From a virus (lineage: Duplodnaviria > Caudoviricetes): a DNA stretch of 44,050 bases. Below the pieces are notes generated by a model. That model searched no databases and was not told the DNA's origin. It was given only the letters and a program-made list of their open reading frames with translations. Position 1 is the stretch's first letter. Every line of letters begins with the position of its first letter. The translations under genes and the position numbers were made by a program. Positions 1 through 44,050 of the stretch are shown piece by piece. The DNA is taken from positions 1 to 44,050 of the IMG/VR virus record IMGVR_UViG_3300043219_000223, one strand, 5' to 3'.

Positions 1-26
1 TCCAGTACCTCCACCGCCTATTCCGG
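1..26. repeat. 26-bp terminal overlap, identical to 44025-44050 (circular assembly)
   Basis: tccagtacctccaccgcctattccgg occurs at both ends; joining the ends restores a continuous ORF with an RBS. Confidence 0.95.
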
Positions 27-38
27 ACATAAAATCTC

Positions 39-1610
39 CTAAAATCCGTCTGTTAATGGATCATAATCACTTTCTAACTCATATGTCAAGGGATTGTATT
101 CCTTTTCGTCAGTTCCTTGACGTTGTGCAAACAGTTTCACAGGCATTATGCTGGCAAACCCAGAGCCTTTTTCATACACATATCTGGAAGAATCCATCTC
201 ATGATCGTTTTCCTTTACTACCTTACCGTTCTTATCCCTGCGGTAAAGGCGAAACTCCCCCAACCAGCCCTGGCAACTCTCAAAAACCTTGAAACGGCCT
301 TCACTCATGGCCAGTAACATGTTAAAAAGTCCGGACTCTACATTACCAGCCTTTCCTTTTGGGGCCACGGTAAGCCCGGGAATCAATTTCATATACGTCT
401 TAACCAACTGAACACCGTCAGCAGAACTTGTTCCAGCCGCTGGATCAGACACCCCGGGAATCCATTCACCCCTGAGCTTTACATTACTGGCATGCACCTC
501 TGGCTCTGTCATTCCCCGCTTATATTCATCAGTAAGATAAAAAATAGGCTTTTCCGGCTCTATATTCCATGCCGCCCAGGTAGCCGCAGTAGCGTTCCAG
601 CCATGATCAAACCCGTAAGATCGGGGCCAGTAAGCAGGAATAGGGAAATCAGGCACCACGATATCACTCTCAGGAATGGGAAATATCGCACCGCTGCCCA
701 ACTGAGGAATACCTTTAGACCGTGCGTCAAGCTGATATGGCGGAATACTTTTGCGAAGCTCTTCCTTTTCCGCATCACTCAAGTGAGGGGCATCATCCCA
801 GGTAGCCGAAACGATAAACTTATTTGAAGTCTTGTCATGCCTGTCAGGCACCTTACCGCCCGGCATGAACGCCAGGACAACCTCTGACATGCCCTGCAGT
901 GGTGTAAAGGTTAGTATAATAATACCGCCCACAAAACCACCGGTAGCCATGGTACGGATAAGGCACTCACCGTAAATATCAAGCGGCGGCTCCTCATCCA
1001 GCAGGATCACATGTTTTTCAACCCCCTCAAAAGAGGTCCTGCCCTGCTCGTAACTCTTAAAAACAAGGGTACTGATTCCGCCCTGAACATTCTTTATCTG
1101 AACCGAAGCAATGGCATCCGGCACCCCAGGCTTTCTCCGGGGCTCACCAACAATCATATCGCCAGGGATAAGACCGGTCCCGATAGCGTTCATTGGGCCG
1201 AGCAGCTTCTCCTGCAAGATATCGCGGGTAGTCTCATTGGACTTACCAGCAGCCCAGGCATCAATACGGCCTTTAAACCTTTTACCCTTCCACCAGTCGG
1301 GATAACTGCCTGTGAGGTGATAAACCAGTTCAGTCGCACCGGTAATTGTTTTCCCGGACCTGTTCGCGGCCATAAAGGCCCGCTCCCTGAAATACGCCCC
1401 TGCCTCAAAAAACTCCATGTGAGGAATATAAAGCTCTCTCCTTAAAGGCCCGGTCTCTGGAAAAAAAGAGTCAATAAACATCCGGCTCTTCTTGCGCTTC
1501 CGTTCTTCCAGGGTCTCAAAAAGCTCAAGCTTCTGCTCCCTGCTCATCTTACTCAGGTCAAGATTCTTGATATCTTCCTTGCTGTGTATGTTAAGATCAG
1601 ATAAATCCAT
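39..1610 (-). CDS. terL: Terminase large subunit (P22 gp2-like)
   Basis: Walker A AANRSGKT, Walker B ILLDEEP, TFTP coupling motif, C-terminal RNase H-like nuclease (GFDHG...DHEMDSSRY); upstream of portal on the circle. Confidence 0.95.
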   Translation of the reverse strand: MDLSDLNIHSKEDIKNLDLSKMSREQKLELFETLEERKRKKSRMFIDSFFPETGPLRRELYIPHMEFFEAGAYFRERAFMAANRSGKTITGATELVYHLTGSYPDWWKGKRFKGRIDAWAAGKSNETTRDILQEKLLGPMNAIGTGLIPGDMIVGEPRRKPGVPDAIASVQIKNVQGGISTLVFKSYEQGRTSFEGVEKHVILLDEEPPLDIYGECLIRTMATGGFVGGIIILTFTPLQGMSEVVLAFMPGGKVPDRHDKTSNKFIVSATWDDAPHLSDAEKEELRKSIPPYQLDARSKGIPQLGSGAIFPIPESDIVVPDFPIPAYWPRSYGFDHGWNATAATWAAWNIEPEKPIFYLTDEYKRGMTEPEVHASNVKLRGEWIPGVSDPAAGTSSADGVQLVKTYMKLIPGLTVAPKGKAGNVESGLFNMLLAMSEGRFKVFESCQGWLGEFRLYRRDKNGKVVKENDHEMDSSRYVYEKGSGFASIMPVKLFAQRQGTDEKEYNPLTYELESDYDPLTDGF

Positions 1611-1618
1611 AGTTATCC

Positions 1619-1634
1619 TGTTTCACGTGGAACA
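1619..1634. promoter_or_regulatory. parS-like ParB binding palindrome
   Basis: TGTTTCACGTGGAACA is the exact reverse complement of the canonical parS TGTTCCACGTGAAACA; it fills most of a 24-bp intergenic gap. Confidence 0.85.
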
Positions 1635-1958
1635 TTAATTAAGCCCAGAAGCACCCTTAATCACAGGTATCTTATCCATACCTGCCGCATGCACCTGCTG
1701 CACAGTATAAACCATGCCACAGACCACGCATCGGTAATAAGGAAGTTCAGCAATCATATCCTGGCCAGTAGGACTCACCAGCCTCGATAAGCTCCGCAAC
1801 TGGATCACCTTATCAAAATACAGGCAGCCGCAGTCAACTATGACAGTGGTATGATTGCCGTCCACCACATCGTCTTTTAAAATCCGGCCGGAGCAGGAAA
1901 AGGGCTCCACATCTCCCAGATCAACCTGGGGTCCACCTAATGCTGGAATTTTAGGCAT
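1635..1958 (-). CDS. Hypothetical Zn-ribbon-like phage protein
   Basis: CGC...CVVCG cysteines; overlaps the upstream gene's stop. Confidence 0.7.
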   Translation of the reverse strand: MPKIPALGGPQVDLGDVEPFSCSGRILKDDVVDGNHTTVIVDCGCLYFDKVIQLRSLSRLVSPTGQDMIAELPYYRCVVCGMVYTVQQVHAAGMDKIPVIKGASGLN

Positions 1959-2223
1959 TTAAAGACTCCTCAAAATCTTTGCGTAAATTTCTTTGTTTTC
2001 TTTCTAAAGTGCCTGGACTAAAATCTTCAATCACGCAATCAAGATAATAACAATGCCCTGACTTCCGGTGACGATAAACCTTCATAGGTGGGTTACCAAG
2101 AAAGTCTGGGCCGGGATTATCCTTAAAGAATTTCTGAGGTCCACCCCAAGACTCATACCCAAGCCAACCGGTTTCCCAGTCAACTGCCTCATTACAAAGA
2201 TAACAGTAAGCTCTCATAATCAT
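1951..2223 (-). CDS. Hypothetical protein
   Basis: ORF with GGAGG RBS and CxxC; co-oriented in the terminase block. Confidence 0.65.
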   Translation of the reverse strand: MIMRAYCYLCNEAVDWETGWLGYESWGGPQKFFKDNPGPDFLGNPPMKVYRHRKSGHCYYLDCVIEDFSPGTLERKQRNLRKDFEESLNA

Positions 2224-2247
2224 TCCTCCGTATAGGAATTTAAAAGG

Positions 2248-2463
2248 TTAAGGCCCCCTGGTAATTGACTCCTCTATCCCAAGAACCATATTGTAAAAAC
2301 TAACAGTATAAGGAATGTTCAAGAGTTCCAAGTCACGGCTCACATGCTTCACATGAACAGGATTCTTGCCACGGTGAGTATATGTGCCCTGCCCACAGAG
2401 AGCGCCTTCCTTGAACTCAACCTGCTCTCCACAGGTCTCACAGTGTATTGTAAGGTTAATCAT
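2248..2463 (-). CDS. Hypothetical protein (CxxC)
   Basis: AAGGAG RBS upstream; co-oriented. Confidence 0.65.
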   Translation of the reverse strand: MINLTIHCETCGEQVEFKEGALCGQGTYTHRGKNPVHVKHVSRDLELLNIPYTVSFYNMVLGIEESITRGP

Positions 2464-2580
2464 TATAACTCCTTAAAAGCAGGGGGTTTAATGGGGAAAA
2501 ATGAAGGGATTGGTGTATATATACATGACCGGCGGTTCGGCTCAGGGGGGTGGGGGGTGCCATAAGAGACTCCTTTTTAT

Positions 2581-2790
2581 TTATTCTGGTTTGAATAGGT
2601 ATTGAACTCTTGGATGGCTTAGGATGGCCGGGGCCTGCTCGCTGATCTCTTTCAGGTGCTTGATACTATCAAAGATAGGAGGGACCGGGGCAATGTATCG
2701 CATGTAATGGTCAGCCATACCCAGGGCAAGGGGAGACCGCCAAGGCTCCTTGCGCTTCCTGTACTCTTCCATCTTGATCAGATCACCCAT
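2581..2790 (-). CDS. Hypothetical protein
   Basis: AAGGTG RBS; co-oriented between the terminase genes. Confidence 0.55.
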   Translation of the reverse strand: MGDLIKMEEYRKRKEPWRSPLALGMADHYMRYIAPVPPIFDSIKHLKEISEQAPAILSHPRVQYLFKPE

Positions 2791-2818
2791 GATATCACCT
2801 TATTGAGACTACTATTGC

Positions 2819-2846
2819 AAGTCCGATAAAAACTATTATGTAAACT
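2819..2846 (+). other. dif-like XerC/XerD recombination site
   Basis: AAGTCCGATAA-AAACTA-TTATGTAAACT: 11-6-11 layout with inner ATAA/TTAT inverted repeat; right arm close to the XerD arm TTATGTTAAAT; intergenic. Confidence 0.8.
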
Positions 2847-2904
2847 TTGATCTTAACTGCCTGTTATTATTGACATTGCTTATTGAGAATAGGGTTAATA
2901 TGAG

Positions 2905-2925
2905 TTATCCACAGATTTATCCACA
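2905..2925 (+). promoter_or_regulatory. Two perfect DnaA boxes in direct orientation
   Basis: TTATCCACA at 2905-2913 and 2917-2925, 3 bp apart, in AT-rich intergenic DNA. Confidence 0.75.
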
Positions 2926-2978
2926 AGTGTTAATAGGTAATCGGTAGGTAGATACTACCATTATGATACAGATGTGTG

Positions 2979-3542
2979 TCAATCCATCATATCAGCCAGA
3001 CCTGCCTTGATCTTGTCCTCAAGCTCTTCTTCTGTCATATCACGATTGACATTGTAGTTTGTGGATTCTGTCTTGGTAACCATGTTGAAATCAGCAGACA
3101 GCACAAGAGCGGATATCTTAGGGTCAAGGGCACCGGCCAGGGCGTGAGTAACTGAATATCTTCTAATTAAATCCCGCGCGCGTGTAATCATCGCCTGAAT
3201 ACGGGAGCTTACATCATCACTTAAATTAATATGATTTCTATTTTTATAGTTATTTAGGGCAGTTACACCAATACCGAGGGTTTCAGCAAGTCCAGCCATT
3301 GTGTAGGGTTCGGGAACTTCGACCTCGACAACCTTACCTTTAGATACAACACGCTTGATAATAAGGTTAGTTTCACACTCTTCAAAGTATTGAGTAATAG
3401 CGTCCTGGACATTATCAGGATTGGTCAGGCGTGGATATTTCCCATTGACCCCATAACCTGTGCGACCAGCAAGGAAACGACCTTTAGAATCACGGTCAGG
3501 GTTTTCAATGACTTCGGGGAGTAATTCAGGATTAGCAGTCAT
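2979..3542 (-). CDS. terS: Terminase small subunit (P22 gp3-like)
   Basis: N-terminal RDSKGRFLAG motif, I..YF..C, PYTMAGLA..LGI...L.NY helix-turn-helix; upstream of terL. Confidence 0.85.
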   Translation of the reverse strand: MTANPELLPEVIENPDRDSKGRFLAGRTGYGVNGKYPRLTNPDNVQDAITQYFEECETNLIIKRVVSKGKVVEVEVPEPYTMAGLAETLGIGVTALNNYKNRNHINLSDDVSSRIQAMITRARDLIRRYSVTHALAGALDPKISALVLSADFNMVTKTESTNYNVNRDMTEEELEDKIKAGLADMMD

Positions 3543-3545
3543 TCT

Positions 3546-3632
3546 TTACCTTTTAGGCCATTTACAGGCATTAGTGACCAAATACACTTCAAGAACGATC
3601 AATATTCCAATGGCTAAATATAATCCTATCAT
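3546..3632 (-). CDS. 28-aa single-pass membrane peptide (not in ORF track)
   Basis: MIGLYLAIGILIVLEVYLVTNACKWPKR; G-rich RBS; stop 3 bp before the terS start. Confidence 0.55.
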   Translation of the reverse strand: MIGLYLAIGILIVLEVYLVTNACKWPKR

Positions 3633-4063
3633 TCTTTTACCCCCCTTGCTTTTAATAATACATATACCTTAATTGGCGGGCTCTGTCAAACCTTCGAGGA
3701 CAACTGCATCAGGTGGACCTCACGGCCCAACCCATTAATGAAAGCATTTATTATCCGGCATTGTCAAGGAAATAATGAGCTACCTTTAAACCTCTATCAT
3801 TCCAAGGCCTTAATATTTCAAATTATGCAAAGAGTACTATAAATTAACATTACCATATACGGTAATTCAAATTGGTAACTCATTTATACCTTGCCCGAGC
3901 ATATTTGCCTGATAATAATTTCAATTTGTGAGGAAATCAGAGTAAATGGGCAAACTTAGTAGTCTGAAGGACTATTTAATTATTGATGTAGTAATACCAA
4001 CGGTTCCCAGCCCTTGACCTTCTGAGACCGCCTGAGATCGGCCTGTATCACCCCATTGTGTTG

Positions 4064-4092
4064 TTGAGACAACTTTTTAATTTTGAGAGAAT
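4064..4092 (+). promoter_or_regulatory. Candidate sigma70-type early promoter
   Basis: TTGAGA-17 bp-GAGAAT with TG at the extended -10 position, ahead of the first plus-strand gene. Confidence 0.4.
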
Positions 4093-4128
4093 AGGGACAG
4101 TTAAACACTCAAACCAAGGAGCAGGACA

Positions 4129-4503
4129 ATGAAGAAAGAGACCGAGAAGATTTTAGAAGAAATGGAAAAATTACCATTTTGGACGGAACTTGAGAATTTA
4201 GCACAAGCCGTCATGAGCAACCAGAAAGAAATTGAAACCTCAGAACCCGTAAAGAATGACAATCCTTGCCGCATGTGTGTTTACTCGAAAGACCTTATTT
4301 GTGAAGATCTGGACAATTGCCCCGGCAATGGCGATGCAATGTGTTACATCAGGAAAGAGATAGTTCTCAACTTGACTGAATCGGCAAACAGTACAGAAGA
4401 AGCATTAAGGCATATTCACCACTTTAGAGGAAACAAGAAAATAACTGAAATAGTAACCAGGTTATTAGAAGACGTTAAGCAGCTATCCTCCGCAATTTCT
4501 TAA
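4129..4503 (+). CDS. Hypothetical Cys-rich early protein
   Basis: AAGGAG RBS; CxxC plus further cysteines. Confidence 0.75.
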   Translation: MKKETEKILEEMEKLPFWTELENLAQAVMSNQKEIETSEPVKNDNPCRMCVYSKDLICEDLDNCPGNGDAMCYIRKEIVLNLTESANSTEEALRHIHHFRGNKKITEIVTRLLEDVKQLSSAIS

Positions 4504-4572
4504 GCCTTCAGGGTTAGGCATCTAACACGGTGCCTTTCCTTGAGCGTTTAAACATTAAACAGGAGGCAGAAC

Positions 4573-4686
4573 ATGACACTCAAAGATAAAATATGGCTTT
4601 CAATTGAAATGGCCCTTTACGCAAGCGTTATTCTCGTAGCAAGCTTTCCAGTTTTTGTATGCCTGGTATTGAGATATCAGCAATAA
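4573..4686 (+). CDS. 37-aa membrane peptide (not in ORF track)
   Basis: AGGAGG RBS; MTLKDKIWLSIEMALYASVILVASFPVFVCLVLRYQQ. Confidence 0.65.
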   Translation: MTLKDKIWLSIEMALYASVILVASFPVFVCLVLRYQQ

Positions 4687-4694
4687 CCCCCACC

Positions 4695-4989
4695 ACCAGC
4701 CGCAAGGCAAAGGATAATATTATGATAGGACCAAAACCGGACACAATAACAAGACATTCAGCGAAAAGACAGCAATCAAAAGAAATAGCCCAACTTGACA
4801 CATTCTCAATAACGCTTCGTAATGGTGCTGTTTGTTTTGATTTTCACGGAAAAACTCATGATTACGAAGTGTCATTAAGTAAAGGAGAAATTAAAAAGGC
4901 TTATGATTTTATAAGGAGAAACTCTTAACTCTTTCCGGCTGGCCTCTTCTGAGAGGTCAACCAGCCGCAAGGCAAAGGATAATATTATG
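4695..4989 (+). repeat. 30-bp direct repeat A (4695-4724 and 4960-4989) containing a GCAA tetraloop hairpin, RBS and ATG
   Basis: accagccgcaaggcaaaggataatattatg is identical in both copies. Confidence 0.9.
4722..4928 (+). CDS. Hypothetical 68-aa early protein (start revised from 4659)
   Basis: ATG lies at the end of repeat A, as for the next gene. Confidence 0.7.
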   Translation: MIGPKPDTITRHSAKRQQSKEIAQLDTFSITLRNGAVCFDFHGKTHDYEVSLSKGEIKKAYDFIRRNS

Positions 4990-5207
4990 GCATTCGGAAA
5001 AGCATTTGAAACCAGAGCAGAGGCGAACAAGGAATTGAGAACCCTTAAAGAAAAACACGGCCCGGCCTTTAGTCAGACATTGGCTGTAAGAAAAATGTCT
5101 AAGAAAGTTCACCCAAGAAGAAAAAAGCTTTTCCATGTAGGAAATGAGATGGAATTTTTAAACTTTGCTTAAACTTTCCGGCTGGCCTCTTCTGAGAGGT
5201 CAACCAG
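4931..5207 (+). repeat. 34-bp direct repeat B (4931-4964 and 5174-5207), hairpin-forming
   Basis: ctttccggctggcctcttctgagaggtcaaccag is identical in both copies, each just after a stop codon. Confidence 0.9.
4987..5172 (+). CDS. Hypothetical basic 61-aa early protein
   Basis: ORF between repeat A and repeat B. Confidence 0.75.
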   Translation: MAFGKAFETRAEANKELRTLKEKHGPAFSQTLAVRKMSKKVHPRRKKLFHVGNEMEFLNFA

Positions 5208-5347
5208 AAGGCAGTTAACCTAAATAAATCAAGATAGGAGGTTGTTATGGGAAGCGGTTAAAAGCCGACAGGAGATCATCAGCGCCATGGACTGGAGGTC
5301 TCTTGTGAGCGTTTAACTTTACTCTAACCCCTACAGGAGGGCATGAA

Positions 5348-5494
5348 ATGTTTAGATGCTGGTTATTTGACTTAATAATGATTAACGGCTTTATGGAGAT
5401 CACAGACAGAACCAGAGAGAATCTTGATATTTTAGATGCAATCACATATAGCCCAGCCAAAAGAAACCGCTGGTTATTATCAGGAGACAAATAG
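5348..5494 (+). CDS. Hypothetical 48-aa protein (not in ORF track)
   Basis: AGGAGG 7 nt upstream; MFRCWLFDLIMING...LLSGDK; ends 2 bp before the next gene. Confidence 0.6.
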   Translation: MFRCWLFDLIMINGFMEITDRTRENLDILDAITYSPAKRNRWLLSGDK

Positions 5495-5496
5495 AA

Positions 5497-6111
5497 ATGA
5501 CAACACTTAAAGAGATAAAAAAGCATATCACCATAACCAACGGTAACTCTAAGCTTGGTAATAATGTAGCTAATATCAGCCTGATGCCTGTTGTAAGCTG
5601 TCCCAAAAATGTCCCTTGCGCAAAGGGATGTTATGATCTCAAAGCTTGCAAAATATACCCCTCAGTGAAGCAGGCGAGGCTTAAAAATTGGGATTGCTGG
5701 AACAATACCCCTGTTAAATATTGGGAAATGTTAAATGCATACCTTGCTAACAAATCACCTCGTTTTTTCCGCTTTCATGTGGGTGGTGATATCCCGAGCC
5801 AGTCTTATTTCGATTCAATGAAAAACACGGCTATAATTTACCCTGATATCAAGTTTTTAGCCTTTACAAAAAACTACAGCTTATCATTTAGGAATATCCC
5901 AAGTAATTTATCTATGGTCTTGTCAGTATGGCCAGGCCTGCCAATGCCTGAGAAGGTCAAGCGGTCCAGATTACCCAAGGCTTTTATGCAGGATGGTACA
6001 GAAACCAGAGTGTCACCTAATGCCATTGAATGCCCTGGAAGCTGTGAAAATTGCATGATGTGTTTTTCACTGGCTGAAATTAACAGGGATGTATATTTTA
6101 ATAAACATTAA
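5497..6111 (+). CDS. Gp88-like Cys-rich (probable Fe-S, radical-SAM-related) protein
   Basis: NSKLG, C.P....C...CY..K, RFHVGGD, AFTK and terminal CPG.C..C..C motifs typical of phage Gp88 family. Confidence 0.75.
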   Translation: MTTLKEIKKHITITNGNSKLGNNVANISLMPVVSCPKNVPCAKGCYDLKACKIYPSVKQARLKNWDCWNNTPVKYWEMLNAYLANKSPRFFRFHVGGDIPSQSYFDSMKNTAIIYPDIKFLAFTKNYSLSFRNIPSNLSMVLSVWPGLPMPEKVKRSRLPKAFMQDGTETRVSPNAIECPGSCENCMMCFSLAEINRDVYFNKH

Positions 6112-6170
6112 TTACCCAGACCAGACAGCGACTAAACCCTAAAAAAGACATGGAAAAAGGAGATGTGATT

Positions 6171-6386
6171 ATGGACTGCCGAGACTGTGAATACTGTAAG
6201 CCCCCCAGAGAAGATGTCGAGAAATCTATATTTGAAGAAGATACTTGCACAGTAATGTTTTGTTCTGATAACGATCTGAATTATAAAGATTATGAGATCA
6301 AGGATTGTGTGGAATTCATTCAATTAAAGTCAAGTGATGAAAAGGCTGTCAAGTCGCGGATAATTGATAAATTAAAAACAGCCTAA
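6171..6386 (+). CDS. Hypothetical Cys-rich protein
   Basis: AAGGAG RBS before ATG 6171; CxxCxxC. Confidence 0.6.
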   Translation: MDCRDCEYCKPPREDVEKSIFEEDTCTVMFCSDNDLNYKDYEIKDCVEFIQLKSSDEKAVKSRIIDKLKTA

Positions 6387-6432
6387 CCCCTTCCGACCTG
6401 AGCAAGTCATAAACTGCTCAAAGGGGTACATT

Positions 6433-6633
6433 GTGATAATAAAAGGCGATCAAGTACAGCGAAATGGCAAAAATTATGAACCTTCCGGCCCAGTGCTAAC
6501 AGTAATAGACGTTGAAAATCACCGGACTCTTGACGGAAATATCATGAAAAAATCAGGTGAAAAAAGGATAGAATTATCGGACGGCACCTGGGAGTTTCCC
6601 TGGAATTTAACCCCTAAAGCCCAAGGAGAATAA
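6433..6633 (+). CDS. Hypothetical SH3/KOW-like small protein
   Basis: GTG start after AGGGG; KGD.V...GPVLTV pattern. Confidence 0.6.
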   Translation: MIIKGDQVQRNGKNYEPSGPVLTVIDVENHRTLDGNIMKKSGEKRIELSDGTWEFPWNLTPKAQGE

Positions 6634-6634
6634 C

Positions 6635-6979
6635 ATGGCAGAGAACCCTATCGGCAAAGGAACAGAGTTCGCAGTATTAAAAGGTCACGGCTTTCCATCC
6701 AGAAGATATATTGAGTCAGACTGTGAAGGTTTTTTGATAACAGTAGACACTCGAAGGGATGAGGATGCCTTGGAAGCAGCGAGACACGTTTCACTGGTCC
6801 TAAACTCTCACTATGACCTGCTTAAGGCTTGTGAGGAAGCCAAAGCACTTTTAAAGGAAATTCTGTATGAGGTTGAAGTATCTAGGGAAGAGGCGCGCCT
6901 TGTCTTCCCCCTGGATCTCATTGAAAGATTGGAGAAAGTGGCAGTGAAAGGTAAACTGCCAAAAAAGGTGACAGGATGA
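6635..6979 (+). CDS. Hypothetical phage protein
   Basis: AAGGAG RBS; N.H.DLL.ACE.A C-terminal pattern common in phage early genes. Confidence 0.7.
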   Translation: MAENPIGKGTEFAVLKGHGFPSRRYIESDCEGFLITVDTRRDEDALEAARHVSLVLNSHYDLLKACEEAKALLKEILYEVEVSREEARLVFPLDLIERLEKVAVKGKLPKKVTG

Positions 6980-7275
6980 ATAGATTCCCAAGACCAGAAG
7001 AAGATTTAAAGCCGACCAGGTTTCAATTTTTACTTGCATGCTTTGCCGTCCTAATAGTGATCGCGTTTCATTTACTACGGGGGTATGTGATGAACCTGGA
7101 AGACAGCCTAAGAAGACTTGAAAAAGCCCCACTGTCTTTACACTACCACCAGGAGTTCAACACTATGGACGCAGACCGGGGCCACCTCTGGCATTATTAT
7201 CAAACAGTCAATGATAAAATTACATTAATTGAGCTTGGATTATCAGAAGATGGAAAAAGGTGGTCTAATGATTAA
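6976..7275 (+). CDS. Hypothetical membrane-anchored protein
   Basis: ATGA overlap; hydrophobic segment FLLACFAVLIVIAFHLL. Confidence 0.65.
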   Translation: MNRFPRPEEDLKPTRFQFLLACFAVLIVIAFHLLRGYVMNLEDSLRRLEKAPLSLHYHQEFNTMDADRGHLWHYYQTVNDKITLIELGLSEDGKRWSND

Positions 7276-7462
7276 GATAATAGCAAAATGCCAAGGCTGC
7301 CACCGGGAAGCGGTAGGAATTAAGTTCAGCCAGGCAACAGGCAAACCGCTTGCAGTTTTATGCCATCCGTGCAATGATGATGTTGACAAATTAGCTGAGA
7401 TTCAAAGAAGTAGGGCCCGGAAGCAGAAAGAAACTTGGAAAATAAAGAACATGCAATTTTAA
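7268..7462 (+). CDS. Small Zn-finger protein
   Basis: CQGC...CHPC; AAGGTGG RBS before ATG 7268. Confidence 0.65.
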   Translation: MIKIIAKCQGCHREAVGIKFSQATGKPLAVLCHPCNDDVDKLAEIQRSRARKQKETWKIKNMQF

Positions 7463-7470
7463 ATTACTAT

Positions 7471-7508
7471 AAAAAAAGCCCCCGGCGATTGTCAGGGGCT
7501 TTTCTTTT
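7471..7508. terminator. Bidirectional intrinsic terminator
   Basis: A7-GCCCC..loop..GGGGC-TTTTCTTTT between convergent gene blocks. Confidence 0.85.
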
Positions 7509-7549
7509 ATTACCCTCGGTTAAATCTTTTGAGGTGCGAGAATAGGAAA

Positions 7550-7789
7550 TTAATCAGGCATCTTGCATCCGTTCTTGTTCTGCCATTTCTCTATATCTCT
7601 GGCGAACTCGAAAATTTCGTTTGCCATCGTATGGTTCCCAAACTCCTGTAAATGTCCACCGTAAGCTCTGAGCATCTTCGGCATGAAGATATCCTTTGCT
7701 CTGAGTAAAAACACAGGCTCATCCTCTCCAATCTTACCTGCCGGGTCCTGGATTCTGTCAAACTTTTCATGTAAATGTTTCATAATCAT
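7550..7789 (-). CDS. Conserved-type phage hypothetical protein
   Basis: DEPVFLLRAKD motif; AAGGAG RBS. Confidence 0.75.
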   Translation of the reverse strand: MIMKHLHEKFDRIQDPAGKIGEDEPVFLLRAKDIFMPKMLRAYGGHLQEFGNHTMANEIFEFARDIEKWQNKNGCKMPD

Positions 7790-7794
7790 TCTCC

Positions 7795-8253
7795 TTACTT
7801 GAGGTTAATAATATGGTTCTTCAGTGTTTGAATTTCTATTTCCCAGCGCAGCCCATGGCCATCATCGTAATACTTTCCTGTCCCGGGCAGATATTCAACA
7901 ATCAGACTATCATCACGCCAGAGATGCTTATTCGCACAATCCTCGATGTTCTTTATCAGGTTGGAAAGGTCTGGGGTTGATATGGGCCTGATCTGGCCAG
8001 CCATGGCCTGAGCCCTCTTCTTCTTTGACCAACTTTTAGGAATATGTCGGTATGTCCGTATCCCCACCAGAATAGCCTCGTCAAATAGCGGGCGTTCCAG
8101 GGAAGCGAGTTCCTTATTCAATAGGATCATGAGGTCAACTTCATAATCCCACTGATCAGGATTCTTAAAAGACATTGCCCGGCCTGTTTTCCCTAACCTG
8201 CCGATCCGGTCACGCTTCTGGGCCATGGGTTCAAGCCATATGGTGAGTTTCAT
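7795..8253 (-). CDS. rusA: RusA-family Holliday junction resolvase
   Basis: PKSWSKKK, RP...PDLSNLIK.IED..N..LWRDDSLIV signature. Confidence 0.9.
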   Translation of the reverse strand: MKLTIWLEPMAQKRDRIGRLGKTGRAMSFKNPDQWDYEVDLMILLNKELASLERPLFDEAILVGIRTYRHIPKSWSKKKRAQAMAGQIRPISTPDLSNLIKNIEDCANKHLWRDDSLIVEYLPGTGKYYDDGHGLRWEIEIQTLKNHIINLK

Positions 8254-8606
8254 TCCATCCTCTTCCCGGTAATCAACCCGGCGATCTTCCTAATGTTTTC
8301 CTTTTGCTCAATACTTTTCGGCCTTTCCTGCTCTGCCAGTAGCCTGACATTCTCCTTAGCTTGATTACTTAAGGCCACTGACCGCATTACTTTGATAATT
8401 TCACCTGGTTTAGGAAAGAACTGCCTATCCTCTTCTCTGACTATCTGATTTACGGCTGAAATGAGATCTGGCAGCCGTCTCACAAGGGCGATAATGTTAT
8501 AATATTCATCAAGAGCAGCCAGCCCGGTAACACCCTCGAACCTGCCAGGATGAAAAATAAGTGCCAGCCTTGCCATTTGATCTGCAAAATCTTTTTCTTC
8601 AATCAT
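8250..8606 (-). CDS. Helicase loader/inhibitor-like protein
   Basis: Directly after the initiator with ATGA overlap; FFPKPGEI motif typical of this position. Confidence 0.55.
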   Translation of the reverse strand: MIEEKDFADQMARLALIFHPGRFEGVTGLAALDEYYNIIALVRRLPDLISAVNQIVREEDRQFFPKPGEIIKVMRSVALSNQAKENVRLLAEQERPKSIEQKENIRKIAGLITGKRME

Positions 8607-9427
8607 CCTTCCTCTCCTTTTTTCTTCAACCAAGCGTCCATATTGTCCAGCGTCCCTTTCATAGCTTTATCCTGCTTGCTGTGAGATATACCTTTCCTGT
8701 TCCTGGTTAAATGTGAAACTATTTTATCAAACTTCTTTCTCAGGGATTGAGTTCCTTGAACCTCAAAGGTAATTTCCCCGGTCAGATTATCGCCGTATAG
8801 CCAATTAACCACATATTCGATTTGCTCAACTGATCTTCCATCTCTCCGAATCATCAAGTCAATATGTTTGGCCCAGGATTGGATTGAAGGAGGATTTTTA
8901 ATAAAGCGGTGAGTTGGAAATTCTAAAACAATCTTCTCGAGTAGAAGTCGGCTCAATCGAACCTCGTCAGAGGTTTCGATAAAGGGTTCTTTCTTTAAAG
9001 ATAAAGAAGAAGTAGAAGAGGAAGAAGAAGGGGTTGGTTTTTGGTTGGCCTCTTGCTTAACCTTTTGGTTAACCAAGTTAGGGTTACCACCAAGCTTTCC
9101 AACCTCTCTTCTAATATCCCTAAGTCGCTGATCTTTAACCATTCTCTCGCAATATACCACCCCTTCACTATCAGTTTTTAATACCCCTGATATCAATAGG
9201 GTATTAAACGATTTTATAAAGGTTTTATGATGGAGTCTTAAGACTTTTGCAACGGTCTTATGAGCAGGCTTTAAGCCATTTATAAGCAAGTAACCATATT
9301 TTTCTGATTGGTGCATAAGACACATAAGGTCAATCATTAACCCTTTTGCTGCCAGATCACAGGAGGCCAGTTTAATATCATTCAGCCAATCAGCCGGATA
9401 AAATTGGAAGGCAGGAAGGTTGGTCAT
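8603..9427 (-). CDS. Phage replication initiator (YdaU/DUF1376-like N-terminus, lambda O-like C-terminus)
   Basis: PAFQFYPADWL, GKLGGNP, Ser-rich linker, WAKHIDLMIRRDGR...LRKKFDKI. Confidence 0.8.
   Translation of the reverse strand: MTNLPAFQFYPADWLNDIKLASCDLAAKGLMIDLMCLMHQSEKYGYLLINGLKPAHKTVAKVLRLHHKTFIKSFNTLLISGVLKTDSEGVVYCERMVKDQRLRDIRREVGKLGGNPNLVNQKVKQEANQKPTPSSSSSTSSLSLKKEPFIETSDEVRLSRLLLEKIVLEFPTHRFIKNPPSIQSWAKHIDLMIRRDGRSVEQIEYVVNWLYGDNLTGEITFEVQGTQSLRKKFDKIVSHLTRNRKGISHSKQDKAMKGTLDNMDAWLKKKGEEG
9004..9074. repeat. Probable origin iterons inside the initiator gene
   Basis: Three 12-bp tandem units ttttggttggcc/tcttgcttaacc/ttttggttaacc (9039-9074) next to a purine tract (9004-9030). 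Confidence 0.55.
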
Positions 9428-9436
9428 TCCAACACC

Positions 9437-9679
9437 TTACAGTTTTTTAAGTTCTTTAATTTTATCAGGAACGGCCACAGCAATGTAGGCCCTAATCTTA
9501 TCCGAGACGCTGGTTGCTGGCTCTACCCCGTCTTTCTCATAACCCCTGAGAGATTGAGGTGTTATTACCCGGCCTTGCTTAGTGTGGTTGTTGATTGCAT
9601 TTGCGAACTGTTTCCTGGACATACCAAGGGCTTCCCTGGCTTCCGATATTTCTTTTGAAATTGTCTTTTTCATTTTCAC
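9437..9679 (-). CDS. Cro/XRE-family HTH regulator
   Basis: AREALGMSRKQFA...ITPQSLRGYEKDGVEP pattern; first gene after the leftward promoter. Confidence 0.85.
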   Translation of the reverse strand: MKMKKTISKEISEAREALGMSRKQFANAINNHTKQGRVITPQSLRGYEKDGVEPATSVSDKIRAYIAVAVPDKIKELKKL

Positions 9680-9696
9680 TCCTTTGGTTATTTAAG

Positions 9697-9725
9697 ACCA
9701 TAAAGCAAAATCCATGACTTGTCAA
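9697..9725 (-). promoter_or_regulatory. Leftward sigma70-type promoter
   Basis: TTGACA-17 bp-TATGGT. Confidence 0.7.
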
Positions 9726-9761
9726 TATATTTCTTTAATTTAAAATATCTTTTCTTTTTTC

Positions 9762-9790
9762 TTGACATTTATAAAAGCAGGGTGTATCTT
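9762..9790 (+). promoter_or_regulatory. Rightward sigma70-type promoter
   Basis: TTGACA-17 bp-TATCTT with an AT-rich upstream tract. Confidence 0.7.
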
Positions 9791-9921
9791 CTTCACAAGA
9801 GACAAAAGAGTAAGAGGAGGTCAAGTGGGTGGCTGAGGAATAGGTGGTGAGGTTAGTGATGTCTCAACTCAATAATGGGAGACACGATTTCTGGCCACCC
9901 ACATTCAAAAAGGAGAAACAG

Positions 9922-10116
9922 ATGGCAACCAGGCTCGAGGAAATAAAGCACCACTTCAAACTCATGGTCCGGGATGAGCTCAAGGAAGGCTGGGAGCAGA
10001 AGTTTATCGAGGACATTGAGGACTATTTTGCCAGGAATGGCACCCTTTCGGATAAGCAGTTTGAAAAACTCAAGGAAATCAGCAGGCGGACGACCGACAG
10101 GGAGCAGGGATTGTAA
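9922..10116 (+). CDS. Hypothetical protein (start revised)
   Basis: AAGGAG RBS; WEQKFIEDI...LSDKQ...L..I motif. Confidence 0.75.
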   Translation: MATRLEEIKHHFKLMVRDELKEGWEQKFIEDIEDYFARNGTLSDKQFEKLKEISRRTTDREQGL

Positions 10117-10568
10117 TGAAAATATATGTTGCGAGTTCATGGAGAAACGAAATTCAACAATCAGTGGTCCAGATACTCCGCATGGCTGGTTATGAGGTTT
10201 ATGATTTTAAAAACCCAAGAGATGGGGATAATGGGTTCCATTGGTCCGAGTTAGATTCGGATTGGGCAATGTGGACCACCGAAGAATATCGAGATTATCT
10301 CGATCACCCTATAGCTGAGGCGGGATTTAAGTCAGACATGGATGCCATGAAATGGGCTGATGTATTTGTTGGTGTCCAGCCATTCGGCAGATCAGCATCC
10401 CTTGAAATGGGCTGGGCAGCCGGAAATGGGAAGAAGACAATCCTCCTCCTTGATGATGGAGAGCCTGAACTTATGGTTAAAATGCTCGATCATATTTGTT
10501 GTGATCCTGCCGAGATGTTGGCAGTACTGGAAAATTTAAAGGAAAGGAGAAGAAATGAACGAGAATAA
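10116..10568 (+). CDS. Nucleoside 2-deoxyribosyltransferase-like (Rossmannoid) protein
   Basis: KIYVASSW, GYEVYDF, D..A...AD, GRSA.LEMGWA.G.GK. Confidence 0.75.
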   Translation: MKIYVASSWRNEIQQSVVQILRMAGYEVYDFKNPRDGDNGFHWSELDSDWAMWTTEEYRDYLDHPIAEAGFKSDMDAMKWADVFVGVQPFGRSASLEMGWAAGNGKKTILLLDDGEPELMVKMLDHICCDPAEMLAVLENLKERRRNERE

Positions 10569-11817
10569 ACAGGAAATAATCGAACAAGAAGAGGTGATCG
10601 TTTACGAGATCACCACTGAGACCGGGGAAGTGCTGTCCTATAATAAGATCATGGCAGCTATTGATATTCTGGACAAGGAAACTGAAGACCTTACAATTAT
10701 CGAGGACGATAATAAGTCTTATGACTTCGCCAAAAGCAAACGGCTGGTTTATAAAAAGCTCCGCACCACTGTGGAGAACCGCCGTAAGGATCTGAACAAG
10801 GACGCTCAGAAAATAATATCTGCCAGAAATGCTGCCGCCAGTAAGATCAAGGACAAAATAGAGCCGGGGGAGTCTCGTTTAAAGGCTCTTGAGGTCGCTG
10901 AGGACAACAGGAGAGCAAAGAAAGAGCAGGCCCGGGTAGACACCATCCATAACCGGGTTAAATTGATCCAGGCGGCTACCCAGGGCGTTGCGTCCATGAG
11001 ATCAGAGCGCATAACAGAACTGATTCAGGGTGTCCGGGATGTGGAAATCACCGAGGCCGACTATCAGGAGATGATGCCGCAGGCTGAATCTGCTAAGATT
11101 ATTGCCCTGGAAGAACTCGGGAAAGCTCTTGCTGATGCCCTGTCGAGGGAAGCTGTTGAAATAAAGCGCGTGGCAGAGGAAAAGGCTCTCAAGGAAAAGA
11201 ATGAGGCCCTGGAAAAGAAATTGAAAGAAGAACGGCTGGCCCGGGAAGTCCAAGAGAAAGAACTGGCTGAAAAGGACGCTGCCCTGAAAGCTGAACAGGA
11301 CAAGAAAGACGAGAAAGCGGCTACTGAAAAGGCCGAGCTTGAGGCCAAGGTTAAGGCCATGGAAGATGAAAAGGCTGAGAATGAACGGAAGGCCGAAGAA
11401 GAACGTCTGGCCAGATTAGCTAAGGCTGAGAATGAAATTGAAGACGAACTTAATGAGATAGCGGCTGACATTATCGTAGACGGCCTGAATGAAATGGAAG
11501 ACCCTGAACCAGAGCCTCAGAAAGAGTTTGGGGCAACTACCCTTGAGCAGATGGATGAAATGAACGGCATTTCTATGCCGGAGACCCCGAAAGAAAAAAT
11601 GGTCTTCCCGGACTTCACAGAAGAACTACGGTTTCTGGTGGATGAGTCTGAAAAAGCTTCTGAATTTACCACCGACCAGGAAGAACGGGAATTTTTTGAG
11701 TTCGTGCATGAGGCCATGGCCACCGCCTTGACAGAGATTGAACTGTTCCAGCCTGAACCAGAGGAAGAGGATATGCACAAAGAGGACATGAGGAACGCTG
11801 GGCCAGGGAGGATATAA
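10555..11817 (+). CDS. Long coiled-coil protein
   Basis: E/K/A-rich heptads; R..VE..RK.L...A pattern; upstream of recombination genes. Confidence 0.75.
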   Translation: MNENKQEIIEQEEVIVYEITTETGEVLSYNKIMAAIDILDKETEDLTIIEDDNKSYDFAKSKRLVYKKLRTTVENRRKDLNKDAQKIISARNAAASKIKDKIEPGESRLKALEVAEDNRRAKKEQARVDTIHNRVKLIQAATQGVASMRSERITELIQGVRDVEITEADYQEMMPQAESAKIIALEELGKALADALSREAVEIKRVAEEKALKEKNEALEKKLKEERLAREVQEKELAEKDAALKAEQDKKDEKAATEKAELEAKVKAMEDEKAENERKAEEERLARLAKAENEIEDELNEIAADIIVDGLNEMEDPEPEPQKEFGATTLEQMDEMNGISMPETPKEKMVFPDFTEELRFLVDESEKASEFTTDQEEREFFEFVHEAMATALTEIELFQPEPEEEDMHKEDMRNAGPGRI

Positions 11818-11822
11818 AGGTA

Positions 11823-12221
11823 ATGGAATGCGCATGTGAAGTTTCAATGGACATAGATTCTTGTCATGATGATTTCCACAACAGGGCAGAGCGTAAAGCC
11901 ATCAAAGAACATAAATGTGGGGAATGTGGGAAGATTATTGTTAAGAGAGAGAAATATCAATACATGACAGGCAAAAGTGGTGGATATATGTACACCCATA
12001 AAATGTGCAATGACTGCCATAGTATTCTGAAATATTTTTACAACGGCGGGTTTTTCTTTGAACAACTTTGGGATGATCTTTTTGAGTTTATACGCGAAAG
12101 TGATTACACGACAAATGAAAAATGCTTGGCTCAGATCACCCCTGTTGCCAGAGAAAAAATATGCGACTATATCCAAGAGAATTGGGATGATCCTGATATG
12201 TGGGATAATGAGGATGATTAA
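11823..12221 (+). CDS. Zn-finger phage protein
   Basis: RKA.KEHKCGECG..I..G/REKY...MCNDC. Confidence 0.75.
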   Translation: MECACEVSMDIDSCHDDFHNRAERKAIKEHKCGECGKIIVKREKYQYMTGKSGGYMYTHKMCNDCHSILKYFYNGGFFFEQLWDDLFEFIRESDYTTNEKCLAQITPVAREKICDYIQENWDDPDMWDNEDD

Positions 12222-12222
12222 A

Positions 12223-13038
12223 ATGACCACCTGGCAACAAATGCCCCTCCAGGACTACCTGGGCAAGAAAGGCATAAGCTCACACGGGTTCAAACTCCTG
12301 GATCAGTCCGGGGCTGCCTACCATGGCCGGGACCAGAACACAACGCAGTCTAAGACTCAGATTTACGGATCAGCCGCCCACAAGAAGATTCTGGAACCGG
12401 CAAGCTTTTCTCAGGACTTCCGGTATCTCCCGGCCTCAGTTGCCAGAATGACCCAGACCTTGGAGGATGAGGAGAAAAAGGGGGGCTTTACCTACCTAAA
12501 ATATGCCGAAGGTATGGAGTTAGAGAAGTGGTCGAAAGCAGTTTACGAGAATGAGGATGCAAGAAACATGCTGACACATCCTGACATTCAGGTCGAGGTG
12601 TCCGGGTTCTGGAATGATCCTATCTGGGGCATACTTAAGAAGTGCCGGCCTGACTTCATTATTCCCTGCCTGGGAATCATGGGCGACCTGAAAACCATGA
12701 CTATGAAGGGCAAGGAGCTTCGGGACGTAGCAGAGGTTTTCGCCAAGGATGTTTGGAAATATAAATATCATTGGCAGGCAGCACACAATCTAAGTTCCGG
12801 AGAGTTCATTGACGGCGTAACATATGACTCATTTGTCTGGATAGTTATAGTCAAGGAAAAGCCTTATGAGGTTGATGTGATTGAACCGAATGCAGCCATG
12901 ATATATAACGGCCAGGAGAAGGTGAGAAAGCTGACCGAGTTCTATGCCGAGTGTGAGCACACCGGGATCTGGCCCAAGCGGACGAAACCAGGGCTGAAAA
13001 CAATCAGCCTGCCAGAGTATGCGTTAAACGAGGAGTAA
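12223..13038 (+). CDS. PD-(D/E)XK exonuclease, RecE/ExoVIII-like (DUF3799-type)
   Basis: ISS..K, GSAAH..ILEP, E.S.FW, KCRPD, DLKT, Y..QAA; start revised from 12058. Confidence 0.85.
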   Translation: MTTWQQMPLQDYLGKKGISSHGFKLLDQSGAAYHGRDQNTTQSKTQIYGSAAHKKILEPASFSQDFRYLPASVARMTQTLEDEEKKGGFTYLKYAEGMELEKWSKAVYENEDARNMLTHPDIQVEVSGFWNDPIWGILKKCRPDFIIPCLGIMGDLKTMTMKGKELRDVAEVFAKDVWKYKYHWQAAHNLSSGEFIDGVTYDSFVWIVIVKEKPYEVDVIEPNAAMIYNGQEKVRKLTEFYAECEHTGIWPKRTKPGLKTISLPEYALNEE

Positions 13039-13075
13039 TAATGTCTGATAATTTACCAGAAAAAAAGGAGAAGTA

Positions 13076-13393
13076 ATGGAAGTTTTAATGGTTAGGCCGT
13101 ACATCGGCAATCGCAACGAGGTCGTTAGTGACCAGCACGAAATGATAGTTAAGATTAACGCCACTGAATTTGCCCAAATGTGTGGGCTTCCGGGCGGTAG
13201 AGAGTCAATTTCCAAGCTTTTCCAAGGGAAAGAAACAACATTTAATGTTGGGGAAGTGTACAAAGAAGCCCGTGAAATAGTGGACGCACTCCCCGCTATG
13301 ATGACCGCCATTAGAACCATTAACAGTGGGGCCGGTAAACTTGAAAAAGTCCTGACCGCCAAAAAGGAGGACGAAACAGATGCCAAAAGCTAA
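13076..13393 (+). CDS. Hypothetical protein
   Basis: AAGGAG RBS; co-oriented. Confidence 0.7.
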   Translation: MEVLMVRPYIGNRNEVVSDQHEMIVKINATEFAQMCGLPGGRESISKLFQGKETTFNVGEVYKEAREIVDALPAMMTAIRTINSGAGKLEKVLTAKKEDETDAKS

Positions 13394-14516
13394 GGATAAA
13401 AATAAAGAAATTGAAAAGAAAGAGCAGGTTGAGACCTTACTAGAAGAGAAAAAAGCTGCTGCACCATTGCCAGTGGTAGATAACGGAGAGTTCTCAAACT
13501 GGCTGGATACCGCCAAGTTCGGGCAATTATACAGAGTGGCCAATGTGTTTGCTGATTCCGGTGAAATGGTTCCTGAGCATTTCCGAGGTAACCACGCGGC
13601 CTGCATGATTGCCGTTCAAATGGCTTTTCGTCTGAAGGTTGACCCTCTGATGTTCCTGCAAAAATCATATATAGTCAAGGGTAAACCGGGCATAGAGGCT
13701 ACATTGGCAATATCACTGGCCAACACTCACGGGCCGTTTGAGGGAAGCATTAAATACAGGATAGAGGGTACTCCTGGCATGACCGACTCATCATGCACCG
13801 CATGGGCCATCATGAAAGATTCTGGCGAGGTCTGTGAAATGCCTTTTACTTGGGAAGATGCTGTTTCCCCTGGATGGGCCAGCAAGGATAACTGGAAGAA
13901 AACCCCTAGGCTGATGATGATGTACAGATCAGCAATGTGGCTTATAAGAACCCATTGCCCAGAAGTAATCCTCGGCCTTCACAGTAATGATGAGCTTTCC
14001 GACAGTGATAACATTATAGATGCCAGCGAGGTAAATATCACCTCTGCCACTAAGAAGCTTGAGAGCATACGGGAAGAGAAGGAAGCCGGGGAAGCTGAGG
14101 TCTTAGAGGCCGATCCTGTCACATCTGACGAGAAACAGCCCGAAGAAGAACCTAAGCAGGAGTCTAAGGCTTCAGAAGAACCCGACCAGGACCCGGGCCC
14201 GGACCAAGACGAAGAACAGACCAGCCTTTTAGATCAGGGCCAGGATCAGGAGAAGGTGGAACCGAAACCCATTGATCCGCTCACAGTCACCTGGAAACTC
14301 GGGGCTGGAAAATCAGAGGCCTTTCTTTCTGCAATAATTGCGATTGGCTGGAACACCGCTCATGTTGAGCAGAGGATAAAGATCACCGGTGCAGACCTAG
14401 GCAAAAAGAGTCAGGCAGAATTTGACACCTGGATCATAAACTGGGGAAAGGCTATGGACTCAGACGAAGACCGGGCAGCATTCCTGGCTATGTGCGGGTG
14501 TGTACCACCAAAATAA
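13380..14516 (+). CDS. RecT/Beta-like single-strand annealing protein
   Basis: VP.HFRGN...C.IA, YIVKGKP, W...PRLMMMYRSA....R..CPEVILGL...DEL; downstream of exonuclease. Confidence 0.8.
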   Translation: MPKAKDKNKEIEKKEQVETLLEEKKAAAPLPVVDNGEFSNWLDTAKFGQLYRVANVFADSGEMVPEHFRGNHAACMIAVQMAFRLKVDPLMFLQKSYIVKGKPGIEATLAISLANTHGPFEGSIKYRIEGTPGMTDSSCTAWAIMKDSGEVCEMPFTWEDAVSPGWASKDNWKKTPRLMMMYRSAMWLIRTHCPEVILGLHSNDELSDSDNIIDASEVNITSATKKLESIREEKEAGEAEVLEADPVTSDEKQPEEEPKQESKASEEPDQDPGPDQDEEQTSLLDQGQDQEKVEPKPIDPLTVTWKLGAGKSEAFLSAIIAIGWNTAHVEQRIKITGADLGKKSQAEFDTWIINWGKAMDSDEDRAAFLAMCGCVPPK

Positions 14517-14604
14517 ACCCCTTCCCAGGCAGCCACGGCAAAATCTTGCGCCTTAAACCTACCGACCTGACAGCGTGGCTTGTCGGGGTTAGTCCCAGGA
14601 GGGG

Positions 14605-14793
14605 ATGATGGAAGAAAAATATAATATTTGTAATGTCGGCCAAGGTCTTTCCTCTGTAGAATTACAAAAATACTTGGATTGGATGGACAGCAAAGGCTAT
14701 GATTTTATATGCTCTGTCCCATCAAAAGAATCTATGAATGTCAGTGATCCCACAAACAATCTTGTTTTCAAAGTTAAGGAGAACTCAAAATGA
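14605..14793 (+). CDS. Small DUF4177-like protein
   Basis: L..MDSKGYDFI...LVFK pattern; AGGAGG RBS. Confidence 0.55.
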   Translation: MMEEKYNICNVGQGLSSVELQKYLDWMDSKGYDFICSVPSKESMNVSDPTNNLVFKVKENSK

Positions 14794-15209
14794 CCGAAAC
14801 CACACTGGACGCTGCGATAAAACTTATCCTGGAGGCTGGGGGTTGGGAGGTTAGTACCATTAATTCTGCCTGTGGATGCCCACCTAAAAAAATACGCAAA
14901 AAGATAGAATCAACCAAATGTGGTAAGTGCAGAAAAAAACAAGACGATCAGTGTTTTTGGGCCACCAGAAACCCCGACCTCCGCAACTCAACGGATGCTA
15001 TTTTTGAGATTTGGGATATTCTATTTGAAGGCCAAAGACATTGGGTTGCGTTTTACCCACCTGGAGTCACGGTTGGATTTTATCCTCACCAAGACAATAA
15101 TTCTCATAAAGCTTTGTTAAACATTGAAACAAAACATGCCCTCGGAGAAGGCAAAACCCACCAAGAAGCAGCGATCAGGGCAACCGAAGCATATTTGAGG
15201 GGGAAGTGA
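14790..15209 (+). CDS. Hypothetical Cys-containing protein
   Basis: ATGA overlap, AAGGAG RBS; C-terminal G.T..EAA.RA pattern. Confidence 0.7.
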   Translation: MTETTLDAAIKLILEAGGWEVSTINSACGCPPKKIRKKIESTKCGKCRKKQDDQCFWATRNPDLRNSTDAIFEIWDILFEGQRHWVAFYPPGVTVGFYPHQDNNSHKALLNIETKHALGEGKTHQEAAIRATEAYLRGK

Positions 15210-15210
15210 G

Positions 15211-15303
15211 ATGAAAACCCACAAAAGACCGCGCCTTAGATTTTGCTGGGAGTGTGAACAGAAGTTCTGGGGCAGACACCATGAGATTAGAGAGGAGAAA
15301 TGA
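15211..15303 (+). CDS. 30-aa CxxC peptide, possibly truncated
   Basis: MKTHKRPRLRFCWECEQKFWGRHHEIREEK; GAGGGG RBS. Confidence 0.45.
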   Translation: MKTHKRPRLRFCWECEQKFWGRHHEIREEK

Positions 15304-15308
15304 GGATT

Positions 15309-15479
15309 ATGGCTACTTTTGAGTATAAGGAAATATTAAGACGTGAGATAGATATAGCCGGGATGAATAAGTTAGGAAACAGCAGGTGGGAATTGGTATC
15401 GGTCACTCTCGGTTATTATTATTTCAAAAGGAGAAATATCACCTCTCGCCCAAGCTCAGTATTAAGGAGGATAAAATGA
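15309..15479 (+). CDS. 56-aa DUF4177-like protein (not in ORF track)
   Basis: FEYK...MNKLG..RWELVSV...YYFKR. Confidence 0.7.
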   Translation: MATFEYKEILRREIDIAGMNKLGNSRWELVSVTLGYYYFKRRNITSRPSSVLRRIK

Positions 15480-15637
15480 GTCATCATTACCCAAAGGGTT
15501 ATCGCCCACAAAGTGTAGGGGAGAAAGAGTTGGCTGATCGTATGTCAACCAAGCAAATTGAAAAAGCTATTAAAGGTAAAGAGGATTTAGAAAAAAATGA
15601 TCCAGAAGCGTATGCCAGAAAGTACCACGGAAGCTAA
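15476..15637 (+). CDS. Hypothetical 53-aa protein (start revised)
   Basis: AAGGAGG RBS and ATGA overlap. Confidence 0.65.
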   Translation: MSHHYPKGYRPQSVGEKELADRMSTKQIEKAIKGKEDLEKNDPEAYARKYHGS

Positions 15638-15709
15638 TCAAGTTTGACGGACATGACCGGGAAGTCCACCATGTCTGTGCTAAACTGATTAGGAAGGAGG
15701 AGAAAGAAG

Positions 15710-16159
15710 ATGAGTAGTCTAACAGGGAATAACGAACCTATCAAAATCGTTGATTCACCAGAGTCAGAAAAGGATTACCCTCTTTATCAGATATCAACAG
15801 TAAAAGATCATCATTATACCTTGAAAGGGCTTAGGGAACTCCAAGCCGCTATCTCTGAGGCTCTGGGTGAGGGGTGGATCTCGGTTGATGATCGGTTGCC
15901 GGAGATGATAAAAAATAAAGGGGAAAGACCACTACATCATTCTTGGCCTGTATTATGGATTAATTCTAAAGATGAATACCCTCTATGGAGCCAATTCACA
16001 GGGAGCATCCATAATGATGGGCGTATAGGTCAGGGAGAATTTGATTTTATGCCTGGAGAGGAAACCTACCCAACCCACTGGCAACCTCTCCCAACCCCAC
16101 CAGAACCCCTTGAGCCTGTTTGTAAGAAGTGTAAAGAAGTGGAATTAGGGTTGCCATGA
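15710..16159 (+). CDS. DUF551-like protein
   Basis: WISVDDRLPE ... THWQPLPTPP. Confidence 0.8.
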   Translation: MSSLTGNNEPIKIVDSPESEKDYPLYQISTVKDHHYTLKGLRELQAAISEALGEGWISVDDRLPEMIKNKGERPLHHSWPVLWINSKDEYPLWSQFTGSIHNDGRIGQGEFDFMPGEETYPTHWQPLPTPPEPLEPVCKKCKEVELGLP

Positions 16160-16270
16160 AAAGCCCTGAGATGGATGACACTGGTTTTGAATTTCAGGAG
16201 TACCCCTGCGACTGCCAGGATAAATAACCTTTAACTGGCGGTTCAATCGCCATACCGGGAGGGTGAGAAG

Positions 16271-16468
16271 ATGAAACCAGATAAAGAAGGTTGGTGGTGG
16301 TACAATGCGTATCCCCATATTCCAGATTACGACCCAGTGCCTGTGTGGGTTTACAGGTCTGGTCGGGGATTCAGTTACGTACGTGGGATTTGCGGAGGTG
16401 GCCCTGTAAGTAAAGCTCCTGGAATGTGGAAAGGATTGGTCGTGAAGTGGAAAGGGGGCAGAGTTTAA
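16271..16468 (+). CDS. Hypothetical protein
   Basis: KP..EGWWWY motif; GGAGG RBS. Confidence 0.65.
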   Translation: MKPDKEGWWWYNAYPHIPDYDPVPVWVYRSGRGFSYVRGICGGGPVSKAPGMWKGLVVKWKGGRV

Positions 16469-16469
16469 C

Positions 16470-16499
16470 TTGACAAAATAAGGGAGGTGAAGGTATGAT
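16470..16499 (+). promoter_or_regulatory. sigma70-type promoter with no downstream ORF
   Basis: TTGACA-18 bp-TATGAT, followed about 25 nt later by a terminator hairpin. Confidence 0.6.
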
Positions 16500-16525
16500 A
16501 TGAGGGTGTAAATGTTTCCCAACAG

Positions 16526-16560
16526 AAGCCCCTCATTTATCATCCTTGAGGGGCTTTTTT
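16526..16560 (+). terminator. Intrinsic terminator, possibly bidirectional
   Basis: AAGCCCCTCA-11 nt-TGAGGGGCTT followed by a T run. Confidence 0.85.
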
Positions 16561-16574
16561 ATGGGTAAATAAGC

Positions 16575-16762
16575 AAGGGCTGAATCATTGTCCGGCTCAT
16601 ATGATGCCAGCAACTATCAGCCCCGCACCCTCGGTCGAAACCTTGGGGGTAATTCAATGGACATGTCATCCCGCTCTGAGCTGTCCGGGTCTGCCCGGAT
16701 GAACGATGACTTTAGCATCTCATGCCCGCTATTATTAAACCAAAAATCCGGGCGGTTGTCAA
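16575..16762 (-). ncRNA. Candidate structured ncRNA with its own promoter
   Basis: TTGACA-17-TTTAAT (16762-16734) then three GC-rich stem-loops; no RBS-bearing ORF. Confidence 0.4.
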
Positions 16763-16766
16763 TAGG

Positions 16767-17264
16767 TTATTTTCCACCCCTATCAAAGTATGCCGATATA
16801 AGTGGGAGAATGTTTTTAACAGCTCTCTCGCCAAACAGGAACCCAAGAACAAGCAAATTGATAGCCATGAGCATTTTGAGTTGTAAATCAGTCATTGCGG
16901 TTGAGCTTGAAAACGCCATGTAATCAAAATACAGTGTAGCAAAACCCCACACTGGCCTCTGTGTGCCTCTTAAAAAAATAAGGATAGCCCCAATATAAGG
17001 TATTGACTTTAAGTCCTCTGCCGTCCCTTCCATTGCCTTGATGCGGTCATTGAAAACCTCTGTTTCCCGAACAACTAAAGCTTGGGCCTCGATAGCCCTC
17101 TCTCCCTCAATTTTTCTGATAGCAGCCTCAATACCAGCCTTCTCTTTCTCTGACATTGAAGGAGGGAAATATTCTTTAATTGCACTGATGGTTTTCTCGA
17201 CCACTTTACCGCCAAATAAACCAGCCACTTTACCTGCTAATCCTAATACTATTCCTAATCCCAT
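16767..17264 (-). CDS. Holin-like membrane protein (3TM-type)
   Basis: R...RP.WG motif, two C-terminal hydrophobic segments, GFLFGER..K; after the lysin. Confidence 0.7.
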   Translation of the reverse strand: MGLGIVLGLAGKVAGLFGGKVVEKTISAIKEYFPPSMSEKEKAGIEAAIRKIEGERAIEAQALVVRETEVFNDRIKAMEGTAEDLKSIPYIGAILIFLRGTQRPVWGFATLYFDYMAFSSSTAMTDLQLKMLMAINLLVLGFLFGERAVKNILPLISAYFDRGGK

Positions 17265-17265
17265 A

Positions 17266-17676
17266 TCAATACACCTCTCTAATCGTTAAATGAAATTCCT
17301 GCTCAAAGTCCATCTTCTTCATGAACTTTCTAAAAGTATTCCCAGAGTTTAGAATTGCCCGGTCATACGCTCCAAGCTTATCCACCCTGTCACCAAGCAA
17401 GATACACCCGGCAGTATCATCAACCTTATTCCCTGCATGGATCAAAACGGAGGTTCTGCCCGGTACGTTCTTAACTTGAAACGTGTCTGGATACTTAGGT
17501 GATGAATACCTCTTGCACATATATTGCTGTGCCGGGATAGATGATATGTTCGAAGCGTTCAATTTATCAGGCGGCTCCAAAGTGAAGCAGAATACTTTTT
17601 TGTTGACCTTGAGAACCCCGATTGTGCCGAAGCGGTGATCCTCTTCAAGGCGTATTAATTCAATTATTGGTGTCAT
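17266..17676 (-). CDS. Putative endolysin, DUF5675-like
   Basis: TIG.L, FTLE.P, S.IPA..Y, VPGR..VLIHAGN...DTAGCILLG; start revised to 17676 (AGGAGG RBS). Confidence 0.8.
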   Translation of the reverse strand: MTPIIELIRLEEDHRFGTIGVLKVNKKVFCFTLEPPDKLNASNISSIPAQQYMCKRYSSPKYPDTFQVKNVPGRTSVLIHAGNKVDDTAGCILLGDRVDKLGAYDRAILNSGNTFRKFMKKMDFEQEFHLTIREVY

Positions 17677-17921
17677 GTTAAAGCCTCCTTTCCTAACCAG
17701 ACCAAAATACCTGAAACTATTGTTTGGAAAAAAATAAACCCCTTTTTCCACCGGGCATGATCTTGCTCAAGGCGATCAACTCTTATCTTCAACCCATCTT
17801 TTCCGTTACCAAAGAGTGTACTCTCATGGTCTTCAATCTTCTCAATATGGTTATCAAGCTTGCCCTCAATGCTGGCCAGAGTCCCTATCATAGTTTCTCT
17901 AAATTCTTGGTCAAGAGTCAT
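17673..17921 (-). CDS. Small coiled-coil plus TM protein (holin/XhlA-like)
   Basis: LFGNGKDGL..RVDRLE followed by a C-terminal hydrophobic segment; before the lysin. Confidence 0.65.
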   Translation of the reverse strand: MTLDQEFRETMIGTLASIEGKLDNHIEKIEDHESTLFGNGKDGLKIRVDRLEQDHARWKKGFIFFQTIVSGILVWLGKEALT

Positions 17922-17947
17922 TTCAAGTTCCTTGGTTATGGGTTAAG

Positions 17948-20900
17948 TTATTCTGTTGCTTCTTGAGCGCCTATCAATTCTCTTATTTTTTCAACATCCT
18001 TATTTTTTATAGCTTTTTTAAGTTGTTCAAACTGCTTAAGATCCCTGTTAGCTTTTTGGGCCATTTTTATAAGTTGATTATAAGATGCGTCAATGAGTTG
18101 CCTCTTTTCGTCAGGCTCAAAATTTTGGTTTAAAAAAATAAAATCAATGGTTTTATTATTTGCTCTTATGGCTTTATAGACATTATCTAAACTAACCTCA
18201 AAGTCCTCAATTAGTTCAAGTGCCTCTTCTGGGATTACAATAACCCCCGCCTTAAAAGATGCTTCTTCAACTATTTTTTTGGCGGTCTTAATTGAAGTCT
18301 GGGCTTCAAAATAACTGTCATAAAACTTTTGTATACTTTCTGCCCCAGCAGATGGATGTCTTACCACAAAGGCTTTTATGACTGGCATGTCAGCAAGGGT
18401 AGGAGTGGGCTTGACAGGATCGGGCAAAGCTCCGGCTTTTCTCAGTGCCAGATCTGCTATTCTTAGCACGTGCATCCCAAGGCCACCAGACCAACCCTGA
18501 ATATAATTCTCTATAACAGCAGGAGAAGTTCTCTTGCTGTCCTTAAGTATTGGGAGCGTGCCTAACAACCTTCCTATGGCCTTGGCTGCCTCTGTGGTAT
18601 ATGGCTTGTATTGATATTCAGGTAAAAGTTCCTCCCTGGCTGCGGGGATTATTGGTCTATCCAAAAACAAACTTCTATTTGCAAATTCCTCAATCACAGG
18701 AGTGGCCACTGTAGGCACAATCCCGGGTAGTATTCCTCTCCCAACAGTTTTTAAGAAACCATCGAAGGCATCTGGATCTTTATCCAGTATAAACTCAACA
18801 GCCCTTTCGGCTCCGGTCCCAAAAATAATCCCTATTTCAAATGGTTTAGGTACTCTGTAAATATGATCTTCAGTCATAACAATCCAAAATAAATCTTTCT
18901 GCCACTGAGGAACTTCTTCCCATCTTGGATCTTGGCGATTATGAAGAGTAAGTAAAATGGAAGGCAGAGTGATAGAAGCCGCTACTTTTAATGTAGTTGC
19001 CACGGGTTGATCCTTGAATGCACGAATCATTTTATCACCACCCTGCAACTGTGCGTTAAAAAAAGCGATAAGATTATTCACTGCTTTTGTTTTAGCACCC
19101 ACCCTCATAAAATCAAGAGTAACTTCTCTGGACGCGAAAGCTGCCTCTTCAAGAGAGGCCCCCTTCTTTCTTGCTTTTGAAAATTCTCCAATCCTGGTCC
19201 CGGCTTCACTGAAAGCACTCATTGCCCTTAAAAATTCAATCGGGTTTTTAATAGGGTTGTGGACTGGGGTTTTCATAAGGTTTTTAATATCTTTCTGTAG
19301 GTATTTCCTATCAAGAGATACCATCATTGAGTTTGGTCCGCCGCTCTTTTGCCATTCTCGGTAAATATCATTCTTCCCAGCGAGAGCAAAAACTCCTTTA
19401 AAGGTATCTACTCCCGGAATAAACCCGTACTTAGAAAAGATGAAGGCTGAGAATTGATCTCTGATCGGATTTCTGGCAATAAATTCAGGGGAAAGAATAG
19501 CTCCTGCTCGAAGCGTCCTGGCAGGGATACTCAACAGTTTAACCACAGCGTTCATGCTTTCAGCATCCAGCGCCTGCATAGTCCTGGCTATCTCTGGATC
19601 AACCTGATAGAGTTCACGCTTCCCGTTTCTCCAAACAGAAATAACATTATCTTTCGGGACGAAGGCGGAAGGTCGGAAGATCTCCATTGCCTCTTCCGGA
19701 AGTTCTAAACCAAACTCTTTAATAGTTTCAATGGCTATCCGCTTTTCTACGGTTCGTTCAATTATGGTTGTTCGTTGTTCTGCCGATTCAGCGCCTTTAA
19801 TCCTGGTTAATATCTGGCTTGCTTCTGCCTCAGAGAAACCTCTAGCAGTCAACGCCTCCCTGGCTGTAGCCTCTACCGCCTTTGATGCCTTTGAGGTAGT
19901 TACCTCACCGCCTTCTATTATCTCAGTAACTTCTTCCTTTAATACTCTTTCCTTCTCTTCTATTTTTCTGGTTATGGTTTCCTTACCGAATTTCTTAAGG
20001 GTATTAGCGAGCTCTTCATTGCTTACCTTAATCTTCTGTAGTGGCGTAGGGATTCTCTCAACAAACTTACCCATGCCTTCTTTACTGTTGGCTAAATCAA
20101 CCAGGGCTCTACCGACAGCGTTCTTCTCTGCCAAATTAATATAAAGATATGTATTCTTAATAATTGATTCTAAAGGATCATGAATATCCCTGGCAGAACC
20201 CTTTATGCCCTTGACCGGCTGTCTGGCTTCCAGCCCTTTACCAGCCTTGACAGCGCCACCTTCCTCCATGACTCGAAAGAAAGGCACATAATCTTTATTG
20301 GCCTCGCGCATTTTCTTCACAGCCTCTGCGCTTAGTAGCCCGCTATCAGCTAAATACTGAAGAGTGGCGTCCTGATACTCTTTTAAGTTTTTAAAAACAT
20401 CACTGAATTTATCTGACCTGGTTCCTGGTTCCACAAAATCGAAGTCGTTGACAACCTTCTGAGCATCTTCTTTTAGGATGCCTGTCTCTATGCCTCGCTT
20501 ATTTAATTCAAGCGATCTCTTAGCAACAGCATAAGCCCTGAAATTATCAAGATCATCTTTGATAGGCTCAAGTATAGCTTTTAAAGGTTTTCCAATGTTT
20601 TCTTTTGTCTTAAATTTAAATGGGCTTTTCTCAAAGAAATGTTCAACCTTCCCCTGCCAACCCTTTAGGTTTCTGGCTAACTTGTAAGGGTCTTTCCCGG
20701 CAGGCAACTCTTCGCCCTGAGCCATTGCCTTCACCATCTTGCCAAGTGGATGAAGGTCATTAATGGTAGCCGTGTAGATATCATCTAAAGTGACGGCTCT
20801 CCTCGCTTTTTCTCCAATAGATATCTGACTAAGGACTCTCATTAAAGAGGGCTGTTTAATCCATTTCTCAAACATGTCCCTGGCTTCCGTGAGAATCTCT

Positions 20901-22981
20901 TTTGATTCCGGGCTTTCTTTGTCGAGTGTCTTTTCAAAAAACTTAAAGAATTTAGGGGCCTTAGTTTTGGCCTGCTCTACATCGGTCATATAAAGCCGTA
21001 TGAACTCAGCAAACCCCTCAGGCAAAACATCGGTTCCATGCTTGGCTTTTGTGGCTATGGGCTCCAGTTCACCCCTGAATTTCTCAAGGGGCTTATCGGT
21101 TAAATCTTTCCAAATAAACTTCTGAAGGCCATGGCCAACCTCATGAGCGATGGTTTCAATGTCGTTTGCCAAACGAGTGCGGATGACTTCTGGCTTTATC
21201 TTGAAAATACCACGAACAGCCTTAGCCGCACGGAATCTCCCTGTCCTGATTGGAACGTCAAGTTTCTCATTCAGGAACTTAACAATGTCGCTTCTTTTAA
21301 CAGGGACAGTCTCGGGCCCTTCCCCCGGCTCTACAGGCCGCCTCTTGAATCCTTCTTCTGCGGCAAACTCTAATGTTGATTTACCCGTTGTGGTCTGGAT
21401 TTCTCCATCCCCGTCCACGGTCCGGGTGGTATCTATCGGGGATTGCCTTAAAGAAGAACTGATATTATTAAAATCTTGAAAGCCAGCATCTGCTGCATAA
21501 GCCTCCTCAATAAGGTCTGCCTCATTAAATTCAGCCTCTCTAAAATATCTCTTCATATGATCTACCGTTTCAGGTAAAACACCATGAGTGTCGGCAATAT
21601 CTTTTTTGGGTGTTTTTTGTTCAATGGCGTCACGAACACCATTTAAAATTTCCTCTCCCACTAAGATTAGGTCTTCATTACTGGCTATCTCTGCATGTTT
21701 GGCTTCATGTGTGGCAAATTTGAGTTTTTCTGATTTTGACACGCCACTCGGTATCAGGATTTCTTTTGCATTATGATCAGCGGTGGCCTTTATGCCAGAA
21801 AGAGACTTGTCCCTGCTAGATATATCGCCTAGAGAAGTCTCCCTAATTCTCCATCCTTCAGGCACTGTAACCATATTAGAAATAGTCTCAGTTTCCAAAT
21901 CACTTTCAACCTTAGCGTCTGTCTTTGCTTTAACGGGTTCTTTATATAATTCAGGCACAACCCTATTATCACTCATCAAGTCTTCCCTGATTGCAGGCTG
22001 TTCCTGGATGTCTTCGGTCACCTCAAGAGGGGTTCTCCCCCTAAGACCGTATGTAGTCCTGAGTTTAGAAGAGATTGCAGTACTGGCCTTAAGGCCACCA
22101 ATAACAATGCTAGCATCTATAAACTCTTGAGGTTCAGGAATTTTCCCTTCAAGCAAAGAACCCATAGCAACCATGGCTGTTACTTCTGCTGGCAATTTAC
22201 CCATTCCTGGGAATAGTATCCCAGCCTTACCAGTAGCAAATCCAGTAATTTCTCCCTTCATAGTTTCCCATGCAGCACCGGTCAACCGTGTCCAGAAGTC
22301 AGAGAATGATTGGATATCTCCCTTTTCGTATTTATCCATCAGGACCTTGCGTAGACCAGCAGGCAAAGCAAAAGCACCGGCCACAGCAGATGAAGGGCCA
22401 CCACCACCACCTATCAGACCTCCTGCCACCATCCAAGGGAAGTCCCCAGCAAGGGTAGAGGCTTGAGCAAGCACTCTTGCGCCTCCGGTAAGAAAGTCTG
22501 GGTCAACCACATCAGGGACTTTCTGCGTGGCCAGTAAGCCAGTCACTGAACTTCCGAAGCCACCAACCACTGCTTCCTTAAGAGTAGGTTCAAAGACGTG
22601 TGGTGGCAATCCTGTTTCCTTGGCAAGTGTTAGTGATACTTGAGACTTGACTACCCTCTTTTCAAATGAAGGTTCAAAACTTCTCAGAAATTTATCCCAT
22701 AAAGAGGGGTCTTCTCCCTGTTCAAGTTTTTCATCCCCAGGAGGACCGGCTTTGAGTGATGTTGTAATTCCCCTTGTACTTGTTCTAAAGTCAGGCACAT
22801 TAATAATGCTTTTAACTGAATCTCTCAAACTGGAGTCGTCAATGACAGGTATCCCAACGTGTTCATCTATTTCTTTAGGGGAGAATCCAGCCTCAGAAAG
22901 ATTGAGTCGCTGTTTCTGAATATGCACCCCTATCTCTTCCTGGCTGAATCCAGCCGCTTTTAATTCTGCAATACTGCTCAT
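17948..22981 (-). CDS. Large ejection/polyvalent protein with zincin-like metallopeptidase motif(s) and C-terminal LPD38-like domain
   Basis: HEVGH...EGFAE; ASREVTLDF, FFNA.LQG.DK, W....W.KD.FW, RVPKPFEIG; last of three internal virion genes. Confidence 0.8.
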   Translation of the reverse strand: MSSIAELKAAGFSQEEIGVHIQKQRLNLSEAGFSPKEIDEHVGIPVIDDSSLRDSVKSIINVPDFRTSTRGITTSLKAGPPGDEKLEQGEDPSLWDKFLRSFEPSFEKRVVKSQVSLTLAKETGLPPHVFEPTLKEAVVGGFGSSVTGLLATQKVPDVVDPDFLTGGARVLAQASTLAGDFPWMVAGGLIGGGGGPSSAVAGAFALPAGLRKVLMDKYEKGDIQSFSDFWTRLTGAAWETMKGEITGFATGKAGILFPGMGKLPAEVTAMVAMGSLLEGKIPEPQEFIDASIVIGGLKASTAISSKLRTTYGLRGRTPLEVTEDIQEQPAIREDLMSDNRVVPELYKEPVKAKTDAKVESDLETETISNMVTVPEGWRIRETSLGDISSRDKSLSGIKATADHNAKEILIPSGVSKSEKLKFATHEAKHAEIASNEDLILVGEEILNGVRDAIEQKTPKKDIADTHGVLPETVDHMKRYFREAEFNEADLIEEAYAADAGFQDFNNISSSLRQSPIDTTRTVDGDGEIQTTTGKSTLEFAAEEGFKRRPVEPGEGPETVPVKRSDIVKFLNEKLDVPIRTGRFRAAKAVRGIFKIKPEVIRTRLANDIETIAHEVGHGLQKFIWKDLTDKPLEKFRGELEPIATKAKHGTDVLPEGFAEFIRLYMTDVEQAKTKAPKFFKFFEKTLDKESPESKEILTEARDMFEKWIKQPSLMRVLSQISIGEKARRAVTLDDIYTATINDLHPLGKMVKAMAQGEELPAGKDPYKLARNLKGWQGKVEHFFEKSPFKFKTKENIGKPLKAILEPIKDDLDNFRAYAVAKRSLELNKRGIETGILKEDAQKVVNDFDFVEPGTRSDKFSDVFKNLKEYQDATLQYLADSGLLSAEAVKKMREANKDYVPFFRVMEEGGAVKAGKGLEARQPVKGIKGSARDIHDPLESIIKNTYLYINLAEKNAVGRALVDLANSKEGMGKFVERIPTPLQKIKVSNEELANTLKKFGKETITRKIEEKERVLKEEVTEIIEGGEVTTSKASKAVEATAREALTARGFSEAEASQILTRIKGAESAEQRTTIIERTVEKRIAIETIKEFGLELPEEAMEIFRPSAFVPKDNVISVWRNGKRELYQVDPEIARTMQALDAESMNAVVKLLSIPARTLRAGAILSPEFIARNPIRDQFSAFIFSKYGFIPGVDTFKGVFALAGKNDIYREWQKSGGPNSMMVSLDRKYLQKDIKNLMKTPVHNPIKNPIEFLRAMSAFSEAGTRIGEFSKARKKGASLEEAAFASREVTLDFMRVGAKTKAVNNLIAFFNAQLQGGDKMIRAFKDQPVATTLKVAASITLPSILLTLHNRQDPRWEEVPQWQKDLFWIVMTEDHIYRVPKPFEIGIIFGTGAERAVEFILDKDPDAFDGFLKTVGRGILPGIVPTVATPVIEEFANRSLFLDRPIIPAAREELLPEYQYKPYTTEAAKAIGRLLGTLPILKDSKRTSPAVIENYIQGWSGGLGMHVLRIADLALRKAGALPDPVKPTPTLADMPVIKAFVVRHPSAGAESIQKFYDSYFEAQTSIKTAKKIVEEASFKAGVIVIPEEALELIEDFEVSLDNVYKAIRANNKTIDFIFLNQNFEPDEKRQLIDASYNQLIKMAQKANRDLKQFEQLKKAIKNKDVEKIRELIGAQEATE

Positions 22982-24483
22982 TCTTGACCCGTCCTTTTAA
23001 GGTACTGGTCTATGGTTTCACCGCTTTTTCGTTTAGACACACTGTCTGGTGGAGTTTCTTTGTCATTCTCAAGAATAACATTCGCCTCTTCAGCCAATCT
23101 TGATAATGGATCTTTGAAATTTCTTTTCAATACATCACCCACAATATAGTCTTTATTTCCTGGGGTCAGCATGTCGAGCATTTTCTTGCCTTCCTCTTCA
23201 CCATTCGCAAGAGTTTTTCTCAGGTCATGCTCATAATCATAGGCATTCTGAACTGAAGATGAATCAAAGCCTGACAGGATAGTCCCCTTAAGAATACTGT
23301 CTCTGCCAAACTTTATGGCTCTGGCTTGGGCATCAAGAACAGGCTTGTTTTCTGCCTTTTGGGCGGCAGTCGCAACCTTGCGAATATGTTCAGCATCCTC
23401 TCCATTCATTTGATCCCCAGCCCAACTAAGAGGCTTTTCAGGGTCCACCTCGCCTCTGTAAGCGGCCTCTAATTGAGTGTTGTAAAAGCCTGGGTCTTGA
23501 GTAACCTGCCATGGACCTTTCTTTGTGGATTTATTGTTAAGCATATTTAGAAAAGCATTCTTAGAGCCTTGTCCAAATTCTTCTAAGTTTGAATTAACTA
23601 TTTCATTTACGGTTGGATCTGGCTTGTCTGAATTGTTAAGACGATCCAAAAAGTTATTTTGGGTGCCGCTTTGAGCTTCTTTTTTTGCTTCCTTGGCCTC
23701 AGATTTGGCTTGGTTTGCTGCTACCTTAGCCTCATTCTTTCTCTGTTTTTGGATAGCCTCGGCCCTATTTAAGGCCGCCTGTTTCTCTTTGGAGTCAAGC
23801 TCAAACTCCCCGGCATTAATCATCTCTTTAGCCAAAACCGGATTGTCTTGGATGGCTTTCTCTACCCTGGCATCCTCAGCGGTGTCAACAAAGCTCCGCT
23901 TGATTATTTCTACCTGGTTAGCGTTAAGCATCCCATGAGTAGCATAAACGTCCAATTCGGCGAATAACTTCTCTTGGATAAAAAGGGCTTCTTCCCTCGT
24001 TCTTGCATTAGCAAAAGCAACCCCAGCCTCATCAACCATTCGACCAGCGACCGCTTGAGTTGCCTTAACCACCTCTTCTATTTCCCGCACCTTCATGTGG
24101 TTTTGAAAACCGGCAGCTTGAGATTTATATTGAAGTCTGAGTATTTCCTGCTGTTCTGGTTTAAGACCAGCAATGTCTTGCTCAAAAGCTGTGCTCGTTT
24201 TCTCTGAGAAGGCAGTAGTTCTTTGACCAAAGTTATTATGATCAGTACTCATGGCCTCTTCAATTTGCTGTTTCCTGAAGGTATCAGCGTATTTAAACTC
24301 AAGTTGTTTTGTAAGGAGGGCTACTTTAGCCCGTTCTCTGGCCTGAGCAAAAGCAGATATCTGACCACCTAACTGCTGTATCTGGCCTCCGGCTCCGGCC
24401 AAGGCTCTACCCACCTGCCCGGTATCGCCAATCCTTGAAGGCCCAATCCCTACGCCAGTTTGTACTTTGAATACTTGAGGCAT
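22978..24483 (-). CDS. Internal virion (ejection) protein
   Basis: Helical A/Q/E-rich; Gly-rich amphipathic N-terminus; T7 gp15-like position. Confidence 0.7.
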   Translation of the reverse strand: MPQVFKVQTGVGIGPSRIGDTGQVGRALAGAGGQIQQLGGQISAFAQARERAKVALLTKQLEFKYADTFRKQQIEEAMSTDHNNFGQRTTAFSEKTSTAFEQDIAGLKPEQQEILRLQYKSQAAGFQNHMKVREIEEVVKATQAVAGRMVDEAGVAFANARTREEALFIQEKLFAELDVYATHGMLNANQVEIIKRSFVDTAEDARVEKAIQDNPVLAKEMINAGEFELDSKEKQAALNRAEAIQKQRKNEAKVAANQAKSEAKEAKKEAQSGTQNNFLDRLNNSDKPDPTVNEIVNSNLEEFGQGSKNAFLNMLNNKSTKKGPWQVTQDPGFYNTQLEAAYRGEVDPEKPLSWAGDQMNGEDAEHIRKVATAAQKAENKPVLDAQARAIKFGRDSILKGTILSGFDSSSVQNAYDYEHDLRKTLANGEEEGKKMLDMLTPGNKDYIVGDVLKRNFKDPLSRLAEEANVILENDKETPPDSVSKRKSGETIDQYLKRTGQE

Positions 24484-24899
24484 TATGTCCTCTTGTTAAA
24501 GAATCCAAGGCTGCCTGCCTGAACAGCAGAGCTTCCCAGGGTAGTTAAAAAAGTTGATCCAGCAGCTATGTCTCCAGCCCTTTTACTCCTGCGCCCGGAC
24601 TCTAAGATATCAGACACACCTTCTTTAATTTCAAGGTCAGCAAGAGCCTCAGTTTGAGCCATGACAAGCAAGGGACTGCCAGAGGTTATGTCCACCCCAC
24701 CCTTGGCAAAACCAGCTGCTTGAGATGAAAGAATTGACCTTTTACGCCGCTCTCCTTCTCTCTCAGTTCTGGCCGCATTGATCTCAGCGGCTCTCATCGC
24801 TTCCCTGCCCTGTTGCCGTTGGCCTTCCGCCTTAGTCAGACCGCCGATAATATTAAGCCCGAGACCGATACCGGCTATAATTGTAAAAGGATCAGCCAT
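24483..24899 (-). CDS. Small internal virion protein (T7 gp14-like position)
   Basis: Hydrophobic Gly-rich N-terminus; Q.A.FA.GGVD..SGSPL.V motif. Confidence 0.75.
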   Translation of the reverse strand: MADPFTIIAGIGLGLNIIGGLTKAEGQRQQGREAMRAAEINAARTEREGERRKRSILSSQAAGFAKGGVDITSGSPLLVMAQTEALADLEIKEGVSDILESGRRSKRAGDIAAGSTFLTTLGSSAVQAGSLGFFNKRT

Positions 24900-25341
24900 T
24901 ATTTATCCTCCCAAAAATTGATACATCCTCACCGCCAGGGCCAAATGACTTGAGAACCCCTTCCTTTTCAAAACCAAGATGTTTCAAAAACCTTTCACCC
25001 TCTTCAAAGTCAGTCCTTGAGATCGCCTGAATCCTTCTTAGGCCATGTTCTTTTTGAACATCAGGCAACTTTTCCTTTATTGATTTAAAAACTTTCCTCA
25101 CGTTCTGATAAAACAAAGGAGAAAACAATGTCCACGCCTCTCCCCGGCCCCAGCCAAGAAGCGTGATACCAGCGCATCCCACCACCTGTCCGTCCGCCAG
25201 AAAGGTATAAGCAGGCCCCTGGCCTTTCAGACTATCCACCCAGCCTTCATTCTCCTGATATCCGGCAATCCATGAATCACAGTCACGCCTTTGCTGATTT
25301 ATTATTTCATAACCATGTTCAGGTTCATAAGCAACTATCAT
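24892..25341 (-). CDS. GNAT-fold acetyltransferase-like virion assembly protein
   Basis: VVGCAG, GEAW, RRIQA, RFLKHLGFEKEG; between nozzle and ejection genes. Confidence 0.75.
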   Translation of the reverse strand: MIVAYEPEHGYEIINQQRRDCDSWIAGYQENEGWVDSLKGQGPAYTFLADGQVVGCAGITLLGWGRGEAWTLFSPLFYQNVRKVFKSIKEKLPDVQKEHGLRRIQAISRTDFEEGERFLKHLGFEKEGVLKSFGPGGEDVSIFGRINNG

Positions 25342-27491
25342 TATTTATTCTCCACGTTAAATTCCGGGACAATACCCAGGAGTGTCATTGGTAAAGGGCC
25401 TTCCTGGGTGATAAACATCGTTGCTTTATCGTCCCAATCTCCAGCGAACTCACCAAGGGCATCACCGGTAAATAAATTAGAAGAAGCTCCCAGATTAATA
25501 CTGAATAAATTACTCAATGACTCTCCATACTTAACACCGTAAGACTGATAAAGAATAATAGTCAGAGCATTAATCCTCTGTTTTTTACCTCTTGAAATAC
25601 CTTGATTGGTATTCACAGACGGCTTCATGGGTTCTATCACCGGAGTATATGGCAATCCAACGGCAGCCTTATCACCGGCAACATCAGCAGTTACCTGGCC
25701 ACCAGACACGGTTTCAGACGCCAAGGCAACACCATCCATAAGAATAGCAACCTCTTCTCCTTCAAGGTGTTCAAGCCCGGTCAAAACCTGAATACCAGAT
25801 CCTTCATAAGACTTTCCAGAGTGAACAAAGAAGGAGTTATCAATATCATTATAAAGCTCAAAGTCCGTGAAATATTCTACATATCTTACGGTCGAGCCTT
25901 CAATGGTGCGGTTCACGATAACCCATATCTGATCTTCCTGAGCATCTTCATCAATCACAGCCACGGATTCATATAGGCCATCAGTAACCAACCTAAACCA
26001 TCCGAAGATATTCTCCTGGGACTCATAGGTCATGCCGAGCAGCTGCCCATCTTCACGAACGCACCAAAGTAAAGGTACGGGGTCGCCCTGGAAAGCCATA
26101 TCAACTATCCCGGTAAGTGCCCTGGTATCCCCAAAGGCAATATGCTTTGCAATCCTGGTCATGTCCGGAGCAATAAAAGAGTCAGAGGATATGGAAAACT
26201 CAAATTTCCTCACGGTGGTCCCTGACCTGGAAGTCCAGAAAACAGTATTATCAACCGAGACAGAATCAATATTTTTCACACCGGAAGAAATTTCCTTTGA
26301 GGCAACCACATTGGTTGCTGTAATAGGATCATTTACATTCGTACCTCCGATTTTCCAGGCGCCCCCGGTGGTCCCGACCAGCACGAATTTCTTACCAACC
26401 AACCACCTTATCCGGTCAACCCGGTCAGAGCCAATCGTATACTCAATAGCATCCGCATCGTCAACCCCGAAATCAAAGGTATCAAAATCGGCACTGGCGG
26501 AAAACACTATGGTTTGAGGTTTATTGTTTGAGCCAGCCATACAAAGACGTTGTTCAAAAAACGTGCCGCAGGAAGGCCGGTTGTCCTCAGTCCCGTAATA
26601 AGTCTCTTGAGCGGTTCCGGCAGAACTATAAGCGGTAAAAGTCTGAGAGTCAATCCCGACCAGTTCAAAAGTTCCGCCCGCCCCAGCAACCACATTAGCC
26701 ACAGTAAAAAACTGGTCATTCAATTCGACCATGCCAACAATATCAGCCAGGTAAACAATATCACCGTCTTCCAAGCCATCAACTCCATCCAAAGCCACCG
26801 GAGCAGGGACAGTGGTACATGTCACTACTGCCGGGTCAGCTTGAGTAATGTCAGTAATATCCATCTCAGCACCAATATGAGAGATGTGATTCGTGAGCGT
26901 CCAGTCAGTGTCACCGAACCTGGCAAGCTCCTTTGTTGGATAGGACGGATGGAATATCCACATCACATCAGCAGATTGAATAGTCTTAAGTCCGAAAAGA
27001 TCGGCCTCAAGATAAGGAGTAGGAACCTCATAAGCCAAATCAGTTGCCCCGCCAGTAGCCTCCCACAACCCATCGGAAAGGTCAGTGGCAAATGTCCCGG
27101 ACGTGTGGGCCTCCAGACACCGGTAATGATTTCCGCCCTCAGTAACCAGGTCACCCAGAGCATAGGCAGTAGCCGTATTCCAAGCGACATAAGCAATCTG
27201 TAACTGGCCATCATCCCGATAAAACCTGACATAAAGATTCCCAAACTCTAAGACATAGGCCTCTTGATCAGAAAACTGGAAAGGAATCAACCTGGATTCT
27301 TTAGAGCTGTCTTTTGTCTCAGCCGCAAAAACCGTCCCGGGCATCTTCTGGCCGCCGCCCTCTACCAGGGGAAACATATTCTGCATGGTCTTGCATCCAG
27401 AATAATATTTCTCAATATCTGTCCGAGCATCGACCTTGGGACTTAATTCCCCAGCGTTGAAATTATTTATATTTGGAGTTGCTTTAGCCAT
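25341..27491 (-). CDS. Tail nozzle / tail tubular protein B
   Basis: NFNAGELSP...RTD..KY, LIPFQFS, LEFG..Y.RF, QSADV, FFEQRL, GLEHLEGE.V, GLPY; inserted carbohydrate-binding-like and ITQADPAVVT domains. Confidence 0.9.
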   Translation of the reverse strand: MAKATPNINNFNAGELSPKVDARTDIEKYYSGCKTMQNMFPLVEGGGQKMPGTVFAAETKDSSKESRLIPFQFSDQEAYVLEFGNLYVRFYRDDGQLQIAYVAWNTATAYALGDLVTEGGNHYRCLEAHTSGTFATDLSDGLWEATGGATDLAYEVPTPYLEADLFGLKTIQSADVMWIFHPSYPTKELARFGDTDWTLTNHISHIGAEMDITDITQADPAVVTCTTVPAPVALDGVDGLEDGDIVYLADIVGMVELNDQFFTVANVVAGAGGTFELVGIDSQTFTAYSSAGTAQETYYGTEDNRPSCGTFFEQRLCMAGSNNKPQTIVFSASADFDTFDFGVDDADAIEYTIGSDRVDRIRWLVGKKFVLVGTTGGAWKIGGTNVNDPITATNVVASKEISSGVKNIDSVSVDNTVFWTSRSGTTVRKFEFSISSDSFIAPDMTRIAKHIAFGDTRALTGIVDMAFQGDPVPLLWCVREDGQLLGMTYESQENIFGWFRLVTDGLYESVAVIDEDAQEDQIWVIVNRTIEGSTVRYVEYFTDFELYNDIDNSFFVHSGKSYEGSGIQVLTGLEHLEGEEVAILMDGVALASETVSGGQVTADVAGDKAAVGLPYTPVIEPMKPSVNTNQGISRGKKQRINALTIILYQSYGVKYGESLSNLFSINLGASSNLFTGDALGEFAGDWDDKATMFITQEGPLPMTLLGIVPEFNVENK

Positions 27492-27553
27492 TAGTTAACT
27501 ATCTCCTGTCTGGAGCATTTTGCTAATCATTTCGTAGTCTTTGGTTTGTTTTA

Positions 27554-28192
27554 TCATTTTGTCGGTAATCCTGTCGGGATAAGTGTAGGTGCTGGCCTGT
27601 TCGCACTGGCATCAGCAGCGGCAGTGACCCTAACGTGAGTGCCTGATGGATCTTTAAAGGCAAGACCACCACCCTCTGCTTCTCCGAACATTACAGCGTA
27701 TGCATATGCCTGAGATTCCTGCCAAGTCAGACCTATATCTACTTCATCTACTTCTGGGTTGTAATCATATAGAGCCGCAATATCTGCTTCAGCCTGAGTA
27801 GCTGCAACCCCTACATACGGCAATTCTGGGACCAAAACAAATTCCATCTGGGTGGGGTCTGCACCGTCTGCAATTACTGTCACGGTTACTGACCACGCAC
27901 CCACAGCAAAAACGACATCTGGCAAGTCTAATCGGTATATTCCGGGATGGGCTGTATCATCGACTTCCAGAAACCCCCAATCAAGATGAGGGTCATCTAA
28001 CTGCGGAGTAGCTAAGTCAACAAGTCCACCTGATGCAGCAACAACAAAATCGTTATCTATTTCAACCCTGACATAAGATGCATCGGCACCAGCAGAGTCA
28101 AACACTAATCCTGTAAGTGGCGCACCAGCCTCGTCCCTGATGAAGATTGATACTGAATAATCGGTCATCCCCTGTTTAATTTCTTGTTTCAT
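27554..28192 (-). CDS. Acidic virion accessory protein
   Basis: G..EVD....PGIYRLDLPD..FA.GA motif; structural block. Confidence 0.65.
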   Translation of the reverse strand: MKQEIKQGMTDYSVSIFIRDEAGAPLTGLVFDSAGADASYVRVEIDNDFVVAASGGLVDLATPQLDDPHLDWGFLEVDDTAHPGIYRLDLPDVVFAVGAWSVTVTVIADGADPTQMEFVLVPELPYVGVAATQAEADIAALYDYNPEVDEVDIGLTWQESQAYAYAVMFGEAEGGGLAFKDPSGTHVRVTAAADASANRPAPTLIPTGLPTK

Positions 28193-28198
28193 AATTTA

Positions 28199-28942
28199 TT
28201 ACCCCGTCATTAATCCTAAATTTCCACCTAAAGAATTTCCATCCATGCCATGACCATCTAAAAGAAGAGTTGAACCACCAGCCACACCATCACCGATAAA
28301 AATCAAATCCTCTGTATAACCGTCACCGTGTATATTAGGGTTAGGAGATGAAGCATTATGTAACCCCGCTGGAACAATTACAAAATTTAACATCTGTAAA
28401 AGTGTTAGGTGTTCGGCATTTACAGTAAGAGTTGTTAAAAGGTTAGTTCGTCCTGCATCCGAATAAAGGCCCATTACATATAACCCTTTGCTAAAAGTGC
28501 CAGCTCCGGCAGTGTAGTTTATTGTAGGATAACCCGTAAACGGGGTAGAGCCTATTGAATAAGTTTCCTGCTCTATGCTCCCAGGGTCTTCTTTCCCTTC
28601 ATTTACCGTCAAATCTATGCGATTCGGGGTTACAGAAGAATCAACAATACGCACTCTCACACCGTTATAATCATTAAAATCAGTCATATCGTGAAGTGTG
28701 TCTGACATGAAAAAATTCGCTACTTGATAAACACCCCCACCCCGATCTATATTGGCATAATTTAATCCAAATGTTATTTCAAGATCATCATCTGACAAGA
28801 GATTATAAGCTAATGATCCTGTCTTCTCCTCAATTATTCTTGTCTGTAGTTCTAACCAAGACATGGTTGACGCTATAGCAGATATTTCAGCATCGGTATC
28901 GGCTATAGTAAATTCAGTGAAATCAAATTGCTTTGTTCCCAT
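28199..28942 (-). CDS. Beta-rich (lectin-like) virion accessory protein
   Basis: Acidic, beta-strand-rich composition; Gly-rich C-terminal tail. Confidence 0.55.
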   Translation of the reverse strand: MGTKQFDFTEFTIADTDAEISAIASTMSWLELQTRIIEEKTGSLAYNLLSDDDLEITFGLNYANIDRGGGVYQVANFFMSDTLHDMTDFNDYNGVRVRIVDSSVTPNRIDLTVNEGKEDPGSIEQETYSIGSTPFTGYPTINYTAGAGTFSKGLYVMGLYSDAGRTNLLTTLTVNAEHLTLLQMLNFVIVPAGLHNASSPNPNIHGDGYTEDLIFIGDGVAGGSTLLLDGHGMDGNSLGGNLGLMTG

Positions 28943-28944
28943 TC

Positions 28945-29352
28945 CTAATCCTCAAAATCCTCAATAGCTACTGCCCACTCAGACACTGGCATTTTAAAGT
29001 CACCGCCCGGAGTTAGGATTAAAGGTGCATCCATATCATCGGGAATATCCGGTATAGATGCTTCTGTCATTCGTTGAGCTTGCCGACCTTTGGCATCATT
29101 GAACTCTTCAATCCAATTCATAAATCTCCGCTTCTGAAACCGTCTGAAATCCTGCTCTGATAACTTAAGATTTACAGGCATTGAATTGACAAGGGGGGAA
29201 GCCATTCGTTTAAGAGCCTCATACTCGTCAGCGGTCAGTCCAACTCGATACCATTTACCCATAATCCTATGAATAAATTCAGAATAACCTTTTAACTTAT
29301 AGGCGTGGTCTATTTTTTCTCTGGGGATAATCACCCCTGTTGGATATTTCAT
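28945..29352 (-). CDS. Hypothetical small protein
   Basis: AAGGAG RBS; precedes the 247-aa gene. Confidence 0.65.
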   Translation of the reverse strand: MKYPTGVIIPREKIDHAYKLKGYSEFIHRIMGKWYRVGLTADEYEALKRMASPLVNSMPVNLKLSEQDFRRFQKRRFMNWIEEFNDAKGRQAQRMTEASIPDIPDDMDAPLILTPGGDFKMPVSEWAVAIEDFED

Positions 29353-29364
29353 TAATATTTCTCC

Positions 29365-31248
29365 TTAACTCGTTCGGCTAAACCAATTTTTGCTGAACCA
29401 TCTTGTACTGAACCAATTTTTACTAAACCACTTACCACCAGTGGTCAGAACGACCCCCTGGTCTATCTCAAACCATACTGTTATGGTTACATCCTCCACA
29501 TATGCAGGGCTGTTTGAGTAATGCATATCCACCCAGAAGCCGTCAGTTGTGCCGTCTATCGGGTCATTTATATTGCCTCTTCTTAACCTCTCGTATCTGT
29601 TGGCAATAGCTGTCATACCGACAGCCCCAACGTGTAAATCTGCATGATTGTCTATATCGCACTTACTTCCGTTCACATGTATAATAAATAAGTAAGCGTC
29701 AAATTCTGCGTTCACATGAGTTGTGAAGATATTGGCATCAAATGTTTTCAGTAAAATACCTGGGCTATCATTCAGTTGCTCAAAAGAAATATGATAAACG
29801 TCCACATCGGTTAGTGTCAGATCCGTGGTCGATAAAACCACTGAACCCTCAAACCACTTTGAGCTAATGTAAGCACCAGTGAAAGTGTGGACAGTATTTC
29901 CATTCGCATCTGTGGTTGTTCCGTCTACGGTCAAAGCATCTACCGGGATAATATCTGTGTCAGCTACAGTCACTGCTCCAGTATTCCGATCAACTGTATC
30001 CCCGGTTATTATAATATCCCCAACCAGATCAGACCCGGCATTGACAACTATCATTACCTTGCCGATGCCCTTAGTTACTGGTAAATCGGTAGGTCCCGGA
30101 TCTAAAGGCTGCCCGGTTGCGAGGGACAACAAACCACCATGCCAGTTTGTCTCGGACGCTCTTGATGGTTCAGCATCGTACATATCCAATGACATTAATT
30201 GGGGAGGTAATCCGAGAGTCTTAAAGTCTAAAACACCTGCACCGCTTGTTACCAATATCTGGTCTTCCTGCCCATCAGAAAGGGGAACAGTATAAGAATT
30301 AAGACCTCCAAAAGATAGAGACGGAACAGAAGCGTCAATACTTATCACTGGATTTCCATTACCGTCAGAGTTCCCGCTTAATTCCTCAATAAAGAAGATG
30401 TTGATGGGGTTTATCCAGATGATGCCCGTAGTATCATTGGCCTTGATAACAATTCCTATAAATATCTTTCGCTCAGTTCCTACCGGGAGTACATTTGTCA
30501 ATCTCCCAGATGTATTGGATACAAAAAGCCGCTCGTTATCTCCCCACACTTCACCAACTGGTGTACCAGAAGTGTCGATATCTCTGACCAAACCATTTGT
30601 GGTTACATATCCATTGCCATTAGTATTAACATCCTCAGTAAATACCCCAATCGACTCCATCGCTATAGGATCATCAGCTTCTGAAAAACCGAACTCTGGG
30701 CTGTTCCCTGATGCCCCGCTTATTCTTACTGGTCGTCCGTCAGTAGTTCCTGTGCCAGTGGTGTTTTTCCCTCGAATTAATAACTCAAGCCCGTTTTGTA
30801 GATTAACATTCCCGCCTTTTAGCCCGGTATTTATTACACCTTCGTCATCATTCCAGACTTGCCGGCCTTCTGCGGGGGGTACACCGTTGGTAAGATTGAA
30901 ATCAATATACCCGACATCTGTTATAGGGTTGTCAGTCATATCTAAAATATCAGTTAAAGTCATACCAGCAAATGTCGGGTTAGCCCCGGTGTGAATATCC
31001 TGTGGAGTGGAGGCTGTCGCCGTCCCATCACCATCATCAGTTATGATTACCTGATTCGTAGTGCCTTTAAGCCAATTTGAAATACTGGTAGAGACTAAAT
31101 TTTTATCGCCATCAGTGGCCACAAGACGGTTCGCAATAAGTCCAACGGCAGTCGTAAAACTCATATAGAACCGAGCCACACCATCGGTCCAGACAAACTG
31201 TGAAAGTTGCCTTAGTTTTCTATGAAACCCTCTTTTACCTAAACCCAT
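29365..31248 (-). CDS. Tail fibre/appendage-like protein
   Basis: GTTNQV..TD.GDGT, PQDIHT.A.PTFAG, KN.TG..DG.PV.ISG, G.VTT.GLVRDIDTS, GQ.L.T.G.G.L fibre motifs. Confidence 0.7.
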   Translation of the reverse strand: MGLGKRGFHRKLRQLSQFVWTDGVARFYMSFTTAVGLIANRLVATDGDKNLVSTSISNWLKGTTNQVIITDDGDGTATASTPQDIHTGANPTFAGMTLTDILDMTDNPITDVGYIDFNLTNGVPPAEGRQVWNDDEGVINTGLKGGNVNLQNGLELLIRGKNTTGTGTTDGRPVRISGASGNSPEFGFSEADDPIAMESIGVFTEDVNTNGNGYVTTNGLVRDIDTSGTPVGEVWGDNERLFVSNTSGRLTNVLPVGTERKIFIGIVIKANDTTGIIWINPINIFFIEELSGNSDGNGNPVISIDASVPSLSFGGLNSYTVPLSDGQEDQILVTSGAGVLDFKTLGLPPQLMSLDMYDAEPSRASETNWHGGLLSLATGQPLDPGPTDLPVTKGIGKVMIVVNAGSDLVGDIIITGDTVDRNTGAVTVADTDIIPVDALTVDGTTTDANGNTVHTFTGAYISSKWFEGSVVLSTTDLTLTDVDVYHISFEQLNDSPGILLKTFDANIFTTHVNAEFDAYLFIIHVNGSKCDIDNHADLHVGAVGMTAIANRYERLRRGNINDPIDGTTDGFWVDMHYSNSPAYVEDVTITVWFEIDQGVVLTTGGKWFSKNWFSTRWFSKNWFSRTS

Positions 31249-32172
31249 CTACCACCTGCCCGCGCCAGACCAGGAATTATCCCCAGTCTCGGACTCAAGG
31301 AAATCAAGTGATTGATCGAGGCCAACAGCCCCTTTCAATGCCTGCTCGTACCTGATCATGGCCTGCTCTTCTTTTGTTGTCGAATTGGTAACCTTGATGG
31401 CCAGTTCAGCGGCAATCCTCCAAGCCAGGGTATCTACAAATTTTGCTGTATAGTTCGGTAATGCACCCTCTCCGGCCAGGGCAAAAGTATAAGGGTTCTC
31501 ATCACTGTCATTATTCGCGATGCTCACGGTAGCCGTATAATCTCCCACAACAGACGGAGTAAAATCTATTGTGAACGTAGAGCTTTCTCCCGAGGCAATC
31601 GGGCTTGAAGCGTCAGCACCCAGAGTAAATACTTCTGTGTCGCCGGTGATTGTCACAGCTGGAGAATCTGTAAGGTAGAGATCACCCAGCCCGCTATTTG
31701 TTATAACGAAATCTTGACTCAAGCCACCAACCGCTCTTCTGATGTATGTAAGAAATAAATCACCGTTATCACTGTCATAATCAGTAAAAAGGCACTCTGT
31801 TCCATCGTCAAGGGTTTCCACCACATATGTAAATTTATAACCAACCGCACAAATAAATCCATTTAGACCAACATAGTTCCCTGATTCAAAAACAGCCGGG
31901 TCCAGTTCTTTCTCCTGGAAGATTCTCATAAAATCATCGGGGATAAGATATGCGAAATCGTAAAAGTTCGCCGGAGTGGTCCCGCTCTTTACCAGGGCAA
32001 CCCTGATCTTAGCAAACCTCCAATCGGCGGATTCAAGAACCTCATCCTGCATGAAGTCATATACAGCATTGACATCTCTGGCCCTGTCAGAGTCTTCCGT
32101 GAGGGAATTTATCTTTGCGGCCCCAAGATTTCTCAATGCTTTGTTGGCTATTTCTAATTTGGTGTATGCCAT
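31249..32172 (-). CDS. Tail adaptor (tubular protein A) paralog with an inserted partial Ig-like domain
   Basis: Clearly homologous to 36460-37137 (MAYTK..IAN.AL, DWRFAK.RVALVK, ETLDDGTEC, ETGD.SW.GAGR) plus an 88-aa insert. Confidence 0.85.
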   Translation of the reverse strand: MAYTKLEIANKALRNLGAAKINSLTEDSDRARDVNAVYDFMQDEVLESADWRFAKIRVALVKSGTTPANFYDFAYLIPDDFMRIFQEKELDPAVFESGNYVGLNGFICAVGYKFTYVVETLDDGTECLFTDYDSDNGDLFLTYIRRAVGGLSQDFVITNSGLGDLYLTDSPAVTITGDTEVFTLGADASSPIASGESSTFTIDFTPSVVGDYTATVSIANNDSDENPYTFALAGEGALPNYTAKFVDTLAWRIAAELAIKVTNSTTKEEQAMIRYEQALKGAVGLDQSLDFLESETGDNSWSGAGRW

Positions 32173-33578
32173 CAGGATATACCCGCCTTGCCAAAATCAG
32201 TGCCATCATCCTCAGACGGCGTGACATCTCCGTCAATTATCTCAATATCATTCCCGGTAATACACATCTCAGGAGCTACCCCGGCCCCGGACACGGCGAA
32301 AGTATAAGGGTTCTCATCTGAATCGTTGTTGGCGATTGAAATCGTGGCGGTGTATGAAGCCACGGCGCTTGATACGAATGAAATTATAAAAGTAGCACTT
32401 CCACCTATCGCCACAGAAGTAGGCGCGTCCGTATCCAGCGTGAACTCTGCATCATCGCCTGTAATAGTCACTCTGGGCGTATCTGTAAGATAAAGAATCG
32501 CATCGCCAGTGTTCTTTATCGTAAAGGTATGCGTTACCTCAATCCCAACAGTGTTATTCCCCCAGGCCGTATCATTGTCCACGGATGAAATAGTAGAGCC
32601 ATCAGGAATGGATTCCCCCTTACCCTGTACGTCCATCTCTGGAAAGGTATTAGCCTCAGAAGCGCCCATTGACCATGGACCGATTATAGGACTTCCTCTT
32701 TTATTTATCGGTACATCAATTTCAGGCCATGTGGCAGGATTAAATGTTGTTCCCTGTCCCTCAATGTCTGCACCAGATTTAATGGTAAGGTCAGTAGCAG
32801 TCCAGGGCGCACCAACTGGATTAACAAGTTGGTCCGCAGTGGTTAGATTTATTAGACTGTTCGCCCCTTCTGTGGCAGAGCCGTCAGCGGTGGCGTTATA
32901 GTCCTGTTCACCCTGGGTGCTTTCTATGTCAACCGTCTGCCCTAAAACAGCATTGTTTTTTAGAATATAATTATCAAAAAAACCGCCTTCTACACCCAAT
33001 TCTCCACATAACGCTATAGTATTATTGGCAACAAATGTATCGTCAGGCACACTGCTTATCGTCACCCCAATATCAGGAGTCCCATAAATAATATTTCGAT
33101 AGAATCCAATAGCACCTGGCGCGGCTTGTACGCCGACAAGATGCGCTCCGGGAGTTGCCGCACTTACATGCTCATTGTTATTATGAATAATAAGATGATG
33201 GAAACGCCCGTAATTGGCTGTATCGCCACTTCTGAATCTGAAATTTGCATTTGCCCCTGGGCCTTTCAGTTCAAGCCATGACATCTGAACGTATACGTCT
33301 AAAACTTCTGCTACTGTGGCCCCGGAAACCTCCACCCTTGCATTACCCTTACCTGAAACCTCATGCGCACGTCCATCAGGTTCTGCGCCAACCAACGAGT
33401 GAAGATCTGGGAAATTAACAGCCGTATAATTCCGGCTATCACTAAAAGAAAATGCGCCAAAAACCTCAGCCTTACATTCACCAATATAATGATTACCAGT
33501 ATTAACTCTAAACGCTATCCAGAGAGATATGTCGGTATAAGTTTCACCAGTTCCAATGGTGTCGGTAATGGTAGCCAT
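32172..33578 (-). CDS. Beta-helix-like virion protein with choice-of-anchor-D/ASH-type Ig-like domain
   Basis: NIIY/NNTI/KNNA parallel beta-helix pattern; FTIKNTG...SIANNDSDENPYTF. Confidence 0.75.
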   Translation of the reverse strand: MATITDTIGTGETYTDISLWIAFRVNTGNHYIGECKAEVFGAFSFSDSRNYTAVNFPDLHSLVGAEPDGRAHEVSGKGNARVEVSGATVAEVLDVYVQMSWLELKGPGANANFRFRSGDTANYGRFHHLIIHNNNEHVSAATPGAHLVGVQAAPGAIGFYRNIIYGTPDIGVTISSVPDDTFVANNTIALCGELGVEGGFFDNYILKNNAVLGQTVDIESTQGEQDYNATADGSATEGANSLINLTTADQLVNPVGAPWTATDLTIKSGADIEGQGTTFNPATWPEIDVPINKRGSPIIGPWSMGASEANTFPEMDVQGKGESIPDGSTISSVDNDTAWGNNTVGIEVTHTFTIKNTGDAILYLTDTPRVTITGDDAEFTLDTDAPTSVAIGGSATFIISFVSSAVASYTATISIANNDSDENPYTFAVSGAGVAPEMCITGNDIEIIDGDVTPSEDDGTDFGKAGIS

Positions 33579-34150
33579 TAGATATCCTTGAATTTTGCGG
33601 CAGGAATAGGCTTGTCAAATCTCGGTCTGACGATTTTTGATTTATCTTTAATTTTAATCAGTGTATCGCCTGAAATCCCTTCATCAGCGTCAAAGTCAAA
33701 TACTTTTTTGTATTGCCAAGACTCCACCTGTGCAGGGGCAGCGTCTTCATTGGTAACGATGAGTGCTATTTTAAGAATATGCTCACTAAATAAAACAGTC
33801 TCGTAAGCCCTTTTATTGGACTCTGGGGCGTAATTAATATAGCTTAACAATCCAGTATCTTTTATATGCTTATCCCAAAAAACCTGTGGGTAAGTATAAT
33901 CTCTAAAAAGTAAATCACTGGCTTTAACCCAAGCATCCCTTATCCCAGGATTGTCATCCCAAGCCTCGCATATATATTTCCATCCAGGGATTTTAGCATT
34001 TTTATACGCATCTCTTTTCATTGGCCCTGGTTGAGGGAAATCACAAAATACTTGTATCCAATACCGCATGATTCGTGGATCAGAATAAACAGCAACCACA
34101 TAACCAAGAGGCGATTCAGGGTTGTCAATATTTAAGGCTATCTCTGACAT
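33578..34150 (-). CDS. Hypothetical protein
   Basis: Stop/start overlaps on both sides. Confidence 0.7.
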   Translation of the reverse strand: MSEIALNIDNPESPLGYVVAVYSDPRIMRYWIQVFCDFPQPGPMKRDAYKNAKIPGWKYICEAWDDNPGIRDAWVKASDLLFRDYTYPQVFWDKHIKDTGLLSYINYAPESNKRAYETVLFSEHILKIALIVTNEDAAPAQVESWQYKKVFDFDADEGISGDTLIKIKDKSKIVRPRFDKPIPAAKFKDI

Positions 34151-35511
34151 TATCTCACCAAATCCCTGACGAGCGGTCCAACTAGAGGCCGGACGAGTTT
34201 GCCAGCATCAGAGGCAGATATACCCGTTCCGGCAATATCAAACGTGTAAGGGTCTTCATTATCGTCATTGTTGGCGATGGAGATATTGGCCTCAAATAAG
34301 CCAGCCCCACTCGGAATAAAGCTGATAATAAAAGTCGTGTCACCCGCCGGGGTAACAGGTGAACCTGCATCTGTGTCTAAAGTGAACTCTCCAGTATCGC
34401 CAGTGATTACGACTGCTGGGCTGTCAGTGAGGGTTAGGTTGGCATCCCCTGAATTGCCGATAGTGTATGTAATCTTCTTCTCTTCGCCTTCAATCACTTC
34501 CTCAAAATCCGTACCGTTTGCCGCACTCGGAGATGATGAGCCGTTGGTTATTGGATTACCGTTTCCAGTGATGTCTATCTCTTGGGCGACAAAATCAGCA
34601 AAACCAAGATCCCCCCATGTTCTGGTATTTCCCCGAACATCATCATCAAATGGATAGGTCGCATCTCCTGATAAATTAGTAGTTCCATTCCCAATAGCAT
34701 CACTGTCACTGGCAGGGATGTAATTGTTTGCCCCTGTCAGGTAAGTGAAGTTTAAATTTTGTAATCCAACTGACCCTGAAGCGTCAGATGAGCCACAGGT
34801 TGTGAGGTTCAGTGTGCCGCCATCTTGTAAATAATCTCTACCTACAATGGAAGCACCGTCAGACAGACCATTCTTTACGTTCATGGTTCCCGATATGCAA
34901 ACAATGCCCTGTTGTGACCCAATACTGGTGGGGTTGTAATGATACCCAGTTCCAGTTGAATGAGCAAAATTAGTAAGATCAGTATCCGCAATCAGGCAAT
35001 CAACCGACCCACCATTGACAGTTAAAATTCCTTGAGTCTGGCCAGCCCCTGTGTTGGTACTGCCTGCCGACAATAATCCAACCACCGTGCTATTTACGGA
35101 ATTTGGAACCGCAAGTAATGGATTACCGGCTGAACTAACTGTATGTTTTAATGAAATATCCTGAATTTGACAATACTCTTCCACGAGGTCGAGTATTTTG
35201 TCTGATACAGTATCTACTAAAGCTAATACACTACCATCATATTTTGGTATTCCCGGAAAAAGTCCGGTTGGGCCACCCTCTCCAACCGCTGGCCTGAAGT
35301 TTCTGCCATAAGTGGCATTATTAGTAGCCCCTGTAAATGTAAGAGTTTTATCATAAACCCCGGCATAACCCTCCATGGTAGGTGATGACTGGGCGGTTAC
35401 ATTATCCCCGTCTGTAAGATCAGCCATATCCTGCGGGTCATCAACATCACCACCTGTGAGCTTTAAGGTGGTGATTACTTCATTGGTGAATGTATGCCTT
35501 GCGGAGGCCAT
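34150..35511 (-). CDS. Beta-helix-like virion protein with C-terminal Ig-like domain
   Basis: G/T/S/N-rich; EIDITGNG...NGTDF...SIANNDDNEDPYTF; LVxx tail. Confidence 0.75.
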   Translation of the reverse strand: MASARHTFTNEVITTLKLTGGDVDDPQDMADLTDGDNVTAQSSPTMEGYAGVYDKTLTFTGATNNATYGRNFRPAVGEGGPTGLFPGIPKYDGSVLALVDTVSDKILDLVEEYCQIQDISLKHTVSSAGNPLLAVPNSVNSTVVGLLSAGSTNTGAGQTQGILTVNGGSVDCLIADTDLTNFAHSTGTGYHYNPTSIGSQQGIVCISGTMNVKNGLSDGASIVGRDYLQDGGTLNLTTCGSSDASGSVGLQNLNFTYLTGANNYIPASDSDAIGNGTTNLSGDATYPFDDDVRGNTRTWGDLGFADFVAQEIDITGNGNPITNGSSSPSAANGTDFEEVIEGEEKKITYTIGNSGDANLTLTDSPAVVITGDTGEFTLDTDAGSPVTPAGDTTFIISFIPSGAGLFEANISIANNDDNEDPYTFDIAGTGISASDAGKLVRPLVGPLVRDLVR

Positions 35512-36077
35512 TAGCGCACCATCCTTTCAGCGTGGCGAAATTTACCGCCAACACTGATAAGACGAAAAGGGTTATCATCGAGATTTAAAAAGAACTCATT
35601 CTCTGATCCAGCATCATCACAGGCACATTCAAAGTCACTTTCTGAGAACAGATGATTTGGCTTTCTATTCTTAAAACCTTTATATCTGGATAACTTTACA
35701 GGGTCTTTGGTGTTCAATGGGGAAGCTTTGCCATCAAAGTCTTTGGCACAGTCGGAGGCACGAAGCCAAGGCTGAACTGCTCGATCAGGGTTCCTGATTG
35801 CCCCAAAATTAATTCCTTTCGTCCAATCACCAAGGTGTTGAAGAGACATGTTCCCAACCCAGAAAGAATTTGAAAGCCCGGTCACTGGATCAGTAACAGT
35901 CCTCCTCATGGTCTGCCTAAGATCCTCTTCTGTCTCAACAAGAATATAAAGGAAATTTCTGAGGCTTAATAGGCCATAGGTGTTCTTGGGATAAAGAGAG
36001 ATATCCCGTATCTGACCACTCTTGATATTGCCAGAGGGAGAATTATTAATCTTTGTTTTAATCACGAATTTAAACAT
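35511..36077 (-). CDS. Hypothetical basic protein
   Basis: GGAG RBS; stop/start overlap with the next gene. Confidence 0.7.
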   Translation of the reverse strand: MFKFVIKTKINNSPSGNIKSGQIRDISLYPKNTYGLLSLRNFLYILVETEEDLRQTMRRTVTDPVTGLSNSFWVGNMSLQHLGDWTKGINFGAIRNPDRAVQPWLRASDCAKDFDGKASPLNTKDPVKLSRYKGFKNRKPNHLFSESDFECACDDAGSENEFFLNLDDNPFRLISVGGKFRHAERMVR

Positions 36078-36107
36078 ATCCCACTCCCTAATTCCTATCC
36101 TTGGCTT

Positions 36108-36446
36108 TCAGAAAAACCGTGATCCTCTTCTTCTGTCTGCACCGGCCTTAATCCCAGCCGTGGCAGTCCCAGAAGCATAAGCCGTGGTCGAAACCCTGTA
36201 CTGCTCACCGGTGCCGACAAACTCAAAAGATCCTTCTGCCGTCTGATCACCCTCGCCACCAACAACCACCCAGCCAGGAGTGACCCCATTTGAAGGATCA
36301 TGAAGTACCTCAAGGCTGATAGTCATGCCCATGCTGCTCGTATCTTCAACAAAAAATGTAGCCCGGCCATCAACCCTTATCGAGTCTGAGTTCTCACTGT
36401 TTTCCGTAAAGGCATAAACAACGGCATTTCCTTTTAATTCAGTCAT
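36108..36446 (-). CDS. Small beta-sandwich virion protein
   Basis: AGGAG RBS; T.SLE...YRV...AY.SGT pattern. Confidence 0.7.
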   Translation of the reverse strand: MTELKGNAVVYAFTENSENSDSIRVDGRATFFVEDTSSMGMTISLEVLHDPSNGVTPGWVVVGGEGDQTAEGSFEFVGTGEQYRVSTTAYASGTATAGIKAGADRRRGSRFF

Positions 36447-36459
36447 TTAAAAATCTCCT

Positions 36460-37137
36460 TTAAATATAAACCCCACTTCTGCCAGCTCCTTGCCAGGAAA
36501 AATCCCCTGTTTCATTTCGCAAGAAATCCATGGACTGATCTAGTTCTTTAGCACCCTTCAATGCCTGTTCGTGCCTGGTCTGGGCAATGTCAGCACCAAC
36601 CTTAGACTCTGTTCTCCTGGTGACCAGCTCAATGGCTATTTTCCAGGCAAAGGCATTGATAAAACGTGCTGTATATTTAGTAGGATCATCTACCCTTCTG
36701 ATGTACGTCAGGAACAGATCATCCACATCATTATCGTAGTTAGTAAAAATGCACTCGGTTCCATCGTCCAGGGTCTCAATCACATAGAAGTACCGATATC
36801 CCTTGGAGTAAATATAACCATCCCAAGAAACGAAAGGCCAGGGAGTGGCGGCCAGCAAGGCCGGATCGCCTGCTTTTTCCTGGAAAATCTTCATGAAGTC
36901 GGAGGGCAGTGTATAGGCAAAATCATAACGGGAAGCGGGTGCGGTGGAGTTCTTTACCAAGGCAACGCGAACTTTAGCGAACCTCCAGTCAGAAGACTCA
37001 AGAGTCTCATCTCTGGCGAAATCATAGACATCATCAATTTCATTCGCCTGGACTGAGCCGTCAGAAAAAGAAGTGATCTGATCCACCCCGATCTTAATCA
37101 GAGCAAGGTTCGCTATACCCACCTTGGTATATGCCAT
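36460..37137 (-). CDS. Tail adaptor / tail tubular protein A
   Basis: IANLAL..IG...ITSF.DGS..A, W.FA..R..L, Y..AY.LP.D, F....AW..A.EL. Confidence 0.85.
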   Translation of the reverse strand: MAYTKVGIANLALIKIGVDQITSFSDGSVQANEIDDVYDFARDETLESSDWRFAKVRVALVKNSTAPASRYDFAYTLPSDFMKIFQEKAGDPALLAATPWPFVSWDGYIYSKGYRYFYVIETLDDGTECIFTNYDNDVDDLFLTYIRRVDDPTKYTARFINAFAWKIAIELVTRRTESKVGADIAQTRHEQALKGAKELDQSMDFLRNETGDFSWQGAGRSGVYI

Positions 37138-37140
37138 AAA

Positions 37141-37377
37141 TTACTCCTGTTCAAACATCTCTGGAGAATTAGGAAACATGTGCTTTCCGGCAGCCACATT
37201 TTCCATGGCCTCTTTTTCTTCCTTGTTCTCATCAGCCATTTTTATGGCGGCTTCCTGTGTCTTATTCATTCTACCGGCATCAGCCTTTATCAACTCAGCC
37301 TCAGCCAGTGTCCGGGCATCATCCCTAGCCCTCCACTCCTCGTCAGTCAACGAGTCGTATCCTATTCCAAAAGGCAT
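37141..37377 (-). CDS. Hypothetical protein
   Basis: AAGGAG RBS; WRA.DDARTL.EAE.IK.D..R motif. Confidence 0.7.
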   Translation of the reverse strand: MPFGIGYDSLTDEEWRARDDARTLAEAELIKADAGRMNKTQEAAIKMADENKEEKEAMENVAAGKHMFPNSPEMFEQE

Positions 37378-37390
37378 AATAAACTCCTTA

Positions 37391-37425
37391 AAGAAAGGGC
37401 CCTGCCGAAACAGAGCCCTTTTCGG
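37391..37425 (-). terminator. Intrinsic terminator after the capsid genes
   Basis: Minus strand GGGCTCTG-TTTCGG-CAGGGCCC-TTTCTTT. Confidence 0.7.
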
Positions 37426-37824
37426 TTAGGTTTCTTGGTTAGCTGTCTGTTTCTTCAGGCAATGAGGCCGGTGAGATGCTACCTGCTGTGCGTTTCCTTT
37501 GTACTCATTGCACACATCACAGGTAACTTCCGCAGGCGCATTGCCCTCAGGAGGGTCCGGACCACCTTCAGGGATCTCTTCCTCAGCATCAGGAGCAGTC
37601 GCCGCTTCCGCCAGTTCCTTAACCATATTCTCAAGGCGCTTAACATTGGCGGTAAGGTCTGCAACTTCGTCACCAGCAGAAGGAATGGAATCAACCTCAA
37701 TGAAATGGTTCAACTTACCATTCTTATCCTTGGGCCCATCCTTTGCTTTACTGAAACGAGCTGGGTCGCCTTTGGCGTATTTCTTGCCATTGTGCCAGCA
37801 CGGTTTTTCACATACAAACGGCAT
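37426..37824 (-). CDS. Head-region protein with C-terminal Zn-finger
   Basis: CDVC...H..HC; short coiled coil; AAGGAG RBS. Confidence 0.7.
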   Translation of the reverse strand: MPFVCEKPCWHNGKKYAKGDPARFSKAKDGPKDKNGKLNHFIEVDSIPSAGDEVADLTANVKRLENMVKELAEAATAPDAEEEIPEGGPDPPEGNAPAEVTCDVCNEYKGNAQQVASHRPHCLKKQTANQET

Positions 37825-37833
37825 AATTGCTCC

Positions 37834-38229
37834 TTAAATTGCTGTCGGCATAGGGGTAAAATAAGCTGAGAGAACATAATCCTCAGTACCGCCAATTATG
37901 TTATAATAGAGCCTAACATATCGGAGCAGCTTGATCCCCTGCGGTAGAGTGATAACAACCTGATCTCCAGCGGTAAGATCAGCCGCTAAAGCGTGGACTG
38001 TCACCAGGTTAGCGTCACTTGTTGTAGGCTCACTGGTTTTGTGAACCACGATGAAATCAATACCAGTGGCGGCCGTATTTACGGTTTCAATGCTGACAAT
38101 AACCGCTGCTGGCATTGTCTTATCCCACCCTGGAATAGTGATCTCAGTATCCAGATATTTCGTACTATCCGCGTCAGCGGCCACGTTCTGAGATTCACTC
38201 AGCACTAATGCTCTATCTCTGTATCCCAT
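37834..38229 (-). CDS. Capsid cement protein (Bbp16-like)
   Basis: D..L.LS..Q.V..DA.ST..LD, ADL.AG, LRYVRLYY, SAY; directly after the capsid gene. Confidence 0.8.
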   Translation of the reverse strand: MGYRDRALVLSESQNVAADADSTKYLDTEITIPGWDKTMPAAVIVSIETVNTAATGIDFIVVHKTSEPTTSDANLVTVHALAADLTAGDQVVITLPQGIKLLRYVRLYYNIIGGTEDYVLSAYFTPMPTAI

Positions 38230-38239
38230 GGTTACCTCC

Positions 38240-39250
38240 TTAAGTTACAGCGTCTTCGGTTTTGAGCATCTGCTCGTCTACTTGAACCGGAACACCGCGG
38301 AACTTCAAGACCGGTGGCCCAAAGGGCGCATCGTGGGCTGTATAATTGACATTGTTCTTGTCCTTCAGCCTTTTATCCATCTGGGTTCTGATTGTCCGGT
38401 TAACATAAATTCTGGTCATGGGGTTCTCGCCCATATCTGGCAACCAGTTGATTGCCTCCAGCAACTGATCATCATCGAAAGTATTGGATGTTCCAGTAGT
38501 CTCGATATTAGATACCCGCTGAACTGTACGTTCATCGGCTACAAACAGACCAGCACGCCATTTGAACTGCGTTACGAAGGCCACGAACTCTGTGTTGGCT
38601 GTTATTCCACTTACAAGCTGCTTGCCCAGGTCAACAATCTCAATTCCACCCATGGTATTCTTAGGATAAATGAGATGAGTCTTTTCCGGACCCCACTCAA
38701 CCACGAGAATTGAAGAAAGATCAGAGCCCGTACCGCTGCCATCCCAGACGTTCGGCATCCAGGAGGTGTCACCGTTCGGGTAAGCGCTAAGATCATTAAA
38801 CTGCGTAAAGAATCCGTTATAGGCGAGTTCATCGCTTGCCAGACTACCATAAATGGTATCTGAATCCATGGACTGCGCCATTGCCTCAATAAACTTGGCA
38901 TCTTTTCTCTGCCTGAAAGCGGCGGCATTACCGCCCTGTAACTTCAGAAGCTCCTCGTCAACCTGTGACATGGTTTCATAAAGCGCCATGGGCGCGGTGA
39001 TCGGGATCTCTCTGTGAGCAGACTTCGGAACACCGTCATTGATCGCTCTTTTCTGAACCGTAGGCAACTGGCTATCCCGGCTACCAACATGAGAAAGAGC
39101 CTGGTTCGCTTCCATCATCGGGGCTTCCCTGATGATCGGACTTTTACGTCCCAGGGTGTCAGCCACAAAAAGAAGCCTGTCATTGCCAGGATCTTTCATT
39201 CTTAAAACATCGAGTAGTGAATATATTCCACTCAGATTTTTCTCTGTCAT
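38240..39250 (-). CDS. Major capsid protein (BPP-1 Bbp17/epsilon15-like HK97 fold)
   Basis: P.MEAN, LP....R.IN.G, SQVD..L, F.EAM.Q, GTGSDLSSI..V.WG, W..GL.V.D.R.V.R..NI, FRGVPV. Confidence 0.9.
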   Translation of the reverse strand: MTEKNLSGIYSLLDVLRMKDPGNDRLLFVADTLGRKSPIIREAPMMEANQALSHVGSRDSQLPTVQKRAINDGVPKSAHREIPITAPMALYETMSQVDEELLKLQGGNAAAFRQRKDAKFIEAMAQSMDSDTIYGSLASDELAYNGFFTQFNDLSAYPNGDTSWMPNVWDGSGTGSDLSSILVVEWGPEKTHLIYPKNTMGGIEIVDLGKQLVSGITANTEFVAFVTQFKWRAGLFVADERTVQRVSNIETTGTSNTFDDDQLLEAINWLPDMGENPMTRIYVNRTIRTQMDKRLKDKNNVNYTAHDAPFGPPVLKFRGVPVQVDEQMLKTEDAVT

Positions 39251-39263
39251 TGTTTACCTCCAA

Positions 39264-40040
39264 CTAATCGGCAAACTGTTCCATATCCTTGTACTTCATT
39301 ACATTGGTCGGATCAGCAGTTGTGGAACCGTCATGTGTGCCCGGTGGACTCCAATCCTCTCCCATGGCTACACCGACCTTATGGAACAGTTTTATGAGAA
39401 GCGGATGATTTCCCTTGCCTCCCTTGTCAAGAAAACCTTTGGTTTCCTCATCAACTCCAAGGAAGTGGTCAAATCCCCGCCTTGTGAATTCAACATTTTT
39501 GTCGTAGTCAGCGCCCCACTCCTTCTTTAGGGTGTCGGTAGCCTCAGACTTGGCAGCCTCAACCGCCTTGACATTAGCTTCATTTTGAGCTTTAGCAAGA
39601 CCATCCCATGATTGAACAACAGAATCAGCCTGTTCAGCCGTAAGTCCGGCTTTTAAGGCCTCCTGAGCAAACCATGTGGTCATATCCTTGCTGTGCTCAA
39701 CACCTTCCCCGGCAGAGAACTTATAACCTTCTGCCGTTTCAGGAACACCAAGAGCAGTGCGAAACGCTGTCTTATCCTCTTCAGTCGCGTCTTCACCTGG
39801 TTTGAATATCGCTCCTTCCATTTTAGTCTTGAGGTCAGCATGATCGGCCTTGACCTGTACCGCGTCTTGGGCAAATTCTCCAACAGTCTTGAAGCCTTTG
39901 ACACCTTCATGCTCTTTCAATTCATTTGGAAGTCCTGAAATCCATCCAGCAGGTGTATCCGCTGAGGGTTCGGGGTTAGATTCTCCGCCTGCACCTTGAT
40001 CCAGGATTGTCTCTGTCACTTGATCGGCTACGTCTGCCAT
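39264..40040 (-). CDS. Capsid scaffolding protein
   Basis: W...LP.ELK, ALG.PE..EGY, GLT.EQA, LK.EWG..YD, GNHP..IK.F..VG..M.ED. Confidence 0.8.
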   Translation of the reverse strand: MADVADQVTETILDQGAGGESNPEPSADTPAGWISGLPNELKEHEGVKGFKTVGEFAQDAVQVKADHADLKTKMEGAIFKPGEDATEEDKTAFRTALGVPETAEGYKFSAGEGVEHSKDMTTWFAQEALKAGLTAEQADSVVQSWDGLAKAQNEANVKAVEAAKSEATDTLKKEWGADYDKNVEFTRRGFDHFLGVDEETKGFLDKGGKGNHPLLIKLFHKVGVAMGEDWSPPGTHDGSTTADPTNVMKYKDMEQFAD

Positions 40041-40073
40041 TTTAAAAACTCCTATAAATCAAAAGGTTAATTA

Positions 40074-41504
40074 TTATGCTTCATCCGTACAAGTCAGTTT
40101 AGACCCGGCTAAACCCTCGCCGGATATAATCCAGGAAGTTCCATCACTCACCACTTTTGCATGGTCTCCAACATTATTTCCTGTCACAAAGGTAATGGTA
40201 TCCTCTGCAGCGCAGGCTGTGAGAGTATTATTATCGTTGATAATTCCATTGATAATAGCCTCCTGTGTGTTCCCGGTCGTTACGGTATAACTTCCAGTGT
40301 CAGCCGCAGCCGTGACGTAAAACTCAAAAGTACATCCAGCAGGAGCGGTTGATATGGCAGGTAGCTGAGAGTCAAATTCAGTGGCGTGATTTAAAAACGA
40401 GATCAGACCACACTCAGCGGCAGTCAAAACATTAGTGGCCGCGACCACCTCTGCGGGTAAAACAAGCCCTGGTCCTACAGTGATAAGTCCAGCCGCAGTT
40501 AAGATTATGTCATCAGCTGCATTCAGCTCAATATCACCATTGGAAGCACCATCAGCGTTCAACATGATTCCACCGTCAGAGGTTTCCAGATTGATAGCAT
40601 CACCGGCAACTGTACCCTGGGCATCAATCTTGAACTGATCGGCAACGGCTTCAGAAGCTACGCCAAGAATCCTCCCGCCAGTAGCGGTAAGGTCAATATC
40701 GAAAGTAGCCGCAGTGGTAATATCAATTCCACCAGCCGGAGCAAGGATTGTCACGCCAGTTGCTACGGCTTCAGCGGCAGTAATTATGATTGATCCTGCG
40801 GCGTTAAGTTCTATGTCACCCTCGGTGGCACCGTCAGCGTTAAGCATAATACCGCCATCGGTAGTTTCCAAATTAATGGCATCACCAGCAACCGTACCGG
40901 TAGCATCCACCTTAAACTGGTCAGCAGCGGCGGGGACAGTGGTTACAGCAACAGTACCAGCCTGACCTACAACGAGAACACTTACAGCCGTTGAGTCTAC
41001 AACCACAAGAGGATCAACATTTGCATCGTGTGACACAACCTCAAGGATGGTTCCATTGGTGGGATTCCCTGTTTTAGATTCAATCCTTACAACGGAAATA
41101 TCACCAAAGTTTCCGGTCGCCTGAATATTAAATATGTCGCCAGCTGTAGCCTGAGAATCCCATGTATTTGTAAAGGTAACGAAGTCTATGGAAGCATTGG
41201 CGTCAGGAGATGCAATGTCGTCATAGGCAACGGTTGACCCCCCGGCATTAGCGGCCCATGTCAAAGTACCGGAGCCGTCTGTAGTAAGTTGATAAGTTGC
41301 TGTACCATCAGCAGCAGGCCACGCGTATTCAATGCCATTCATTTCAAGGGCCTCGAACATACCAAGCCTCCAGGCGGCACTTGTACGGGCGTTTCCAATA
41401 ACGCCCTCACCATCACGCGGAGGCGGAAAATCCTCTTCTGCATAAGACATGCCAGAAAACATAACAATAACGATTAAAATAAGTAACCATGTAAATTTCT
41501 TCAT
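40074..41504 (-). CDS. Fibre/decoration-like protein with N-terminal signal peptide and a 43-aa internal duplication
   Basis: MKK + hydrophobic core + SYA; AADGT..YQLTTDGSGTLTW fibre motif; repeats at 40797-40925 and 40515-40643. Confidence 0.7.
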   Translation of the reverse strand: MKKFTWLLILIVIVMFSGMSYAEEDFPPPRDGEGVIGNARTSAAWRLGMFEALEMNGIEYAWPAADGTATYQLTTDGSGTLTWAANAGGSTVAYDDIASPDANASIDFVTFTNTWDSQATAGDIFNIQATGNFGDISVVRIESKTGNPTNGTILEVVSHDANVDPLVVVDSTAVSVLVVGQAGTVAVTTVPAAADQFKVDATGTVAGDAINLETTDGGIMLNADGATEGDIELNAAGSIIITAAEAVATGVTILAPAGGIDITTAATFDIDLTATGGRILGVASEAVADQFKIDAQGTVAGDAINLETSDGGIMLNADGASNGDIELNAADDIILTAAGLITVGPGLVLPAEVVAATNVLTAAECGLISFLNHATEFDSQLPAISTAPAGCTFEFYVTAAADTGSYTVTTGNTQEAIINGIINDNNTLTACAAEDTITFVTGNNVGDHAKVVSDGTSWIISGEGLAGSKLTCTDEA

Positions 41505-41526
41505 TTTATTTCTCCTTGGCCCTTGG

Positions 41527-41567
41527 GCAATAAAAAAAGGGCAACACAGTGATTACGGCACCGTATT
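41527..41567 (-). terminator. Terminator-like hairpin within the head operon
   Basis: GGGCAATACGGTG-CCGTAAT-CACTGTGTTGCCC followed by T7. Confidence 0.7.
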
Positions 41568-41629
41568 GCCCCTTAATTATTCGCCTTTGCGTCCCCAACT
41601 GGCCGGTCAGGTAAGCCCAAATTGTAAAA

Positions 41630-41950
41630 TTATATTACTTCTCCCTTTATTGGGATATTAACTATTGATCTTATGATGCTTTCTTCTCTATCCAGCCCAT
41701 GTCCTAAGCGGGCAAGAATAGATATTCCAACATTTCTTTCACCTACGCTTCTTAGGTTGGTGTCAAGATTCTTTCCAAACCAGCACATATTCATTAAAAT
41801 ATCTGTCAAAACCCTGACCCCTTTTTCTGACCTGAAAAGCAGTCGATAATCCTGCTCAAGGCTCAACAGTTCCGGGCTTTTACCCTGATCAAGTTCAGGA
41901 TATATATTGTCATCCTCATTCAAACCCTGATCAATAATATCATCTGCCAT
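41630..41950 (-). CDS. Bbp19-like head protein
   Basis: DY..LF.SE.G.RVL.D, GERNVG..IL; follows portal. Confidence 0.75.
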   Translation of the reverse strand: MADDIIDQGLNEDDNIYPELDQGKSPELLSLEQDYRLLFRSEKGVRVLTDILMNMCWFGKNLDTNLRSVGERNVGISILARLGHGLDREESIIRSIVNIPIKGEVI

Positions 41951-43704
41951 TACTGCTGTACTCCTTCAACGAGAGCATTCAACACACTGTCAGGCTCAAC
42001 GGTCTTGGACAGGTTCTTGGTAGCCTTGCTGCCCTGTTCAAGGTTGTCCATGGCTAATTTAGCAGCCTCCTGGATCCTTCTGTTCTTCCTGATAAAAGCA
42101 ACCTGATCGTCAGACCTGAGTGCCCTTGTCGGGAAATTCACACTGTCCATGTATTCTTCAACAAGAATATCAAAATCAACTTTATCGGTTGCATCAGGAT
42201 AAATCTGTCCTATCTCTGACAGACCCTGGATACCTCCCCGGATACCTTGAATCTTAAAGGCTGCCTTCTGAGCCTGAGCCAGAGGCCCGCGGTAATCAGT
42301 TTCAATGGGTAAACCAACACCCATATCTTGCAAAATTGGCGGAGGATCAGGCAGTCTGCGAGCCCGGAACTCTATATTCCAGACCCGATCCATAATCTCA
42401 TTAAGGCCTTCTGTTTGGAACCTTCCTATCCTGGCGGCGATAATAACGGCCTGCTCTGCCTGCATACCTAGTGCTTGAGTCGCGGTAAGCTCTGTCTTAT
42501 TTGCAGCAGCATTGTTAAGGATAGTAAAGAAATCTGTGTGAAAATGTTCTCTAATGGCCCGGTCAGTTCGTTCCTGCTGGTCAATCCCAAACGGAAGCTG
42601 GATAGAATTGGTGAGAATTGACTTAGGCGCATCTCCATCACCAAAGGTCTGTCCGCCTGGGCCATCATGAATCTTACCCCTGAGATCCGTAGACGCGAAC
42701 ATAGGCGGTTTAACCATCTTATGGCCAGCCTCAAGGTTGGTCTTACCCTGCTGGTTAGCCTTCATAATATCAACCATGGCGAACCAGGCCGGGGAACGCC
42801 CGTATTTCTCATCACTATTTACAAACCAGCGCCAGGTTACATTTGGCAGGCTGTCAAAACCACTCTCTTCAATGAGACCGCCATTCTTGGCCCCACCTTC
42901 TTCCATTAATATCCAGAACGAGCCAATTTTTTTATTTTTACCATTTAATATCGCAGGGTCATAATCTGCCCGGGGATAGGTAGCATGAAGAACCAGCTTT
43001 TCCTGATAAGGATCATTCTCATATTGCTGCTTAAACTCCGGCTTCATTTCAAGAAATTCTTCTCCGAACTTCTGAACCAGTTGGCGCATCTCCAATTGAT
43101 AAAGCCGATAAAGGGTGTCTACCCTTCCAAACTGATCCTGAGCAATGAAACATTCCCGGAAGTGCGGCATAATGAAATTAATACGGCCCTTACCGACATC
43201 TTCCTCAATCATTGCCGTGGTAGTTCCGATAGAAACTCCCTCATAAATATAAGTCGGACAGAAATTATAAAAATTACTTCGCGCGTAGGCCGAATACATC
43301 ACTTCCTCGCAATTATCCAGCCATTGACGCACCTGCAGGATAGAATCCAGAGGCTTATCATTGAAGGCCCGGAGGCCTGATGTTCTTGGAAAGTTGATTA
43401 TACCTGGAAGGTTGAACTCAAACCAGCGAAGGGATTGTGAGCAGAGATAACCATAAATACCATCAGCGGCTATCTGTGCCGCAGAAATAGCAGTACCGTC
43501 ATAAACACTTCTGCCGGTGCGCTGGCCTTTCCTGCTTCTGTCTTTTTCTCTATTGTATTCCACTGACCGGCGCTGATGATTGACAAACCTGATAACATTG
43601 TCCACCTCAGGCTCAACCTCAAGACGCTCGGCTTTAAGCGTTTCTAGGGTCCGCTTGCTGAATTTTACCAGGTCTTCGTCTGTAATATTCTTAGCCATTA
43701 TCAC
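41950..43704 (-). CDS. Portal (head-to-tail connector) protein
   Basis: YDGTA..A, WF, SNFY, G.VDTLYR, YGRSPA, P.P, ELTAT, GR.Q.E.L, Y.GPLAQAQK. Confidence 0.92.
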   Translation of the reverse strand: MIMAKNITDEDLVKFSKRTLETLKAERLEVEPEVDNVIRFVNHQRRSVEYNREKDRSRKGQRTGRSVYDGTAISAAQIAADGIYGYLCSQSLRWFEFNLPGIINFPRTSGLRAFNDKPLDSILQVRQWLDNCEEVMYSAYARSNFYNFCPTYIYEGVSIGTTTAMIEEDVGKGRINFIMPHFRECFIAQDQFGRVDTLYRLYQLEMRQLVQKFGEEFLEMKPEFKQQYENDPYQEKLVLHATYPRADYDPAILNGKNKKIGSFWILMEEGGAKNGGLIEESGFDSLPNVTWRWFVNSDEKYGRSPAWFAMVDIMKANQQGKTNLEAGHKMVKPPMFASTDLRGKIHDGPGGQTFGDGDAPKSILTNSIQLPFGIDQQERTDRAIREHFHTDFFTILNNAAANKTELTATQALGMQAEQAVIIAARIGRFQTEGLNEIMDRVWNIEFRARRLPDPPPILQDMGVGLPIETDYRGPLAQAQKAAFKIQGIRGGIQGLSEIGQIYPDATDKVDFDILVEEYMDSVNFPTRALRSDDQVAFIRKNRRIQEAAKLAMDNLEQGSKATKNLSKTVEPDSVLNALVEGVQQ

Positions 43705-44050
43705 CCCAGGATTGATTTAGAGCTTTCTGAGACGCCTCCCAAGCCGGTAGGGCTTGTTAGAATTGTCTGGGCAAAACCACGGCGCAAACGCTTTTTCTTC
43801 TCTTCCACATCTTCAGCAGCCGCAGCATCGAGATCCTCATCTGTTTCCGCATCCACCTGTATATCAAACGGTGAGCCGGAAAAACCTTGATCGCCAGGAC
43901 CGTCAAGCCCAGTAAAACCCAGGCCGACCCCGACACCGCCACCGCCTAAAGATGGAAGCCCAGTAGTCTGTCCGCTGAAATCCGCAAGGCCAGCCATCTC
44001 ACCAACACCAGACCCGCCCCCGCCTCCAGTACCTCCACCGCCTATTCCGG
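43701..44050 (-). CDS. Gly-rich small virion protein upstream of portal; spans the origin (ATG at 30-28, 117 aa)
   Basis: Reads MSGIGGGGTGGGGGSGVGEMAGLADF...RRGFAQTILTSPTGLGG..SILG across the join; AGGAG RBS at 40-36. Confidence 0.8.
   Translation of the reverse strand, partial: GIGGGGTGGGGGSGVGEMAGLADFSGQTTGLPSLGGGGVGVGLGFTGLDGPGDQGFSGSPFDIQVDAETDEDLDAAAAEDVEEKKKRLRRGFAQTILTSPTGLGGVSESSKSILG

Follow-up and report, generated by a model that had tools for sequence, protein, structure and literature searches.

What do sites of the bacterial chromosome, a parS, a dif and a pair of DnaA boxes, do between the two terminase genes of a phage in which the genes for the cognate proteins cannot be recognised? 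The question is raised by an IMG/VR record of 44,050 nucleotides (IMGVR_UViG_3300043219_000223; the whole of it is referred to as the window), for which a sequence-only reading had placed all three kinds of site, all of them intergenic, between terS and terL: parS at 1619-1634, dif at 2819-2846 and two DnaA boxes at 2905-2925. A pattern search confirmed each of these positions. The reading that we favour, and to which we give about an even chance, is that the terS-terL interval is a gene-free docking strip at the packaged end of the genome, where host XerCD would recombine the phage DNA with itself and where ParB and DnaA would act as helpers. It is built on four observations, namely the motifs, their position, the missing cognate genes and the recurrence of the sites in other phages, from which we infer every protein action discussed below.

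The terS-terL interval and the gene content of the phage

The phage encodes terminases of the gp2/gp3 families, as in P22-type headful packaging. The large subunit, terL (39..1610, minus strand, 523 aa; Terminase_6N/6C, phrog_2), has 4DKW, presumably the P22 gp2 entry, as its only PDB match; the gene is the first of the virion operon. The small subunit, terS (2979..3542, minus strand, 187 aa; PF16677, E 2e-14; phrog_606), belongs to the P22 gp3 family and weakly matches 3P9A (E 0.035), which we take to be the P22 gp3 entry; by analogy with P22 we assume the pac site to lie in or near this gene. The parS, TGTTTCACGTGGAACA (1619..1634), occupies a 24-bp gap; 8 bp separate its end from the start codon of terL, whose likely ribosome-binding site (AGGA, minus strand) it overlaps. 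With a 16-bp palindrome that has one mismatch to the chromosomal consensus, and with no phage ParB detected, it may be regarded as a putative host-type parS. It is followed by four minus-strand ORFs without a family in Pfam, PHROGs or NCBIfam: two cysteine-rich ones of 107 aa (1635..1958) and 90 aa (1951..2223), for neither of which the Atlas gave a family (the clusters nearest to the former are viral hypothetical proteins), one of 71 aa (2248..2463), and one of 69 aa (2581..2790) that comes directly after dif. Between the last two lies a C-run tract, CCCCCCACCCCCC on the coding strand (2545..2557, minus strand), which is taken up below. The dif, AAGTCCGATAA AAACTA TTATGTAAACT (2819..2846, plus strand), consists of an XerC-type arm (2819-2829), the spacer AAACTA (2830-2835) and an XerD-type arm (2836-2846), the arms being named after the E. 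coli and B. subtilis dif. It shares a 188-bp gap 3' of the terS stop codon with two perfect DnaA boxes, TTATCCACA (2905-2913 and 2917-2925, plus strand), that have the same orientation and are 3 bp apart; as expected of an oriC-type element, these adjoin A+T-rich DNA (68-72% over 2800-2939). A DnaA-trio unwinding element is expected directly 3' of such boxes; by eye, no run of CTA-type triplets was seen there.

The motifs stand out against the rest of the genome. The parS is the only one within two mismatches, the dif the only one within three mismatches of its arms, and the two boxes are the only perfect ones, while larger non-coding gaps elsewhere (e.g. 3543-4128 and 16469-16766) contain none of the three motifs. 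A comparison with shuffled controls bore this out: of 100 dinucleotide shuffles none contained the parS, none the dif and none the tandem-box pattern, although the dif pattern was taken from the window itself, so that the independent evidence for dif is the genomic loci and the 199 of 301 genomes described below. An order-3 Markov model predicted 3e-4 parS, 1.5e-4 tandem boxes and 4e-4 generously defined dif per genome, whereas a single DnaA box is expected 0.64 times by chance and is not significant; the probability that three random points of the circle fall within 1.3 kb is 0.003. A promoter and terminator scan listed nothing at the DnaA boxes, including no sigma-70 promoter. One matS-like site with one mismatch was seen in the phage and disregarded.

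The window carries direct terminal repeats, and removal of the 26-bp end repeat leaves a circle of 44,024 bp. The junction falls in an open frame and is spanned by a second assembly that is identical over 1-3886 (L002); CheckV estimates the completeness at 73%, which we read as an underestimate. Podovirus-like head, connector and tail genes and a RusA gene were recovered with Pfam and PHROGs. A lambda-O-like replication initiator (8603..9427, minus strand; phrog_4880, 2514, 391) is the likely main lytic origin module, and a RecE-like exonuclease with a RecT-like annealing protein (12058..14516, plus strand; Pfam, PHROGs, NCBIfam) would offer an alternative route to circularisation. Six-frame searches of the phage, whose positive controls matched in 10-14 of 14 genomes, yielded no tyrosine recombinase, serine resolvase, ParB_N, ParA (AAA_31) or S24 peptidase, nor FtsK or FtsK-gamma; cognate recombinase or Par genes were also missing among 61 ORFs searched with Pfam and PHROGs and among 63 searched with NCBIfam, and neither Rfam families nor tRNAs were detected. 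The view of the phage as a closed circle without a recognisable recombinase, ParA, ParB or CI-like gene thus holds on the strength of these searches, the end repeat and the spanned junction, with one amendment. There is no S24 peptidase, but a single 80-aa HTH_3 protein does exist in the position of Cro (9437..9679, minus strand; family search, with a weak match to a repressor family, E 8e-4). A CI-type partner for it was found neither in the six-frame S24 search nor in the family searches of the ORFs, and the divergent 90-aa ORF that faces away from it is without likeness to a repressor. As judged from its genes, the phage looks non-integrating and without a recognisable immunity switch.

Host-type sites in chromosomes and in other phages

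The 21 arm bases of the phage dif are identical in 115 GTDB loci, among them, to judge from 80 listed titles, loci of Brevibacillus, Desulfobacterota, Myxococcota, Acidobacteriota and Nitrospirota. In two complete Brevibacillus chromosomes this dif lies at mid-length (0.49 and 0.50), and in two circular MAG chromosomes, whose numbering may start anywhere, at 0.46 and 0.32. With one mismatch allowed, the pattern occurred, mostly once each, in 199 of 301 genomes of the order to which one Desulfobacterales genome belongs, against 1 match for the reversed control. With two 11-bp arms and a 6-bp spacer that match the chromosomal layout, the phage site would thus count as a dif. Its spacer is another matter: AAACTA is found in none of the 115 genomic copies, the nearest of which differ at three of six bases (the host's own spacer may differ from these), neither AAA nor CTA occurs at the corresponding place, and no genomic spacer begins with A, while one of 150 spacers listed from the Desulfobacterales-order scan does (AATATA). 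The spacer homology that the attP sites of IMEX phages share with the chromosome, on the XerC side or throughout, is therefore missing with respect to the 115 genomic spacers. The surroundings of those 115 loci contained no parS and two DnaA boxes.

A viral scan for the dif type of the phage gave 119 loci, corresponding to an estimated 170 or so in IMG/VR. The spacers that are common in chromosomes (TATATA, TGTATA and GATATA; 71/115) are rare among them (4/117, this phage and one duplicate being left out and the scan having no reversed control). For 78 viral loci flanks were available, and at 52 of these PHROGs identified a packaging gene (terS, terL or portal) in the 1-4 ORFs tested, a raw proportion that is stated without a neutral viral-locus background for terminase proximity; the other 26 had no detected packaging gene. 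The association extends over 28 of 52 sequence clusters (own phage excluded), 39 of the 52 packaging-linked sites come after terS and/or before terL, and their orientation is unbiased (29:23). No integrase was found among the 200 ORFs tested around viral dif loci. A local BLAST comparison placed dif upstream in 42 of the 54 dif matches with terL; its counts are inflated for the dif and parS sets, from which the reference terminases were drawn, while the PHROG result (52/78) is independent of these. An earlier scan with an E. coli-type XerC arm, which is unlike the phage site, returned seven matches that represent another dif type; one locus of that type (L331) also precedes a terminase. A further IMG/VR record carries an identical dif at both ends (L428/L488).

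In cultured phages of Bacillus pumilus, dif comes right after the stop codon with which the first gene closes; MT422786 annotates this gene as terS. In Blastoid, Riggi and Glittering the position of dif is 739-766, which falls within the annotated terminal repeats (830, 829 and 851 bp, respectively); the Blastoid repeat was derived from raw reads in a paper that calls the role of FtsK unknown and leaves dif unmentioned (PMC3853047). Taken together, five named records of Bacillus phages and two loci from IMG/VR have invariant arms and four spacers (TATATA, CATTCA, CAACCA and CATACA), that of Blastoid being the common chromosomal one. None of the five named records encodes a tyrosine integrase, and all four of the records concerned encode an FtsK-family ATPase, in which a gamma domain was not detected.

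The other two sites are more widespread. The exact parS pattern occurs in some 9,500 IMG/VR stretches (estimated from 1/64 parts) against 7 for the reversed control, and tandem DnaA boxes in some 6,800 (estimated from 2/64 parts, with no reversed control). The 74 parS loci with flanks include 13 phi29-like phages and 3 microviruses; their 251 ORFs comprise one integrase, one match to a ParB C-terminal domain in a giant protein, and no ParA/ParB pair. A terL is present at 18 of them, with parS upstream of its start in 14 (a BLAST count that is inflated as above), and at 14 of 80 tandem-box loci, with the boxes upstream in all 14 and oriented as in our phage in 12 (p 0.013); a packaging gene went undetected at 56/74 parS and 66/80 tandem-box loci. 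On the chromosomal side, the same parS pattern was present in four of five genomes with this dif type. Within 150 bp of viral dif, 5 perfect boxes were counted where 0.37 were expected, only 3 of 117 loci contributing, and a perfect or one-mismatch parS was present at 2 of 117, both times within 412 bp of dif. Pairs precede terL in several unrelated phages: DnaA boxes with dif (L426, L452), dif with parS (L442, L490) and DnaA boxes with parS (L580), while L523 carries DnaA boxes with dif on a flank too short to reach terL. Among the loci examined, the triple of parS, dif and DnaA boxes occurs in this phage only. The location of host-type sites at the packaging end, as had been noted for the window, is therefore common to many unrelated phages.

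Scans with TerL, TerS and portal yielded no close relative in the sets searched; they returned only the same phage and otherwise TerL identities of at most 57%. Among 160 loci of TerL relatives (36-57% identity, many of them short), 131 had none of the motifs, the dif arm used being insensitive; parS lay upstream of terL in 6, a two-mismatch parS inside terL in 16 (probably one lineage), and in one locus three boxes were found 2.2 kb upstream of terL. The three nearest named TerL relatives had no motif in the stretches covered (one with 0.5 kb upstream only), nor did three related prophages in candidate-host genomes have such sites at their terminase. Since so many relatives do without it, the strip is optional, and it is put together from interchangeable parts.

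Proposed recombination at the packaged end and its alternatives

According to our preferred reading, the end of the genome would lie in or near terS, and the virion DNA would either hold two copies of dif, through terminal redundancy, or have dif next to its end. Host XerCD would then join two dif copies and thereby close the incoming DNA without phage gene expression, and/or would convert dimers to monomers; as both recombination partners would be phage copies, the spacer would be free to drift. Invariant arms around a drifting spacer are the pattern that follows if two phage copies recombine with each other, whereas integration would select a spacer that matches the host. The common chromosomal spacer of Blastoid speaks against this argument, as do the ssDNA gokushoviruses, which integrate in spite of their variable spacers (PMC7062461). 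Host ParB would load at parS and position or compact the circle, like Spo0J on phi29, and, in the weakest step, DnaA at its boxes would aid early replication or brake transcription into the virion operon, the boxes not being the main origin. The strip would serve a lytic infection of the ordinary kind, or one that pauses briefly, rather than lysogeny. Such self-recombination across a terminal repeat had not been considered in the sequence-only reading and fits the data best. Given the RecE/RecT-like pair, circularisation by Xer would be redundant, and as the phage has no FtsK or FtsK-gamma, activation of XerD would depend on the host. Four KOPS-like GGGNAGGG were seen, all on the strand that faces the XerD arm, which is too few and confounded by strand skew.

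The C-run tract at 2545-2557 bears on where the end lies, and we consider it a candidate cut or recognition element of the terminase. A G/C double run occurs within 400 bp of dif at 24/78 viral loci versus 24/698 background windows, and the oriented cases mostly have the G-run downstream (15/20). The three Bacillus pumilus records with annotated repeats begin with CCCCCACCCC and their repeat ends in a G-rich tract. The C-run hence speaks for a genome end no more than about 1 kb from each of the three sites. In polarity, however, it corresponds to the left end of the Bacillus phage genomes; if it were the left-end cut site, dif would fall just outside the repeated stretch, which would leave dimer resolution only, and parS would possibly lie inside that stretch.

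A first alternative, which had been put forward for this DNA and which we consider unlikely, is that the phage persists without a repressor as a plasmid-like mini-chromosome run by host proteins, with DnaA for replication, ParB/SMC for partition and XerCD for dimer resolution. Its premises stand: sites for all three functions of a circular replicon lie within 1.3 kb, integrase and Par genes were not detected, a non-chromosomal spacer suits dimer resolution, the boxes are flanked by A+T-rich DNA, and the sites could replace the resolvase and partition pair that PMC8026635 describes for plasmid prophages. The conclusion of persistence fares less well, as no CI-type repressor was found, there are two boxes only and no clear DnaA-trio run by eye, a separate O-like initiator exists, and the cluster sits at the packaging end, away from the replication genes. 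Moreover, the same sites occur singly in phi29-like phages (13/74 parS loci) and microviruses (3/74), and also in the integrase-less Bacillus phages. Similarly doubtful is its most complete form, in which tailed phages would bear a gene-free 'chromosome passport' at the packaged end and this phage the full set. The three kinds of site alone would then enable host XerCD, DnaA and ParB/SMC to close, replicate and partition the phage DNA and to keep it quiet, in a carrier state that needs neither an integrase nor Par genes nor a repressor.

The sites might instead be a self-mark or decoy, such that bound ParB/SMC, XerCD and DnaA protect the incoming DNA end against host nucleases or defences of the SMC type, or else interfere by titration with the cell cycle of the host during lysis. 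Varying motif pairs are to be expected of interchangeable marks, and where terL was seen the motifs are mostly upstream of it (DnaA 14/14, parS 14/18 and dif 42/54 matches, the last two counts being inflated), an excess that is partly expected as the DNA downstream of terL is densely coding. We nevertheless judge this decidedly unlikely: one parS and two boxes make a poor sponge, and the retention of both dif arms and of their 6-bp spacing fits catalysis.

Integration at the host dif by host XerCD, which would make the phage a lysogen of the IMEX type, had likewise been proposed and is not supported, on two counts: every one of the 115 genomic spacers differs from AAACTA at three or more of the six bases, and viral dif sites lie inside the packaging module and not at prophage borders. 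The non-chromosomal spacer thus argues against dif integration, as judged from the sequences compared. Perfect arms and the absence of an integrase do agree with it, the host's real spacer may lie outside the 115 compared, and it is reported that IMEX phages tolerate partial spacer mismatch (PMC5357621) and that gokushoviruses integrate with variable spacers (PMC7062461). Yet in the IMEX classes described in PMC5357621 homology is retained either on the XerC side or throughout the spacer. Furthermore, integration would split terS from terL, no repressor was found, and dif is within or beside the packaging module wherever a packaging gene was detected (52 loci). A prophage of this phage was not found: distant capsid relatives are present in 11 of 401 genomes, the three inspected being without dif at the terminase. 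In candidate-host genomes a second dif copy with an unusual spacer was seen seven times, in no case beside a terminase. We therefore consider such integration very unlikely.

We assign an equally low probability to the possibility that DnaA and ParB are host-state-dependent transcription brakes on the virion operon, with dif as a separate add-on. The parS overlaps the ribosome-binding region of terL, the boxes lie 54 bp 3' of the terS stop codon, where a TTGACA begins, and 12 of 14 tandem-box terL loci share their orientation (p 0.013), which is the active one in DnaA-dependent termination. Against this, the promoter scan gave no sigma-70 promoter at the boxes, and the orientation bias may stem from G skew of the coding strand. 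Finally, chance matches or neutral capture of host DNA, with which the lack of a close relative displaying conservation would agree, are scarcely credible given expectations of the order of 1e-4 per motif, the recurrence of the motifs in unrelated phages and the fact that a host chromosome has its parS and DnaA boxes near the origin but its dif near the terminus, which means that no single piece of host DNA carries all of them.

Should host XerCD indeed act at a dif within the terminal repeat, many phages would own a Cre-less lox system that annotation misses, because there is no gene in it. Two questions are touched by this, namely how tailed phages without an integrase close their genomes in the opening minutes of infection, and by what means phages that appear lytic can pause or persist. 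It would also caution against taking a dif or parS on a viral contig as a sign of lysogeny or of contamination with host DNA, and the numbers estimated for IMG/VR (about 9,500 stretches with exact parS and 6,800 with tandem DnaA boxes) indicate that the habit is not rare. The dif part can be put to a direct test in the cultured B. pumilus phages, and for uncultured phages the dif arms help to narrow down the range of hosts.

Comparison with known systems

Plasmid prophages resemble our phage in having circular, non-integrated phage DNA that needs resolution and partition, but they encode their own Xer-like recombinase and ParA/ParM (PMC8026635), whereas here neither these nor a repressor were detected. 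The IMEX phages CTXphi, VGJphi and TLCphi and the enterobacterial gokushoviruses are likewise integrase-less and carry a dif-like site (PMC5357621 and PMC7062461); they are, however, integrating ssDNA phages, and here the dif lies inside the packaging operon of a 44-kb tailed phage. For parS the parallel is phi29, a phage without Par genes of its own that has chromosomal-type sites: five of them, bound by host Spo0J/ParB on a linear, protein-primed genome, the use described in PMC2731898 being entrapment in the spore. Our phage differs by its single parS at the start of terL, alongside dif and DnaA boxes. The plasmid sites cer and psi also borrow host XerCD for self-recombination and have a central region unlike that of the chromosome (PMC5357621), but they are not from a tailed phage with two fully chromosomal arms, and here no accessory region for PepA, ArgR or ArcA was identified.

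Further parallels are the Andromedavirus phages of Bacillus pumilus (KF669648, KF669659, KF669651 and MT422786) and PK-1 (PP552876), which share the dif directly 3' of the first gene (and upstream of terL in the one record read that far), the invariant arms with variable spacer, the C/G-run tracts and the absence of a tyrosine integrase. Unlike our phage they have a fixed terminal repeat of 0.83-0.85 kb and their own FtsK-family ATPase, and no parS or perfect DnaA box in the stretches examined. In terms of function the proposed strip may be compared with loxP/Cre of P1, where a phage enzyme circularises the DNA inside the terminal redundancy. The site of our phage would, like loxP, come just after the packaging start, and it is predicted to join ends or resolve dimers, the latter being mentioned for P1 in PMC5357621. 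The difference is that our phage has no detected recombinase and that its site appears to be a host-type dif for host XerCD; it is therefore not a member of the lox/Cre class and may yet work like one. The literature searched contained no paper on such a Cre-less analogue of loxP that uses host XerCD, and the openly accessible main texts contained no description of dif, parS and DnaA boxes at the terminase of a tailed phage.

Genomic features of the window

The KOPS-like octamer GGGNAGGG occurs four times in the window (positions 2387, 14519, 21317 and 24803), and all four copies are on the strand that points towards the XerD-type arm of dif (2836-2846) round the circle, a number that is too small for significance. 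At the end of the early operon, which is the usual place of an integrase, a sigma-70 promoter close to the consensus precedes a short transcript with a terminal hairpin and a T run (16470-16560); this unit looks like a putative small RNA gene, for which no match was found in Rfam. The small early genes are linked by exact repeats of 30 bp (4695-4724 and 4960-4989) and 34 bp (4931-4964 and 5174-5207), which suggests a cassette-like shuffling of these genes. The region 31249-35511 encodes three tail-associated proteins that contain Ig-like (HYDIN/VesB) domains, and the tail tubular protein is present there in a second copy; internal repeats show that local duplication has occurred.

parS-like and dif sites in other phages and islands

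An exact chromosomal-type parS was recovered from three Microviridae contigs (L211, L248 and L261), close to the replication and capsid genes. A parS-like palindrome with two mismatches is located within the terL coding sequence, about 443 bp in, and is kept across one group of related phages (L015-L017, L020-L022, L024, L348-L352, L354-L356 and L412), and in L020 terL is also preceded by three DnaA boxes at a distance of 2.2 kb. With respect to dif, one phage cluster (L425, L427, L431, L433, L450, L454, L468, L477 and L493) has kept the site downstream of the portal gene at a distance of 0.2-0.75 kb; in most cases the spacer is CCTTAA. In the viral locus L486 (9296-10285) dif is found 0.3 kb from a parS-like site (2-3 mismatches) and 2.9 kb from an FtsK/SpoIIIE-like gene. 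The candidate-host genome stretches L682 and L684 contain second dif copies with non-chromosomal spacers (at 9220 and 9438, respectively); judged by eye from the sequences, these copies lie inside or border island-like elements, which seem to have their own integrase and primase.

dif in cultured Bacillus phages

An unannotated dif is present at about 704-766 in the records of five cultured Bacillus phages, four from Bacillus pumilus (KF669648, KF669659, KF669651 and MT422786) and PK-1 (PP552876). In all five the site lies directly at the stop codon of the first gene and, where a terminal repeat is annotated, it is enclosed by that repeat. Four of these phages encode an FtsK-family ATPase. The cultured phages constitute an experimental system that is already to hand.

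Follow-up and report, generated by a model that had tools for sequence, protein, structure and literature searches.

An Ig-like domain of a podophage is divided between two neighbouring genes, its first strands ending a beta-helix protein of 468 residues and its remainder lying inside the second of the phage's two head-tail adaptors, the 307-residue AD2. We consider it an even bet (probability about 0.5) that this is a working split-domain tether, produced by a block move and acting on a single or mixed adaptor ring. The C-terminal peptide of the 468-aa protein and the AD2 insert would refold together, with strand A predicted to lie against strand B and strand A′ against strand G, and, provided that AD2 is built into the virion, this refolding would probably attach the beta-helix protein to the adaptor ring. 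AD2 would join the intact adaptor AD1 in a mixed ring or form a ring of its own, and a formerly covalent domain would have become a non-covalent tag and socket. More tentatively, and at rather less than even odds, we propose that a virion docking interface was born in this way, the domain having been cut at the one loop where it could be grafted, so that up to twelve beta-helix appendages could plug into the portal adaptor ring.

The window, meaning the whole 44,050-nt contig analysed here, is by gene content a near-complete podophage. Profile matches identify a terminase, a portal (PF12236), a GP7-type capsid, a Bbp16 cement protein, internal virion proteins, two phrog_394 adaptors and one phrog_376 nozzle; from the Bbp16 match and the gene order, we label the phage BPP-1-like. 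The sequencing run that contains it is labelled marine sediment metagenome, and its GTDB matches are distant (23–36% identity) and indicate no host. A 1,677-aa internal virion-type protein at 17948–22981 carries an LPD38 domain. The interval 27000–38000 shows no excess of promoters or terminators, and no tRNA was found. The features needed below are as follows.

36460..37137, minus strand: AD1, intact head-tail adaptor of the tail tubular protein A type, 225 aa (phrog_394, E 4.5e-36; profile matches the Carin-1 connector 8ck1_E)
34150..35511, minus strand: 453-aa beta-helix protein (beta-helix look-alikes in the ESM Atlas)
about 34584–34222, minus strand: the one intact choice-of-anchor D domain of the 453-aa protein (NF012200, 59 bits)
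34150–34200, minus strand: C-terminus of the 453-aa protein, a short four-residue basic repeat
33578..34150, minus strand: 190-aa orphan that accompanies the 468-aa family (homologs lie directly upstream of 468-aa homologs in loci L108 and L109)
32172..33578, minus strand: 468-aa protein, with a Pel9A-like right-handed beta-helix (residues 1–312), an intact Ig1 and the N-fragment of Ig2
32280..32636, minus strand: intact Ig1 of the 468-aa protein, residues 315–433 (Ig profile and NF012200)
32175..32273, minus strand: donor fragment P436–S468, predicted strands A and A′ of the split domain (profile positions 1–30; complex-model contacts)
31249..32172, minus strand: AD2, second adaptor of 307 aa and sister of AD1 (58% identity); 94 residues lie between its R146 and Y241
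31735..32172, minus strand: AD2 N-half (1–146), helices and beta-dock barrel (profile and model)
31465..31731, minus strand: acceptor fragment V148–G236, strands B–G of the split domain (profile positions 37–123; NF012200, 46.3 bits against a cut-off of 45)
31249..31452, minus strand: AD2 C-half (241–307), two helices and a conserved C-terminal motif (invariant family residues kept; model)
29365..31248, minus strand: 627-aa putative fibre, whose N-terminus resembles that of the gene after the single adaptor in locus L007
25341..27491, minus strand: nozzle of the tail tubular protein B type, 8,969 bp from AD1 (phrog_376, E 2.5e-173)

The divided domain and the second adaptor

An earlier note, made by inspection of the DNA, had described a second Ig-like domain broken off at the end of the 468-aa ORF, with the missing remainder inside a duplicated tail adaptor. 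This description stands. The N-part is P436–S468 (32273–32175) and the C-part is AD2 148–236 (31731–31465); on the minus strand the order is Ig-N, adaptor-N (1–146), Ig-C, adaptor-C (241–307), every frame is open, and the stop of the 468-aa gene overlaps the start of the 307-aa gene, which suits a tether. AD1 and AD2 are indeed sister genes, with support of 100/98 in a 52-row tree.

An Ig profile built from 10 cellular domains matches the tail at positions 1–30 and the insert at positions 37–123 of 123, so that the two matches do not overlap, and NF012200 covers the AD2 insert from profile position 35 onward. The best in-silico join of the halves scores 136 bits, more than either of the phage's two intact copies (127 and 119). 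All three choice-of-anchor D copies exceed the NF012200 cut-off of 45 (46.3, 59.0 and 59.1 bits); the domain is expected whole in one chain, and the third copy is divided between two ORFs. Among 1,574 domain matches there is none in which an N-part of choice-of-anchor D ends a protein.

The register claimed for the two interleaved parts is less exact than the earlier note had it. For the Ig domain, the spacing TDF-x16-NSG had been equated with that of the intact domain; x16 is found in 72 of the 590 scorable natural domains, but x17, found in 468, fits slightly better (join scores 19.3–19.9 against 17.1), while x14 occurs in 10 and scores at most 11.5. For the adaptor, the spacing RR-x6-YTA agrees with the family, in which the linker between barrel and helix 3 has six residues and a strong pattern in 51/51 aligned rows, against 94 residues in AD2. 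The residues themselves do not agree: all seven six-residue remainders of AD2 score −21 to −30 on a linker profile whose 51 members (AD1 and 50 homologs without large inserts, our own selection) all score +4 or more. Judged by its sequence, AD2's own linker is replaced or remodelled, not simply opened, since no remainder fits the family and the residues after the final GxG resemble an Ig inter-repeat linker; of 558 natural domains, 218 have a P at position +3 from that GxG. Junction residues that match no family linker would suit a tether remodelled over time. They may also simply be Ig-derived, in which case they carry no date.

AD2 otherwise has the marks of an adaptor. It matches phrog_394 (E 8.4e-35), lies between the capsid genes and the nozzle as expected of a T7 gp11-like protein, has a helix bundle and a beta-dock in its predicted model, and retains the residues that do not vary in its subfamily, those of the C-terminal motif included (17 rows, AD2 among them). 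Its C-half is nearer to the family than that of AD1 (0.42 against 0.36). The place of the insert is unusual: large inserts (at least 25 residues) occur in 14 of 66 homologous adaptors, 12 of them at AD1 positions 86–131, one at 60–66 and one near the C-terminus, and none of the 66 has an insert at the linker or one that is Ig-like. The stretch AD1 139–169, which contains the AD2 insertion site, is without an indel in 50/50 homologs. This rigidity counts against a working insert and for a recent accident. Separately, a group of adaptors of 330–390 aa carries large domains of at least two unrelated kinds in the loops of the beta-dock. The members of this group are:

P0014, P0084, P0087, P0088, P0090, P0093–P0097, P0099, P0101; L022, L043, L046, L050

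Predicted fold completion and the beta-helix partner

Modelled alone, AD2 reaches a mean pLDDT of 83.9, mostly 87–98 in the adaptor blocks and 60–87 in the insert blocks; the last Ig strand is unformed in this model, for which just two alignment rows covered the insert. The model matches the Carin-1 connector 8ck1_E (E 9.7e-10, TM 0.78 by target), and also LME-1 orf17 and T7 gp11 (E 6e-4).

A complex model of AD2 with the 36-residue tail of the 468-aa protein, which the earlier note had put forward as the check on fold completion in trans, scores 0.74, 0.71 and 0.74 in three runs against 0.02 for the best control. At least 95% of contacts are common to the runs, the partner has a pLDDT of 85, and the mark passed is one that 116 of 157 solved complexes attain, against 2 of 215 mismatched pairs. 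The model supports fold completion in trans, but the parts of one divided domain tend to succeed in such a test through their resemblance, so that it shows that the halves are compatible, not that they bind in the cell. Residues 6–10 of the peptide are predicted to pair with AD2 155–159 (strand B), and residues 28–30 with 232–234 (strand G). The likeness to pili drawn in the earlier note needs correcting: in the model the donor's C-terminus supplies the first strands of the domain, A and A′, the reverse of the pilus arrangement.

The modelled interface includes AD2 147–151, where the insert is entered, and 228–239, where it is left, so that entry and exit lie together and both touch the peptide. 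In a whole Ig domain the two ends lie at opposite poles. It would follow that a whole domain could not fit into a six-residue linker, and that the cut at the A′–B loop is what brings entry and exit to one end, a geometry favourable to the tether.

The 468-aa protein is assigned to the right-handed beta-helices on the strength of PF13229 matches in 7 of the 26 members of its family and of ESM Atlas look-alikes of its N-domain (TM 0.66–0.85); it is a possible glycan-binding appendage. All 25 of its beta-helix homologs have C-terminal extensions, which vary and in 11 cases are short tails of 19–33 residues; none of the 25 carries the phage's Ig domain. The 453-aa protein ends in its basic repeat and the 468-aa protein in its Ig fragment. 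These ends suggest that the C-terminus would be the attachment point of the 468-aa protein, which suits the tether.

Several smaller observations concern the same genes. The region 33578–36077 consists of tandem modules, each an orphan of about 190 aa followed by a beta-helix and choice-of-anchor D protein; the beta-helix parts of the two modules have no BLAST similarity to each other. The 190/468 pair recurs without Ig in L108 and L109, which are phages of other layout, and in L109 (9932–12681) the beta-helix homolog lies in two frames (matches at 9932–10258 and 10213–12681), by a frameshift or a sequencing error. The 627-aa protein ends (29365–29430) in a five-residue aromatic and basic repeat with 15-nt spacing, and many of the beta-helix homologs have a short tail, basic or aromatic, at the C-terminus; such C-terminal repeats and tails are possibly anchor peptides. 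The nozzle carries a CBM_5_12-like insert (residues 103–133) and an E1_FCCH-like insert (238–296).

Comparison with known attachment systems

In fold and position AD2 resembles the podophage adaptors, namely T7 gp11, the Carin-1 connector (8CK1), LME-1 orf17 (9EFK) and phrog_394. The beta-dock domain of adaptors attaches fibres or collars, according to the available part of one source (PMC13730344). What distinguishes the present case is that there are two copies per genome and that one holds a partial Ig insert in the RR-x6-aromatic linker.

Chaperone-usher pili share with it an incomplete Ig-like fold that is completed by a peptide of another chain, here by prediction. The pilus donor is an N-terminal extension that fills a groove between strands A and F, as described in the portion of PMC10673952 that was available. 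A pilus acceptor thus lacks its last strand and takes an N-terminal donor, whereas here the first strands are lacking and the donor is C-terminal; pili moreover need a chaperone and an usher and polymerise, whereas here there is one donor and one acceptor. Among the matches listed for the 38 ORFs scanned, none is to a chaperone or usher Pfam family.

An analogy may be drawn to the branched systems of Klebsiella podophages such as KP32, where a conserved peptide of 29 residues in RBP2 serves to dock a further appendage to the virion (PMC13352976, from the accessible text). The KP32 peptide sits at an N-terminus and recognises a whole T4 gp10-like domain, the branching domain of a second receptor-binding protein, RBP1; the present one is C-terminal, is derived from an Ig domain and would complete a fold, and its socket is a choice-of-anchor D part in an adaptor. 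Choice-of-anchor D (NF012200; Pfam PF22544) normally occurs as whole repeats in long cellular proteins, in contrast to the one split copy here. In Erwinia phage S6, gp095 has two whole domains of this kind that are proposed to serve in particle attachment (PMC9544554, in the part consulted). Gene layouts in which a coding unit is broken and other coding sequence lies between the pieces are described for fractured phage genes with split inteins, in what was available of PMC2677866; those halves are ligated by trans-splicing, whereas here the matches listed include no intein or endonuclease family.

If the tether works, phages can invent an attachment point by scrambling two neighbouring genes, and the ancestral whole domains and an intact adaptor are still adjacent for comparison. 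Fold completion on the adaptor would then join fibre docks, collars and branching peptides as a means of attachment at the podophage neck, and nature would offer a tag of 33 residues with a socket of 89. Should the arrangement be a tolerated accident, it would remain a clean case of in-frame gene interleaving, of modest weight.

Origin of the arrangement and rival readings

The gene order is what a single block move would give, and from it we infer such a move: the back three quarters of Ig repeat 2 would have left the upstream gene and landed in the duplicate adaptor, in the linker that joins its beta-dock barrel to the final helices. Any event that cuts a domain and moves one part leaves two halves that fit, and selection is not required to account for it. 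The final 9 nt of the 468-aa gene agree at 8/9 with the end of the Ig in the 453-aa gene, a likeness of DNA which suggests that these three codons are the old domain end (x14). The breakpoints are nevertheless ambiguous, the protein profile preferring a clean cut after S468 with the tail running into V148 (x17), and microhomology at the junctions does not reach significance (P 0.06 with the amino acids given and 0.16 for randomly chosen places).

The strongest rival is that this move was a recent one-off in a spare adaptor: the halves would bind by descent, AD2 would be unneeded or absent from virions, and there would have been no time to decay. We rate it a serious contender that falls clearly short of even odds. 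AD1 is intact and could serve alone, so that AD2 may be dispensable, and the 8/9-nt match looks as if the middle of a domain had been lifted out. The interval between adaptor and nozzle, 8,969 bp here against −3 to 3,677 bp (median 24) in 103 other loci, points to a recent mosaic, and the phage encodes a recombination pair, exonuclease VIII-like and RecT (12058–14516), that could drive mosaicism in the tail region. Against this reading, three in-frame junctions, a cut at the one loop that brings entry and exit to one end of the domain and a landing in an inter-domain linker would be several coincidences if unselected; the junction microhomology is not significant; and a single form is seen at depth 50, in contigs that drop rare variants.

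Decay does not decide between the tether and the accident. The tail scores 30.6 bits against 26.4 and 17.5 for the intact copies, and the insert 98.9 against 99.9 and 92.5; among 237 natural domains the tail ranks at the 34th percentile and the insert at the 30th. By these profile scores neither half has decayed, AD2 keeps its invariant residues, and the adaptor part models well, all of which favours a working tether; absence of decay also fits a recent event. The duplication of AD1 and AD2 should be old, or one copy should come from a related phage, given their 58% identity and their saturated synonymous sites (pS 0.63–0.96). The same saturation means that the split has no date.

The search for the same split in relatives, which the earlier note had recommended, returned none across adaptor loci, sequence representatives and phage records, a result that speaks against the tether and for the one-off. 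An adaptor is held by 135 of 137 loci from other contigs (83 clusters at 90%), and 79 loci (46 clusters) run from capsid or portal to nozzle; the 135 adaptor loci contain no clear second adaptor and no copy of the phage's Ig. In the 1.1-kb locus L104, two overlapping ORFs (162–864) match the adaptor profile and are probably one frameshifted gene. Among 1.84 billion representatives there were 14,629 matches, of which the best 150 comprise AD2, AD1 and long Ig-repeat proteins and nothing else; the Ig-repeat proteins dominate this search and could hide a distant adaptor–Ig chimera below 237 bits. The 120 phage records matched were hit in one place each, and none has the layout described here. In IMG/VR, scans with the single 307-, 468- and 627-aa proteins returned solely the phage's own contig, a scan with the alignment of AD1 and AD2 brought in L007 as well as three distant loci, each with one adaptor and without Ig, and the Ig pattern gave 70 stretches, two of them confirmed and both on the phage's own contig; 50,697 phage records held no match to that pattern. 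The literature we searched, which left out most subscription papers, contained no report of a phage adaptor with a split Ig. The layout thus appears as a singleton among the sequences searched.

It is improbable that AD2 forms a second ring stacked under AD1, as in crAss-like phages, with the split domain as its fibre dock. In favour of it, the two ring genes are paralogs, the fibre-like 627-aa gene follows AD2 much as its counterpart follows the single adaptor of L007, and the available part of PMC10172136 provides the precedent of more than one adaptor-fold gene. The same text gives the crassvirus rings as 15–31% identical and conserved across the order, without a split domain, whereas AD1 and AD2 are 58% identical, end in the same C-terminal motif, and have only each other: two genes here, and no clear second copy in the 135 related loci.

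We give almost no credence to a re-joining of the block at the level of DNA, RNA or ribosome (site-specific recombination, splicing, or hopping between look-alike hexamers) that would restore whole proteins, since the loose six-letter motif common to the three junctions is frequent (94 matches in the genome) and not significant, the contigs show no alternative joint, and removal of the block leaves no family-like linker.

Misassembly among the Ig repeats or adaptor copies, named in the earlier note among the findings that would overturn its account, is very unlikely. The stretch 29000–37500 lies unbroken within a single Logan contig of 30,122 nt and depth 50, and the IMG/VR contig agrees with the window over 17,286 nt with zero mismatches and one 6-bp gap outside the split region. 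The Ig repeats are at most 80% identical over 50 nt, too little to confuse an assembler, and no alternative joint was found among the Logan contigs (which drop rare variants) at 90% or 80% likeness. The comparison is at contig level, and the three agreeing assemblies are probably from one sample.

The 6-bp gap lies at 36121, where 6 bp present in both the IMG/VR and the Logan contigs are missing from the window, either as a strain variant or by an assembly error in the window; once the 6 bp are restored, the 112-aa ORF at 36108–36446 reaches a stop at 108 aa.
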